Positions 1 through 43,814 of a DNA stretch of 43,814 nucleotides are shown here, one piece after another. The notes under the pieces were generated by a model. The model worked only from the letters and a program-made list of their open reading frames with translations. It was not told the DNA's origin and ran no database searches. The position numbers were made by a program, and so were the translations under genes. The stretch comes from an uncultured Erysipelotrichaceae bacterium (GTDB lineage Bacteria > Bacillota_I > Bacilli_A > RF39 > UBA660), in the NCBI GenBank assembly GCA_902788735.1, contig CADALJ010000006.1, positions 1-43,814 on the forward strand, given 5' to 3'. Position 1 is the stretch's first letter; each line of letters begins with the position of its first letter.

Positions 1-59
1 GATGATTATGTGTTTGACACCAGTTTCTCAATTTTATATGAGCAAGTAATATAGAAATC

Positions 60-88
60 TTGACAAGTATAAAAAAAAAGATTATATT
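60..88 (+). promoter_or_regulatory. sigma-A promoter of glyQS leader
   Basis: TTGACA (60-65), 17 bp spacer, TATATT (83-88). Confidence 0.75.
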
Positions 89-94
89 TAATTC

Positions 95-221
95 ATAAGT
101 GTGATGACGGGTGTGGAAAGCCAAGAGCAGTATAGATTAAAGACGATTCTTCTAGAATAAGTAAGGTGGAACCGCGGAGTTATAACTTCGTCCTTACATA
201 ATTCTAGAAGTTTTTAATTTT
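95..221 (+). ncRNA. Gly T-box riboswitch leader (short, atypical)
   Basis: AAGG-TGGAACC-GCG T-box motif at 163-176; GTAAGG/CCTTAC antiterminator helix; variable base A matches tRNA-Gly discriminator U73; lies upstream of GlyRS. Confidence 0.85.
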
Positions 222-232
222 AGGAGGAAATT

Positions 233-1603
233 ATGGAAAAATTAACAATGGAAAAATTAGTAAATTATTGTAAGCAATATGGCTTTATATTTCAAGGAAG
301 TGAAATATATGGTGGTCTTGCTAATACATGGGATTATGGTCCTTTAGGAAGTAGATTAAAAAATAATATTAAAGATTCATGGAGAAAAAGATTTATACAA
401 GAAAGACCTAATGCTTATGAAGTAGATGCAGCTATCTTAATGCATCCAAGAGTTTGGGAAGCTAGTGGTCACGTAGGAAGTTTCTCAGATCCATTAATAG
501 ATTGTAAAAATTGTAAAATGAGACATAGAGTTGATAATTTAATTGATGAATATGACCCTGAAGCCCATGCTGATGGTATGAGTCAAGATGAGATGATGAA
601 TTATATTAGAGAACACAAAGTACCATGTCCAAAATGTGGAAAAAGTGATTTTACTGATATAAGACAATTTAACTTAATGTTTGAAACTCATAGAGGTGTT
701 GTTGAAGATGGTAAAAATAAAGTTTATTTAAGACCAGAAAATGCACAAGGTGAGTATGTTAACTTCTTAAATGTTCAAAGAACTATGAGATGTAAATTAC
801 CATTTAGTATAGGTCAAATTGGTAAGGCATTTAGAAATGAAATAACTCCAGGTAATTTTACTTTTAGAACAATTGAATTTGAACAAATGGAATATCAAAC
901 TTTTTGTAAAGAAGGAACAGATAGTGATCTATATAAATACTTTAAAGAATATGGTAGAAAGTATTATATTGATTTAGGTATACCTGAAGAAAAACTTAGA
1001 TATCATGATCATGAAAAGTTAGCTCACTATGCTAAAGAAGCTTGCGATATTGAATATAACTTCTGTTTTGGATGGGGAGAAGTAAATGGTACTCATAATA
1101 GAACTAATTTCGATTTAGGAAGACATCAAGAATATTCTAAGATATCTCAAGAATATTTAGATCCTGAAACAAATGAAAAGTTTATTCCATATATTATTGA
1201 ATCTACATATGGATGTGATAGAACTACTTTAGCTATTTTAGATAATAGTTATTGTGAAGAAGAATTAGAAAATGGAGAAACAAGAGAAGTTATGAAGTTT
1301 ATTCCATATCTTGCTCCATATAAAGTATGTGTATTACCACTTGCTAAGAAATATCATGGTGAGAAAGCAACAGAAATATATAATATGTTTTCTAAATATT
1401 TTATGACTACATATGATGAATCAGGAAGTATAGGAAAACGTTATAGAAGACAAGATGCTATTGGAACACCTTGGTGTGTTACTGTAGATGATGAAACTAT
1501 TAATAATGGTACTGTTACTGTTAGAGATAGGGATACAATGGAACAAATTACATTAAAAATAGAAGATGTTATTGACTATGTAAAAGAAAGAATAAATTTT
1601 TAA
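233..1603 (+). CDS. glyQS: glycine--tRNA ligase, alpha2 (homodimeric) type
   Basis: GSEIYGG, WDYGPLG, LRPE, FRNEITPGNF-FR-EFEQME motifs and anticodon domain GSIGKRYRRQD; AGGAGG RBS. Confidence 0.97.
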   Translation: MEKLTMEKLVNYCKQYGFIFQGSEIYGGLANTWDYGPLGSRLKNNIKDSWRKRFIQERPNAYEVDAAILMHPRVWEASGHVGSFSDPLIDCKNCKMRHRVDNLIDEYDPEAHADGMSQDEMMNYIREHKVPCPKCGKSDFTDIRQFNLMFETHRGVVEDGKNKVYLRPENAQGEYVNFLNVQRTMRCKLPFSIGQIGKAFRNEITPGNFTFRTIEFEQMEYQTFCKEGTDSDLYKYFKEYGRKYYIDLGIPEEKLRYHDHEKLAHYAKEACDIEYNFCFGWGEVNGTHNRTNFDLGRHQEYSKISQEYLDPETNEKFIPYIIESTYGCDRTTLAILDNSYCEEELENGETREVMKFIPYLAPYKVCVLPLAKKYHGEKATEIYNMFSKYFMTTYDESGSIGKRYRRQDAIGTPWCVTVDDETINNGTVTVRDRDTMEQITLKIEDVIDYVKERINF

Positions 1604-1617
1604 TTCTTTCTTTTTTT
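1582..1617 (+). terminator. intrinsic terminator after glyQS
   Basis: AAAAGAAAGAAT / ATTCTTTCTTTT inverted repeat plus T run. Confidence 0.7.
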
Positions 1618-1744
1618 GTAAATTGACAAAAGAATGGCTAATAATTTATTGAAAACTTGTTAATAACTATAATATAATTTATGTGTAAAGATATATATAA
1701 CTGAGATATTTTTATATGATAAAAGGAATAAAAGAGGGAATAAT

Positions 1745-2893
1745 ATGAAGGTAAGGACAATTAAAAACTGGATTATATTAGTATTATTAACTGTTTATAT
1801 AGTTTTATATAAATTATTTATATTTGAAAACTATATGAAGTATTCTGAGTTTATTAGTGTTTCTTTTTTAGGAGTGGTATTAGCTTTAAGTATCATATTT
1901 TTAGGATATAGAAAAGATAAGACAACTATTCTAGGTAAAAATATATTTAAAGTAGTAATTTTTTATATATTACTGGCTTTCTTTATTATGTATGGAATGG
2001 GAATAATTGTAGGATTTTTAAAGAATGCATATTCAAGGAGTTTTATAAGCATATTTGAAAATACCTTTTCACCTATACTTACAATATTATTGGTTGAATT
2101 TATAAGATATATATTTATTTCTGCTAATAAAGATAAGAAAGCTATAATTACTATATTTACTGTTCTTTTAATACTATTTGAAATATTTACGACAGTTCGT
2201 GCATTTGATATTTCTGATTTAGCTGTAACTTTTAATGTTACTGCTACGGTAATTTTACCTTGTATATTTAAAAATATATTATTGAGTTATTTAGCATATC
2301 ACGTTGGCTATAGGATACCTATTGTTTATAGATTAGTAATGGATATTTATTTATTTGTTGTACCTATAGTACCCAGTTTAGGTGATTACGTAAACTCAAT
2401 GATATTAATATCCTTACCAATACTGATTTATATTAGTGTATGTGGGATAGTTGATGATGCACAAAATAGAGCCGAACCAGTATTTAATAAGAAAAGATTT
2501 ACAGTATGGGATATACCAGTTGCTATAGTACTTGTTACTTTAGTTGCTTTAATTTCTGGATTTTTTCCACATTATATGATTGGAATAGGATCTAATTCTA
2601 TGAAACCAGTAATTAGTAAGGGTGACGCTGTTGTATTAGAAAAAGTAAATGAAAAGACAAAATTAAAAAAAGGTGATATAATAGCTTATAATAATGGTAA
2701 GTTAATAATAGTACATAGAATTCATAAAATTACAGGTAATGAACAGAGAAAAACTTATATTATGAAAGGTGATGCTAATAATGGTACTGATCCTCGTCCT
2801 GTATCAAGAAATCAAATACAGGGAGTTGTTAAATTAAGAATACCTTATATAGCTTGGCCTACAGTCTGGTTAACAGAACTATTTAATAGATAG
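1745..2893 (+). CDS. sipW: SipW/ER-type (S26B) signal peptidase I fused to N-terminal multi-pass membrane domain
   Basis: C-terminal GSNSMKP..KGD, IVHRI and KGDAN..D motifs (Ser-His type); about 7 hydrophobic segments upstream. Confidence 0.85.
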   Translation: MKVRTIKNWIILVLLTVYIVLYKLFIFENYMKYSEFISVSFLGVVLALSIIFLGYRKDKTTILGKNIFKVVIFYILLAFFIMYGMGIIVGFLKNAYSRSFISIFENTFSPILTILLVEFIRYIFISANKDKKAIITIFTVLLILFEIFTTVRAFDISDLAVTFNVTATVILPCIFKNILLSYLAYHVGYRIPIVYRLVMDIYLFVVPIVPSLGDYVNSMILISLPILIYISVCGIVDDAQNRAEPVFNKKRFTVWDIPVAIVLVTLVALISGFFPHYMIGIGSNSMKPVISKGDAVVLEKVNEKTKLKKGDIIAYNNGKLIIVHRIHKITGNEQRKTYIMKGDANNGTDPRPVSRNQIQGVVKLRIPYIAWPTVWLTELFNR

Positions 2894-2905
2894 GAGAGAT
2901 ATAAA

Positions 2906-3559
2906 ATGAAGGAGAATATAAAGGGCATATTATTTATAGTGGTTTCATTGATTTTAGGATTAGGAGCATATTATTTATATACTCATGATTTTGTTGGTTA
3001 TGCGCTTGTTGGTGCTACAGCGAGTGTGATATTAATTATATTTGGAATTATTTTTATCTTAAATAGTGGTGACCCAACAAAAATATATGAAAACAATATA
3101 AAGAATATTTTAAATACATTTGATTCCATTTTAGTTAAGAGTAATACAGTACCAAAATTAGTTGGACGTAATATTATTCTAGTGGAAGATATTGATGATA
3201 TGATTGATGCGCAGTTAGAGATTAGAAAACCTATTTGTTATTATAAGCAAACTGAGTCATGTTCATTTGTGCTTTTGGATGATAAAGAAGCTTATATTTA
3301 TATAGAAAAGTTAAATCAAGATGTAGTATCACCAATAGAAATAGAAATTGATTCTATCAAATTAAAACAAAAAAATTCAGAAGATTTAGATTCTGAAATG
3401 TTAAAAGACATAGAGAAGACTACGATAGTAAAACTATCTAATAAAAAAAGTTATAAGGTTTCTCCAATAAATAGAGTTGATAGGCCATATACTAAAGAAT
3501 CAAAAACTGAAGTAGAGGAAAATAAGAATTCAACTATTGAAGATATAGAAATTTTATAA
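2906..3559 (+). CDS. 2-TM membrane protein with DUF5305-like C-terminal domain
   Basis: two N-terminal TM helices; cytoplasmic domain aligns by eye with C-terminus of 22115..23227. Confidence 0.6.
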   Translation: MKENIKGILFIVVSLILGLGAYYLYTHDFVGYALVGATASVILIIFGIIFILNSGDPTKIYENNIKNILNTFDSILVKSNTVPKLVGRNIILVEDIDDMIDAQLEIRKPICYYKQTESCSFVLLDDKEAYIYIEKLNQDVVSPIEIEIDSIKLKQKNSEDLDSEMLKDIEKTTIVKLSNKKSYKVSPINRVDRPYTKESKTEVEENKNSTIEDIEIL

Positions 3560-3589
3560 TTTAAATAATAAACTAATAGGAGGGATAAG

Positions 3590-4375
3590 ATGAAGAAGAA
3601 AAGACTACGTTATAGTAGGAAAAGAATATTTATTGGCTTATTCCTTTTTTTATTTTTAATGGTTATAGGAGTAGGATATGCGTTAGTTACTACTAAATTA
3701 GAAGTAGATGGAATAGTACATGTTAAGGATGCTAGATGGGATGTGCAATTTAGTAATTTTCAACCAATTGCAGGTAGTGTTTTACCAATTTCTAATCCAA
3801 CTATAACAGATACTTCTATTAGTTTTTCTGCAAAAGTAGATGATATAGGAGATTTCTATGGATTCACAATTGATGTTACTAATCAAGGTACTATTAATGC
3901 AGATATAAGTGGTTTTTTATTTACACCAGATTTTTCTGATGTGGATTATATAGAATCTATTGTTGAATATTCTAATGGTATTCAAATAGAGGAAGGGGAT
4001 ATATTAGCTGCTGGTAAAACAAAAACAATTAAGGTCTTATTGAAATATAAAGATGATTTAAATGAAGAATTGTATCCAATAGAGGATCAATTATTTAATG
4101 TAGTTTTATCACTAGATTATGAGCAATATGTTGGAACTGAGAAAAATAAGATAGTACTTGATTCTAATGGAGAAGATGCTAGTGTAACTCCTAATGTATT
4201 AAAAAGAGACACTGGTAGTTATGCATTGGATCTACCAACTCCAATAAGAAATAATTATACTTTTGATGGATGGTATACAGCTAGGGATGGTGGAGATTTA
4301 GTTGATGATAATACATTGATTGATGATGATACAATATATTATGCTCATTGGAAATTGGATAGTAGTGGAGAGTAG
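3590..4375 (+). CDS. TasA/camelysin-like secreted protein with C-terminal InlB B-repeat (Flg_new)
   Basis: basic N-terminus, TM, GYA cleavage-like site; GDFYGFTIDVTNQGTINA resembles TasA PGD..F...N.GS; C-terminal P.R.NYTFDGWYT...YYAHW repeat. Confidence 0.65.
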   Translation: MKKKRLRYSRKRIFIGLFLFLFLMVIGVGYALVTTKLEVDGIVHVKDARWDVQFSNFQPIAGSVLPISNPTITDTSISFSAKVDDIGDFYGFTIDVTNQGTINADISGFLFTPDFSDVDYIESIVEYSNGIQIEEGDILAAGKTKTIKVLLKYKDDLNEELYPIEDQLFNVVLSLDYEQYVGTEKNKIVLDSNGEDASVTPNVLKRDTGSYALDLPTPIRNNYTFDGWYTARDGGDLVDDNTLIDDDTIYYAHWKLDSSGE

Positions 4376-4416
4376 TTAGATAAAGATGAGCATTTATAAT
4401 AATATGGGAGGCAATT

Positions 4417-5106
4417 ATGGTAAAAATAGGTATTCCATTAAGATATAGTCATTTAGAAGATGGTAGAAGTATTTTGTATTTAGCTGAACAAGTTAGACGC
4501 ACTTTTCAAAAAGCAGGTGCTTTTATAATTCCAATTGTTCCAAATCAAGATGTAGATTATGCAAATACTAGATATAATGATCAAGTTGAATTGAGTGAAC
4601 AAGAAAAAAAAGAAGTAGATGAATATTTGGATTTAGTGGATGGTGTAGTATTTCCAGGTGGATTTAAAATAACAAAATATGATGAATATTTACTTGAAAG
4701 ATGTGTAGAAAGAGATATTCCAACTTTAGGAATTTGTTTAGGAATGCAGTTGATGAGTTGTTATAAAGAAAAGTACTATGTTTATCCTAATGATTCATTT
4801 ATAAATCATAAACAAGAAAATGATAATGAATTAACTCATAAGGTTATGATAAATAATGATTCTTGTTTATATAAAATATTGGAAAAGAACGAAATAATGG
4901 TTAATAGTTTTCATAAATATCATGCTAATCCTAATGAATTCTTTAGTGTTAGTGCAAAGAGTGAAGATGGATATATTGAGGCTATTGAATTGAAGGATAA
5001 AAAGTTCATTATGGGTGTACAATGGCATCCAGAGATTAGTTATGATTATGATGATGATTCGAAAAAAATAATAAATTATTTTCTTAGTAAATGTAAAATT
5101 AATTAA
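4417..5106 (+). CDS. gamma-glutamyl-gamma-aminobutyrate hydrolase family (peptidase C26, class I glutamine amidotransferase-like)
   Basis: PGG, LGICLGMQ nucleophile elbow, VNSFH, GVQWHPE. Confidence 0.9.
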   Translation: MVKIGIPLRYSHLEDGRSILYLAEQVRRTFQKAGAFIIPIVPNQDVDYANTRYNDQVELSEQEKKEVDEYLDLVDGVVFPGGFKITKYDEYLLERCVERDIPTLGICLGMQLMSCYKEKYYVYPNDSFINHKQENDNELTHKVMINNDSCLYKILEKNEIMVNSFHKYHANPNEFFSVSAKSEDGYIEAIELKDKKFIMGVQWHPEISYDYDDDSKKIINYFLSKCKIN

Positions 5107-5150
5107 ATAGATATATAAATAGTTTGCATTGTGATATAATCAATATATGA

Positions 5151-5930
5151 ATGATAGGAGGTTTTTTATGGAAAATCAAGGTCAACAATTTGAATATCAC
5201 AATAATATTGTTAGTTTTATTATTGGTATTAGTTTCAATAACAATAGGTTATGCAGTTTTATCAACATCATTTAATGTTGTTGGTACATCTACAATTGCA
5301 GGTAAATGGTGTGTTGGGCCTAAATGTGGAACAGGAAATAGTGCATGTGATAATATTAGCACATGTCAAAATCCTCCAATTGAATGTCCAAATAATGATT
5401 GTATAATCACTGATTGTGATAAAAATCCATCTTTATGTAATTGTGATTCAAATTCTTTTGAATGTGCTGGGCCAACTGCAATAGATTGTACACAAGATCC
5501 TGATAAATCCGATTCAACAAAATGTGTTTGTGATGCAAATGGTTCATGTAAACCTATGGCACAAGTGTGGTTAATTGGAGAATCTATATATTTTAGAAAT
5601 ACATTAAATGAGCCAGGTGATGTATTTACATTTAATACTACTTATATAAATGGAGGTAGTATAGATGCAAAACTTGGATCATTTACTAAGAGTACATTAA
5701 ACGAAACAGCACAACAATTTTTAACATATGAAGTTAAAAATGCTGATGGTTCTCTAATTGAAAATAATGAACCTTTAAATGTAGGAGATTCACATACTTA
5801 TAGAGTAACAGTTACATATAAAAATGTAGATGTATTACCAACATCAGAGCAAATTGATTTAATAAATGAAGTGGCTAATGGTCATGTAGGGGCTACTTCG
5901 ACATTTACAGCTAATTATGTACAAAAATAA
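5151..5930 (+). CDS. TasA/camelysin-like secreted protein with Cys-rich insert (start uncertain)
   Basis: TM followed by IGYAVLSTSFNVVG; LNEPGDVFTF...NGGSIDA motif; ends F.ANYVQK; best RBS points to an out-of-frame ATG at 5168. Confidence 0.65.
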   Translation: MIGGFLWKIKVNNLNITIILLVLLLVLVSITIGYAVLSTSFNVVGTSTIAGKWCVGPKCGTGNSACDNISTCQNPPIECPNNDCIITDCDKNPSLCNCDSNSFECAGPTAIDCTQDPDKSDSTKCVCDANGSCKPMAQVWLIGESIYFRNTLNEPGDVFTFNTTYINGGSIDAKLGSFTKSTLNETAQQFLTYEVKNADGSLIENNEPLNVGDSHTYRVTVTYKNVDVLPTSEQIDLINEVANGHVGATSTFTANYVQK

Positions 5931-5956
5931 AGGCTAGAATTCTAGCTTTTTTTTTG
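5931..5956 (+). terminator. intrinsic terminator
   Basis: GGCTAG-AATT-CTAGCT hairpin plus long T run. Confidence 0.7.
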
Positions 5957-5984
5957 TTATAATAAGGAACCAATAGGTGATGCT

Positions 5985-6947
5985 ATGACTAAAAAAGAAA
6001 TAGAAAAAATAATCGATTATCTTAGTATTAAGGGATGTTTTAGTAGTTGTTTTAATGGTTATTCTAAGATGTATAGTATGACTACTGAAAATATTAGTGG
6101 TTTTCTTAATAAACATGATTTAAAAGATAAAAAAGTATTAACGGTAGCTGGTAGTGGTGATCAAAGATATAATTGCTATTTAAATGGTGCAAAAGAAGTA
6201 GTTTGTTTTGATGTTAATCCACTTGCAGAACTTCATATGAGATTAAAGGATACTGCTATGCAAGAGTTGAATTATACAGACTTTCTTAAATTCTTTGGTG
6301 TTATTATTGATAGTAGTGGTAATAATTTTTTAAATTTTGATATTTTTAATAAGTTTAAAAGATATTTAGATAATGATGTTTATTTATTTTATGACTTTTT
6401 AATTAATAAGTTTAGGAAGACTCCTTTACAAAATGCTTATGAAGATTTTTTATATAATTATACTACTATAAGAGAATTTGATGATTACATTGTTAAGAGT
6501 AATTTTATGAAGATTGCTAATAGTATAGGTGATAAAGATATTAAATTTTTGAATGTTAATGTAGCTAATCTACCGGAAGTATTAGATGGAGAAAAATTTG
6601 ATATGATACTTTTATCTAATATTAGTGACTATATTCATTATATTTATCCATATCCAGAAAACCATATGAAGAAATATAAAGAATTAGTGGATAAATTAGT
6701 TGATAATTTATATGATGGGGGTATTATTCAATTAGGATATATATATTCCAATTATGACGATTGTAAGCGATATGATGATTATAGTAAATTCCGTTTTGAT
6801 GAAAGTAGAAATAAGTATTTTCCATTTACTAAGTATTTTGTTGAAAATGTTCATTCATATTATGGTGGTAGAAAATATGATAAGGTTATTACTTACCAGA
6901 AAAATTTAAAGATTAAAGTATATAATATAGTGCAAAGAAAGTGGTGA
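5985..6947 (+). CDS. DUF3419/BtaA-like SAM-dependent transferase
   Basis: VLTVAGSGD motif I, FDVNP, FDMILLSNISDY. Confidence 0.7.
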   Translation: MTKKEIEKIIDYLSIKGCFSSCFNGYSKMYSMTTENISGFLNKHDLKDKKVLTVAGSGDQRYNCYLNGAKEVVCFDVNPLAELHMRLKDTAMQELNYTDFLKFFGVIIDSSGNNFLNFDIFNKFKRYLDNDVYLFYDFLINKFRKTPLQNAYEDFLYNYTTIREFDDYIVKSNFMKIANSIGDKDIKFLNVNVANLPEVLDGEKFDMILLSNISDYIHYIYPYPENHMKKYKELVDKLVDNLYDGGIIQLGYIYSNYDDCKRYDDYSKFRFDESRNKYFPFTKYFVENVHSYYGGRKYDKVITYQKNLKIKVYNIVQRKW

Positions 6948-6951
6948 TATT

Positions 6952-7524
6952 ATGAAATATGCAATTTTAACTTTATATGATGGAAAACATGTTGATGAAA
7001 TAATTAAGGATGGAAGATTTTCTGTTGTTAGAAAAAAATTACCTATTTATGCAGAAGCATCTCAGGGATATTATAATGAGCTTTACATAAGCGGTTATCG
7101 TAATGTAGTTGGCATGTATTATAAAAATCCAGAAACTAATAAAGATTTTCCATTTATGTTAGAAGAAATAAGTACACGTGTTTTTGAAGATATTGTTACA
7201 GGAATTCATATTTCTCAAAAGGCAATAATGAAAGGTGTAGCAGTAAATCGTTATGCGGCAATAAATAATTATTTGAGTGGAAGTCAGTATATATCTTGCG
7301 ACGCTAATTCTGTTGCTCAATATTTAAAAGAAATGAATAAAAATGATATGCATATATATAAGGAAAAACTACAAAATTTAGGCGATATATTGGTTGAATG
7401 TTATTATGAATCGAAAAGGCAAGAAAAAGAAGAACAACTTGCAAAGGAAAGACAATTTCGAAAAAGTATGGAAGATGAGAACTATATAAGACAGTTTATT
7501 AAAAATAGAAATAAGGATAATTAA
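6952..7524 (+). CDS. hypothetical protein
   Basis: 190 aa ORF with GGTG RBS, C-terminal coiled coil, no recognised motif. Confidence 0.7.
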   Translation: MKYAILTLYDGKHVDEIIKDGRFSVVRKKLPIYAEASQGYYNELYISGYRNVVGMYYKNPETNKDFPFMLEEISTRVFEDIVTGIHISQKAIMKGVAVNRYAAINNYLSGSQYISCDANSVAQYLKEMNKNDMHIYKEKLQNLGDILVECYYESKRQEKEEQLAKERQFRKSMEDENYIRQFIKNRNKDN

Positions 7525-7551
7525 AAAAATATTGTTTAATAGTAAAAAGTG

Positions 7552-7580
7552 TTGACAAATAAGAGTTTTTATAATAAAAT
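7552..7580 (+). promoter_or_regulatory. sigma-A promoter of infC operon
   Basis: TTGACA-17 bp-TAAAAT. Confidence 0.8.
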
Positions 7581-7589
7581 ACTACTAGT

Positions 7590-7703
7590 CAAGAAAAAAA
7601 GGAAAGAGATTTATATCCACCTGATCAGCGAATAGCGATAGAATTATTTTTAATTTTAATATGGTTTTTAAGCGGATATAAATTTTATATCTGCTTTTCT
7701 TAT
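7590..7703 (+). ncRNA. L20-leader-like attenuator of infC-rpmI-rplT
   Basis: CACCTGAT motif; terminator AAGCGGATATAAA/TTTATATCTGCTT plus T run; upstream ATTTATATCC can pair with its 5' arm (antiterminator). Confidence 0.7.
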
Positions 7704-7720
7704 TTATGGAGGTGTTAGAT

Positions 7721-8251
7721 ATCGCAAAGAATAATGATAACATGTTGGTTAATGAGCAAGTAAGGGTTCCTGAAGTATTAGTAATAGGACCAAACGGAGA
7801 GCAAGTGGGTGTTAAGAGAATAGAGGATGCACGTACGTTAGCATCTTATGCTGGACTTGATTTAGTTTTAATAAGCCCAAATGCAAATCCACCAGTTTGT
7901 AAAGTAATGGATTATAATAAGTTCCGTTATGAAAAACAAAAAAAAGCTAAAGAAGCTTTAAAGAAACAAAAGGCTACTATGTCAGAACTTAAAGAGTATC
8001 GTTTATCACCAGTTATTGATGTTGGAGATTTTGAGACTAAATTAAGAGCTGCAACTAAGTATCTAGAAAAGGGAGATAAAATAAAACTTACTATTCGTTT
8101 TAAGGGTCGTCAAATGGCTCATACAGAATTAGGTATGGATGTTTTAAATCGTTTTGCCGACAGAGTTAAAGATTATGCAGATATAGAACAAAGTCCTAAG
8201 TTAGATGGAAAGACTATGACTTGTGTTTTAGCGCCAAAGAAAGACAAATAA
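7721..8251 (+). CDS. infC: translation initiation factor IF-3 (probable ATC start)
   Basis: NEQVR, GLDLV, PPVCKVMDY, RFKGRQMAH; GGAGGTG RBS lies 6 nt before ATC at 7721. Confidence 0.95.
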   Translation: MAKNNDNMLVNEQVRVPEVLVIGPNGEQVGVKRIEDARTLASYAGLDLVLISPNANPPVCKVMDYNKFRYEKQKKAKEALKKQKATMSELKEYRLSPVIDVGDFETKLRAATKYLEKGDKIKLTIRFKGRQMAHTELGMDVLNRFADRVKDYADIEQSPKLDGKTMTCVLAPKKDK

Positions 8252-8270
8252 TATTAAGGAGGAGTTAAAT

Positions 8271-8456
8271 ATGCCAAAAATTAAAACACATAAAGGAACA
8301 GCTAAGGTTGTTACTAAAAGAAAAAATGATGTAAAAATTGGAAAACCAGGAAGTAGACATAATACTGGTTCAAAAAGTGCTAGCTTTAATAGAAGCTGCA
8401 GAAAGGGATCTAACCTAAGTAAGGCAGATCAAAATAGATTAAAGAATATAATCTAA
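8271..8456 (+). CDS. rpmI: 50S ribosomal protein L35 (divergent)
   Basis: MPKIKTHKG start; position between infC and rplT. Confidence 0.85.
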   Translation: MPKIKTHKGTAKVVTKRKNDVKIGKPGSRHNTGSKSASFNRSCRKGSNLSKADQNRLKNII

Positions 8457-8480
8457 TAAATTTTGAAGGAGGGAATATAG

Positions 8481-9086
8481 ATGGCAAGAGTAAAGAATGG
8501 AGCAGTTACAAAAGCTCGTCATAAAAAAGTTTTAAAAGAAGCTAAAGGTTACTTTGGTAGTAAACATAGATTATATAAAACAGCTAAAGAACAATTAATG
8601 CATTCTGGACAATATGCATTTAGAGACAGAAAACAAAAGAAAAGAGATTTCAGAAAATTATGGATTACAAGAATCAATGCAGCTTGTAGATTAAACGATA
8701 TTTCTTATTCAAGATTTATTGAAGGATTAAATAAAGCTGGAGTTGAAATTAATAGAAAGATGTTAAGTGAAATCGCTATTAATGATCCAAAAGCATTTAC
8801 AGAACTTGTAAAAGTTGCTAAAGATGGTAAAGCTGGTAAAGTTAAACCTGCTACAGAAGTTACTGGAAATGAAGTAACTATTGGATCAGCAAAAAAAGAA
8901 ACTAAGAAAGAAACTAAGGCTGAAGTAAAAGAAGATAAAAAGGAAGAAAAGAAAACTACAACTAAGAAAGTAGCTACAGCAAAAAAAGAAGTTAAAGAAG
9001 AAAAACCAGTAGCTAAAAAAGCTACTACAGCAAAGAAAACAACTACAACTAAGAAAGCTACAACTACTAAAAAAACTACAAAATAA
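8481..9086 (+). CDS. rplT: 50S ribosomal protein L20 with Lys/Thr/Glu-rich C-terminal extension
   Basis: [42 protein letters not shown]. Confidence 0.97.
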
Positions 9087-9089
9087 TAA

Positions 9090-9152
9090 ACATACTAATG
9101 AATTGACTAGTCTAGTGCCCAATGGGTGATTGGTTTTAGAAATTAGTAGAAG
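9090..9152 (+). ncRNA. rpsB (S2) leader-like RNA structure
   Basis: nested pairings TACTAAT/ATTAGTA, GACTAGTC/GATTGGTT, GCCC/GGGT directly upstream of rpsB. Confidence 0.55.
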
Positions 9153-9179
9153 ATAAAAACGAAAAGGAGAATTAAAAAA

Positions 9180-10172
9180 ATGACTGTTATATCAATGAAT
9201 TATTTATTAGAAGCTGGTGTTCAATTTGGACATCAAAAGAGAAGATGGAATCCAAAAATGAAGGAATATATCTTCACTACAAGAGATGATATTTATATTA
9301 TCGATTTACAAAAAACTGTTAAAAAATTAGAAGAAGCTTATGAAGCTTTAAAAGAAATTGCACAAAATGAAGGAAAAGTATTATTCGTAGGTACTAAAAA
9401 ACAAGCTCAAGAAGCTGCTGAAGAATGTGCTACAAGAACTAACATGTATTTCGTAAACGAAAGATGGTTAGGTGGAACTTTAACAAACTTCAAAACTATC
9501 CGTTCAAGAATTAGAAGAATGGAAGAAATCGAAAAAATGGAAGAAGACGGAACTTTCGATGCTTTACCAAAGAAAGAAGTAATCGGTCTTAAAAAAGAAT
9601 ACGAAAAATTAAACAAGAACTTAAGAGGAATTCGTGAAATGAAGAAAATGCCTCAAGCAATGGTTATTGTTGATCCTCGTAAAGAAGAAATAGCTATTAA
9701 AGAAGCTCATATTTTAGGAATACCAGTATTTGGTGTAGTTGATACAAACTGTGATCCAGATATGGTTGATTATGTTATTCCAGGTAATGATGATGCAGTA
9801 AGATCTGTTAAGTTATTAATTGGTGCTTTAACTAATGCAATTGCTGAAGTTAACGGAAATGAAGTAATTGATTATATTACTGAAGATGAAAAAACTGTTA
9901 AAGAAGAAGCAACTACAAAAGAAGATACAGTAGAAGTTAAAGAAGAAAAGAAACCTGCTAAAAAGGCAGTTAAAAAAGAAGAAGTAAAAGAAGTAACTCC
10001 TGAAGTAAAGGAAGAAGTTAAAGTTAAAGAAGAAAAGAAACCTGCTAAGAAAGCAGCTGAAGATTTAGATTCATTAACATTAGCTGATTTAAAAGCAAAA
10101 GCTAAAGATGCTGGAATCAAAGGTTATTCAACAATGAAGAAAGCAGAAATTATTGAAGCTTTATCTAAGTAA
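9180..10172 (+). CDS. rpsB: 30S ribosomal protein S2 with acidic/Lys linker and C-terminal Rho-N-like domain
   Basis: [37 protein letters not shown]. Confidence 0.97.
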
Positions 10173-10183
10173 TTTTACTTATT

Positions 10184-10210
10184 AAGGAGTGAGGTTTCAC
10201 TCCTTTTTCT
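10184..10210 (+). terminator. terminator/attenuator hairpin between rpsB and tsf
   Basis: AAGGAGTGA-GGTT-TCACTCCTT followed by TTT. Confidence 0.6.
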
Positions 10211-10252
10211 AAATATAGTTTATAATTAATAAGAAAGAATTGGAGGATTAAT

Positions 10253-11065
10253 ATGTTTAGTGCAAGTGATGTAAAAGAATTAAGAGAAAAAACTGGTGCA
10301 GGAATGATGGATTGCAAAAAAGCATTAGATGCCTGCGAAGGAAATATGGAAAAGGCTATTGATTGGCTTAGAGAAAAAGGTATTGCTAAAGCAGCTAAGA
10401 AAGAATCAAGAATTGCTGCTGAAGGAATTACTGAAGTAGCAGAAAATGGTAATGAAGCAGTTATACTTGAAGTTAACTGTGAAACAGATTTTGTTACTAA
10501 AAATGAAAAATTTACTAATTTAGTAAATGAGATAAGAGATACTTTAATGAGTAGTGATGCTAAAACAACAGAAGAAGCAAAAAAAGTTAAACTTTCTAGT
10601 GGTAAAACTGTTGAAGAAGCTATAGTTGAAGCTTCACATATGGGTGGAAAAATTACTGTAGTAGTTGTAGTAAAAGGATCAAATGTTGATGTAGCAAGAG
10701 ATGTAGCTATGCAAGCATGTGCTATGAGTCCAGTTGCTGTAAATCGTGATAATGTTCCAACTGAAATGGTTGAACATGAAAAAGAAATGATTTTAGCAGA
10801 GATTAAAAACGATCCTAAAAATGAATCTAAATCAGAAGAAATCTTAGATAAGATGGCTACTGGTAGATTATCTAAATTCTTTAAAGAAAATTGTTTAGTA
10901 GAACAAGATTTCATTAAAGATTCATCTATGACTGTTGCTAAATATGCAGAAGCTAATGGATGTGAAGTTTTATCAATGGTAAGATATGCTGTTGGTGAAG
11001 GTATTGAAAAACGTCAAGAAAACTTTGCTGAAGAAGTAGCTGCTCAAATAGATGCTGCAAACTAA
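10253..11065 (+). CDS. tsf: elongation factor Ts (internal segment apparently missing)
   Basis: LREKTGAGMMDCKKAL, EVNCETDFV, GEGIEK; conserved IGEKI..RRF segment absent. Confidence 0.93.
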   Translation: MFSASDVKELREKTGAGMMDCKKALDACEGNMEKAIDWLREKGIAKAAKKESRIAAEGITEVAENGNEAVILEVNCETDFVTKNEKFTNLVNEIRDTLMSSDAKTTEEAKKVKLSSGKTVEEAIVEASHMGGKITVVVVVKGSNVDVARDVAMQACAMSPVAVNRDNVPTEMVEHEKEMILAEIKNDPKNESKSEEILDKMATGRLSKFFKENCLVEQDFIKDSSMTVAKYAEANGCEVLSMVRYAVGEGIEKRQENFAEEVAAQIDAAN

Positions 11066-11133
11066 AAAGAAAGAAAAAACTTTCTTTTTTTTTGTTTTTC
11101 GAATATACTTATATATATAATAGAGGTGAGTAT

Positions 11134-13227
11134 ATGAAGAAAGATAACATTGAAAAAATTGATGAACAAATAGAAAGTTTGAAGAATGTTTCTAAGAAAA
11201 CAGATAAGACTTCTAAGGTTATAATAGATAGAAAATATGATTATGATGATATAGGAGAAAATGATACTAAAAAGATAGATACTATTGAAGATATAAAAGA
11301 AGATAGTCTTGAAAAGACAAAAGAAATTGAACAGGTATCTGATGTGGTAGAAGAAAATAGTGAGCCAAAAGAAATTACTGAAGAATTTAAAAACGAAATA
11401 GAACCACCTAAAAAGAAAAATGTATTAATGCCAATATTAATAGGATGTGGTTTATTAATCATTATTTTAATCATTATTTTAGTAATAGTACTACAACCTA
11501 AAAAAAATACTTCATCTACTAATAATGATAAAGTTCTTACTAAAAATGAACAAAAAAAAGTAATTAATGGTTATGGGGATGCATTAAAAGGTGTTATTGC
11601 TGTATATTCTGAAAAACAAAATGTATTATTAGAATATGATGATGCAATTAAGTTAATTGATTATAAGTATAAAGTTGTTTGCAAAACACATGAGATATAT
11701 GAAGATGGTTCAGTTTATTTAGATAAATGTATGATTGATGATAAGTCTACTAGTTATTCTTATGGTGAAAAACAAGAAAAGAAAGAAGAACCTAAGATTA
11801 GTGAAGATGCTATTAAAGTTTATGTATCTAAGAAAGATAATAAATCTACATTGACTGAACCTAAAAATTTAGATGATTATGATATGTATGCATTTGAAAT
11901 TGATGGTGCTTATTCAGATTTAACTTTACTTAGTGATTCTAGTGATTATATATTCTATAGTGATGCTGAATATAATGTTCATATGATTAATTTTAAAACT
12001 AATAAAAAAGTTATGAATAATTTAACATATCAAGCAGTACTTCCAATAAAAATAGGCGATATATATGATACCAAATATGTAGCTATTAAGATGAATGATA
12101 AATGGGGTATTTATAATATTACTAATAATGAGAGAACTGTTTCCCATAAATATGATAGTATAACTCCTACACTTTATATGGGAACAAGTGGACCAGCATT
12201 ATTTATTAGTACATTAGATGAGGGAATAGTTGCTGTTGCTAATTATGGTGATACTCCATCTTATGGTGTTATTGATTATAAAAGTGGTAAAGAATTAATT
12301 AAACAAGAATATAAAAGTATGTTAAAGAGTGGTTCTTATTTGTGGGCTGTAGATTATTATGATGAAGGACATATATTTGATTATAATGGTGTGGAATATT
12401 TAAATGGAAAATATGATAATATATACTGGATGGTTGATGGCAAATATGTTTTAGTAAATGATCAAGGAGAAACAAAAATAGTATCTATAAAAGGAAAAGA
12501 TATTTATTCATATGGAAAAGTTAATATAGGTAGAATTAATTATGGTTTAACTTATAATAATGGTGCATTATTCCAATTTGAAAATCCATCAAAAGATGAA
12601 AATGATTATAATACTGGGTGTGTTGAATTAATATATGATTCATCTACTAAAACAGGAGAAGTAAAAACAAGTTTCTGTGGTGGAATTGCTAAACCAGTAC
12701 TTTATTTATATCCTAAGAAAACTACTAAAGTAAAAGTAACTTTTGAACATCCAGAATATTTAGAAACTACTTATCCTAAATATATGGGTAGTTGGGAAGT
12801 AAAAGCTTATACAAATGGTGATTTATATGATAATAATGGTGCATACTACTATGCATTATATTGGGATGAAAAACAAGTTCACAGTGTAGATTTTTCTACA
12901 GGATATTATGTAGAAAAAGATAATGCTATAGAATTCTTAGAGCAAAAATTATCATATATAGGATTATCTAGACGTGAAGCTAATGAATTTATAATGTATT
13001 GGTTACCAGTGCTAGAAAAAAATGAAAAAAGTTTAGTTTATTTTGAACTTACAGAAGAAAGAGAAAGTTATAATAAATTAAATATTTCTCCTAAACCAGA
13101 TTCATTATTAAGATTAGTAATTCATATTAAAAAGGTTGATAAAAAGGTAAATATTCCTAAACAAAATTTAACTAAGCTACAAAGAAAAGGATTTGTAGCA
13201 GTTGAATGGGGAGGAACAACTTATTAA
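11134..13227 (+). CDS. membrane-anchored surface protein with C-terminal KPxxYLYP...VEWGG domain
   Basis: charged N-terminus, one TM, beta-rich WG-like repeats, uncharacterised C-terminal domain; GAGGTG RBS before ATG 11134. Confidence 0.7.
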   Translation: MKKDNIEKIDEQIESLKNVSKKTDKTSKVIIDRKYDYDDIGENDTKKIDTIEDIKEDSLEKTKEIEQVSDVVEENSEPKEITEEFKNEIEPPKKKNVLMPILIGCGLLIIILIIILVIVLQPKKNTSSTNNDKVLTKNEQKKVINGYGDALKGVIAVYSEKQNVLLEYDDAIKLIDYKYKVVCKTHEIYEDGSVYLDKCMIDDKSTSYSYGEKQEKKEEPKISEDAIKVYVSKKDNKSTLTEPKNLDDYDMYAFEIDGAYSDLTLLSDSSDYIFYSDAEYNVHMINFKTNKKVMNNLTYQAVLPIKIGDIYDTKYVAIKMNDKWGIYNITNNERTVSHKYDSITPTLYMGTSGPALFISTLDEGIVAVANYGDTPSYGVIDYKSGKELIKQEYKSMLKSGSYLWAVDYYDEGHIFDYNGVEYLNGKYDNIYWMVDGKYVLVNDQGETKIVSIKGKDIYSYGKVNIGRINYGLTYNNGALFQFENPSKDENDYNTGCVELIYDSSTKTGEVKTSFCGGIAKPVLYLYPKKTTKVKVTFEHPEYLETTYPKYMGSWEVKAYTNGDLYDNNGAYYYALYWDEKQVHSVDFSTGYYVEKDNAIEFLEQKLSYIGLSRREANEFIMYWLPVLEKNEKSLVYFELTEERESYNKLNISPKPDSLLRLVIHIKKVDKKVNIPKQNLTKLQRKGFVAVEWGGTTY

Positions 13228-13299
13228 AAAAGTGACAAGTAGTAAATTACTACTTGTTTTTTTTCTATTTTTTGATATAATATAGACGCATATAAGGGG

Positions 13300-13887
13300 A
13301 TGAGTGCGATGAGTAAAAAGGCTAATGTAAAGAAAAAATCTACTACTAAAAAAGTAGATAAGAAACAAGATGAATTATTAAAAGATAAGAAAATTATTGA
13401 AAATACTGATATTATTAAAGCGGAAAAAAGTAAAAGTAAGAAAAATACTACTTCTAAGAAATCAAATACAAAGAAGCAAACTGTAAAAAAGGAAGCTACT
13501 TTAAAAAATGCAAAAAAAAGTGTAAAGAAAACAACAACTAAAAAAGCTGATACAGTCAAAAAAACACCTACTAAGAAAACAACTAATAAGGCTAAAGATA
13601 AGTTTGTTATTGTTACCGATGAAACTATTGATAATAATAATGAATCAAGTGAATCTCTAAAAAAATTAAATGCTTTATCTAATCAAATAAGAGATTTATA
13701 CGAAAAGTTAGAAGAAAAACAAGAAGTAATTTCTATAGATAATGTTTATATTAATGGTAATGAAGACGATGAAAGAATAGATAAAGCATATATTATATTA
13801 AATAGAATAACTATAATTTTATTTATTATATTTATGATACTTTTGATTGCTTTTATTGCATTTGTTATTTATATATGTACTTATTAG
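13300..13887 (+). CDS. Lys-rich low-complexity protein with C-terminal TM anchor
   Basis: KK-T-T-KK repeats, short coiled coil, terminal hydrophobic helix; TG-TATAAT promoter upstream. Confidence 0.7.
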   Translation: MSAMSKKANVKKKSTTKKVDKKQDELLKDKKIIENTDIIKAEKSKSKKNTTSKKSNTKKQTVKKEATLKNAKKSVKKTTTKKADTVKKTPTKKTTNKAKDKFVIVTDETIDNNNESSESLKKLNALSNQIRDLYEKLEEKQEVISIDNVYINGNEDDERIDKAYIILNRITIILFIIFMILLIAFIAFVIYICTY

Positions 13888-13947
13888 TACATATTTTTCT
13901 TTATTTTAAGATTAAAATATAATATAATTATTTCAAGGAGAGATAAA

Positions 13948-14496
13948 ATGAATACTGATGAATTATTATTAGAAGTTACTGATAAATTTGATAAGACGTT
14001 AGAAAGTTTAGAAAAAAGATTTGCTACTGTTAGAGCTGGTCGTGCTAATCCATCTAGTCTAGATGGAATTATGGTTGAGTATTATGGAGTTATGACACCA
14101 TTAAAACAATTAGCTACTATTTCAGTGCCTGAAGCAAGACAATTATTAATTAAACCTTTTGATAAAGGAGCTTTATCTGGTATAGAAAAAGCAATTTTAA
14201 CATCTAATTTAGGATACAATCCTGGTAATGATGGAGAGACTATTAGAATAGTTATTCCTGAACTTACAGAAGAAAGAAGAAGAGAACTTGCTAAACAAGT
14301 TAAAGCAATTTCAGAAGATGCAAAAGTATCAGTAAGAAATATAAGACATGATGGATTAGAAGATTTAAAGAAATTAGAACTTCCAGAAGATGAAGAAAAG
14401 GGCGTTGAAAAAGAAATTCAAGATTTAGTAAATGAATATAATAAAAAAATTGAAGATTTATTAAAAGAAAAAGAAAATGAATTACTTACTGTATAG
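13948..14496 (+). CDS. frr: ribosome recycling factor
   Basis: RAGRANP, VEYYG, PELTEERRREL, VRNIR. Confidence 0.97.
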   Translation: MNTDELLLEVTDKFDKTLESLEKRFATVRAGRANPSSLDGIMVEYYGVMTPLKQLATISVPEARQLLIKPFDKGALSGIEKAILTSNLGYNPGNDGETIRIVIPELTEERRRELAKQVKAISEDAKVSVRNIRHDGLEDLKKLELPEDEEKGVEKEIQDLVNEYNKKIEDLLKEKENELLTV

Positions 14497-14524
14497 TAAG
14501 TAATTTTTATATTTATGAAAAAAC

Positions 14525-14553
14525 TTGTAAAAGAATATAAATAGTGTTATAAT
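14525..14553 (+). promoter_or_regulatory. sigma-A promoter of Phe T-box operon
   Basis: TTGTAA-17 bp-TATAAT with extended TG. Confidence 0.8.
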
Positions 14554-14560
14554 TTATACA

Positions 14561-14772
14561 TCGATGGAGATATAGAAGTAGTAGTAAATGATTTACTTAT
14601 AGAGAGACTATGTGAGGTGGAAATAGTCAGTAATAGTTTATGAATTCGTCTATGGAGTTCTTATTAATAGTAAGCGTGTGACTTTCGTTACAAGTCTAGA
14701 GTGTATAGTAATAACTATAAAGTAAGGTGGTACCGCGAGTAAATCGTCCTTACATTTATAGTTATTTTTTTT
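14561..14772 (+). ncRNA. Phe T-box riboswitch
   Basis: AGTA, AGAGA and GGTGGAA Stem I motifs; GAA-TTC specifier (Phe UUC at 14645-14647); AAGG-TGGTACC-GCG T-box at 14724-14737; upstream of pheST. Confidence 0.92.
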
Positions 14773-14783
14773 GGGGGAATATT

Positions 14784-15407
14784 ATGAAAAGATTTATATT
14801 TGCTTTAGATGATACATTATTAACTAAAAATTATAATTTAGAGAAAGAGTATTTTGAAAGTATTTATGGAAATGATAGTACTAAATTACTTAATGGTCTT
14901 AGTGTATATTTAAATAGTTATGAAAATTCGTATTCAAAATATGATAGAGATAAGTTGTGTAGGTATTTAAATTATGTAAGTGGCTTAAAGTTTACTTTAG
15001 AAATACTAGATGGTTGGAATGAAGTAATAGGTAATCAGCATTGTAAAACAGAAGAAGGAACTATTGAATTATTAGAATATTTAAAAGGTAAAGGATATAG
15101 TCTATCTATTTTAACTAATTGGTTTAGAGAACCTCAAATTAAAAAAATTCAAAATGCTGGTTTAATAGAATATTTTGATGATATATATACAGGAGATGAG
15201 GTACTAAAGCCAAATAAAGAAGCATATATATGTGCGAAAGATCGATTTAGTTTTAATGATTGTGTTGTAATAGGTGATGATCTTAGAAAAGATTATATGG
15301 TGCCTAGAGAATTAAACATGGGTGCAATTCTTTATGATAAGACTGATTTACAAAGAAGTGGCATAGTTAAAGTAAAAAGAATGAATGAAATAATGGAAAA
15401 ATTTTAG
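14784..15407 (+). CDS. HAD-superfamily hydrolase (motif I first Asp replaced by Ala)
   Basis: FIFALDDTL, LTNW, KP, IGDD...D motifs; GGGGGA RBS before ATG 14784. Confidence 0.85.
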   Translation: MKRFIFALDDTLLTKNYNLEKEYFESIYGNDSTKLLNGLSVYLNSYENSYSKYDRDKLCRYLNYVSGLKFTLEILDGWNEVIGNQHCKTEEGTIELLEYLKGKGYSLSILTNWFREPQIKKIQNAGLIEYFDDIYTGDEVLKPNKEAYICAKDRFSFNDCVVIGDDLRKDYMVPRELNMGAILYDKTDLQRSGIVKVKRMNEIMEKF

Positions 15408-15415
15408 GAGGATAT

Positions 15416-16468
15416 ATGGAAAATAAAAAGGTATTAGAAATAAAAGAATTAATGAAAAATGATTTAGTTGATTCTGTTGATATGAATAAATTAAATGATT
15501 TAAAAGTAAAGTATTTAGGTAAAAAAGGTTTGATTACTCTTCTTAATAGTGAGATTAAAAATATTCCTAATGAAGAAAAAAAAGAATTTGGAATGATGGT
15601 AAATGAACTTAGAAATGATTTTAATAATTACTATGAAAATAAAAAACAAGAATTAGAAAGCGCTTTATTAAATGAAAAATTAAGTAAAGAAGCTATTGAT
15701 ATTACTTTACCTAGTAAAAAGATTAAGAGAGGTTCATTAAACCCTATGACTAGAATAACTGAAGAGTTTGAGGATTTATTTGTGTCTATGGGTTATACAG
15801 TATTTGAAGGACCTGAACTTGAAAGTGATGAGAATTGTTTCCAAAAGTTAAATTTACCTAAGGGACATCCAGCAAGAGATGCACAAGATACATTCTATTT
15901 AAAAGATGAAGTAGAAAATTATTTATTAAGAAGTCAAACTTCTACTGCACAAGTTAGAGCAATGGAAGAAAATATTGATAAGGGCCCTATTAGAATAGTT
16001 TGTCCAGGTAAAGTTTATAGAAGAGATGAAGATGCAACTCATTCACATCAATTTATGCAAATAGAGGGATTAGTTATTGATAAAAATATTTCAATGGCTG
16101 ACTTAAAAGGAACTCTTGAAGTAATGATGAAACATGTTTTAGGAGAAAAGACTGAAGTTAGATTTAGACCAAGTTATTTTCCATTTACTGAACCTAGTGT
16201 AGAAGTAGATGTAACATGCTTTAAATGTGGTGGAAAGGGATGTAATCTTTGTAAAGATACAGGTTGGATTGAAGTATTAGGTGCTGGTATGGTACATCCT
16301 GATGTACTTACTATGAGTGGATATGATCCTAATGTATACCAAGGATTTGCATTCGGTACAGGATTAGATAGAATGGCTATGTTTAAGTATGGTATTCCAG
16401 ATATTAGAACTATCTATGGAAATGATTTAAGATTTATTAATCAATTTGATAGAAAGGATGATGAATAA
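15416..16468 (+). CDS. pheS: phenylalanine--tRNA ligase alpha subunit
   Basis: HPARDAQDTF, LLRSQTS, FRPSYFPFTEPS, GFAFG.GLDR. Confidence 0.98.
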   Translation: MENKKVLEIKELMKNDLVDSVDMNKLNDLKVKYLGKKGLITLLNSEIKNIPNEEKKEFGMMVNELRNDFNNYYENKKQELESALLNEKLSKEAIDITLPSKKIKRGSLNPMTRITEEFEDLFVSMGYTVFEGPELESDENCFQKLNLPKGHPARDAQDTFYLKDEVENYLLRSQTSTAQVRAMEENIDKGPIRIVCPGKVYRRDEDATHSHQFMQIEGLVIDKNISMADLKGTLEVMMKHVLGEKTEVRFRPSYFPFTEPSVEVDVTCFKCGGKGCNLCKDTGWIEVLGAGMVHPDVLTMSGYDPNVYQGFAFGTGLDRMAMFKYGIPDIRTIYGNDLRFINQFDRKDDE

Positions 16469-18834
16469 TGTTATTAAGTAAGAAATTTGTATCTGATTAT
16501 ATTGATTTAGATGAAAATTTAAGTATTACTGATATTGCTAATGCAATGACTTCAGTAGGTAATGAATATGATTATGCAGGTAAACTTATTAATTGTACTA
16601 ATTTAATTACTGGTGAAGTTGTAGAATGTGTTGATCATCCTGATAGTGATCATTTACATGTATGTAAAGTTAACATAGGAAGTGAAGTATTAAATATAGT
16701 ATGTGGTGCTCCTAATGTTAGATGTGGATTAAAAGTAGTTGTTGCTTTGCCAGGTGCTGTACTTCCTTTAGGAGAAATCAAAAAGGGTGTAATTCGTGGA
16801 GTAGAATCAAATGGTATGCTTTGTTCTCTTGCAGAATTAGGATTAGATAATAAATTCTTAAAACCTGAAGATAGGGAAGGTATTCATGAATTACCAAGCG
16901 ATACTGAAATTGGTATCGATGGTATTAAAGCCTTAGGATTAGATGATGAAGTAATTGATTTTGAATTAACAAGTAATAGAGGAGATTTATTAAGTGTTAT
17001 AGGTATGGCTTATGAATTAGGGGCAATCTACTCTAAGAAAGTAAAAGATATAGATTTAAAATATAATTCTAATGATGATGATATTAATAATTCGTTTAAA
17101 ATTGATATTCAAACTAAAGATTGTAGTTTATTCTTAGCTAAAAAAGCTATTAATGTAACGATAAAAGAAAGTCCTTTATTTATTAAGAATAGACTTATTG
17201 CATCAGGTATTAGACCTATTAATAATGTAGTAGATATATCAAATTATGTAATGTTAGAAACTGGTCAACCACTTCATTATTATGATGCTGATAGATTAGG
17301 TGATACATTAATAGTTAGAAATGCTACAGATGGAGAAAAACTTGTAACACTTGATTCAGAGGAAAGAGTTTTATCTAGTGATGATATAGTTATTGCAGAT
17401 AAAGAAAAAGCTATTGGACTTGCTGGTGTTATGGGTGGACTTTCTACAGAAGTAGAGGAAAACACTAAAAATATTATTATTGAATCAGCAATCTTTGATT
17501 CTATTAAAATTAGAAAAACTAGTAAGAAGATATTAAGAAGTGAAGCTTCTAATAGATTTGAAAAAGGTTTAGATCCATTAAGAACATATATGGCTATTGA
17601 GAGAAGTTGTGCATTACTTGAAAAGTATGCAGATGCTACAATAGTTGGTGGTATTTGTGAATATAAAGATTTAGTCATTAGTGATACTTCTATTGATATT
17701 ACATTAGCTAAGATTAAGAGTGTACTTGGAATAGAAATATCTAAAGAAGAGGTAATTGATATATTTAATAGATTAGGATTTATTGTTACTGATAATAAAG
17801 AATCATTAAATGTAGTAGTTCCTTCAAGAAGAAGAGATATTAAAATAGTAGAAGATTTAATAGAAGAAATTGGTAGAATTTATGGAATGGATAAAATAGA
17901 AGGAAAACTACCAGTACTTGATACTGTTAAAGGTAAATATGATAAGACTAAGAGAGCTATTAAACATAAACTTGCTGATCTTGGTTTAAATGAAACTATT
18001 AGTTATACATTAATACCTAAAGATGAAGTACATAAATTTACTAAAGATGAATTTACTGAAGTAATGTTAAATGATCCAATGAGTGAAGATAAGAATACTT
18101 TAAGATATAGTTTAATTTATTCATTATTAGAAATATATAAATATAATAAAGATAGAAATAATTCTAATGTATCTATATTTGAAATAGGTAAAGGTTTCTA
18201 TAAAAAAGATAACGAATACTTTGAAGAAAATAAATTATGTGTATTAATGAGTGGTGAATATGAATTAGATATTCATAATGAAAAAGTTGATTTCTATCAC
18301 TTAAAAGGTATTATGGAAGAATTATTATATTTCTTAGGATATGATAATAGATATAGTTTACTAATAAATGATTATATTCCAAATGAATTACATCCAGGTG
18401 TTAGTGCTGCAATTAACGTAAGTGGAGTTAATGTAGGAGTAATTGGTAAACTTCATCCTAACGTAATTAAAGATAATGTATATGTAATGGAAATTAATTT
18501 AGATAAATTGTTAAGCATAAAAACTGGATCTATGAAATATAAAGATTATTCTAAATTCCCAAGTATTTATAAAGATGCAGCGTTTATATTAGATAATAAA
18601 GTTACTAATAAAGAAGTACTTGATACTATTAAGAGAGCTGGAGGAAGATTGTTAAGTTCAGTATCATTATTTGATGTATATGAAAATATTTCTGAAGGTA
18701 AAAAATCTATGGCTTATAAGATGGTATTTACTGATCCTACTAAAACACTTAGTGATGAAGAAGTAATGGAATTATTTAATAAAATAATTGACAAAGTAGT
18801 GTCAAGTTTTAATGCAGAATTAAGAGATAAGTAA
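16468..18834 (+). CDS. pheT: phenylalanine--tRNA ligase beta subunit
   Basis: IVCGAPN, RGVESNGMLCS, NRGDLLS, GQPLH, RFEKG, FDVY. Confidence 0.98.
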   Translation: MLLSKKFVSDYIDLDENLSITDIANAMTSVGNEYDYAGKLINCTNLITGEVVECVDHPDSDHLHVCKVNIGSEVLNIVCGAPNVRCGLKVVVALPGAVLPLGEIKKGVIRGVESNGMLCSLAELGLDNKFLKPEDREGIHELPSDTEIGIDGIKALGLDDEVIDFELTSNRGDLLSVIGMAYELGAIYSKKVKDIDLKYNSNDDDINNSFKIDIQTKDCSLFLAKKAINVTIKESPLFIKNRLIASGIRPINNVVDISNYVMLETGQPLHYYDADRLGDTLIVRNATDGEKLVTLDSEERVLSSDDIVIADKEKAIGLAGVMGGLSTEVEENTKNIIIESAIFDSIKIRKTSKKILRSEASNRFEKGLDPLRTYMAIERSCALLEKYADATIVGGICEYKDLVISDTSIDITLAKIKSVLGIEISKEEVIDIFNRLGFIVTDNKESLNVVVPSRRRDIKIVEDLIEEIGRIYGMDKIEGKLPVLDTVKGKYDKTKRAIKHKLADLGLNETISYTLIPKDEVHKFTKDEFTEVMLNDPMSEDKNTLRYSLIYSLLEIYKYNKDRNNSNVSIFEIGKGFYKKDNEYFEENKLCVLMSGEYELDIHNEKVDFYHLKGIMEELLYFLGYDNRYSLLINDYIPNELHPGVSAAINVSGVNVGVIGKLHPNVIKDNVYVMEINLDKLLSIKTGSMKYKDYSKFPSIYKDAAFILDNKVTNKEVLDTIKRAGGRLLSSVSLFDVYENISEGKKSMAYKMVFTDPTKTLSDEEVMELFNKIIDKVVSSFNAELRDK

Positions 18835-18877
18835 TTTATCTCTTTTTTTATGTTAAAATAGTATTGGGAGTGATAAT

Positions 18878-18994
18878 ATGCCAAAAAATGAAATTAAAAA
18901 AGAAAATAAGAATAGTGTAGTATTAATGTATGCTGTTCTAGGTGCCATGATATTTATACTTGGGATAATTGTTGTTTGGAAATTCTTTATGTAA
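18878..18994 (+). CDS. small single-pass membrane protein (38 aa), not in ORF track
   Basis: MPKNEIKKENKNSVVLMYAVLGAMIFILGIIVVWKFFM; GGGAGTG RBS, TG-TAAAAT promoter, downstream hairpin plus T run. Confidence 0.65.
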   Translation: MPKNEIKKENKNSVVLMYAVLGAMIFILGIIVVWKFFM

Positions 18995-19056
18995 TAAGAA
19001 CTAGAGTTATCTAGTTTTTTTTTATATTTTGTTGTAAAATAATGTTGGTGGTAATT

Positions 19057-19695
19057 ATGCAACTAACTTATAATAATAAAGATTATGATATTGTTATAAA
19101 TAAGAAATTTAGTCAAAAAAACACTTATATTAGAGTAAAAAAAGATTTAAAAGTGACAGTTACTACTAATTATTTTACAAGTAATTATTCTATAGAAAAA
19201 TTAATAAGGGATAATTTTGATAGAATATGTAGAATGATAGATTTTCAAGAAACAAAAGTTAAAAATAATAATGGTTTCTTTTATTTAGGAAAACAATATG
19301 TAGTAATTTATTCTGATACTAAAGGAATTAAATTTGATGGTAATAAAGTATATATAAATCATGATTTTGATATAGATAATTGGTATAAGAGGGAGGCTAA
19401 GAAATTATTTTTAGAAAGATTAGATTATAATTATTCTAAATTTACTAAGAAGATTCCTTATCCAAAACTTAGAATTAGAAAGATGACTACTAGATGGGGA
19501 GTATGTAATATAAATACTCATATAATTACATTAAATTTGGAATTAATAAAAAGAGATATATCTTATTTGGATTATGTTATTATTCATGAGATGAGTCATT
19601 TAATACATGGAGATCATTCAAGAAGCTTTTGGAAATTAGTTGAAGATAATATGCCTAATTATAAAAAATATAGAGAAGAAATGAAGGAGTTTTAA
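19057..19695 (+). CDS. YgjP/DUF45 (M48-like) metal-dependent hydrolase
   Basis: MTTRWGVCN, DYVIIHEMSHLIH.DHS..FW. Confidence 0.88.
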   Translation: MQLTYNNKDYDIVINKKFSQKNTYIRVKKDLKVTVTTNYFTSNYSIEKLIRDNFDRICRMIDFQETKVKNNNGFFYLGKQYVVIYSDTKGIKFDGNKVYINHDFDIDNWYKREAKKLFLERLDYNYSKFTKKIPYPKLRIRKMTTRWGVCNINTHIITLNLELIKRDISYLDYVIIHEMSHLIHGDHSRSFWKLVEDNMPNYKKYREEMKEF

Positions 19696-20423
19696 TGATT
19701 ATTACAAGTTTAGAAAATAATAAAATTAAAGATTTAGTAAAATTGCAAAGTAAAAAATATAGAGATAATACTAATACCTTTTTAGTAGAGGGGTATCATT
19801 TGGTAGAAGAGGCATATAAAGCTGGTATTGTTAAAGAAATATTTGCGCTTGATGGTAATTCTATTAAATTTGATGTACCTATTACTTATGTATCAAATGA
19901 AGTTATGAAAAAAATTAGTACTACAGATGCAGTTATAGATGTAATTGCTTTATGTGAAAAGCTTAATGGTAATGAAATAATTGGTAATAAGATATTGCTT
20001 TTAGATGATATACAAGATCCGGGTAATTTAGGGACAATTATTAGAAGTAGTGTTGCTTTTAATGTAGATACTATTATTCTATCTTTTAATACTGTTGATT
20101 TATATAATTCTAAAGTACTTAGGTCAACTCAAGGTATGTTTTGCCATATCAATATAATTACTATGGATTTAGTAGAAGCTATTACTGAACTTAAGTCTAG
20201 AAATATTCCTATATATGGTACTAATGTTAATAATGGTATTGATGTAAGAAGTTTAAATGATACATCTAGTTATGCATTAGTAATGGGAAATGAAGGTAAT
20301 GGTGTAAAGGTAAATATTCAAAATATGTGTGATAAGAATTTATATATATCTATGAATGATAAAGCAGAAAGCTTAAATGTAGGAGTTGCCTGTAGTATAT
20401 TATTATATGAATTGGAGAAGTAA
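19695..20423 (+). CDS. TrmH/SpoU family RNA methyltransferase
   Basis: IQDPGNLGTIIRS, GNEGNG, ESLNVGVA. Confidence 0.93.
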   Translation: MIITSLENNKIKDLVKLQSKKYRDNTNTFLVEGYHLVEEAYKAGIVKEIFALDGNSIKFDVPITYVSNEVMKKISTTDAVIDVIALCEKLNGNEIIGNKILLLDDIQDPGNLGTIIRSSVAFNVDTIILSFNTVDLYNSKVLRSTQGMFCHINIITMDLVEAITELKSRNIPIYGTNVNNGIDVRSLNDTSSYALVMGNEGNGVKVNIQNMCDKNLYISMNDKAESLNVGVACSILLYELEK

Positions 20424-20424
20424 T

Positions 20425-20904
20425 ATGAATAAAGTATTTATTGGTAAAATTGTATCTTGCCATGGTATAAAGGGAGAATTAAAGATTTTATCTGATTTTC
20501 AATATAAAGATAAGGTATTTGTTGTTGGAAATAAATTAATTATTGATGATAGGGAATATATTATTAGAAGTTATCGTGTTCATAAGAATTTCGATATGGT
20601 TACATTAGATTCTTATAAAGATATAAATGAAGTATTATTTTTATTAAAGAAAAATGTCTATTTTGATAAAAATAATTTGAATCTAGAAAGTGATGAGATT
20701 CTTGATGAAGATTTAATTACTTATAAAGTATTGACAAATACAGGTAAAGTTGGAATAATAAAAGAGATTTTTAAAGCAAGTGAAACTAATAAAATTATTA
20801 GAGTTTTATTTGATAAAGAAGTATTAATTCCAATTAGTTTTATTAAAAAAATTGATAAAGATAAGAAAGAAATCACTGTAGAATTAATAGATGGAATGAA
20901 TTAG
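20425..20904 (+). CDS. rimM: 16S rRNA processing protein RimM
   Basis: IGKIVSCHGIKGELK, PRC-barrel VLIP; upstream of trmD; GGAG RBS before ATG 20425. Confidence 0.9.
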   Translation: MNKVFIGKIVSCHGIKGELKILSDFQYKDKVFVVGNKLIIDDREYIIRSYRVHKNFDMVTLDSYKDINEVLFLLKKNVYFDKNNLNLESDEILDEDLITYKVLTNTGKVGIIKEIFKASETNKIIRVLFDKEVLIPISFIKKIDKDKKEITVELIDGMN

Positions 20905-20912
20905 GTGATAGA

Positions 20913-21578
20913 ATGAGAATAGATATTTTAACAATATTTCCTGAAATGTTTACTGGGGTGTTTAGTGAATCAATAATTAAAAGAGCTATGGAGAATAAAA
21001 AGGTTCAAATAAACTTAATTAATTTTAGAGATTATACTAATGATCCTCATAATAAGGTGGATGATACACCATATGGTGGAGGAGCTGGAATGGTTTTAAT
21101 GCCTCAACCAATATTTGATTGTGTTAAAAGTATTAGGACAGCTGAAGCTAAAGTTATTTTACTTACACCTAGTGGAAAAGTATATAATCAAAGAATGGCT
21201 TATGATTTATCAAATGAAAAGCATTTGATTATAATATGTGGACATTATGAAGGCTTTGATGAAAGAATTAAAAGTATTTGTGATTTAGAATTAAGTATTG
21301 GTGATTATGTATTAACTGGTGGAGAAATACCAGCTATGGTGTTAGTTGATTCTATTACTCGTTTGTTGGATGGAGTAATTAGGGATGAATCTCATATCAA
21401 TGATTCATTTAATAATAATTTGTTAGATTATCCAACATATACAAAGCCTAGAGTATATGAAGGTATGGAAGTACCTGAAGTACTTCTAAGTGGTGATCAT
21501 AAGAAAATAGAAGAATATCGTCATAATGAACAGATTAGAATAACTAAAGAAAATAGACCAGATTTATTAGATAAGTAG
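20913..21578 (+). CDS. trmD: tRNA (guanine-N1)-methyltransferase
   Basis: VDDTPYGGGAGM, CGHYEGFDER, SIGDYVLTGGE. Confidence 0.98.
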   Translation: MRIDILTIFPEMFTGVFSESIIKRAMENKKVQINLINFRDYTNDPHNKVDDTPYGGGAGMVLMPQPIFDCVKSIRTAEAKVILLTPSGKVYNQRMAYDLSNEKHLIIICGHYEGFDERIKSICDLELSIGDYVLTGGEIPAMVLVDSITRLLDGVIRDESHINDSFNNNLLDYPTYTKPRVYEGMEVPEVLLSGDHKKIEEYRHNEQIRITKENRPDLLDK

Positions 21579-21586
21579 GTGAAGTC

Positions 21587-22036
21587 ATGTATTCTGTTAA
21601 TAGTAAAAATAAGAATAAAAATAAATTAATTGATAAAACAGTATTGATAGAACTAGATGGTTTTATGATGGGTTCTAAAAATAAAGTTTATAAGATTGGT
21701 GAAAATGCTGTTAAAGATATTAAAGTAGTTGATAAAAATCTTGCATCAAATTTAGTTAATAAACAAGTTTTAAAAAAATATCAAAAATTAATCAACTATT
21801 TAACAGAATTATTGATAGATGATGATGATAGTGGAGATACTTATAGAGAAGTTTTAAATCAAATAGAAAAATTTAGACAAGAAATAAAAAATAAATATAG
21901 AAAATATTTAAAACAAAAAGATTTAGAAAATATGTCTAAAAAATTAATAGTATTACAAAAGGAAGCTAATAAAAGACTTAGTGAATTATTAAATAATGTG
22001 TATAATTATGAAAATGAAAATAGAAGAAGTAAATAA
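21587..22036 (+). CDS. hypothetical helical protein
   Basis: 149 aa ORF with AGGTG RBS, probably co-transcribed with trmD. Confidence 0.7.
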   Translation: MYSVNSKNKNKNKLIDKTVLIELDGFMMGSKNKVYKIGENAVKDIKVVDKNLASNLVNKQVLKKYQKLINYLTELLIDDDDSGDTYREVLNQIEKFRQEIKNKYRKYLKQKDLENMSKKLIVLQKEANKRLSELLNNVYNYENENRRSK

Positions 22037-22114
22037 TACTTCTTTTTTCTTTTTTGTTATGATATAATTTCTATGATAGTAATAATATAATTAGGGGTTA
22101 AATGAGGTGATGTT

Positions 22115-23227
22115 ATGGATCAAAATAATAAATTTCAATTTGTTAATTCAGAAGAAATTAAGGAAGAGTCAAAAGTAAATAATAATATTGAAAAAGAAGA
22201 TAATACTATAGAAAAAGAAGATAATACTATAGAAATATCTAAAGGAAGACATTTTAGTTTTGAAGAGAGAATAATTGCATCAGTAATAGTTATTTTAATA
22301 TTATTTGTAGGGGCTTGTTTCTTAGGATTAAAGGTTATTAATCATACTACTGTTACAAGAGTTAATTATGTTGAAAATAGTGATTTTACATATCAAGTAT
22401 GTTTAAAAAATAAAACATGTTTACCAGAAAATTCTTTATATAATTCATCTGATATTAATATTATTAAGTTATCATTTAGATACGATGCAAAGTATGAGAA
22501 AAGAGTTAAATATAATAATGATTATAGAGTACTTGCTATTATAAGTGCAGTTGACGAAGAAAGTGAAAAAGTTTTATATCAAGAAAGTATTAATTTAGTA
22601 GAAAAAACTACAGTTTCTGGAAAAAAAGATAAATATTCAATTAATGAAATAGTTACTATTAATTATGATAAATATAAAGAATTATTAAATGAGTATGGTA
22701 ATGCACAAAAAGATATGGAAGTAGTATTTTATTTAGAGGAAGGTAATGAAAGTAGAAATGTTTCTTCTATAGTTATTCCTTTTTCAAAAGATACTTTTGA
22801 ATTAAATAAACATACTACTGTTAATGAAGTTAGAAAGGCAAAGGAAGTAGTAAATGTTTGGGATACATACTCATTAGTATATGGATTAGCTACTTCATTT
22901 TTAACTATAATTTCATTAATATTAGTATATAAAACTACTAGTTTAGTTTTAAAGGTTACTAATAATAAAAGTGATTATGAAGAAGCTCTTGATAATATTT
23001 TAAAAGAATATAATAATATTATAATTGTGGCACAAGATGGATATGAATCTATAATTGAAAGAGAAATAATTAAAATTAGTGAATTTGAAGAATTAGTTAA
23101 AATACGAGATAGAATAGGTAAGCCTATTATATTTTCTAAAATAAATAATGTTAAAAGTGAATTTATTGTAGAAGATGAAAATGTAATATATAAATATGTG
23201 ATTAAAGAAGCTGATTTTACAAATTAA
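22115..23227 (+). CDS. DUF5305-like two-TM membrane protein
   Basis: TM, extracellular beta domain, TM, then cytoplasmic FEELVKI..IGKPI domain. Confidence 0.6.
   Translation: MDQNNKFQFVNSEEIKEESKVNNNIEKEDNTIEKEDNTIEISKGRHFSFEERIIASVIVILILFVGACFLGLKVINHTTVTRVNYVENSDFTYQVCLKNKTCLPENSLYNSSDINIIKLSFRYDAKYEKRVKYNNDYRVLAIISAVDEESEKVLYQESINLVEKTTVSGKKDKYSINEIVTINYDKYKELLNEYGNAQKDMEVVFYLEEGNESRNVSSIVIPFSKDTFELNKHTTVNEVRKAKEVVNVWDTYSLVYGLATSFLTIISLILVYKTTSLVLKVTNNKSDYEEALDNILKEYNNIIIVAQDGYESIIEREIIKISEFEELVKIRDRIGKPIIFSKINNVKSEFIVEDENVIYKYVIKEADFTN
22190..22231 (+). repeat. 21-bp tandem duplication (EKEDNTI x2)
   Basis: GAAAAAGAAGATAATACTATA repeated exactly twice, in frame. Confidence 0.9.
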
Positions 23228-23240
23228 ATTAAATTTAGCC

Positions 23241-23312
23241 TTGAAAATATAATATATTGTGTTATAATACAAGAAGAAAGGAGTGAGAATATAGGTTCTC
23301 ACTCTTATTATT
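23241..23312 (+). promoter_or_regulatory. promoter and leader hairpin of rimP-nusA-infB operon
   Basis: TTGAAA-16 bp-TATAAT; GAGTGAGAA/TTCTCACTC hairpin with weak T tract, like the Firmicute ylxS leader terminator. Confidence 0.65.
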
Positions 23313-23324
23313 TGGGAGGTGCTT

Positions 23325-23570
23325 ATGAAAGAAAAAGTTTCTAGTCTAGTAGATGAATCAATTAAAGAATTAAATATTTTTGTAGATGATGCATTTATTA
23401 GTGAAGAGGAAGGAAAAAAAATATTTAATATAGTACTTGATAGTGATGAAGTAATTGATTTAAATAGGGTAACAGATGCCTCAAGAATAATTAATAAGAT
23501 TATGGATAATTCTAGTTTATTAGGCGATACTGATGAATTAGATATCTATTCAAAGGAGAAAGGTGAGTAA
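23325..23570 (+). CDS. rimP: RimP, N-terminal domain only (81 aa)
   Basis: IDL..V..ASRII..IMD...LDIYS resembles the RimP NTD; first gene before nusA. Confidence 0.7.
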   Translation: MKEKVSSLVDESIKELNIFVDDAFISEEEGKKIFNIVLDSDEVIDLNRVTDASRIINKIMDNSSLLGDTDELDIYSKEKGE

Positions 23571-23571
23571 A

Positions 23572-24807
23572 ATGGCAAAAAAAGTAGAGGAGAAAACAAC
23601 AGGAATGAACGGAAAAGAATTTAAGAAAGCATTAGATAATATAGTATTAGAAAAAGATATTGATCCAGAAGTAGTATATAGTGCTATGGAATTAGCATTA
23701 ACTAGTGCATATAAAAAGAATTTTAATTCTAAAACTAATGTAAAAGTATTATTTGATCGTAATACAGGAGATATCAAAGTATTTTCTTATCTTACAGTTG
23801 TTGCTGATGACAAGATGACTAAAGAAGAATACGATGATGCGTTATTTGAAAAGTATGCAGAAGATGAAAATTTAGATACTGAAGTAGAAGAGGCATCTGA
23901 TGAAGGTGAAGGAGAAGAAGGTGGAGAAGTTAAAGAAACTATTTCATTCTTTAATCCAGAAACTGAAATTAAATTAAGTGATGCTAAAAAGATAGATAAG
24001 TCTCTAGAAATAGGAGATACTATTGATACTGAAGTTACTCCTAAAGACTTTGGTAGAGTTGCTGCATCAACTGCTAAACAAGTAGTAGTTCAAAAGATAA
24101 GAGAAGCAGAAAGAAATAGTATCATGGAGGAATTTGGAGATAAACAAGATGAATTATTAGTTGGTACTGTTGCATTAGAAGATACTGATAATTACTTTAT
24201 TGATTTAGGTAGAACAAATGGTATTTTACCTAAGAAAGATTGTATCCCAGGAGAAAAAATTGAAATGGGTAGTCAAATCAAAGTATATGTATCTAAAGTG
24301 GATAATAATGGTAAGAATTTATTAATACTTTTAAGTAGAACTCATTTTGGTTTTGTTAAGAGATTATTTGAACTTGAAATACCTGAAATTAATGATGGTA
24401 CTGTAATGATTTATAGTGTAGCAAGAGATGCTGGAAATAGAAGTAAAGTTGCAGTGTATTCAGAGAACCCTAATGTAGATCCAATTGGTGCTTGTATTGG
24501 TGAAAAAGGTAGTAGAATTTCTAGAATTATAGAAGAACTACATGGAGAAAAATTAGATGTAGTTAAATATGATTCTGATCCTGCAGTATTTATTGAAAAC
24601 GCACTATCACCTGCAAAAGATTTAACAGTAGCTATTACTGATCCAAAGAAATTAGAAGCTATGGTTATTGCTGATGGTGATAATTTCTCATTAGCAATTG
24701 GTAAAAAAGGACAAAATGCGCGTCTTGCTACTAGATTAACTAAGTTTAAGAAAATTGATATTAAGACAAGTGAACAAGCAAGAGAAGCTGGAATTAATTT
24801 TAGATAG
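23572..24807 (+). CDS. nusA: transcription factor NusA
   Basis: FGRVAASTAKQ, S1 domain, KH motifs GACIGEKGSRI and AIGKKGQNARLA; GTG at 23563 is an alternative start. Confidence 0.97.
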   Translation: MAKKVEEKTTGMNGKEFKKALDNIVLEKDIDPEVVYSAMELALTSAYKKNFNSKTNVKVLFDRNTGDIKVFSYLTVVADDKMTKEEYDDALFEKYAEDENLDTEVEEASDEGEGEEGGEVKETISFFNPETEIKLSDAKKIDKSLEIGDTIDTEVTPKDFGRVAASTAKQVVVQKIREAERNSIMEEFGDKQDELLVGTVALEDTDNYFIDLGRTNGILPKKDCIPGEKIEMGSQIKVYVSKVDNNGKNLLILLSRTHFGFVKRLFELEIPEINDGTVMIYSVARDAGNRSKVAVYSENPNVDPIGACIGEKGSRISRIIEELHGEKLDVVKYDSDPAVFIENALSPAKDLTVAITDPKKLEAMVIADGDNFSLAIGKKGQNARLATRLTKFKKIDIKTSEQAREAGINFR

Positions 24808-24815
24808 AGGTTATT

Positions 24816-25079
24816 ATGAAGAATAAGAAAATACCTTTAAGAACTTGTATTGTAACTAAGGAAAATCTTCCAAAAAGTGAACTATTAAGAATAGTTAGAA
24901 CTCCAGATGGAGATATAGAAGTCGATGAAACTGGAAAACTTAATGGAAGAGGAGCATATATTAAAAAAGATTTAGGTGTATTGGAATCATTGCAAAGATC
25001 TAAATTATTAGAAAAAAAGTTAGAATGTAAGATTCCAGATGGTGTATATGAACAAATAAAAAATATAATAGAAAAGTGA
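24816..25079 (+). CDS. ylxR: YlxR (RnpM) RNA-binding protein
   Basis: PLRTCIV, LLRIVR, GRGAY. Confidence 0.93.
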   Translation: MKNKKIPLRTCIVTKENLPKSELLRIVRTPDGDIEVDETGKLNGRGAYIKKDLGVLESLQRSKLLEKKLECKIPDGVYEQIKNIIEK

Positions 25080-25093
25080 GGTGGTCACTAGTG

Positions 25094-27229
25094 ATGACGT
25101 TAGAAGATTACGCTAATGACGTAGGAAAATCAGTTGAAGAGATTAAAGCGTTATGCGATAAGATAGGAATTAACTACGAAGATGAAAACACATTATTAGA
25201 TGATATTAGTATTACTCTTTTGGATAATGAAATGCAGGATGAAGAAGATTATATCGAAGGTGATATAGAAGTTTTAGAAGAAAAGAGAATTGAAGAAGAA
25301 GTAAATGATAAAGCTGAGGAATTAGCTCAAAATACTAATATTGATATGGAAGAACAATCATTTACAAAAGTTAAGCAAAATAAACAAGCTAAGAAAACTG
25401 AAACTGTTAAAAAAGACTTTCTAAAAGAAAGAAAAAAAATGTATAAGAATAAAGAAAAACTTCAAAGTAATGAAACTGAACAAGCAGAAAATGTTATTCT
25501 TTATAAAGAAGGTATGACAGTTACAGAACTTGCTGAGGCTTTAGGAATAGCTCCTATAGAATTAGTAAAAAAATGTATGGGATTAGGAGTTATGGCAGGA
25601 GTTAATCAATCACTTGATTATGATACTTCTGAAGTTTTAGTTACTGATTATAATAAAGTATTAAAGAAGGAAGAAACTCAAGATATTTCTAATTTTGAAA
25701 ATTATGAAATAGAAGATAAAATAGAAGATTTAGTAGAAAGACCTCCAGTAGTTACTATAATGGGTCATGTTGATCATGGTAAAACTACTTTACTTGATTA
25801 TATTAGAAAAAGTGATGTAGTAAGTGGAGAAGCTGGTGGTATAACTCAAGCAATTGGTGCTTATTCAGTTAAATATAATGATAAAAAGATTACTTTTATT
25901 GATACTCCAGGACATGCTGCATTTACTGAAATGAGAGCTAGGGGTGCTCAAATCACTGATATAGTTATTATTATAGTAGCTGCAGATGATGGTGTTATGC
26001 CTCAAACTAAAGAGGCAATTGATCACGCTAAGGCTGCAAATGTACCAATAATAGTTGCTATTAATAAAATAGATAAACCAGAAGCTAACGTAGATAGAGT
26101 TATGACTGGTCTTGTTGAAAATGGTCTTACTCCAGAAGAATGGGGTGGAGATATTATTGTAAATAAGATTAGTGCTAAGAGCGGATTAGGTGTAGATGAG
26201 TTACTTGAAAACATCTTATTAGTTGCAGAAATGCAAGAATATAAAGCTAATCCAAATAGATATGCAACAGGTGCTGTAGTAGAAGCTAGAAAAGATTCTA
26301 AAGTTGGTTCTATTGCTACATTATTAATACAAAATGGTACTTTACGATTAGGAGATCCTATTGTTATAGGTAACTTTGCAGGTAAGGTTAGAACTTTAAA
26401 AAATGATAAAGGTCAAAATATCGTAGAAGCTGGTCCTTCTACACCAGTAGAAGTAACTGGTATTTCAGAAGTTGCTACTGCTGGTGATAAATTTATGGCT
26501 TTTGAATCAGAAAAGAAAGCTAAAGAGATTGCTGAAGCAAGAACATTAAGATCTAAGAATGCTGATACTAACTTTAGTGGAATGAGCCTTGAAGATTTAT
26601 TTGGAAGAATAAAAGAAGGTGAAAAAGAAATTAATGTAGTATTAAAAGCAGATGTTAATGGTAGTTTAGAAGCTGTTAGAAATGCTCTTGAGAAAATTAA
26701 TGTTGAAGGAGTTAGTGTTAAAGTTATTCGTGGTGGAGTAGGTGCTATTACTGAAAGTGATGTAGTACTTGCTAGTGCATCTAATGCATTAATTATTGGA
26801 TTCAATGTACGTGCTAATAATTCTACTAGTGATATAGCTAAAGAATATGGTATTGATATTAAAACATATGATATCATTTATAAAGTAGTAGAAGATATGG
26901 AAGCTGCTATGAAAGGTATGCTAGATCCAGAATATGAAGAAAAAATACTTGGTACACTTGAAGTTAGACAGATATTTAAATTTTCTAAAGTTGGATTAAT
27001 AGCTGGATGCCATGTTACTAGTGGTTTGGTAAAAGTAGGAGCTAAAGCTAGAATTATAAGAGATGATATAGTTATTTATAATGGCTCTATTAAAACATTA
27101 CAACATGAAAAAGACCAAGTAAAAGAAATGAAGAAAGACATGGATTGTGGATTAACTTTAGAAAACTGCCAAGATTATAAAGAAGGCGATATTATAGAAG
27201 TTTATGAATTGGTGGAGATTAAGAGATAA
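25094..27229 (+). CDS. infB: translation initiation factor IF-2
   Basis: MGHVDHGKTTLLD, EAGGITQ, DTPGH, NKID. Confidence 0.98.
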   Translation: MTLEDYANDVGKSVEEIKALCDKIGINYEDENTLLDDISITLLDNEMQDEEDYIEGDIEVLEEKRIEEEVNDKAEELAQNTNIDMEEQSFTKVKQNKQAKKTETVKKDFLKERKKMYKNKEKLQSNETEQAENVILYKEGMTVTELAEALGIAPIELVKKCMGLGVMAGVNQSLDYDTSEVLVTDYNKVLKKEETQDISNFENYEIEDKIEDLVERPPVVTIMGHVDHGKTTLLDYIRKSDVVSGEAGGITQAIGAYSVKYNDKKITFIDTPGHAAFTEMRARGAQITDIVIIIVAADDGVMPQTKEAIDHAKAANVPIIVAINKIDKPEANVDRVMTGLVENGLTPEEWGGDIIVNKISAKSGLGVDELLENILLVAEMQEYKANPNRYATGAVVEARKDSKVGSIATLLIQNGTLRLGDPIVIGNFAGKVRTLKNDKGQNIVEAGPSTPVEVTGISEVATAGDKFMAFESEKKAKEIAEARTLRSKNADTNFSGMSLEDLFGRIKEGEKEINVVLKADVNGSLEAVRNALEKINVEGVSVKVIRGGVGAITESDVVLASASNALIIGFNVRANNSTSDIAKEYGIDIKTYDIIYKVVEDMEAAMKGMLDPEYEEKILGTLEVRQIFKFSKVGLIAGCHVTSGLVKVGAKARIIRDDIVIYNGSIKTLQHEKDQVKEMKKDMDCGLTLENCQDYKEGDIIEVYELVEIKR

Positions 27230-27573
27230 TGAGTATTAAGATAGAAAGATTAAACCATGTTATTCAAGAAGAAATAAGTAAGATTTTAATGTTGGAAGTA
27301 AAAGATGAAAATATTAAGTTTATAACTATAACTGGTGTTGATACTACAAATGATTTGAGTTTTGCTAAAATATATTATACAGTTCTTAATAAAGACAAAA
27401 AGCAAGAAGCACAAGAGTCTTTAGAAAAGGCATCATCATTTATAAGAACTAAGTTAGCATCAAGTATAGAGATAAGACATACTCCAGAATTAAGATTTAT
27501 TTATGATACATCTATTGCATATGGTGAACATATTGATGAATTAATAGAAAAAATAAAAGAGGAAGAAAAATAA
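27229..27573 (+). CDS. rbfA: ribosome-binding factor A
   Basis: DLSFAKIY, RHTPELRF.YD.S. Confidence 0.95.
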   Translation: MSIKIERLNHVIQEEISKILMLEVKDENIKFITITGVDTTNDLSFAKIYYTVLNKDKKQEAQESLEKASSFIRTKLASSIEIRHTPELRFIYDTSIAYGEHIDELIEKIKEEEK

Positions 27574-27633
27574 TTTTCCTCTTTTATTATTTATTTCAAT
27601 GTGTTAAAATTGTATTAGAGTAGGAGTGATATA

Positions 27634-28299
27634 ATGAAAAATTTAATTAGAAAAATATTATTCTTATTAGTGATATTGTTGTTACCAATAACAGTTTTTG
27701 CTAAGACTCCAAATAGAGAAGAAACATTTAAAGTAATAAGAAATATTAATAATGTAAATGTAGTTAATGGAGTAAAAATAGAATCTGCTAGTATAGATGA
27801 TAATTATATTACTCTTATGATAAATGGGCTTGAACAACAGATACCTTATACATTTTATGATAATAAATTTTCATTTTCTAGTGGATTTTTATTATTAGAT
27901 GATGATAATAAAGTAATAGGTGAACCGTTTGATAATGAATTTGCTTTCTTTATATATTCAATATTTGAGAGTAAGTCAACTATTCCATATGATGAAGAAA
28001 ATTATTATAATACGGATACTATAAAGAAAATAGTAAATAATAATTTTGCTACAGATTATAAAGAAAAAACAAATACTTTTGGTTTTAGTTTAGAAAAAGT
28101 AGAAGATAATAAATATAAAATTATTTATAATTATTATTTAGATGGAGATTATCCAGTATTAGAATATGATGAAATTGGTGATGATTTTGAAAATCCTGCT
28201 ACTGGTAGTTATAATGTATTAATAACTATAATGCTTGTATCTATTGTATGTTTAGGGGTATATACTTATTTTAATCCAATAAAAAGAAAAGATGTATAG
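27634..28299 (+). CDS. secreted protein with NPxTG sortase-like C-terminal signal
   Basis: signal peptide ending VFA; C-terminal NPATG, TM, KRK tail. Confidence 0.65.
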   Translation: MKNLIRKILFLLVILLLPITVFAKTPNREETFKVIRNINNVNVVNGVKIESASIDDNYITLMINGLEQQIPYTFYDNKFSFSSGFLLLDDDNKVIGEPFDNEFAFFIYSIFESKSTIPYDEENYYNTDTIKKIVNNNFATDYKEKTNTFGFSLEKVEDNKYKIIYNYYLDGDYPVLEYDEIGDDFENPATGSYNVLITIMLVSIVCLGVYTYFNPIKRKDV

Positions 28300-28311
28300 T
28301 TAGGGGTCTAT

Positions 28312-28869
28312 ATGAAAAAGAATAAAAAAGAAAATGATGTATGGATTTATGTATTATTATTAACTACATTATTAATATTAACTGAATCACTTAAAACATA
28401 TACATTTAGGGTAATGGAAGTTGATTTGACTTTTTCATTATTCTTATTACCAATTGCTTATTTTTTAATTGATTTAATTGCTAAGAAGTACGATTATAAA
28501 CGTGCAATTGCTGCAATAGCAGTTAGTGCAGTTATATTTACTAGTTTTAGTTTTATAATGGCATATTTTATAGAAAGTAATTATATTTTAAGAAGTATAA
28601 GTGGAGAATTTTGTGCATATGTAGTTAGTAGTTTTGTTAATTTAACTATTTATATGTTTTTACTAAATAATACGGAGACTCCACAAATATTAGTAATTTT
28701 TAATTATATATTTAGTTTAGTTGTATATTATATGTTTTATACACTTATATATTTAAATATGATTATATTTGATACTTATTGGATGGGTTATTTTATAACA
28801 TTAAGTATTCAAGTATTTATATGTATAGGTTTATCTATAGTAGATAGAAAAATTAAAAGAGGACAATAA
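28312..28869 (+). CDS. VUT/YhhQ-like membrane transporter (possible queuosine precursor uptake)
   Basis: multi-TM; LLPIAYFLIDLIAKKYDYKRA resembles the Vut_1 family motif. Confidence 0.5.
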   Translation: MKKNKKENDVWIYVLLLTTLLILTESLKTYTFRVMEVDLTFSLFLLPIAYFLIDLIAKKYDYKRAIAAIAVSAVIFTSFSFIMAYFIESNYILRSISGEFCAYVVSSFVNLTIYMFLLNNTETPQILVIFNYIFSLVVYYMFYTLIYLNMIIFDTYWMGYFITLSIQVFICIGLSIVDRKIKRGQ

Positions 28870-28895
28870 AAAAGAAGATTAAATCTTCTTTTTTT
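28868..28895. terminator. bidirectional terminator between convergent genes
   Basis: AAAAAGAAGATT/AATCTTCTTTTT inverted repeat. Confidence 0.75.
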
Positions 28896-29586
28896 AACGT
28901 ATTAATATGGAGATTAATATTAGGATTGTATTATGTATCATGTGAAGACTAATAGAAGTAAAAATATTATTTGTTTTATAATATGCATAAGCTAATGATG
29001 CTCCTAAAGCTCCATATGGTATTATAAATAAATAGTCAATCACTGTTTTAGAACTATTTATTACATGAGCTCCTCCAAATAATATAAATGATGATATAAT
29101 AAATATCCATTTGTTTTTAAATACATCTTTAAGAGTTTTTCTAAATACTATTTCTTCATTGAATGGGGCAAGTATACCTGCATCAATAATCATTAATAAT
29201 GGGAAAGATTTAATCATAGTTTGAACTACTTTTTCATTATTAGCTCCGCCTGCTTTTAAAATAATATTTAAAATATAATTAGTAATAAACATAATAAGTA
29301 GACCAATAATCCAATATCTAATACCAATATCCATATATTCTTCTTTATTTTTCCAAAAATCTTTAAAGTCTTTTTTTAAGTCTTTTCTATATATTATAAA
29401 AAATATAAAGAATATAATAACTGATGAGAAAGTAGATAATACTACTGACATTGTATCACTCATGTTTTTAATATCAATATTAAAAAGTTTTATAGGAATA
29501 TATTGTAAATATACGCTAAAATAAAAAATACATAGTATTAATACTCCTTTAATAATAAGTTTTGTTTTTTCATATTTTTTTTCCAT
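28894..29586 (-). CDS. CPBP (CAAX/Abi) intramembrane glutamic protease
   Basis: APFNEEIVFR, FGGAH, HMIHN. Confidence 0.9.
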   Translation of the reverse strand: MEKKYEKTKLIIKGVLILCIFYFSVYLQYIPIKLFNIDIKNMSDTMSVVLSTFSSVIIFFIFFIIYRKDLKKDFKDFWKNKEEYMDIGIRYWIIGLLIMFITNYILNIILKAGGANNEKVVQTMIKSFPLLMIIDAGILAPFNEEIVFRKTLKDVFKNKWIFIISSFILFGGAHVINSSKTVIDYLFIIPYGALGASLAYAYYKTNNIFTSISLHMIHNTILILISILIR

Positions 29587-29652
29587 ATAATCACCATAAT
29601 AAGAATATCATATTTGTTTTAAAAAGAAAAGTTGTAAATATATTAATAATAC

Positions 29653-29750
29653 TTGCAAAAAGAGTATAAAAGTAGTATAATCCTAGTAGTTGCCGGTACT
29701 CAGAGTAAGAATTTCCGACTTACCCTTAGTTCTAGGTGTATTATAAGAAA
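29653..29750 (+). promoter_or_regulatory. rpsO promoter and S15-leader-like 5' UTR
   Basis: TTGCAA-17 bp-TATAAT; structured leader with GTAAG/CTTAC pairing. Confidence 0.6.
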
Positions 29751-29762
29751 GGAAGTGTAAGA

Positions 29763-30032
29763 ATGGCTCTAACAAAAGAACAAAAAACAGATATCATCAA
29801 GAAATTTGCAAAGAGTAAAAATGATACTGGATCTGCAGAAGTTCAAATTGCAATCTTAACTCAAGAAATCAATGAATTAACAGATCACTTAAAAGTACAT
29901 ATTCACGATTATCATTCACGTAGAGGTCTTCTTAGAAAAGTAGGTCAACGTAGAAGTTTACTACAATATTTAGCTAAGAAAGATATTCAAAGTTATCGTG
30001 AAGTAATTCAAAAATTAGGATTAAGAAAGTAG
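29763..30032 (+). CDS. rpsO: 30S ribosomal protein S15
   Basis: [20 protein letters not shown]; AAGGAAG RBS before ATG 29763. Confidence 0.98.
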
Positions 30033-30076
30033 ACACGTTTTTTCAGTGTCTATTTTTTTTAGGAAAGAGGTAGTAT

Positions 30077-32269
30077 ATGAAAAGTAAAAAACAAGTATTT
30101 GAGTTAGATTTTCATGGTAGAAAAATAGTTGTTGAACATGGAGAACTTGCTAAACAAGCTGATGGTGCAGTTTTAGTTAGATATAATGATACAGTTATTT
30201 TAACTGCAGCAGTTGTTTCTAAAAGTGTTAACCTTTTATCAGATTTTTTTCCATTAACAGTTAACTATCAAGAAAAACTATATTCAGTAGGTAAAATCCC
30301 AGGAGGATTTATTAAAAGAGAAAGTAGACCAAGTGAAGCTGCTACACTTGCTGCAAGAATGATTGATAGACCAATGCGTCCATTATTCCCAGAAGGATTT
30401 AAAAATGAAGTACAAGTTATTTCTACAGTTTTATCAGTAGATCAAGATTGTTCTCCTGAATTAACTGCAATGTTAGCTTCATCTTTAGCAGTATCAATTT
30501 CTAAGATTCCATTTAATGGACCAATTGCTGGAGTTAAAGTTGGTAGAGTAGATGGTAAATTTGTAATTAACCCAACTCCAGAAGAATTAGAAAGAAGTGA
30601 GTTAGAATTAACTGTAGCTGGTACTAAGGATGCTATTAACATGGTTGAATCAAGCGCTAAACAAGTTTCAGAAGATGTTATGTTAGAAGCATTAATGTTC
30701 GGACATAAAGCTATTAAAGAGTTAATTAAATTTGAAGAAAAAATCATCAAAGAAATTGGTGTAGAGAAAATGGAATATGAAACTCTAGTTCCAGAACCTG
30801 AATTAATTGAAAGAATTAGAGGATTAGTAACTAAGAGAATGGATAAAGCTCTTAGAATTAAGGATAAGTTAAAGAAATATGCTGAGATTGATGCAATTAA
30901 AGAAGAAATGAATGACTTATTCACAAAAGAAAATGAAGATACAATGAAAGAACAAGAATTAAAAGAATTACTTGTTAAAGTTCAAATGGTTGTATCTGAT
31001 ATTGAATATGAATTATTTAGAAGTATTGTAGTTAAAGAAAAATTAAGAGCTGATGGTAGAAAGATGGATGAAATTAGACCACTTTCAACTGATATTGATT
31101 TACTTCCAAGAACTCATGGTTCTGCATTATTTACTCGTGGTGAGACACAAGCACTTTCAATTACTACATTAGGTGCATTAAATGAACACCAAGTAATAGA
31201 TGGTTTATCTATGGAAGATCAAAAGAGATTTATGTTACATTATAACTTCCCACAATTCTCAGTTGGTGAGACAGGTAGATATGGTGCTCCAGGACGTCGT
31301 GAAATTGGTCATGGTGCATTAGGAGAAAAAGCACTTGCACAAGTAATTCCATCTGAAGAAGAATTCCCATATACAATTCGTGTTGTATCTGAAATCTTAG
31401 AATCTAATGGATCAAGTTCACAAGCTTCAATTTGTGCTGGATGTATGTCTTTAATGGCAGCAGGTGTTCCTATTAAAGCTCCAGTTGCTGGTATCGCAAT
31501 GGGTCTTATAACTCATGAAGATAAATATACAATTCTTACTGATATTCAAGGTATGGAAGATCACTTAGGAGATATGGACTTTAAAGTAGCTGGTACAGAA
31601 AAAGGTATCACAGCACTTCAAATGGATATTAAAATAAGTGGTATTAATGAACAAATCTTAAAAGAAGCATTAGCTCAAGCTAAAAAAGCAAGATTAGAAA
31701 TCTTAAAAGTAATCAAAAAACAAATTAAAGAACCTCGTAAAGAAGTTTCTAAATATGCTCCTAAGATGGTTACATTTAATATTAATCCAGCTAAGATTAA
31801 AGATGTAATCGGTAAAGGTGGAGAAATGATTACTAAGATTATTTGTGAAGCTTCTGGTGTAACTGAAGTTACAAATATCAATGCTGTTAAAGTAGAACTT
31901 GAAGATGATGGTAGAGTTATAATTTACCATTCAGATCAAAATATAATTGATAAAACACGTGCTATGATTGAAGAAATAGTAAGAGAAGTAGAAGTTGGAA
32001 AAGTTTATGAAGCAAAAGTAGTAAAAGTAGAAGACTTCGGATGTTTTGTTCAATTATGGCCAGGATGTGAAGGATTAGTTCATGTTTCTCAACTTGCTCA
32101 TGAGCGTGTTGAAAAAGCGGGAGACGTTGTTAAAGTAGGAGACGAAATAATCGTTAAAGCTTTAGGTACAGATAAAAAAGGTAGACAAAACTTCTCAAGA
32201 AAGGAAGCACTACCAGCTCCTAAGAAAAAAGAGAAGAAAGAAGATAAAAAAGAAGTTACTGAAAAGTAA
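30077..32269 (+). CDS. pnp: polyribonucleotide nucleotidyltransferase
   Basis: [32 protein letters not shown] and S1 domains. Confidence 0.98.
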
Positions 32270-32317
32270 TTTCTTTTTTTTATTATTTATGTTATAGTAG
32301 GTTCAGGAGGTCTTTAT

Positions 32318-32692
32318 ATGGGTGAATTAATCAGAAAAATAATTAGATGGATTATATTTATTATTTTAGTAGTATTACTTATATTATTAATTATTAAATT
32401 AGCTAATAATGCTGGTACTACTAAAAAAACAAAGAAAGCAGTGGATTCAACTGTTGAAACTATAAAAAATAGTAAAAATTCTTCAACAAAAAAATCTACA
32501 ACAAAAAATGATGAAAAAGCAAAGAAAACAACACAAAATGACGAAACAAAGAAAGTAGAAAATACGACTACTACAACTTTAGAAGTAGAAGCACCAGATA
32601 CTTCATCTAATGGCTACTTATATATTTTGGGTATAATGGTATTAAGTAGTGGAGTTTATTATATTTATAAAAATAGAAAAATAAATAACTAA
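32318..32692 (+). CDS. small two-TM surface protein with Thr/Lys-rich linker and APDTS sorting-like motif
   Basis: N-terminal TM, low-complexity linker, APDTS, TM, basic tail. Confidence 0.6.
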   Translation: MGELIRKIIRWIIFIILVVLLILLIIKLANNAGTTKKTKKAVDSTVETIKNSKNSSTKKSTTKNDEKAKKTTQNDETKKVENTTTTTLEVEAPDTSSNGYLYILGIMVLSSGVYYIYKNRKINN

Positions 32693-32741
32693 AAAGATTC
32701 ATTATTGAATCTTTTTTTCATATATTTTATTAGGTGATAAA

Positions 32742-33578
32742 GTGAATAAAATATTTTATAGACTATTGATAATATTATTAATGATATTCAGTTTTTATTA
32801 TACTAATAAAATGATTGAATTTTTAAAAGAAAAAGATCCCATTATGAAAGATATAAAAAAAACTAGTTACAAGTATAAAGAAGATTCAACAGATGCATTA
32901 ATAGTTGGTAATAATATTATTCCAGGTAAAAAAGGAAAAGATATAGATTATAAAAAGAGTTATTCTAAAATGAAACAGTATGGTATGTATAATGAAGTAT
33001 TAACTGTTTTAAAAGATGTTAAACCAGTAATTTCTATTGATGATAATTATGATAAATACATAATAAGTGGTAATAGGGAAAAAAGAAGTATATCTTTAGT
33101 TTTTAAAGTATATAAAGATACAAATATTGATGGCATTTTAGATATATTAAGGGATGAAAAAATAGAAGCAAATTTTTTCATAGATGGTACTTATTTAGAA
33201 AACAATATATCAAAAATTAAAAATATGAAAAATCATGAATTAGGAATATTAAGCTATGATAATTCTTATGATAAAAGTTTGTTTGAAACTTCTATATCTT
33301 ACCTTGAGAATATATATGAAAAGGATGTTAAATATTGTTATAGTGAAAATAATATGGAAGTATTAAATTTATGTAGTAAATTAAAATTACATACTATTAT
33401 GCCTAGTTTAATTATTAAAAATAATTTATATAGAGAAGTAAAAAGTAATTTAGATAATTCTTTAATTATTAGTATTGATGTTAATAATTATAATATTAAA
33501 GAATTAAAAGTAACAATAGATTATATAAAAGGTAAAGGATATAAAATACTACTATTAAGTGATTTATTAAGTGAATAG
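32742..33578 (+). CDS. YlxY-like polysaccharide deacetylase family protein (degenerate)
   Basis: N-terminal TM, IIPGKKG, NFFIDG, HELG; near pnp as ylxY is in Bacillus; TFDDG motif absent. Confidence 0.65.
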   Translation: MNKIFYRLLIILLMIFSFYYTNKMIEFLKEKDPIMKDIKKTSYKYKEDSTDALIVGNNIIPGKKGKDIDYKKSYSKMKQYGMYNEVLTVLKDVKPVISIDDNYDKYIISGNREKRSISLVFKVYKDTNIDGILDILRDEKIEANFFIDGTYLENNISKIKNMKNHELGILSYDNSYDKSLFETSISYLENIYEKDVKYCYSENNMEVLNLCSKLKLHTIMPSLIIKNNLYREVKSNLDNSLIISIDVNNYNIKELKVTIDYIKGKGYKILLLSDLLSE

Positions 33579-33637
33579 AAAGAAATTGTTTGGAAAAATA
33601 CATATTTTATTGTATAATAAGTGATAGGGTGAAAGAT

Positions 33638-35815
33638 ATGTATTTAAAGGGAATAACAACATCTGGTTTTAAATCATTTGCTGATAAATTAGAAATAAAA
33701 TTAGATGGAAAAATTACATGTATTGTAGGACCTAATGGAAGTGGTAAAAGTAATGTAGTAGATGCTGTACGTTGGGTTTTAGGAGAACAATCAGTTAAAT
33801 CACTTAGAGGTGATGGTTCTATGACTGATGTTATATTTTCAGGTAGTAAAAGTAGGAATCCGCTTAATGTAGCATCAGTAGAATTAGTTTTTGATAATCA
33901 AGATCATTATTTAAATATTCCCTATACAGAAATATCTATTAAAAGAAGAGTATATCGTAGTGGAGAAAATGAATATTATTTAAATGGCGAAAAATGTCGA
34001 TTAAAAGACATTACTAATTTACTTATGGATACAGGTATGGGTAAAGAGTCATTTAATATTATTTCTCAAGGTGAAGTAGATAAAATACTTTCTAATTCAG
34101 CATATGATAGAAGGGTTATATTTGAAGAAGCATCAGGAATTTTAAAATATAAAAAGAGAAAAGAAGAAGCTCTTAGAAAACTTGATAGAACTCATAATAA
34201 CTTAGATAGAGTAAATGATATTATTACTGAGTTAGAGATGCAAGTTGGACCTTTAAAAGAGCAAAGTATTAAAGCTAAAGAATATTTAGAAAATAAACAA
34301 GGACTAGATAAATATGAAGTAGCACTCCTTGCTTATGACATTGAAAATTTAAATAATGAAGTAGAGAATACAAAAAAGAGAAAAGAAAAAGTAGATAGTG
34401 ATATTCAGACTATTTATAATGAATCTAGTAAAAGTGATGCTCGTAATCTTGATTCTTCTAATAAATTATCTAAATTAGAAAATGAAAAACAAGAATTAAA
34501 TAGTAAGCTATTAAAAGTAACTGAAGAAAAAGAAAAAATTGCTTCAGAAAAAGAATTATTAAAAGAAAGAAGTAAAACTACTAAAGAAGAAAATGTTATA
34601 AAAGAGGAAATTAGAGTAGCTTTAGAAACACGAGAAAAATTAAGTAATAGTATTTCTATAATAGAAGAAGATATTAAAGTTATAGTTAATAATAGTACTA
34701 AATTAGATAATGAGTCTATTGAAATAGAAAAAGAATTACAAAGTTTAAAATTAAAAAAGAATATGCTTAATAATGATTATTCTACTCATAATCAAGAATA
34801 TATTTCTACACTACATAAAATAGATAATTTAAAACTTGAAATAGAACAAAATGGTGATATGCCTAATAGTGTTAGAAATGTACTTAATAATACTAGTTTA
34901 ACAGGTATTCATAATACTATTGGTAATATATTAACTACAGAAGAAAAGTATGTTAAGGCTTTGAATACGGCAATAGCTTCTAATAAGAATTTTATTATTA
35001 CAAAAGATGAAGATGCTGCAAAACGTGCTATTAGTTATTTAAAAGATTCTCATTTAGGAAGAGCTACTTTCTTTCCTATGAGTGTTATCAAGGAACGTTA
35101 CATCGATTCTGAAAATTTAAATATATTAAGAAATAGTGAAGACTTTTTAGGAGTTATGTCTGATTTGGTTTCATATAATAGAGAATATGATTCTATTATT
35201 AAGAATCAATTAGGTATAGTAATTGTTTCTACTAATATGGATAGTGCAATTAGACTATCTCATATGATTAAAGCTAAATATAAAATAGTTACTTTAGATG
35301 GGGATCAAGTAAATGTAGGTGGTTCTTTAACTGGAGGTTCTATTTATAATGGAAAGAGTACAGTTATTTTAAAACAAGAATTAAACCATTTAGAAAGTAA
35401 AGCTAATTTATTAAAATTAGAAGAAGAAGAAATATCTAAAGAGTTATTAGAGAATACTAATATAATTAGTAAAACAGAAGAGAAATTGTTTAGTTTAAGT
35501 AAAGAAAAAGTATCATTAAAAGAATTATTAGATACTAAGAATAGTGAATTAAATAGTATTAAAGAAAAATTAGAGTTAACTAAGAAAGAGTATGAATCTT
35601 TAAAAACTATAAGTAATAATTCTGTTAGTAAAAAAGAAGAAGAATTGATCAAATTGTTTCATGAAAAAGAATCAGAGAAAGAAAAAATTGAGATTAAATT
35701 AAAATCTCTTAATAAGGAGATTAGTGATTTAAAAGAAAAAATAGAAAAAGATTTAGCAGATGATAAGTTAAAGAATAGTGAATTACGTAATTATGTTAGA
35801 AATACTTGCTACTGA
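33638..35815 (+). CDS. smc: chromosome segregation protein SMC, N-terminal part (frameshifted)
   Basis: GFKSFA, Walker A GPNGSGKS, ISQG Q-loop, hinge GRATF. Confidence 0.92.
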   Translation: MYLKGITTSGFKSFADKLEIKLDGKITCIVGPNGSGKSNVVDAVRWVLGEQSVKSLRGDGSMTDVIFSGSKSRNPLNVASVELVFDNQDHYLNIPYTEISIKRRVYRSGENEYYLNGEKCRLKDITNLLMDTGMGKESFNIISQGEVDKILSNSAYDRRVIFEEASGILKYKKRKEEALRKLDRTHNNLDRVNDIITELEMQVGPLKEQSIKAKEYLENKQGLDKYEVALLAYDIENLNNEVENTKKRKEKVDSDIQTIYNESSKSDARNLDSSNKLSKLENEKQELNSKLLKVTEEKEKIASEKELLKERSKTTKEENVIKEEIRVALETREKLSNSISIIEEDIKVIVNNSTKLDNESIEIEKELQSLKLKKNMLNNDYSTHNQEYISTLHKIDNLKLEIEQNGDMPNSVRNVLNNTSLTGIHNTIGNILTTEEKYVKALNTAIASNKNFIITKDEDAAKRAISYLKDSHLGRATFFPMSVIKERYIDSENLNILRNSEDFLGVMSDLVSYNREYDSIIKNQLGIVIVSTNMDSAIRLSHMIKAKYKIVTLDGDQVNVGGSLTGGSIYNGKSTVILKQELNHLESKANLLKLEEEEISKELLENTNIISKTEEKLFSLSKEKVSLKELLDTKNSELNSIKEKLELTKKEYESLKTISNNSVSKKEEELIKLFHEKESEKEKIEIKLKSLNKEISDLKEKIEKDLADDKLKNSELRNYVRNTCY

Positions 35816-36530
35816 TTATGAATTGACTTTTGAAAAAGCCAAGAGTGATTATGTTTTAGATATTGAACCTGATGAAGCAAGAGTTCTTGTTAATAAATAT
35901 AGAGCTAATATTAAACGTATTGGTATGGTTAATTTAGATGCTATAGAAGAATATGAAAAAGTAAATACAAGATATGTTTTCTTAACTAATCAAAGAGAAG
36001 ATTTATTAAATGCTGAAAATACATTATTAGAAATTATGAATGAGATGGATGATGTAATGAAAGAGGAATTTGCTACTACATTTGAACAAATTAAAGTAGA
36101 ATTTCAAAATGTATTTAAAGAGTTATTTAAAGGTGGTAAAGCAGATCTTAAATTAACTAATCCAGAAGATTTATTAAATACTGGAGTAGAAATAGTTGCT
36201 TCTCCTCCTGGAAAGAAACTTACTACTATTTCATTACTTAGTGGTGGAGAAAAAACATTAACTGCAATTAGTTTATTATTTGCCATACTTAATGTAAGAA
36301 CAGTGCCTTTCTGTATATTTGATGAAGTTGAAGCTGCACTAGATGAAGCTAACGTTGCAGGATTTGGTGAATACTTATCTAATTATAAAGATAAGACACA
36401 ATTTTTGATAATTACGCATAAGAAAAAGACTATGGAATATGCTAATACACTTTATGGTATTACAATGCAAGAGTCTGGTGTATCAAAACTTGTTAGTGTT
36501 AAGTTAGAACAACACGAAGAATTTTTATAA
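35778..36530 (+). CDS. smc: SMC C-terminal part (coiled coil and head)
   Basis: GMVN, LSGGEK signature, FDEVEAALD, ITH. Confidence 0.92.
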   Translation: MNYVIMLEILATDYELTFEKAKSDYVLDIEPDEARVLVNKYRANIKRIGMVNLDAIEEYEKVNTRYVFLTNQREDLLNAENTLLEIMNEMDDVMKEEFATTFEQIKVEFQNVFKELFKGGKADLKLTNPEDLLNTGVEIVASPPGKKLTTISLLSGGEKTLTAISLLFAILNVRTVPFCIFDEVEAALDEANVAGFGEYLSNYKDKTQFLIITHKKKTMEYANTLYGITMQESGVSKLVSVKLEQHEEFL

Positions 36531-36563
36531 AAAAAAGAGATCATTTAGATCTCTTTATTTTTT
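36529..36563. terminator. bidirectional terminator between smc and the kinase-like cluster
   Basis: AAAGAGATC/GATCTCTTT flanked by A and T runs. Confidence 0.65.
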
Positions 36564-37218
36564 GTACTTCTTTATCTTTATATTCTTCTTGTACTTGTTT
36601 TAATATCTCTTTTGTATATATATGTAAGTTTTGATATTCTTTTAAATCATTTTCACTAATTTCAACGTGATATGCTTCATGAGCTAAGTTAACATTCGCT
36701 ATTAGACAAGTAATAATATTTTTTAATGATTTTAAATTATCTTCTAATTGATCTTCATCTACTATTTCATAATCTAGTGTATCTATAATATAAATATTTT
36801 CTCCATTAAATAAAGTATTACGCCAAGTTAGGTTAATTGCATATATATTATTCTTAGATAATATGTATATATCTTTTATTAATGGAATAAGAGCTTTTTT
36901 AATTTTATCTATATTAGGAATTTTCCAATTACAAAATGATGGTATTTTAAATTCATTATTTTTTATATATGGAGTTTTATAAGAAAATATTTTATTATTA
37001 CATCTATATATTTCTTCTGGAAATAAAAATGATTTCAAATTTAAATCATCTTTACAAATAGGATTTTCAATATCACGTTCTTCTTTATATATTTTATAGG
37101 TATCATCATTGATTACATAACATGTGCCTTCTCCACCAGGCTTTAAGCTTTGATGTTTTTCTATATTATTCTTAAATATTTCTTTTTCTTTTTCATTAAA
37201 ATCAAGTATTAATGACAT
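36541..37218 (-). CDS. protein-kinase-like fold protein, paralog 3 (catalytic Asp appears as Asn)
   Basis: PGGEGTCY, YKIY, IYAINLTWRNTLF, IDT. Confidence 0.65.
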   Translation of the reverse strand: MSLILDFNEKEKEIFKNNIEKHQSLKPGGEGTCYVINDDTYKIYKEERDIENPICKDDLNLKSFLFPEEIYRCNNKIFSYKTPYIKNNEFKIPSFCNWKIPNIDKIKKALIPLIKDIYILSKNNIYAINLTWRNTLFNGENIYIIDTLDYEIVDEDQLEDNLKSLKNIITCLIANVNLAHEAYHVEISENDLKEYQNLHIYTKEILKQVQEEYKDKEVQKIKRSK

Positions 37219-37233
37219 AATTAATTTTCCCCC

Positions 37234-37902
37234 TTAATTAATAAATGTCTTTTGTTTAGTAGTTTCATCTTTTTCTATTTGTATAGCTATTTCATCAATA
37301 TATGGAAGCAGTCCTTCTAATTTTTGTTTATAATGCGTATCTTCATGTTTACGATTCATAAAATAGAATTCAAAAAAATCTATATAATTTAGTATTGCTT
37401 CTTTTACTAAATTAACATTTCTTTCATATGGGTCATATTCAACAATTTTATATGATAATGTATCTATGGCATAAAGTTTTTCTCCGTCGAACAATGTGTT
37501 ATTATCAAGATCATATGTGTATATGTTGTTTTGAGATAATAAATATATGTCTTTAATGAAAGAATGAAGTGCTTTTTTTATTTTCTCTACATTAGGAGTA
37601 ATGCCTTTTCTTAATTTCTTTCTGTCTAGATAGTCATATGGAATATATCTCATTTTACAAGCAAAAGTATCATCTTCACATGTATATATTTCGTCTGGAA
37701 ATATGAACGATTCTATATTTAAATCATCTTTACAAATAGTATTATGTATACGATGATTCATTTCTTCGTTATATATTTTATAAACACAATTATCTTTTAA
37801 ATAGCAGTTTGCTTCAGATCCGAAATCAAGATATTGTTCGTGCTCAATGATTTTAGTAAAAAATTCTTTTTCATCTTTTTCAAAATCAAGTATTACTGAC
37901 AT
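37234..37902 (-). CDS. protein-kinase-like fold protein, paralog 2
   Basis: FGSEANCY, VYKIY, IYTYDLDNNTLF, IDT. Confidence 0.65.
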   Translation of the reverse strand: MSVILDFEKDEKEFFTKIIEHEQYLDFGSEANCYLKDNCVYKIYNEEMNHRIHNTICKDDLNIESFIFPDEIYTCEDDTFACKMRYIPYDYLDRKKLRKGITPNVEKIKKALHSFIKDIYLLSQNNIYTYDLDNNTLFDGEKLYAIDTLSYKIVEYDPYERNVNLVKEAILNYIDFFEFYFMNRKHEDTHYKQKLEGLLPYIDEIAIQIEKDETTKQKTFIN

Positions 37903-37927
37903 AACTAATTTTCCCCCTAGATTAGTT

Positions 37928-38590
37928 TTATCTTCTTTGAATTGTTGTGTTACTATTATCTTTTATATTGTTAGATAATTCATCAATATATGGAATTAAT
38001 TCACGACATTTATCTTTAAATTCTTTGTTTTCTCCATTAAGTTCTTCATAGAAAAATTTATATGATTCTATATATAATTCAATAATTCCTTTTGCTAATT
38101 CAATGTTTGATTCATATGGATTATAAGAAACTTTTTCATATGTTAGTGTATCTATAGCATAAAGATTTTCTCCATCAAATATTGTGTTTAGTGAAAGATC
38201 TTTTGCGTATATATAATTATTAGATAATTCATATATATCTTTAATAAATGGTTCTAATGCTTTTTTCAATTTATCTAAATCTGGTGTATTTCCTAAATAT
38301 ATGTGATCTGTATTAAAATAGTTTTCTTCTATATATTTAGTTCTAGTGGCAAATACTTCGTCATCGCATTTAAATATTTCATTTGGAAATAAAATATGTT
38401 CTAAATCCAAATCGTCTTTACAAATAATATTATTTATACAATGATCTTTTTTATTATCATTATATACTTTATATACATTATTACCATCTAAATAACAATC
38501 AGCTTCAGTACCTTTACCAACATTTTTAAGATGTTTCCAATTGTTTGCAATTATTCTTCTTTGTTCTTTATCAAAATTTATTATTGGCAT
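37928..38590 (-). CDS. protein-kinase-like fold protein, paralog 1
   Basis: GKGTEADCY, VYKVY, IYAKDLSLNTIF, IDT. Confidence 0.68.
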   Translation of the reverse strand: MPIINFDKEQRRIIANNWKHLKNVGKGTEADCYLDGNNVYKVYNDNKKDHCINNIICKDDLDLEHILFPNEIFKCDDEVFATRTKYIEENYFNTDHIYLGNTPDLDKLKKALEPFIKDIYELSNNYIYAKDLSLNTIFDGENLYAIDTLTYEKVSYNPYESNIELAKGIIELYIESYKFFYEELNGENKEFKDKCRELIPYIDELSNNIKDNSNTTIQRR

Positions 38591-38608
38591 TATTTCCTCC
38601 TAATTTTA

Positions 38609-39172
38609 TTATATACCTCTCATTTGATCTTTACCTTTAAATGGATTTTTAGGATCAATATGATCTATAAACAAGATACCATTTAAGTGATCTAATTCAT
38701 GTTGGAAACAAATTGCTAGTTCTTCACGAGCTCTTACATGAATTTTTCTTCCTTCCATATCATATGCTTCCATTGTAACTCTTGCGTATCTTGGAACAAT
38801 TCCTTCTACAGGACGATTAATTGATAAGCATCCTTCTCCTTCTTCAACATAGATTTGTTCCATTGAGTTACTTATTATTTTTGGATTAATTAATATATAA
38901 GTTTCAAATTCTTTTTTCTCGTCATCTGGTCCGCTTATTTCATTTACTACAACAAAGTATCTTTTAAGTATACCAAGTTGAACTGCGCTCATTCCCATAC
39001 CAGGACGTAAGTCATATTTTTCACTTAATTCATCTATTTGACTATCATGAAGATATTTAATCATGATATCTATTGTTTCTTTATCTTCTTTAGTTAAAGG
39101 AAAAGTAACTTCTTTAGAAACTTGTCTTAATCTTTTATCTTTTTCGTCTAATATATCTTTTGTTTTTAACAC
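38609..39172 (-). CDS. def: peptide deformylase (Gram-positive type)
   Basis: GMGMSAVQLG, EGCLS, QHELDH; GAGGTG RBS before GTG 39172. Confidence 0.96.
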   Translation of the reverse strand: MLKTKDILDEKDKRLRQVSKEVTFPLTKEDKETIDIMIKYLHDSQIDELSEKYDLRPGMGMSAVQLGILKRYFVVVNEISGPDDEKKEFETYILINPKIISNSMEQIYVEEGEGCLSINRPVEGIVPRYARVTMEAYDMEGRKIHVRAREELAICFQHELDHLNGILFIDHIDPKNPFKGKDQMRGI

Positions 39173-39225
39173 TAGTACCACCTCAACGCCTATATTTTAT
39201 CACAAAATAAAAAAAAGAGCAATTA

Positions 39226-39369
39226 TTAATTGCCCCATCTAGTACCGATGATTATTACTAATAGGATAAATAATACTAAGATAATAGCATAGTTATTATT
39301 ATTTCCTGTCATAGGATAGTAGTAAGTGTTTGTGTTAGGACAGCAACTTCCTCCACCATAATAATACAT
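39226..39369 (-). CDS. YjcZ/SscA-family small sporulation membrane protein (47 aa), not in ORF track
   Basis: MYYYGGGSCC...YAIILVLFILLVIIIG; AAAGGAGG RBS. Confidence 0.8.
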   Translation of the reverse strand: MYYYGGGSCCPNTNTYYYPMTGNNNNYAIILVLFILLVIIIGTRWGN

Positions 39370-39483
39370 AAAATACCTCCTTTACTTATCTAATATAAAG
39401 TATGTTAATTTACATATTTTGTGAGTAATAATTAATTAATTTAATTATTTTTGTGATATATTTATTATAAAGGAGAGAATGCT

Positions 39484-40620
39484 ATGAAAAAGGTAATAAA
39501 ATATATTGATAAGCCATTATTATTTGTCACAGTAGTTTTATTTATCTTTGGACTTATTATGGTATTTTCTGCATCTAATGTAACTGCTTATATGACACAT
39601 GCAGTTAGTCCATATAATTATTTTATAAAACAAGGTATTTTCTTAGTAATTGGATTTTTATTATTCTTATTTATGATGAAATTTAATGTTAAAAGTTATG
39701 GTATGTTTTCAAGAGGATTATTATTAATATCTATTGTTTCTTTAATAGCTTTATTGATATATGGAACTGCACAAAATCAAGCAGTAAGTTGGTTTGATTT
39801 AGGACCATTTAGTATTCAACCTAGTGAATTTATTAAAGTTATAACTATAGTATTTTTGGCTGATTATTATGAGAGAAATATAAAAAAATTAGATGGTTGG
39901 GGTAGTAGTTTATTTCCTATAGGAATATGTGGACTTATTGCTGGATTAATATTTCTACAACCTGATTTGGGTACTACAATAATATATTGTGCGGTAGTTG
40001 GAATTATTTTTTTAGCAGTTCCTATTAATAAAGAAATTAAATATAAAACAGTTTTTGCTATTGGTGGTTTAATAGTATTTGGAGCATTGGTTTTATTTGG
40101 TTCTGGGAAAGGTGTTTTATTAGAAAGACAAATGCAAAGATTTGATTTTACTAAACCATGCGAAAGAATATTAGATACTGGTAATCAAGTATGTAATTGT
40201 TATATAGCTATTAATAATGGTGGATTAACTGGTGTAGGGCTTGGTAACTCTACACAAAAATACTTGTATTTACCTGAACCATATACAGACTTTATTTATG
40301 CAATAATTGTAGAAGAATTAGGTGTAATAGTTGGGGTAGTATTAATATTACTTTATGTATTTATTCTATATAGGATATTACTTATAGGTAGACGTAGTCC
40401 TAATAATAGAGGGGCTGTACTTTGCTATGGAGTTGCAGCTTATATCTTCTTTCATATAGCTATTAATTTATTAGGAATTATGGGATTAATGCCTATGACA
40501 GGAGTTCCACTTCCTTTTATGAGTTATGGTGGTAGTTTTACAATTTGTTTAATAGCGGCTTTAACTATAGTACAAAGAGTTAGTGTAGAAAATGGTATGT
40601 TAAAAGAGAAGGGAGTATAG
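39484..40620 (+). CDS. SEDS family protein (FtsW/RodA/SpoVE)
   Basis: IQPSEFIK, LQPDLGT, YLPEPYTDFI, TGVPLPFMSYGG. Confidence 0.93.
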   Translation: MKKVIKYIDKPLLFVTVVLFIFGLIMVFSASNVTAYMTHAVSPYNYFIKQGIFLVIGFLLFLFMMKFNVKSYGMFSRGLLLISIVSLIALLIYGTAQNQAVSWFDLGPFSIQPSEFIKVITIVFLADYYERNIKKLDGWGSSLFPIGICGLIAGLIFLQPDLGTTIIYCAVVGIIFLAVPINKEIKYKTVFAIGGLIVFGALVLFGSGKGVLLERQMQRFDFTKPCERILDTGNQVCNCYIAINNGGLTGVGLGNSTQKYLYLPEPYTDFIYAIIVEELGVIVGVVLILLYVFILYRILLIGRRSPNNRGAVLCYGVAAYIFFHIAINLLGIMGLMPMTGVPLPFMSYGGSFTICLIAALTIVQRVSVENGMLKEKGV

Positions 40621-40644
40621 AAAGCAATTTGCTTTCTTTTTTTT
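40619..40644 (+). terminator. intrinsic terminator
   Basis: AGAAAGCA/TGCTTTCT plus T run. Confidence 0.7.
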
Positions 40645-40680
40645 ATTTTGATATAATAATTCACTGCAAGGGGAGTTATT

Positions 40681-41751
40681 ATGGCATTTAATGATATAAA
40701 AAAATTAAAAGAAATACTAGAATTAGGAATTAAAAATAGTTCTAATGTTTTTGTTGTTGGTCATAATAATCCTGATTTTGATTCAATAGGTTCTAGTATA
40801 GGCCTTGCTAGATTAGTAAAAGAATATAATAAAGATGTTTATATAATAGTAGATGATTTAAAATTAAATCTCCAATCTGGTATAGTTACTGTAATGGATT
40901 CAGTAAAAGATAATTATACTTTTATTAAGAAAAAAGATATAGATAAATTGGTATCTGACACTTCACTTTTATTAGTAACTGATGTTAATAAGAAGAGTAT
41001 GATTTCTGTTGGAGATATGTTAGATAGATTTGGTGATATTGTTGTAATAGATCATCATACTGAAAATGAAGATAGTATTATAACTCCATATAAATTTGTG
41101 GATTTAAGTGTATCAAGTGCTAGTGAAGTAGTTACTCGTATATTAAATAGTTCAAAGATTAAGTATGATGCTAATGTAGCTAACGCATTACTTGCTGGTA
41201 TAGAATTAGATACAAAAAGATTTAGATATAATACATCTCCTACGACCCATGATGCTGCAGAAAAACTACAAATTAACGGAGCTGATGATGATGATATTTC
41301 TGATTTGTTTTTAGAGGAATTTGATGATTATTGCAGAATAAGTAATTTGATAGTTAATGGAACACTTATTTATAAGTATAGTGATACTTTGGGGGTATCT
41401 TTTACTTTAAATAGAAATGAACCTAAAAAAATATATCGCGTTGAAGATTGTGCTAAGTCAGCAGTTAAAATGCTTTCATTTAAAAAGATAGATGCTGCAT
41501 TTTCATTAGGATATGTATCAAATAATGAAATACATATTTCGGCTAGAGGAAATGGTAGAGTTGATGTTTCAAAAGTTATGATGGAACTTGGTGGTGGCGG
41601 AAATGAAACATGTGCTGGTTGTAAAGTTGAATCAGAAGATATATTTGAAGTAGAAAAGAAATTAATGGATAGTGTTAAAATTGGAGTTGATCCTAGTGAA
41701 AAATTATATAAAACACCAAAACTACTTAGAAAAAAACAAGTAAAAAGATAA
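40681..41751 (+). CDS. DHH/DHHA1 phosphoesterase (GdpP catalytic-domain-like)
   Basis: GHNNPDFDSIGS, TD, IDHH, LDT, ISAR, GGGG. Confidence 0.88.
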   Translation: MAFNDIKKLKEILELGIKNSSNVFVVGHNNPDFDSIGSSIGLARLVKEYNKDVYIIVDDLKLNLQSGIVTVMDSVKDNYTFIKKKDIDKLVSDTSLLLVTDVNKKSMISVGDMLDRFGDIVVIDHHTENEDSIITPYKFVDLSVSSASEVVTRILNSSKIKYDANVANALLAGIELDTKRFRYNTSPTTHDAAEKLQINGADDDDISDLFLEEFDDYCRISNLIVNGTLIYKYSDTLGVSFTLNRNEPKKIYRVEDCAKSAVKMLSFKKIDAAFSLGYVSNNEIHISARGNGRVDVSKVMMELGGGGNETCAGCKVESEDIFEVEKKLMDSVKIGVDPSEKLYKTPKLLRKKQVKR

Positions 41752-41816
41752 AAAATATTAAAGAAAAGTTGGAAAACTTTTCTTTTTTTTCGAATAATAT
41801 AGTAGGAGGTGTTATT

Positions 41817-42482
41817 ATTACATTTAAATATCGTTATAGAAAACAAATTATTATAGGGATAATTATATTTATTATTATAGGAGGGACAGTTGGATTTTTA
41901 ATTTATAAGTTTAAAGATAAGTTTAAAAATAAAGATGATGATATTGTTGTTGAAAAAAGTATTACTAAAAAGAAAAATATATCTGTAGATAAGTATCAAG
42001 TAGATATTAAAGGTGAAATAAATTATCCAGGTATTTATAAAGTAGAGAGTGATTTAAGAGTAATGGATGTTATAAAATTAGCTGGTGATTTAACACCTGA
42101 GGCTGATACTTCAGTAATTAATTTAAGTAAAAAAATAAGTGATGAAATGGTAATAATTATCTATAGTAAAGATGAGGTGGCAGAATTTAAAAAAACAAAA
42201 GAAATAGAAAAACAAGTAGAAGAAAAATGTATTCAAAAAGATGATAATAGTTTAGTAAATGATGCTTGTATTACTTCTTTATCTAGTAATGGAAAAATAA
42301 ATATTAATAATGCTAGTGTTGATGAGTTGAAAAATTTAACTGGAATAGGTGAAAAAAAGGCTAAAGATATAATTTCTTATCGTGATAAAAATGGTTCTTT
42401 TAATACTATTGAAGATATTATGAAAGTAAATGGAATAGGGGAAAGTGCTTTTGCTCAGATTAAGGAAGATATTACTGTGTGA
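41817..42482 (+). CDS. comEA: competence DNA receptor ComEA (probable ATT start)
   Basis: TM, SLBB VDIKGEI..PGIY, HhH ININNAS..L.GIGEKKA; AGGAGGT RBS 6 nt before ATT 41817. Confidence 0.88.
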   Translation: MTFKYRYRKQIIIGIIIFIIIGGTVGFLIYKFKDKFKNKDDDIVVEKSITKKKNISVDKYQVDIKGEINYPGIYKVESDLRVMDVIKLAGDLTPEADTSVINLSKKISDEMVIIIYSKDEVAEFKKTKEIEKQVEEKCIQKDDNSLVNDACITSLSSNGKININNASVDELKNLTGIGEKKAKDIISYRDKNGSFNTIEDIMKVNGIGESAFAQIKEDITV

Positions 42483-43814
42483 TATTTTATATTATATTAT
42501 TTTCATAATAGTAGTAATCATTACTCTGTTGAGGTTATTGATAGTTAGCGATAATTATAAAAGTCCATATATTGGTATAGTTACAAAGATAGTTAAAATT
42601 AGTGATAAAACTACTATTTATTTAGATGATAAAGTAATAGGTAATGTTTATAAAAATATAGATGTTGCATTAGGAGATAAAGTAAAAGTATATGGTGAGT
42701 TTAATAATAGATATATAGCTATTAATAAATATAAAATATTAAGTAAAAATAAAAATATATATTATTTTATTAAAAGTATTATTACTAAATCGTTTAATAA
42801 TAATCCATATTTATATACATTTATATTAGGTGATAAATCTTATGTAAGTAAAAAAGTAGTTAGATCTTATCAAGAAAATGGAATAAGTCATTTATTTGCT
42901 ATTAGTGGAATGCATATTAGTTTATTAGTTTTAATTATAAATAAGTTATTAAAAAAAATTAATGAATATAAAAAATTTAAAATTACTAGTATTATTTTAT
43001 TTATATATTTATTATTAGTGGGATTTTCTCCTTCTATATTAAGAGGTGTCTTATTTTATTTTTTATTTACCATTAATAATTTATATTATTTTTATGTCAA
43101 AAAGATTAATTTATTTATATTAATTCTTTCTATAGCTTTATTAATAAATCCTAATTATGTATATGATGTAGGATTTTTATATTCTTATAGTATTAGTTTA
43201 TCTTTACTTATATTTAGTGATTATTTAAAAGGTAATTATTTTATTAGTCTTTTAAAAGTATCAATTATTTCTAGTTTGGTAAGTATTCCTATTACTCTTT
43301 ATAATTTCTATCAAATTAATTTATTAAGTATTATTTATAATTTGTTTTTTGTTCCATTAGTTAGTTTTATAATATTTCCTTTTACTTTAATAGTATTAAT
43401 TATTAAGCCATTAGAACCTATTTATAATTTATTAATTAAAGTATTAGAAGATAGTTCGTTATTTCTTAGTAATATAGATTTATTTAAATTTAGTTTTAGA
43501 AAACTAAATATTTTCTTTTATATTTTTTATTTTATTTTAATTATGTTTTTTTTATTTAAAAATAAGAAAATTTATTTATATATATTTTTATTTTTATTAA
43601 TAATTCATTTCTTTTTACCTAGTAATAATTATGTAGAATTTATTAATGTTGGACAAGGTGATTCTAGTTTAATACATTTAAATAATAAAAATATAATGAT
43701 TGATACTGGAGGTAATAGAAATAGAGAAATATATTTTTATAATATACAACCAGTACTTAGAAGTAATGGAATAAATAAGATAGATTATTTAGTTTTAACT
43801 CATGGAGACTTTGA
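42451..43814 (+). CDS. comEC: competence channel ComEC/Rec2 (runs off window end)
   Basis: open frame with GISHLFAISGMH, SPSILR, VGQGDS, IDTGG, LTHGDF; follows comEA; start TTG 42451 or GTG 42445. Confidence 0.9.
   Translation, partial: MLRLRKILLCDILYYIIFIIVVIITLLRLLIVSDNYKSPYIGIVTKIVKISDKTTIYLDDKVIGNVYKNIDVALGDKVKVYGEFNNRYIAINKYKILSKNKNIYYFIKSIITKSFNNNPYLYTFILGDKSYVSKKVVRSYQENGISHLFAISGMHISLLVLIINKLLKKINEYKKFKITSIILFIYLLLVGFSPSILRGVLFYFLFTINNLYYFYVKKINLFILILSIALLINPNYVYDVGFLYSYSISLSLLIFSDYLKGNYFISLLKVSIISSLVSIPITLYNFYQINLLSIIYNLFFVPLVSFIIFPFTLIVLIIKPLEPIYNLLIKVLEDSSLFLSNIDLFKFSFRKLNIFFYIFYFILIMFFLFKNKKIYLYIFLFLLIIHFFLPSNNYVEFINVGQGDSSLIHLNNKNIMIDTGGNRNREIYFYNIQPVLRSNGINKIDYLVLTHGDF

Follow-up and report, generated by a model that had tools for sequence, protein, structure and literature searches.

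How does a T-box leader end transcription when the strand in front of its U-tract finds no partner in the antiterminator? The canonical rule is that the 3' strands of helices A1 and A2 become the 5' strand of the terminator (PMC7583486, PMC10907184, PMC11404447, PMC7778990 and PMC2494555, each cited here for the sections available to us). In the reviews among them, this refolding is what happens unless uncharged tRNA stabilises helix A1. The question is raised by the leader of glyS, close to the start of the 43,814-nt stretch of DNA analysed here (the window), which belongs to a metagenome-assembled genome of 1.02 Mb with 26% G+C. Judged by its sensing parts this element is a T-box, although two features of the family, a long Stem I and a canonical terminator, are missing. 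We propose that it is probably a transcriptional T-box whose OFF state keeps A1 and A2 and would sequester Stem III and its purine latch instead, a reading that is developed below from the sequence and predicted fold of the leader, its orthologs and other T-boxes of the same family.

Anatomy of the glyS leader

The features of the leader are collected in Table 1, together with those of a second leader of the window. Direct reading of the sequence verified all the coordinates that a first-pass annotation had given for Stem III, A1, the T-box bulge, the 149-158/201-210 complementarity and the TTTTT run. From the position of the promoter, transcription should start near 95. Of 45 orthologous leaders, 35 have a -35/-10 pair immediately 5' of Stem I, with a median of 13 nt between the end of the -10 element and the G of the K-turn, and because the promoter adjoins the 5' side of Stem I there is no room for a longer one. 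Stem I of the Gly leader is confined to 100-129, and the long form with a distal platform for the tRNA elbow is absent; between 130 and 145, there is no Stem II, S-turn or IIA/B pseudoknot.

This reading of Stem I is supported by covariation: RNAalifold analysis of 46 leaders recorded two-sided changes at the pairs of the distal helix in 15, 14 and 9 sequences, and in 8 at basal pair 3/35. The specifier in the Stem I loop of relatives is GGA or GGC; the genome encodes both tRNA-Gly(UCC) and tRNA-Gly(GCC), and the GGA of the window matches tRNA-Gly(UCC). Both tRNA-Gly genes end in TCCA, which matches the bulge at the discriminator position, and the RRRxG-Stem III-AA discriminator motif is present at 141-160. 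The leader is about 118 nt long, counted from the beginning of Stem I to the U-tract. Its score against the Rfam model RF00230 is 31.2 bits (E 2.6e-5), under the gathering threshold of 93, and this low score results from the deletion of 87 Stem I positions of the model in the alignment; with 31 bits against a threshold of 93, the standard annotation misses this class of leader.

Table 1. Positions of the glyS and Phe leader features in the window
Feature	Position (strand)	Details
Promoter	60-88 (+)	-35 TTGACA 60-65, spacer 17 nt, -10 TATATT 83-88; 11/12 consensus matches
Stem I (ultrashort)	100-129 (+)	basal helix 100-102/127-129; distal helix 110-111/121-122 (2-4 bp); terminal loop 112-120
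Stem I internal loop	103-107, 124-126 (+)	K-turn-like; GATGA 103-107 facing AGA 124-126
Specifier	115-117 (+)	GGA, then A118 (purine); inside the Stem I terminal loop, an unusual position
Purine string	141-145 (+)	AGACG; 5' flank of Stem III; fits the RRRxG motif as defined in the available sections of PMC7583486
Stem III	146-158 (+)	hairpin ATTCT-TCT-AGAAT; Rfam alignment puts Stem III at the same site
AA	159-160 (+)	3' flank of Stem III, latch purines; columns invariant in the leader alignment
Predicted terminator, base helix 5' strand	149-158 (+)	CTTCTAGAAT; loop and 3' strand of Stem III
Antiterminator	161-197 (+)	A1 161-166/192-197 (GTAAGG/CCTTAC); bulge 167-173; A2 174-191 with G174-U191 wobble
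T-box bulge	167-173 (+)	TGGAACC, 7 nt; UGGA at the 5' edge complements UCCA of tRNA-Gly; Rfam alignment puts the T-box sequence at the same site
Predicted terminator, 3' strand	201-210 (+)	ATTCTAGAAG; exact reverse complement of 149-158
U-tract region	211-221 (+)	TTTTT 211-215, then AATTTT
Shine-Dalgarno (SD) region	222-229 (+)	AGGAGGAA, containing AGGAGG 222-227
glyS	222-1603, SD included (+)	alpha2-type glycyl-tRNA synthetase, 456 aa; ATG at 233
Phe leader	14558-14772 (+)	Rfam T-box 14558-14754, 109.6 bits (above the threshold of 93)
Phe leader Stem III	14704-14719 (+)	
Phe leader A1	14722-14727/14748-14753 (+)	
Phe leader bulge	14728-14734 (+)	TGGTACC
Phe leader base helix	14710-14721/14755-14766 (+)	12 bp; AATAACTATAAA with TTTATAGTTATT, then T run to 14772

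Fold of the leader and choice of pairing partner

For positions 95-221, RNAfold predicts a single long hairpin (MFE -31.2 kcal/mol, z -2.79) made up of the base helix 150-158/201-209, a small internal loop, and A1 and A2, both kept, with the 7-nt bulge open. The full helix 149-158/201-210 surrounds an intact antiterminator and is mutually exclusive with Stem III. In this arrangement, the 10-16 nt after A1 pair with the Stem III region and extend A1 downwards into a long hairpin that ends at the U-tract. The strand after A1 clearly has one preferred partner: its predicted duplex with the Stem III region reaches -11.8 kcal/mol, compared with -6.2 kcal/mol for the 3' strand of A1/A2, where the best duplex is the 6 bp of AACTTC (185-190) with GAAGTT (207-212). 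No canonical partner for the A1/A2 3' strand was found in the Gly leader.

The Gly leader presents a hairpin that directly abuts a U-tract, as intrinsic (Rho-independent) terminators do, but one that is neither compact nor GC-rich, with about 40 nt enclosed by an AU-rich base helix. A simple scan for terminators at positions 1-400 of the window returned 0 sites, and because the program accepts only loops of 3-8 nt and requires 3 G-C pairs, this result is no argument against a long interrupted hairpin. Assembled contigs of two RNA sequencing runs contain short pieces of the coding region only, and none extends over the leader. In the full-length fold, the A-rich stretch AGATTAAAGAC (134-144), including the purine string, pairs with the U-tract region GTTTTTAATTT (210-220), G-U pairs included. 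A-tract/U-tract symmetry is usual in strong terminators.

Pairing in orthologous glyS leaders

Orthologs of glyS occur in 61 of 61 family genomes. A leader was found within 260 nt 5' of glyS at 16 of 30 family loci and within 500 nt in 37 of 80 public relatives, a motif match inside a coding sequence (L147) being excluded, and some of the glyS loci counted as leaderless in these figures carry the leader further upstream (for example, G004). The sample analysed here comprises 53 orthologous glyS leaders (52 unique) of metagenome-assembled genomes of related gut Bacilli, titled uncultured Bacilli, Bacillales, Mollicutes, Erysipelotrichaceae, Candidatus Faecimonas gallistercoris and Clostridium sp. 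CAG:417. Among these orthologs, the U-tract lies 14-328 nt from the ATG, and the hairpin and U-tract are constant. The predicted terminator is 139-328 nt 5' of the glyS start in L073, L076 and L122 (also in L096 and L099), compared with 14-60 nt elsewhere.

All 53 leaders have a helix of 8-17 bp between the strand after A1 and the Stem III region (in 2 of them after the U-tract had been corrected), followed in each by 4 to 9 consecutive T. The mean duplex energy of this strand is -11.4 kcal/mol with the Stem III region, -3.8 kcal/mol with the A1/A2 3' strand and -3.2 kcal/mol with the A1 5' strand plus bulge, and the Stem III duplex is the strongest of the three in 52 of 52 unique leaders. When partners were permuted among the 52 leaders, the cognate pairings were better in 10000 of 10000 permutations; when the downstream strand was shuffled, the real duplex energy was matched in 0 of 200 shuffles for 35 of the 52 leaders and in at most 2 of 200 for 45, so that chance does not account for the pairing. 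A1 is fully retained in the MFE structures of 50 of the 53. The first-pass annotation had held that the canonical mutually exclusive terminator is absent and that the antiterminator persists within the terminator hairpin, and both points are supported by these comparisons at the level of sequence: the strand in front of the U-tract has no conserved partner other than the Stem III region, and A1 and A2 are nested within the predicted hairpin.

These figures bear directly on a reading in which the terminator is real but control is still exerted through A1, the OFF state remodelling A1/A2 and the Stem III pairing merely adding stability. A1 shearing is the decisive step of known T-boxes (PMC7583486, sections available), the 6-bp alternative of the Gly leader (-6.2 kcal/mol) would offer a route to it, and one ortholog, L119, folds with a slipped A1. 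We nonetheless consider this reading unlikely, since pairing of the A1/A2 3' strand is not conserved, is on average weak and falls below the Stem III duplex in every unique leader, and since A1 survives whole in nearly all predicted structures.

The 52 leaders were aligned with MAFFT, and the structure was taken from the window's own sequence. The whole structure is 92% paired in this alignment, compared with 40-51% when the partners are slid. The base helix is 83-86% paired, with two-sided changes at 6 of 11 pairs, and 0 of 500 shuffles reached any of these measures, although shuffle statistics overstate the significance because the leaders are related and do not count as independent samples. 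At column pair 22/85, 23 leaders have U-A and 20 have U-G; at pair 29/81, 34 have G-C and 10 have G-U. The frequency of such changes from U-A to U-G and from G-C to G-U argues for pairing in RNA. Covariation between the Stem III region and the downstream strand in homologous leaders, which the first-pass annotation had named as a check on its proposal, is indeed observed, in that compensatory and G-U changes maintain the pairing. Within the antiterminator, A1 is 98.7% and A2 98.8% paired, with compensatory changes in both, and 51 of the 52 leaders carry the basal G-U of A2. Stem III is paired in 95.8% of the cells of the 52-leader alignment and its changes are one-sided only, so that formation of this hairpin is supported by conservation and homology, not by covariation.

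On average, the terminator fold lies about 10 kcal/mol under the fold without the downstream strand, and in 44 of 45 leaders it leaves no predicted Stem III pair intact, a count to be read with the noise of automated Stem III finding in mind (fewer than 3 Stem III pairs in 7 of 52 folds without the downstream strand). The pairing register varies: in most leaders, it covers the loop and 3' strand of Stem III, often together with the AA, and in about a third it covers the purine flank and the 5' strand and loop of Stem III. In 27 of 52 Gly leaders, the downstream strand pairs with the AA latch. In either register, Stem III cannot, as predicted, coexist with the base helix. This variability fits the notion that Stem III must be broken, yet it complicates any single pathway of strand exchange. 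At the level of predicted structure, the alignment shows a helix that is conserved, covaries, is incompatible with Stem III, surrounds A1 and A2 and ends at a run of T; we infer that the same helix is an intrinsic terminator, which would be formed through invasion of Stem III.

The distribution of the leader is relevant to whether it still functions. T-boxes were assigned to classes by the region that pairs with the strand before the U-tract, and a covariance model derived from the short Gly leaders was used to search 141 genomes of the class. The model matched 12 of 12 sampled family genomes besides the window's own, with 49-122 bits; 10 of these matches were assigned by script to the Stem III design, one was unparsed and one ambiguous. 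All matches outside the family scored at most 61 bits, and the 17 examined comprised 11 canonical T-boxes (by script), 1 in which the A1 5' strand and bulge are paired, and 5 that were unparsed or mixed; the Gly leaders among them have a full-length Stem I. A degenerate remnant of a T-box, acting as a constitutive partial attenuator with no response to tRNA, would account for the Rfam score (31.2 bits against a gathering score of 93) and for the lack of a tRNA-elbow platform and Stem II. It would not account for the conservation, with covariation, of the specifier loop, K-turn, purine flanks, bulge, A2 G-U and helices in 46-52 leaders from many genera, for the fit of the bulge to the discriminator base of tRNA-Gly and of the specifier to tRNA-Gly(UCC), or for the presence of the leader in every sampled family genome, and we regard it as decidedly improbable.

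A further alternative, raised in the first-pass annotation, is that the leader acts on translation, with the A1/A2 3' strand TTCGTCCT (187-194) sequestering the SD region at 222-229. These two strands are complementary at 7 of 8 positions in the Gly leader, and a Stem I this short is otherwise characteristic of T-boxes that act on translation (PMC7583486, as far as its available sections go). However, the spacing between U-tract and start codon is not conserved among orthologs, whereas the helix and T run are, and the strand 187-194 is paired inside the hairpin in both predicted states; by our own reasoning, moreover, a strand that contains TCCT should by default be partly complementary to any AGGAGG. 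SD sequestration is therefore not supported, and we rate it very unlikely. A transcriptional switch at Stem III remains our preferred reading of the Gly leader.

The Phe leader and other T-boxes of the family

The Phe leader of the window was said in the first-pass annotation to have the same layout with an unrelated helix sequence, and its coordinates and fold bear this out. Its predicted fold reaches -19.8 kcal/mol (z -3.37), an energy matched by 0 of 200 shuffled sequences, and the UGGU of the bulge fits the ACCA end of tRNA-Phe. The first gene 3' of this T-box is an ORF for a HAD-family hydrolase (14784-15407, HAD_2), followed by ORFs at 15416-16468 and 16468-18834. These 350-aa and 788-aa ORFs are taken to be putative pheS and pheT on the basis of their sizes and the Phe specifier.

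The 40 non-Gly T-boxes of the family (9 from the window's own genome, 29 from 25 family genomes and 2 from two more; 4 of them placed by eye) comprise 21 canonical T-boxes, 11 of the Stem III design and 8 in which the A1 5' strand and bulge are paired, with none unclear. Among 64 T-boxes from other families of the class, 53 were canonical by script and 8 by eye (2 of these 8 calls being less sure), 2 had the Stem III design (L167 and L205), none had the bulge design and 1 was unclear. The class of one locus, L229, depends on which T run is chosen and is either the Stem III design or canonical.

The 11 non-Gly leaders of the Stem III design, including that for Phe, have helix sequences that are unrelated, each matching its own partner. 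The mean energy is -7.4 kcal/mol for cognate pairings compared with -3.35 kcal/mol for non-cognate ones; the cognate partner is the best in 7 of 11 leaders, and 0 of 10000 permutations equalled the observed value. In all 11, only 0-1 unpaired nt separate the helix from A1 on the 5' side, which means that the conserved AA is consumed. The idea that the two TTCTAGAA palindromes of the Gly leader (150-157 and 202-209) are DNA operators, with RNA complementarity as a by-product, draws on a palindrome that is present twice and well conserved in many orthologs, but it is barely credible, given that the changes at pairs 22/85 and 29/81 preserve RNA pairing and break DNA identity, that some orthologs use a different register and that the helices in other leaders of the Stem III design are unrelated and not palindromic.

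Discussion

The proposed switch through Stem III can be described as follows. When uncharged tRNA is lacking, or when the tRNA is charged, the downstream strand would invade the weak, AU-rich Stem III, and the hairpin would be completed while the polymerase is on the U-tract, thereby stopping transcription. Uncharged tRNA, when present, would hold the AA, the strands of Stem III and the G of RRRxG, which are the nucleotides that the terminator strand needs. Held in this way, these nucleotides would be closed to invasion, and the polymerase would read through into glyS with A1 untouched. If the switch works via invasion of Stem III, the choice between ON and OFF would fall to Stem III and the purine latch instead of helix A1.

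The locking of Stem III by uncharged tRNA is suggested by analogy with known T-boxes. According to the available sections of PMC7583486, an antiterminator alone, without Stem III, shows no appreciable tRNA binding, and aminoacylation may block engagement of the purine string. The same sections state that tRNA stacking on helix A1 decides between ON and OFF in known T-boxes and that transcriptional T-boxes need a long Stem I platform. Because the Gly leader is predicted to keep A1 in both states and has neither the platform nor Stem II, these known mechanisms are not directly transferable to it.

Compared with canonical T-boxes of the glyQS/tyrS type (RF00230), the Gly leader has the specifier followed by a purine, UGGN in a 7-nt bulge, A1/A2 with the G-U at the base of A2, a Stem III flanked by RRRxG and AA, and a hairpin with U-tract before an aminoacyl-tRNA synthetase gene. 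It is without Stem II, as in Gly T-boxes. It differs in that the A1/A2 3' strands stay paired and the 5' strand of the predicted terminator is the Stem III region, and in that Stem I has no distal tRNA-elbow platform, with a correspondingly low score against the Rfam model. The translational ileS T-boxes of Actinobacteria (PMC7583486 and PMC10907184, sections available) likewise have a short Stem I, a specifier near or in the terminal loop and no elbow platform; they keep Stem II and the IIA/B pseudoknot, and a sequestrator controls the access of ribosomes. In contrast, the Gly leader has no Stem II and no conserved SD-sequestering helix, and it ends in a hairpin and U-tract.

Lineage-specific remodelling of the terminator and antiterminator is also known from another glycyl T-box, that of staphylococcal glyS with its stem Sa (PMC9177973 and PMC4574755, in the sections available). 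Stem Sa is an insertion in the canonical pair of exclusive helices, whereas in the Gly leader the competing element itself is changed. A parallel in logic may be offered by strand-invasion ON riboswitches such as the pbuE adenine riboswitch (PMC10907184, available sections), in which a downstream strand invades a ligand-stabilised helix to give the terminator. The sensor and ligand are different, however, and the helix that would be invaded in the Gly leader is a peripheral hairpin of a sensor for the tRNA 3' end, the core helices of which survive.

The wiring of a T-box terminator to Stem III is apparently new, as none has been described in the literature searched. Full-text searches, within the reviews and papers that they covered, turned up no account of a terminator based on Stem III, though an earlier mention may exist in older papers or in supplements. 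In TBDB, as far as the available sections of its paper (PMC7778990) go, terminators were chosen by RNALfold and terminator classes are not discussed.

A broader proposition, for which we put the chances at about even, is that in this family of gut Bacilli with reduced genomes, the decision point of the T-box has shifted away from A1. In one design, Stem III and the latch would be invaded and A1/A2 kept; in a second, Stem III would have been lost, and a strand pairing with the A1 5' strand and bulge would imitate the 3' end of tRNA. The first of these designs would support a transcriptional Gly T-box of about 118 nt that dispenses with both the elbow platform and Stem II.

If the proposal for the Gly leader is true, this would be the smallest natural transcriptional T-box, and the aminoacylation signal could be read through Stem III and the purine latch alone; the leader would then be a direct natural test of the contribution of Stem III to the sensing of aminoacylation. 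A sensor of this size may suffice for co-transcriptional control without an elbow platform. The natural compensatory variants among the orthologs would serve for testing the Stem III latch, and the system could be of use in studies of the T-box mechanism and in the design of small tRNA-responsive switches.

Additional observations

In the second non-canonical design, A2 is retained and the 5' strand of A1, together with the tRNA-binding bulge, is the partner of the strand before the U-tract. In the window's own genome (G000), this design occurs at five loci: L002 (C27:6238-6430), L006 (C1:3792-3959), L007 (C55:3234-3402), L009 (C3:10328-10510) and L010 (C5:21084-21255). It also occurs at L051, L064 and L175 in relatives and at L248 in another family. 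The strand before the U-tract in L002 contains ACCA, resembling a tRNA 3' end. Most leaders of this design are without Stem III, and the Rfam alignments of L002, L007 and L009 delete 17-19 Stem III positions; Stem III has been stated to be present in all T-boxes identified so far (PMC11404447, 2024, in the sections available).

A different arrangement was observed at L067 (1501-3241, G015:C14), a canonical T-box with a specifier read as AAC (Asn). A gene for tRNA-Asn(GUU) lies at 1780-1855, about 15 nt past the terminator of this T-box, and is followed by a long open frame that is taken, by its sequence, to be a putative aspartyl-tRNA synthetase. If so, the L067 T-box would control the gene of its own tRNA ligand in addition to a synthetase.

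The first genes after six T-boxes of the window's own genome (L002, L003, L004, L007, L008 and L010) do not encode synthetases. Their products are an HD-domain protein, a member of the cytidine/dCMP deaminase family, a 127-aa protein without a Pfam match, a dNMP-kinase-like protein, an Na/Ca exchanger and a DUF1653 protein.

Follow-up and report, generated by a model that had tools for sequence, protein, structure and literature searches.

A fused signal peptidase, a DUF5305 protein and modular secreted subunits form a candidate surface-fibre locus in an uncultured gut/rumen bacterium

The window (the whole stretch of DNA that was analysed, 43,814 nucleotides) derives from an uncultured gut/rumen bacterium with a small, low-GC genome. 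The block 1745-5930 was found to contain genes for a signal peptidase fused to a membrane domain (1745-2893), a DUF5305 protein (2906-3559) and two acidic secreted proteins, designated subunit A (3590-4375) and subunit B (5151-5930), all four lying where an earlier note on this DNA had placed them. A C26-like gene is embedded in the block and occupies the equivalent position in a sister species. The block is bracketed by promoter-like and terminator-like sites; terminator-like sites numbered 4 in the region versus 0.8 expected, and the promoter-like site is weak evidence because over the whole region such sites are no commoner than expected (47 versus 53.7). The ORFs examined next to the block showed no SLH or LPXTG anchor, no kinase and no c-di-GMP gene, and no means of anchoring to the cell was identified. 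The features are as follows:

1649..1678, + strand: promoter-like site preceding the peptidase gene, TTGAAA-18-TATAAT (11/12 matches)
1745..2464, + strand: membrane domain of 8 helices at the N-terminal end of the peptidase, its fold that of a CAAX-protease (CPBP/Rce1/SpdC), probably non-catalytic (AF2 model and VIA-align)
2510..2893, + strand: anchor helix and archaeal/ER-type signal peptidase I catalytic domain (TIGR02228)
2906..3559, + strand: short DUF5305 protein (217 aa) with two TM helices and a cytoplasmic domain, the ectodomain missing (PF17231)
3590..3682, + strand: signal peptide of subunit A with V-G-Y-A at its end and a cut predicted behind A31 (modelled as helix 9-34)
3683..3742, + strand: conserved amphipathic N-terminal strand of mature subunit A, candidate donor strand (family conservation)
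3743..4132, + strand: core of subunit A, an acidic beta-sandwich of 8 strands that closes with Y-E-Q (model)
4151..4348, + strand: C-terminal Listeria-Bacteroides (InlB B-type) repeat of subunit A, passenger (PF09479)
4417..5106, + strand: class-I glutamine amidotransferase/peptidase C26-like gene (PF07722, 2.6e-31)
5151..5930, + strand: subunit B, with signal ending I-G-Y-A, N-terminal strand, Cys-rich insertion (5310-5549) and core ending Y-V-Q (motifs, ORF)
5929..5950, + strand: terminator-like hairpin (9 pairs) and T run directly 3' of subunit B
22115..23227, + strand: full-length DUF5305-like paralogue with TM helix, ectodomain, TM helix and cytoplasmic domain (PF17231, 8.0e-12 in the genome search), 20 kb downstream

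The peptidase gene encodes a protein of 382 amino acids in which a signal peptidase I lies at the C-terminal end, behind 8-9 hydrophobic helices. Nine hydrophobic segments were counted in the sequence, and the AF2 model (pLDDT 83.3) comprises ten helices: eight in the N-terminal domain (residues 2-25, 31-53, 62-89, 100-127, 132-151, 159-186, 190-205 and 214-239), an anchor helix (256-271) and a C-terminal helix (371-381). The description of this enzyme as SipW-type in the earlier note holds at the level of the archaeal/ER-type signal peptidase I model TIGR02228 (sigpep_I_arch; 78.3 bits versus a cut-off of 51.85, E 5.4e-22) but not at that of the SipW equivalog NF046067 (57.5 bits, below the cut-off of 190). 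S285, M286, G293, D294, H324, R325, K341, G342, D343, N345 and D349 are invariant in 26 peptidase sequences, with the Ser/His/Asp box residues unchanged in 26/26 orthologues, and by its residues the enzyme is catalytically intact. The best Foldseek match of the catalytic domain was to human SEC11A/C (7p2p_A, E 2.3e-5; Z 12.5). Several further SipW-type peptidases are encoded in the same genome.

The best structural match of the N-terminal domain (VIA-align) was SpdC (6u0o_A; Z 13.2, 228 residues aligned, rmsd 4.5), with Rce1 (4cad_C) at Z 12.2 over 220 residues; both alignments span residues 2-240, and the other helical rows in the comparison reached a Z of at most 8.2. The domain gave no CPBP Pfam match. 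The catalytic motifs of CPBP/CAAX proteases consist of a Glu plus two His motifs. Among 26 orthologues G86 is invariant, G90, N106, E118, R121, P207 and P210 are nearly invariant, and no His or Cys is conserved in ≥90% of the sequences. The His motifs of an active CAAX protease are thus unconserved in these 26 sequences, which leaves only the nearly invariant E118 and R121. As modelled, the membrane domain folds like a CAAX-protease (Rce1/SpdC) and lacks the catalytic histidines, which is newly recognised here, and by its sequence it is probably non-catalytic.

The DUF5305-like membrane protein proposed for the block was borne out by a match to PF17231 (43.2 bits versus a cut-off of 29, E 3.9e-11) that covers profile positions 120-217 only, the C-terminal half, and its TM helices lie at residues 7-25 and 34-52. 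Equally short DUF5305 proteins (205 and 228 aa) were found at the corresponding place in two same-genus genomes. The full-length paralogue downstream has TM helices at 53-71 and 253-271 and resembles the C65 DUF5305 protein (7e-21); scanned singly with hmmscan, it gave no DUF5305 match at E≤0.1.

Subunits A and B share 26% identity over 108 amino acids (E 3e-7) and a common plan, in which a signal end G-[YF]-A (residues 29-31 in A, 33-35 in B) is followed by an amphipathic N-terminal strand and a beta-sandwich core with the motif PGD..F..N.G..DA ([IP]GD at 86 and 155), closing with Y-x-Q (YEQ at 177, YVQ at 256). Both carry all of the motifs that had been listed as common to them, and the sharing exceeds chance. 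Both are acidic (pI 4.05 for the mature core of A and 4.35 for B; D+E 17.3% and 11.6%). In the monomer model of A the core strands (52-179) have a pLDDT mostly >90, and the N-terminal strand is coil outside the sandwich. The InlB B-repeat passenger of this subunit was recovered as Flg_new (PF09479) at residues 188-253 (E 4.8e-10), while the sister-species orthologue is core-only (182 aa) and lacks the repeat. Among 21 proteins with a core 55-93% identical to that of A, Flg_new was found in 2, DUF6273 in 7 and no Pfam domain in 12; the suggested swapping of passengers is thus real, with near-orthologous cores bearing differing C-terminal domains, a finding new to this analysis.

The Cys-rich module ascribed to subunit B was present (14 Cys within residues 54-133) but is inserted between N-terminal strand and core and is not a terminal passenger. 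An ATG at 5168 with an AGGAGG site reads MENQ... as in the sister species and is out of frame as assembled. In both DNA runs with contigs spanning the place (2/2), 53 extra letters were observed between positions 5199 and 5200; the assembled gene lacks 53 bases that are present in other strains, which is reported here for the first time. The start at 5151 is probably non-native, the ATG at 5168 being the native one.

The module shared by the two subunits is the head of a large unannotated family (8845 clusters), and the genome-wide count of GYA-signal proteins came to nine profile matches. In an alignment of 111 family members, G29, [YF]30, A31, L37, I39, G41 and W50 were kept in 103-110 sequences; at the predicted cut site G was found at -3 in 106, Y/F at -2 in 110 and A at -1 in 106. 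The ~20 residues after the predicted cut rank among the family's most conserved (L33 in 94, L37 in 109, I39 in 103, G41 in 107, W50 in 109), and their strand pattern, x-L-x-[TS]-x-L-x-I counted from that cut, has L at position 2 in 94 and T/S at position 4 in 93. Median pI was 4.46 and median D+E 13.5%. C-terminal domains in the 111 members included DUF6273 (12), Flg_new (7), DUF285 (6) and LRR_5 (3), and none of the members matched the SipW-cognate NCBIfam models. The module-bearing paralogues are scattered over the genome, distant from the peptidase, and the C-termini of those examined showed neither a cell-wall nor a membrane anchor. One paralogue (C1, 173 aa) carries G-F-I, not G-[YF]-A, and is perhaps not cleavable.

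Co-occurrence of the fused peptidase, DUF5305 and GYA genes, on which the earlier note had staked its reading, was observed among 151 genomes of the same order: 59 encode the full-length fused peptidase, with DUF5305 in 59/59 and the GYA module in 58/59, and all three components were found in 58 genomes and none in 82. In 20 loci examined for gene order, which were chosen for adjacent matches, a GYA gene lay beside the peptidase gene in 20/20 and a DUF5305 gene then followed in 18/20. The three components co-occur and adjoin across the order. A typical locus has 1-6 tandem core-only subunits (165-205 aa), the peptidase, DUF5305 and in some cases a module-bearing large protein, up to 2589 aa long. 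The locus in the window is atypical, being without a core-only subunit, with a DUF5305 protein that lacks the ectodomain and with the native start of subunit B out of frame as assembled; in a second, canonical locus of the same genome the peptidase is broken.

Neither subunit A nor subunit B matched Peptidase_M73 (PF12389) at E≤0.1, and the best GYA paralogue in the genome reached E 0.12. The motif PGD..F...N.GS, which had been taken as typical of TasA, was found to be less specific: at E≤1, matches to Pfam fn3 occur in 30 of the 111 family members, against only 5 with Peptidase_M73 (best 5.6e-4), and PDB profile searches returned FN3con only (E 0.14). Against a divergent M73-like family, 3/32 relatives of which were flagged PF12389, the hhalign probability was 81% with 9 sequences (128 columns) and fell to 56.7% with 111 sequences (70 columns), the signal helix lying within the aligned stretch. 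The modelled fold is a beta-sandwich. Its top match among 48,161 chains was the Sulfolobus thread subunit 7pnb_A (Z 6.5), with the TasA fibre 8aur_A at Z 5.6 (126 aligned, rmsd 3.7) and ABP 7ueg_A at Z 5.5; these scores fall in a range where common arrangements score alike, unrelated Ig-like and PapD-like domains scoring equally (Z 5-6.3) and MSP and FimA domains tying as well, and Foldseek of the subunit model returned nothing at E≤0.001. No TapA model was among the NCBIfam matches of the eight proteins scanned, as had been remarked. Of the TasA-like pilus or matrix envisaged in the earlier note, what stands is that the components belong together and that passengers swap; homology to TasA itself finds no support in the M73 search, and the motif is not TasA-specific.

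The gene set most likely cuts small secreted proteins, some with adhesin-like domains, and assembles them into a surface fibre. Precursors would enter the membrane via Sec and remain held by the signal helix. The CAAX-like domain would serve as a scaffold without catalysis, in the manner of SpdC with SagB, positioning the peptidase and perhaps holding the signal helix of the substrate, with DUF5305 as an accessory subunit. The cut after G-[YF]-A would free the N-terminal strand, which would then enter the next subunit's sandwich by donor-strand complementation. The shaft would consist of core-only paralogues (165-205 aa), and proteins of the subunit A type (core plus InlB-type repeat), the dispersed DUF6273 paralogues, and LRR or DUF285 members elsewhere in the family would be joined through the same strand as tip or decorating adhesins. 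Block 1745-5930 is rather probably a locus of the TasA superfamily, AbpX/Tafi type, whose product is a surface fibre or matrix built by strand swapping without a chaperone.

It is also conceivable, if on the whole unlikely, that the peptidase serves a private exported set without polymerisation, in which the shared module is a carrier or stalk and the products are monomeric surface or released adhesins and enzymes. The many large members with adhesin-like C-terminal domains, the dispersal of family genes away from the peptidase, the FN3-like core motif (in 30/111 at E≤1) and the unproven link to TasA (no M73 match, FN3con as the only PDB profile match, hhalign 56.7%) would all fit such a set, which nevertheless leaves unexplained the tandem core-only genes beside the peptidase in most loci, the conservation of the ~20 residues past the cut site and the agreement of the entire layout with that of loci whose subunits polymerise.

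Type I signal peptidase sites as a rule have small residues at -3 and -1, and the retention of these in 106/111 members, together with the invariant catalytic residues of the peptidase and the tight co-occurrence of the components, makes it improbable that the signal helix is retained in most members as a tether for module and passenger, with the peptidase cleaving few of them or shedding them on cue; signal-anchored display of this kind would nonetheless suit the lack of C-terminal anchors in the paralogues examined and the G-F-I of C1. That ordinary secreted FN3-like proteins lie by chance near a spare signal peptidase is scarcely credible: the core motif is weakly similar to fn3 and the genome does have several more SipW-type peptidases, but the module and DUF5305 accompany nearly every fused peptidase, gene order is kept in 18-20/20 loci (chosen for adjacency) and the signal end is family-specific.

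Gene sets of this kind were first described in 2025-2026. The accessory parts of the eukaryotic signal peptidase complex are SPC12, SPC22/23 and SPC25, and they bear no relation to the CAAX-like domain or the DUF5305 protein of the window. The complex (SEC11A/C; 7p2p, 7p2q) nevertheless resembles the system described here in having a Ser/His type enzyme that works with membrane accessory subunits. SpdC of Staphylococcus aureus is described as an 8-TM CAAX-like protein that serves as a non-catalysing scaffold for the single-pass membrane-anchored hydrolase SagB (10.1101/2020.05.21.109470; PDB 6u0o); in that pair the proteins are separate and the hydrolase is a glucosaminidase, whereas in the window the CAAX-like domain is fused to a signal peptidase. 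In Bacillus subtilis, residues 28-38 of TasA, the mature N-terminal strand, are reported as the donor strand (PMC9674648). The tapA-sipW-tasA operon is similar in that an archaeal/ER-type peptidase gene adjoins a fibre subunit gene, but the window has an extra 8-helix domain and DUF5305, with no Peptidase_M73 match and no TapA.

In the haloarchaeal Tat-fimbriae (Tafi, tafA-G), as published, pilin processing requires the signal peptidase TafD, which is paired with the DUF5305 protein TafG, and several pilin-like subunits follow a tip-adapter-shaft-anchor logic with donor-strand exchange (PMC11821415). The pairing of signal peptidase with DUF5305 and the several subunits are as in the window; Tafi subunits, however, use the Tat pathway whereas the signals in the window are without twin arginines, and TafD is described as having four TM helices together with a second outer domain where the window peptidase bears the CAAX-like domain.

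AbpX is described from Pyrodictium abyssi with archaeal and bacterial homologues, including Bacillota, that are acidic (pI about 4, about 15% D+E), an N-terminal strand for which the monomer prediction shows no structure, and linked peptidases with ten TM helices (10.64898/2026.01.04.697558). DUF5305 is presented as a putative peptidase accessory in both AbpX (10.64898/2026.01.04.697558) and Tafi loci (PMC11821415). As far as described there, AbpX loci share with the present one a dedicated ten-TM signal peptidase I with a DUF5305 accessory, acidic subunits whose amphipathic N-terminal strand has no structure in monomer predictions, minor subunits and tip proteins that bear further domains, and occurrence in Bacillota; the likeness is one of layout and features. 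They differ in that DUF5305 in the block is without the ectodomain, and in that the strand of AbpX homologues is aromatic at position 2 and acidic at position 4, a signature absent from the window family with its L and T/S, and Ca2+-bridged docking is therefore doubtful here. The CAAX-protease fold of the peptidase membrane domain is not mentioned in the main text of the AbpX preprint (10.64898/2026.01.04.697558). The nearest known systems are the AbpX- and Tafi-type loci, rather than tapA-sipW-tasA.

The locus encodes a genuine, coherent system of a recently described type, of which it is a variant. Five co-directional genes lie between glyS and a DUF3419-like gene, bracketed by a promoter-like site and a terminator-like hairpin:

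1649-1678, plus strand: promoter-like site, 5' bracket of the five genes (weak evidence)
1745-2893, plus strand: fused peptidase, first gene of the locus
2906-3559, plus strand: short DUF5305 protein, second gene
3590-4375, plus strand: subunit A, third gene
4417-5106, plus strand: cytoplasmic class-I amidotransferase/peptidase C26-like protein, between both subunit genes, as also in the sister species (3800-4507)
5151-5930, plus strand: subunit B, fifth gene
5929-5950, plus strand: terminator-like hairpin, 3' bracket of the five genes

The source genome (1.02 Mb, 27% G+C, 88% complete) holds the window as contig C6. Queried as a single protein, the fused peptidase had as its closest named relatives four rumen or gut MAG records labelled Bacilli, Erysipelotrichaceae or Bacillales. 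DNA near-identical to the window was detected in bovine, sheep and mouse gut metagenomes, with at least half of the sampled words present in 18 runs (one perhaps the source sample). Small contigs from one metatranscriptomic library spanned 4130-4517 with 2 and 14 mismatches, although contigs cannot show transcription; a contig from a second library, probably of DNA, spanned 5623-5881, and the remaining parts of the locus were uncovered. Elsewhere in the window, the smc gene (33590-36530) was read as two overlapping frames (741 and 250 amino acids), through either a frameshift or misassembly; a tandem of three paralogous ORFs (225, 222 and 220 amino acids) was located on the minus strand at 36541-38590, where the GC skew falls to approximately zero; and 11092-13227 encodes a single-pass membrane protein of 711 amino acids without a convincing family match.

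The earlier note had described two proteins with a shared GYA signal, strand, core motif and Y-x-Q, and this description was borne out. Subunits A and B were 26% identical across 108 residues (E 3e-7), and in both a signal ending in I/V-G-Y-A is followed by the strand x-[LV]-x-T-x-[LF]-x-V-x-G, a [IP]GD..F..N.G[TS]I[ND]A stretch and a closing Y-x-Q. Among 111 family members, G at -3 and A at -1 were each found in 106, while L33, L37, I39, G41 and W50, which follow the predicted cut, were kept in 94-109; on sequence grounds, this is the pattern expected of a cut site with a functional strand behind it. The cores of the eight motif-bearing paralogues were acidic (pI 4.05-4.8). A type IV pilin-like signal was considered and rejected, because the conserved motif comes after the hydrophobic helix and does not precede it.

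The Cys-rich module of subunit B, previously taken for a passenger, is present (14 Cys in residues 54-133) and is kept in the sister species, but it is an insertion between strand and core. The ATG at 5168, behind AGGAGG, opens a frame that reads MENQ..., like the sister species, and stops after 35 codons in this assembly. Contigs of two independent DNA runs contain 53 extra letters between 5199 and 5200, which by arithmetic would restore this frame. The native start is therefore probably ATG 5168 and not 5151, and the missing letters stem either from misassembly or from a break specific to the strain.

A profile built from nine cores of the same genome was used to search for the subunit family (clusters at 50% identity), giving 8845 clusters at E<=0.001, 4758 at 1e-10 and 1090 at 1e-30. 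Of the 150 matches listed, 149 had the module starting no later than residue 21, in proteins of 181-1165 amino acids. When 111 members were scanned, 110 had a core without any Pfam match at E<=0.001 (the exception being a weak Peptidase_M73 match, 5.6e-4), and no NCBIfam model described the core. The C-terminal passengers of these members included DUF6273 (12), Flg_new (7), DUF285/PARCEL (6) and LRR_5 (3), among others; DUF6273, the commonest, comes up in work on phage receptor-binding proteins and on diversity-generating retroelements, as far as the available extracts go. Among 21 cores 55-93% identical to that of subunit A, two carried Flg_new, seven DUF6273 and 12 no Pfam domain, and the sister-species orthologue of subunit A was a core-only protein of 182 amino acids. 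Since near-orthologous cores thus bear differing C-termini, passenger exchange, as the earlier note had proposed, is real.

The genome-wide count of GYA-signal proteins that had been suggested as a check identified seven paralogues besides subunits A and B. A paralogue of 173 amino acids (contig C1, 3785-4306) has a signal that ends in G-F-I, not in G-[YF]-A; cleavage may be impossible there, and the protein could serve as a membrane-held base subunit. It reached only E 0.015 in the first search, and its high profile score is circular, as its sequence was in the profile.

The catalytic part of the fused peptidase is an archaeal/ER-type signal peptidase I (TIGR02228), with human SEC11A/C as its best structural match, and S285, H324 and the GDN..D box were invariant across 26 orthologues. 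The AF2 model has ten helices (pLDDT 83.3), of which the first eight (residues 2-239) matched SpdC (6u0o_A, Z 13.2, 228 aligned) and the CAAX protease Rce1 (4cad_C, Z 12.2, 220 aligned); next came APH-1 (Z 8.2) and other helical proteins at Z of approximately 6-7, mostly across some 54 residues. Resemblance to the CPBP motif is limited to E118 and R121, and an active CPBP protease was rejected for this domain because no His is conserved in the 26 orthologues. SpdC acts as a non-catalytic scaffold with SagB, according to the portion of the report available (10.1101/2020.05.21.109470); given this precedent and the lack of a conserved His, a similar scaffold is the likeliest role for the N-domain, by analogy. 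The main text of the AbpX preprint (10.64898/2026.01.04.697558) notes ten helices and nowhere names CPBP, Rce1, CAAX or SpdC, and among the papers listed by a full-text literature search none, judged by titles and abstract beginnings, dealt with a signal peptidase-CPBP fusion.

Co-occurrence of the fused peptidase, DUF5305 and GYA proteins was assessed in 151 genomes of the same order, with the module called at E<=1e-5. Of these, 63 had the module, 59 the full-length fused peptidase and 64 DUF5305; 58 had the complete set and 82 had none of the three, in agreement with the predicted linkage, these counts being a tally and not a test because kin are not independent. DUF5305 was present in every genome with the fused peptidase, and in the sole genome with the peptidase but without the module, the peptidase gene has three stops. 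Twenty loci, fetched on account of adjacent matches, usually comprised one to six core-only subunits (165-205 amino acids), the peptidase and then DUF5305 (18/20), and in some a large protein with the module follows, up to 2589 amino acids long. The window's arrangement, with a short DUF5305 and the subunits behind it, is found again in both same-genus genomes. Two further features were identified:

1-4504 of contig C65, same genome, minus strand: second, canonical locus with the full set of components, in the order 222-aa subunit, fused peptidase, full-length DUF5305, 198-aa subunit and Flg_new-bearing subunit
4507-12276 of contig C1 of G074, a same-genus genome: 2589-aa protein with the same module at its start, directly after peptidase and DUF5305

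The C65 peptidase is broken (the catalytic-His segment is lost and the frame shifted), which leaves the window with the one intact fused peptidase detected in this assembly; both copies in G074 are intact. The 2589-aa protein is a candidate giant tip adhesin.

A separate cluster on contig C8 (approximately 2092-13768) encodes a 1107-aa secreted protein, further small secreted proteins, a 179-aa protein weakly like Peptidase_M73 (19.8 bits against a cut-off of 22.5), two SipW-type peptidases above the TIGR02228 cut-off, one heading a 650-aa protein, and a third peptidase-like ORF without a score of its own. More SipW-type peptidases on C24 and C13 bring the total to about six in this 1-Mb genome, which also has one bacterial-type signal peptidase (C41) and five sortase matches.

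The AF2 model of subunit A (pLDDT 76.8 overall, core >90) comprises a signal helix (9-34), a coil (35-51), an eight-strand sandwich (52-179) and a poorly modelled Flg_new tail. As regards the predicted TasA-like fold, the core is modelled as a beta-sandwich whose best match among 48,161 chains was a Sulfolobus thread subunit (Z 6.5), followed by the TasA fibre (Z 5.6) and a bundling pilus (Z 5.5), but PapD-like, MSP and FimA domains tie with these, and Foldseek against the PDB gave no match at E<=0.001. The modelled fold fits kinship with TasA/thread fibres without proving it. The motif earlier read as a mark of TasA proved generic, with fn3 matched in 30/111 members and M73 in 5/111 at E<=1, and FN3con as the best PDB match. 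Sequence and profile searches of the PDB with two queries (A1 and A2) returned only a nanobody and FN3con (E 0.14-3.5), and no SipW-cognate or exported-by-SipW NCBIfam model matched the 111 members. Bona fide Peptidase_M73 proteins were too scarce for profile comparison (two partial matches in 201 genomes of the class, 0/401 in a phylum sample), and therefore the divergent M73-like family of contig C8 was used; hhalign gave 81% with nine subunit sequences and 57% with 111. In the ESM Atlas, 29 of the 30 nearest clusters were unnamed, the rank-30 cluster having PF12389 on 15% of members (a lead only). Complex prediction with three copies of residues 30-185 of subunit A gave a median score of 0.41 against a mark of 0.42 (controls 0.00-0.01), which counts neither way for binding.

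Processing by the dedicated fused peptidase is very likely, and putative fibre formation by strand exchange is likely. A broader proposal, which we hold to be rather doubtful as a whole, is that the G-[YF]-A module is a universal surface-display 'plug' and that the peptidase, its CAAX-like domain and DUF5305 act together as a multi-part signal peptidase complex, a prokaryotic analogue of the eukaryotic one. In each genome, dozens of scattered proteins would bear differing adhesin domains (InlB-type repeats, DUF6273, LRR and DUF285, besides giant proteins up to 2589 amino acids long); one CAAX-scaffolded, ER-type complex would cut each of them, and the freed N-terminal strand would clip each passenger protein onto a common fibre of core-only subunits. 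If true, this would provide small-genome gut bacteria with an exchangeable adhesin repertoire. With only about 1 Mb of genome, these gut and rumen bacteria nevertheless retain several private signal peptidases and as many as 21 or more module copies; surface fibres and adhesins thus probably lie at the heart of their way of life. A name for the subunit family would give an annotation to thousands of hypothetical proteins, since the family is large, with 8845 clusters, and lacks both a Pfam and an NCBIfam model. The CAAX-protease-fold fusion offers a concrete, testable idea of substrate recognition by the dedicated peptidases of TasA-like systems, and with the N-domain there would be a second example of a CAAX-like scaffold serving a membrane-anchored hydrolase.

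Systems of this kind have been published before, and the locus in itself is not unexpected. In the available text of the preprint, AbpX-type loci, including those of Bacillota, have the same layout (ten-TM peptidase, DUF5305, acidic subunits, minor subunits and tip proteins), and the subunit family may already lie inside the published AbpX cluster. The layout is shared by the haloarchaeal Tat-fimbriae (Tafi), where, in the sections of that paper available, TafD, TafG and pilins occur together and deletion of tafD abolishes fimbriae (PMC11821415). The present locus differs from the known ones in its strand signature (L2/T4, compared to aromatic/acidic in the AbpX-type text available), in a DUF5305 without ectodomain, in the Cys-rich insertion of subunit B and in the many passenger-bearing paralogues dispersed over the genome.

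Follow-up and report, generated by a model that had tools for sequence, protein, structure and literature searches.

A T-box leader upstream of pheS and pheT with a proposed Stem III-gated terminator in an uncultured member of the Bacilli

Introduction

Textbook T-box switching, which current reviews describe alike, is a contest between an antiterminator and a terminator that shares its 3′ strands. That Stem III belongs to the tRNA-sensing "discriminator" was not recognised until 2019. The window analysed here, a stretch of 43,814 nucleotides from an uncultured Erysipelotrichaceae bacterium (assembly GCA_902788735.1, contig CADALJ010000006.1), contains a phenylalanine T-box leader in which a 12-nt arm running into the T tract is complementary to Stem III and its flank. 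The locus raises the question of what a terminator of this kind would compete with when the antiterminator itself is left intact, and how the state of the tRNA could reach it.

The Phe leader and its genes

The Phe leader is full length. It scores 109.6 bits against the Rfam covariance model RF00230 (gathering score 93, E 1.7e-23), covers model positions 1-219 of 219 and is the sole above-gathering Rfam match within the window (Table 1). The elements of the discriminator are all present, namely the RRRxG purine string, Stem III, the AA dinucleotide at 14720-21 and the G-U wobble closing A2. The specifier codon was located by the usual rule for such leaders; the genome has one gene for tRNA-Phe(GAA), whose anticodon fits the UUC specifier and whose ACCA end is complementary to the bulge UGGU. 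The leader belongs to the T-box family on every sequence criterion tested. All coordinates given in the original prediction, for Stem III, A1, the bulge, A2, the complementary arms and the T run, agree with the sequence.

Table 1. Positions of the T-box leaders and associated features in the window.
Feature	Position	Strand	Details and basis
Gly T-box leader, same architecture	51..215	+	31.2 bits, E 1.5e-5; match at 51-198
Gly leader helices	outer 149-158 / 201-210; A1 161-166 / 192-197	+	bulge UGGAACC 167-173; T run from 211
Promoter-like TTGTAA-17-TATAAT with TG extension	14525..14553	+	5 nt upstream of leader; consensus match only
T-box leader, Stem I to antiterminator	14558..14754	+	Rfam RF00230
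Specifier codon UUC (Phe)	14645..14647	+	3′ of GAA 14642-44, 5′ of G14648; Rfam alignment and sequence
GAGUG, the 5′-RRRxG purine string preceding Stem III	14699..14703	+	sequence; motif as in PMC7583486
Stem III	14704..14719	+	TATAGT 14704-09, loop AATA, ACTATA 14714-19; fold of 14700-14754 and progressive folding
Outer-helix 5′ arm	14710..14721	+	AATAACTATAAA; Stem III loop, Stem III 3′ arm and conserved AA 14720-21; exact complement of 14755-66
Antiterminator	14722..14753	+	A1 14722-27 / 14748-53 (GTAAGG/CCTTAC); bulge UGGUACC 14728-34; A2 14735-38 / 14744-47 (GCGA/TCGT); wobble G14735-U14747 at A2 base
Outer-helix 3′ arm	14755..14766	+	TTTATAGTTATT; A14754 bulged; folds and duplex energies
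Run of 8 T (U tract)	14765..14772	+	first two T form the last two pairs of the outer helix
Shine-Dalgarno-like GGGGG and ATG	14773..14786	+	GGGGG 14773-77, ATG 14784-86; both unpaired in either fold
HAD-family hydrolase gene, first after leader	14784..15407	+	Pfam HAD_2, E 1.4e-14
pheS and pheT, regulated genes	15416..18834	+	pheS 15416-16468, pheT 16468-18834; Pfam tRNA-synt_2d (E 6e-98), B3_4, tRNA_synthFbeta, FDX-ACB

The upstream neighbour of the leader is frr (Pfam RRF). Promoter-like consensus sites such as the one listed in Table 1 number 7 in the region, against 9.2 expected. The distance from leader to pheS is ~70 nt in many relatives, and ~700 nt with an intervening gene in others and in the window.

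Alternative folds of the Phe leader

The two outer arms, AATAACTATAAA and TTTATAGTTATT, are exact reverse complements over 12 nt. RNAfold predicts that 14700-14772 forms one hairpin, comprising a 12-bp outer helix, the bulged A14754, A1, the 7-nt bulge and A2, with an energy of -19.8 kcal/mol (z = -4.05) that none of 200 shuffles matched. As in an intrinsic terminator, this predicted hairpin ends, at 14766, within the T run. When the RNA is cut at 14754 the remainder (14700-14754) folds instead as Stem III plus antiterminator, at -12.2 kcal/mol. The alternative folds have A1 and A2 in common and differ only in the partner of 14710-21. In the outer helix the AA of the latch is itself paired, A14720 and A14721 with U14756 and U14755. 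Only 1 of its 12 pairs is G-C, and with so AU-rich a stem base termination could be weak.

Folding along transcription, which the original prediction had put forward as a check, gives the expected switch. Stem III plus antiterminator is the best structure until base 14760, and the outer helix wins from 14761, which corresponds to a polymerase positioned on the U tract. The findpath barrier from the first fold to the second, calculated with no tRNA included, is 3.8 kcal/mol. A consensus terminator scanner, which allows loops of 3-8 nt only, returned no match here. In small shares of assembled contigs from sequencing runs, one RNA-library contig spans 14586-14775, but short contigs from DNA-like runs also break at ~14774, and the contig end carries no information on termination.

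The terminator 5′ strand of this leader is not drawn from the 3′ strands of A1 and A2, as it would be on the canonical platform. The duplex between the A2/A1 3′ strands (14735-54) and 14755-72 reaches merely -1.8 kcal/mol, which bears out the original prediction that no canonical terminator follows the arm. It is with Stem III and the linker that the pre-U-tract arm pairs well (-9.5 kcal/mol), and not with the bulge region (-1.0 kcal/mol). A hidden canonical terminator was rejected on the -1.8 kcal/mol pairing and on the presence of the Shine-Dalgarno sequence and ATG within 12 nt of the T run.

The same short spacing bears on translational or mixed control, in which the hairpin, abutting the Shine-Dalgarno sequence, would limit ribosome access and the T run would be incidental in an AT-rich genome. 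GGGGG starts 1 nt past the T run, with the ATG 12 nt further, and the AU-rich helix base would make a modest terminator. Against this, the Shine-Dalgarno sequence and the start codon are unpaired in both folds, with 8 T directly after the hairpin, and what the A1/A2 3′ strands form with the GGGGG region is a weak, discontinuous duplex (-6.8 kcal/mol) downstream of the T run. We regard control at the level of translation, alone or mixed, as quite improbable, and take the hairpin and U tract as a candidate transcriptional element.

A second leader in the window

The Gly leader at the start of the window has the same architecture. Its outer helix, formed by CTTCTAGAAT and ATTCTAGAAG, is unrelated in sequence to that of the Phe leader, and it folds likewise (-24.7 kcal/mol, z = -3.67), so that the original prediction of a Gly copy with a different sequence and preserved pairing stands. 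The gene downstream encodes glycyl-tRNA synthetase, and both tRNA-Gly genes have a UCCA end that fits the UGGA of the Gly leader bulge. Unlike its counterpart in the Phe leader, the AA of the Gly leader is not paired and lies in a small internal loop.

The Gly leader scores 31.2 bits against the gathering score of 93, and 6 of the 11 T-box matches of the genome lie below this curated cut-off; standard annotation would therefore miss them.

Three terminator layouts in one genome

Three layouts are distinguished here: type C, with the terminator on Stem III; canonical; and type B, in which the downstream arm pairs with the T-box bulge. The window genome (~1.0 Mb, 88% complete) has 11 T-box matches, 10 of which are not cut by a contig end. 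By fold, these 10 leaders divide into 3 type C, 2 canonical and 5 type B. The type C leaders are those for Phe and Gly and one preceding a deaminase-like gene, the last assigned by the fold method only, its duplex result being ambiguous.

In type B the bulge, together with the A1 5′ strand (GATGGTA, GGATGGTAC), is the partner of the pre-U-tract arm (e.g. TACCATC, GTACTATCC), and the helix encloses A2; on this predicted pairing the arm would compete directly with the tRNA CCA end. Type B makes up 5 of the 10 leaders in the window genome, 19 of the 119 family leaders and 8 of the 73 Phe leaders (see below). Those of the window genome are L002 (~1648-1725), L006, L007, L009 and L010 and include the hisS and thrS leaders; those of relatives include L088-L093, L096, L100, L107, L112, L115 and L118.

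Several T-boxes of the window genome also precede genes other than those for aminoacyl-tRNA synthetases or with an obvious link to amino acids, at C53:770-976(-), C27:6238-6430, C55:3234-3402(-), C5:21084-21255, C11 and C17 (loci L003, L002, L007, L010, L004 and L008, respectively). Judged by eye only, their products appear to include CMP/dCMP-deaminase-like, HD-domain-like and P-loop kinase-like proteins, one protein of 81 aa and membrane proteins.

Distribution of the layouts

The layouts were counted in near-complete T-box sets from 13 genomes of the family, representing 11 genera and 119 leaders. Two classifiers were used, one that reads from the minimum-energy fold what the pre-U-tract arm pairs with and one that takes the best duplex energy, and a leader was counted only if they agreed. 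The leader search required a T run after A1, which makes the T run a search condition and not a result, and a type C call required an outer helix ending within ~4 nt of that run. A covariance model of the nested hairpin had been tried as a survey tool and was dropped, as, for example, one canonical leader reached 59 bits and true type C leaders 30-48; since its scores did not separate type C from canonical, classification was made from sequence instead.

Type C accounts for 41 of the 119 leaders, canonical for 39 and type B for 19; these classes rest on thermodynamic prediction, and the two methods did not agree on the remaining 20, the duplex classifier being poor for short canonical terminators and giving many ambiguous calls. 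About half of the T-boxes (60/119) are thus non-canonical, either C or B. None of the 13 genomes lacks a type C leader. The original prediction of a lineage-wide variant class holds in so far as the layout is recurrent, being present in all 13 genomes, and its pairing survives sequence change; at 41 of 119 leaders it is not universal within them.

Outside the family, type C was found in 2 of the 9 leaders of genome G024, including that for Phe, in which the helix is wholly different (AGUUUACUCU / GGAGUAAACU). Two other genomes outside the family gave 0 of 6 and 0 of 5. A further 55 genomes, from other families of the class, were surveyed by their top-scoring leaders, and the fold method called none of these type C; 47 were canonical, together with one tandem second copy, and the rest were type B or not placed. 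A draw at the level of the phylum returned the same class and no further families. The sampling thus covers one class, and for Firmicutes such as Bacillus and Clostridia the literature describes canonical terminators.

One locus in these sets, L252 of G175, has two T-box 3′ domains ~145 nt apart (at ~1682 and ~1827), each with a canonical terminator, and looks like a tandem T-box.

Conservation of the pairing

Phe leaders were surveyed at the 80 closest PheS loci in a species-representative collection, 73 of which have a leader; the records are uncultured gut MAGs labelled "Bacilli bacterium", "Tenericutes" or "Coprobacillus sp. CAG:605". Type C was assigned to 36 of these 73 leaders from related species, canonical to 29 and type B to 8. 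An Rfam check of 20 of the 36 type C loci gave 10 at or above the gathering score and 10 full-model matches at 75-91 bits. Within the window's genus, 12 of the 16 pheS loci with a T-box motif are type C, 3 are canonical and 1 is of no clear type. The original prediction would have been undermined had related leaders carried ordinary terminators, and this is in part what is seen, the Phe leaders of sister clades being canonical (29/73) or type B (8/73). Universality is thereby refuted, while the architecture stands.

Three of the genus loci, L039, L040 and L041 (G001, G013 and G018), encode a PheS that is only 38-39% identical to that of the window, compared with 60-64% for the other genus members. 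This divergent PheS lies behind a canonical-terminator T-box in each case and may represent a replaced or second pheS.

On a FastTree phylogeny of PheS (74 rows) the three layout labels need 7 changes, compared with a mean of 29.3 when shuffled, and the C label needs 5, at least 4 of them forced by well-supported branches. The clade of the window's PheS, which was defined by the tree and not by the terminator feature, comprises 14 rows with 99% local support, and all 14 are type C. The helix sequence varies widely inside this clade (AAUAACUAUAAA, UCUAUGAAG, GAUCAUGA, CUCAUGAA, UCUAGAA and others), and the complementarity is kept through the change: cognate arms pair with a mean of -9.4 kcal/mol and non-cognate arms with -4.3, the window's own 5′ arm reaching merely about -0.4 to -3 kcal/mol with the 3′ arms of other clade members. 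The Gly leaders of the genus behave similarly, with type C and compensatory changes in 15 of 17 loci and no motif in the other 2.

In a MAFFT alignment of 22 diverse type C leaders, 79.4% of cells are paired, against 41.6-55.3% when the partners are slid by 1-3 columns, and changes on both sides are seen in 15 of 22 pairs, a number reached by 0 of 500 shuffles. The alignment was not fitted to structure, and MAFFT alignments in which the 3′ arms were out of register through differing bulge lengths were left out of the pair counts. These 22 leaders had been selected for folding as type C, so the pair count shows compensation within the class and not that the class exists. A duplex test on 169 distinct leaders, 65 of them type C, is better evidence that type C is a discrete class. 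Cognate and non-cognate arms differ strongly in type C (-10.0 vs -2.9 kcal/mol), whereas the same two regions give -2.5 vs -2.7 in canonical leaders and -0.9 vs -1.2 in type B. The related genomes in these sets are not independent, and the statistics overstate the support accordingly.

These data also speak against the reading of the inverted repeat as something other than an RNA helix, be it a protein operator, a recombination site or another feature of the DNA, or a chance product of AT-rich sequence. The arms are indeed AT-rich and partly palindromic, as is TTCTAGAA in the Gly leader. Their sequences, however, change freely between leaders and species with complementarity kept, including G-U pairs, which make sense only in RNA; their place is always directly outside A1, with the T run at the end; and shuffling the 12-nt arm gave equally good pairing in only 6 of 5000 trials. 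For just 8 of the 43,734 12-mers of the window is there an exact reverse complement within 3-60 nt downstream. A DNA operator or chance palindrome was rejected on the compensated arm changes with their G-U pairs and on the fixed position outside A1, and we consider it highly improbable. An RNA helix, the extension of A1, remains our reading of the repeat.

Properties of type C leaders

Across 100 distinct type C leaders the outer helix averages 9.7 bp, and the fold that contains it is favoured by 6.7 +/- 2.8 kcal/mol. In 82 of the 100 a hairpin at the Stem III position contributes at least 3 nt of its 3′ arm to the 5′ arm of the outer helix, and AA stands directly 5′ of A1 in 95; 12 have no predicted upstream hairpin that overlaps the 5′ arm. 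Stem III is weaker than in canonical leaders (-2.1 vs -3.3 kcal/mol), and the base of the terminator is richer in AU, with a mean of 1.8 vs 3.1 G-C pairs among the 8 next to the U tract. The median findpath barrier in the family sets, for related genomes and with no tRNA included, is 2.6 kcal/mol for type C (n=43), compared with 6.9 for canonical (n=45) and 6.8 for type B (n=23).

In a few leaders, L307 and L311 (G067 and G057), the complementarity of the pre-U-tract arm goes beyond the Stem III 3′ arm and takes in the loop and 5′ arm as well, giving a still larger enclosing hairpin.

Proposed mechanism

We propose, with a probability of about 0.7, that the Phe leader senses tRNA-Phe and attenuates transcription of the HAD, pheS and pheT genes through a non-canonical platform, a terminator gated by Stem III. 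The 12 nucleotides before the U tract would pair with the Stem III loop, the Stem III 3′ arm and the conserved AA, extending A1 downward and leaving the intact "antiterminator" at the top of a single long terminator hairpin. Its competitor would be Stem III with the flanking purine latch, which makes Stem III the proposed true anti-terminator element.

In the ON state the acceptor end of uncharged tRNA-Phe would pair with the UGGU of the bulge, the Stem III purine string would dock on the tRNA-bulge duplex, and with Stem III held in place the polymerase could pass the U tract. In the OFF state, with tRNA charged or absent, the latch would not be engaged, and the weak 6-bp Stem III could be displaced by low-barrier zippering from the base of A1 as the U tract is transcribed. 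Because the outer helix takes up both the 3′ arm of Stem III and the AA latch, uncharged tRNA is proposed to block the zipper. What the analysis shows is the anatomy, the folds, the fit to tRNA-Phe and a complementarity that survives sequence change; the termination event itself and its gating by tRNA through Stem III we infer, the gating with the help of published structures and biochemistry.

What is known of the discriminator is consistent with such a role. According to PMC7583486, the antiterminator alone shows no appreciable tRNA binding, both Stem III and its purines are required for the discriminator, and it is with uncharged tRNA only that the purine string "latches on". Later work places the function of the stem in its termini and purines.

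The gating step can be questioned while the hairpin is accepted. The outer hairpin and U tract might act as a terminator or pause irrespective of Stem III, with tRNA blocking it by another route or with the leader serving as a leaky constitutive attenuator that responds little to tRNA; the tRNA-bound A1/bulge stack, for example, could sterically prevent the extension of A1 whatever Stem III does. Neither fold disrupts the bulge or A1/A2, so the extended hairpin itself could be the target of tRNA, and the exposure of the tRNA-binding bulge in the OFF fold means that exclusion of tRNA is not obvious. The 12 type C leaders with no overlapping hairpin also favour an ungated terminator. The position of the 5′ arm on the 3′ arm of a Stem III-position hairpin in 82 of 100 leaders does not, nor does the location of the AA latch in or beside the helix in 95. 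Where two helices exclude each other, such mirroring of the Stem III 5′ arm by the terminator arm is what one usually sees, and the conserved full T-box apparatus with its tRNA match speaks against an unregulated attenuator. We consider an ungated terminator unlikely, and prefer gating by Stem III.

We are evenly balanced on a wider proposal, that such leaders constitute a distinct class of T-box platform in which the "antiterminator" is a constitutive part of the terminator and the signal is passed solely via Stem III and its latch by low-barrier exchange. This class would make up about one third of the T-boxes of a large family of small-genome uncultured gut Bacilli. Phe leaders alone would have seen at least four gains or losses of it, and it would coexist with type B, the terminator being an evolutionarily interchangeable module with at least three solutions.

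Implications

In the predicted folds of type C leaders the contest between antiterminator and terminator is absent, and Stem III is the sole competing element. If the proposed mechanism is correct, docking of the Stem III purine latch suffices to carry the regulatory decision, and these leaders would offer a simple system for measuring the latch step, in the Phe leader a 6-bp stem against a 12-bp zipper. For annotation, tools that seek canonical terminators or short-loop hairpins will miss or mislabel leaders of this type.

Comparison with known T-box systems

Published descriptions, in PMC7583486, PMC10907184, PMC7778990, PMC11404447 and PMC13001445 (the latest, a 2026 preprint), build the terminator from the 3′ strands of A1 and A2 or present competing AT/T hairpins. 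A search of the full-text literature, whose scope did not extend to the main comparative-genomics papers and their supplements (e.g. the TBDB predicted terminators), brought up no account of a terminator that uses Stem III in this way. The layout is an apparently new form of a known riboswitch. The same search, which was aimed at the Stem III terminator, brought up no account of type B either.

Type B, found in the same genomes, is also non-canonical and also keeps A2; its arm, however, would compete with the tRNA CCA end and not with Stem III. The stem Sa of Staphylococcus aureus glyS is likewise a lineage-specific departure from the Bacillus terminator/antiterminator layout in the leader of an aminoacyl-tRNA synthetase gene. 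As described in PMC4574755, 42 nt inserted into the antiterminator fold there into stem Sa, a first stem of their own, with a conventional terminator as the second stem, whereas the Phe leader has neither the insertion nor the conventional stem.

The translational, class II T-boxes of the Actinobacteria, such as that of Mycobacterium tuberculosis ileS, resemble the Phe leader in that a discriminator made of Stem III and A1/A2 senses the tRNA 3′ end. They differ in that the Shine-Dalgarno sequence is sequestered and there is no U tract; in the Phe leader a U tract follows the hairpin and the Shine-Dalgarno sequence is free.

The Phe leader shares its parts with the canonical, transcriptional class I T-boxes, exemplified by Bacillus subtilis tyrS and glyQS. 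Both have a specifier in Stem I and the RRRxG-Stem III-AA arrangement; in both, a 7-nt UGGNACC bulge separates A1 from A2, whose base is closed by a G-U wobble, and a U tract and the operon of an aminoacyl-tRNA synthetase follow. In class I, as described in PMC7583486 and PMC10907184, the 3′ strands of A1 and A2 are the 5′ strand of the terminator, and the two structures are mutually exclusive. In the predicted fold of the Phe leader, by contrast, A1 and A2 persist inside the terminator, and the strand that is exchanged is that of Stem III.
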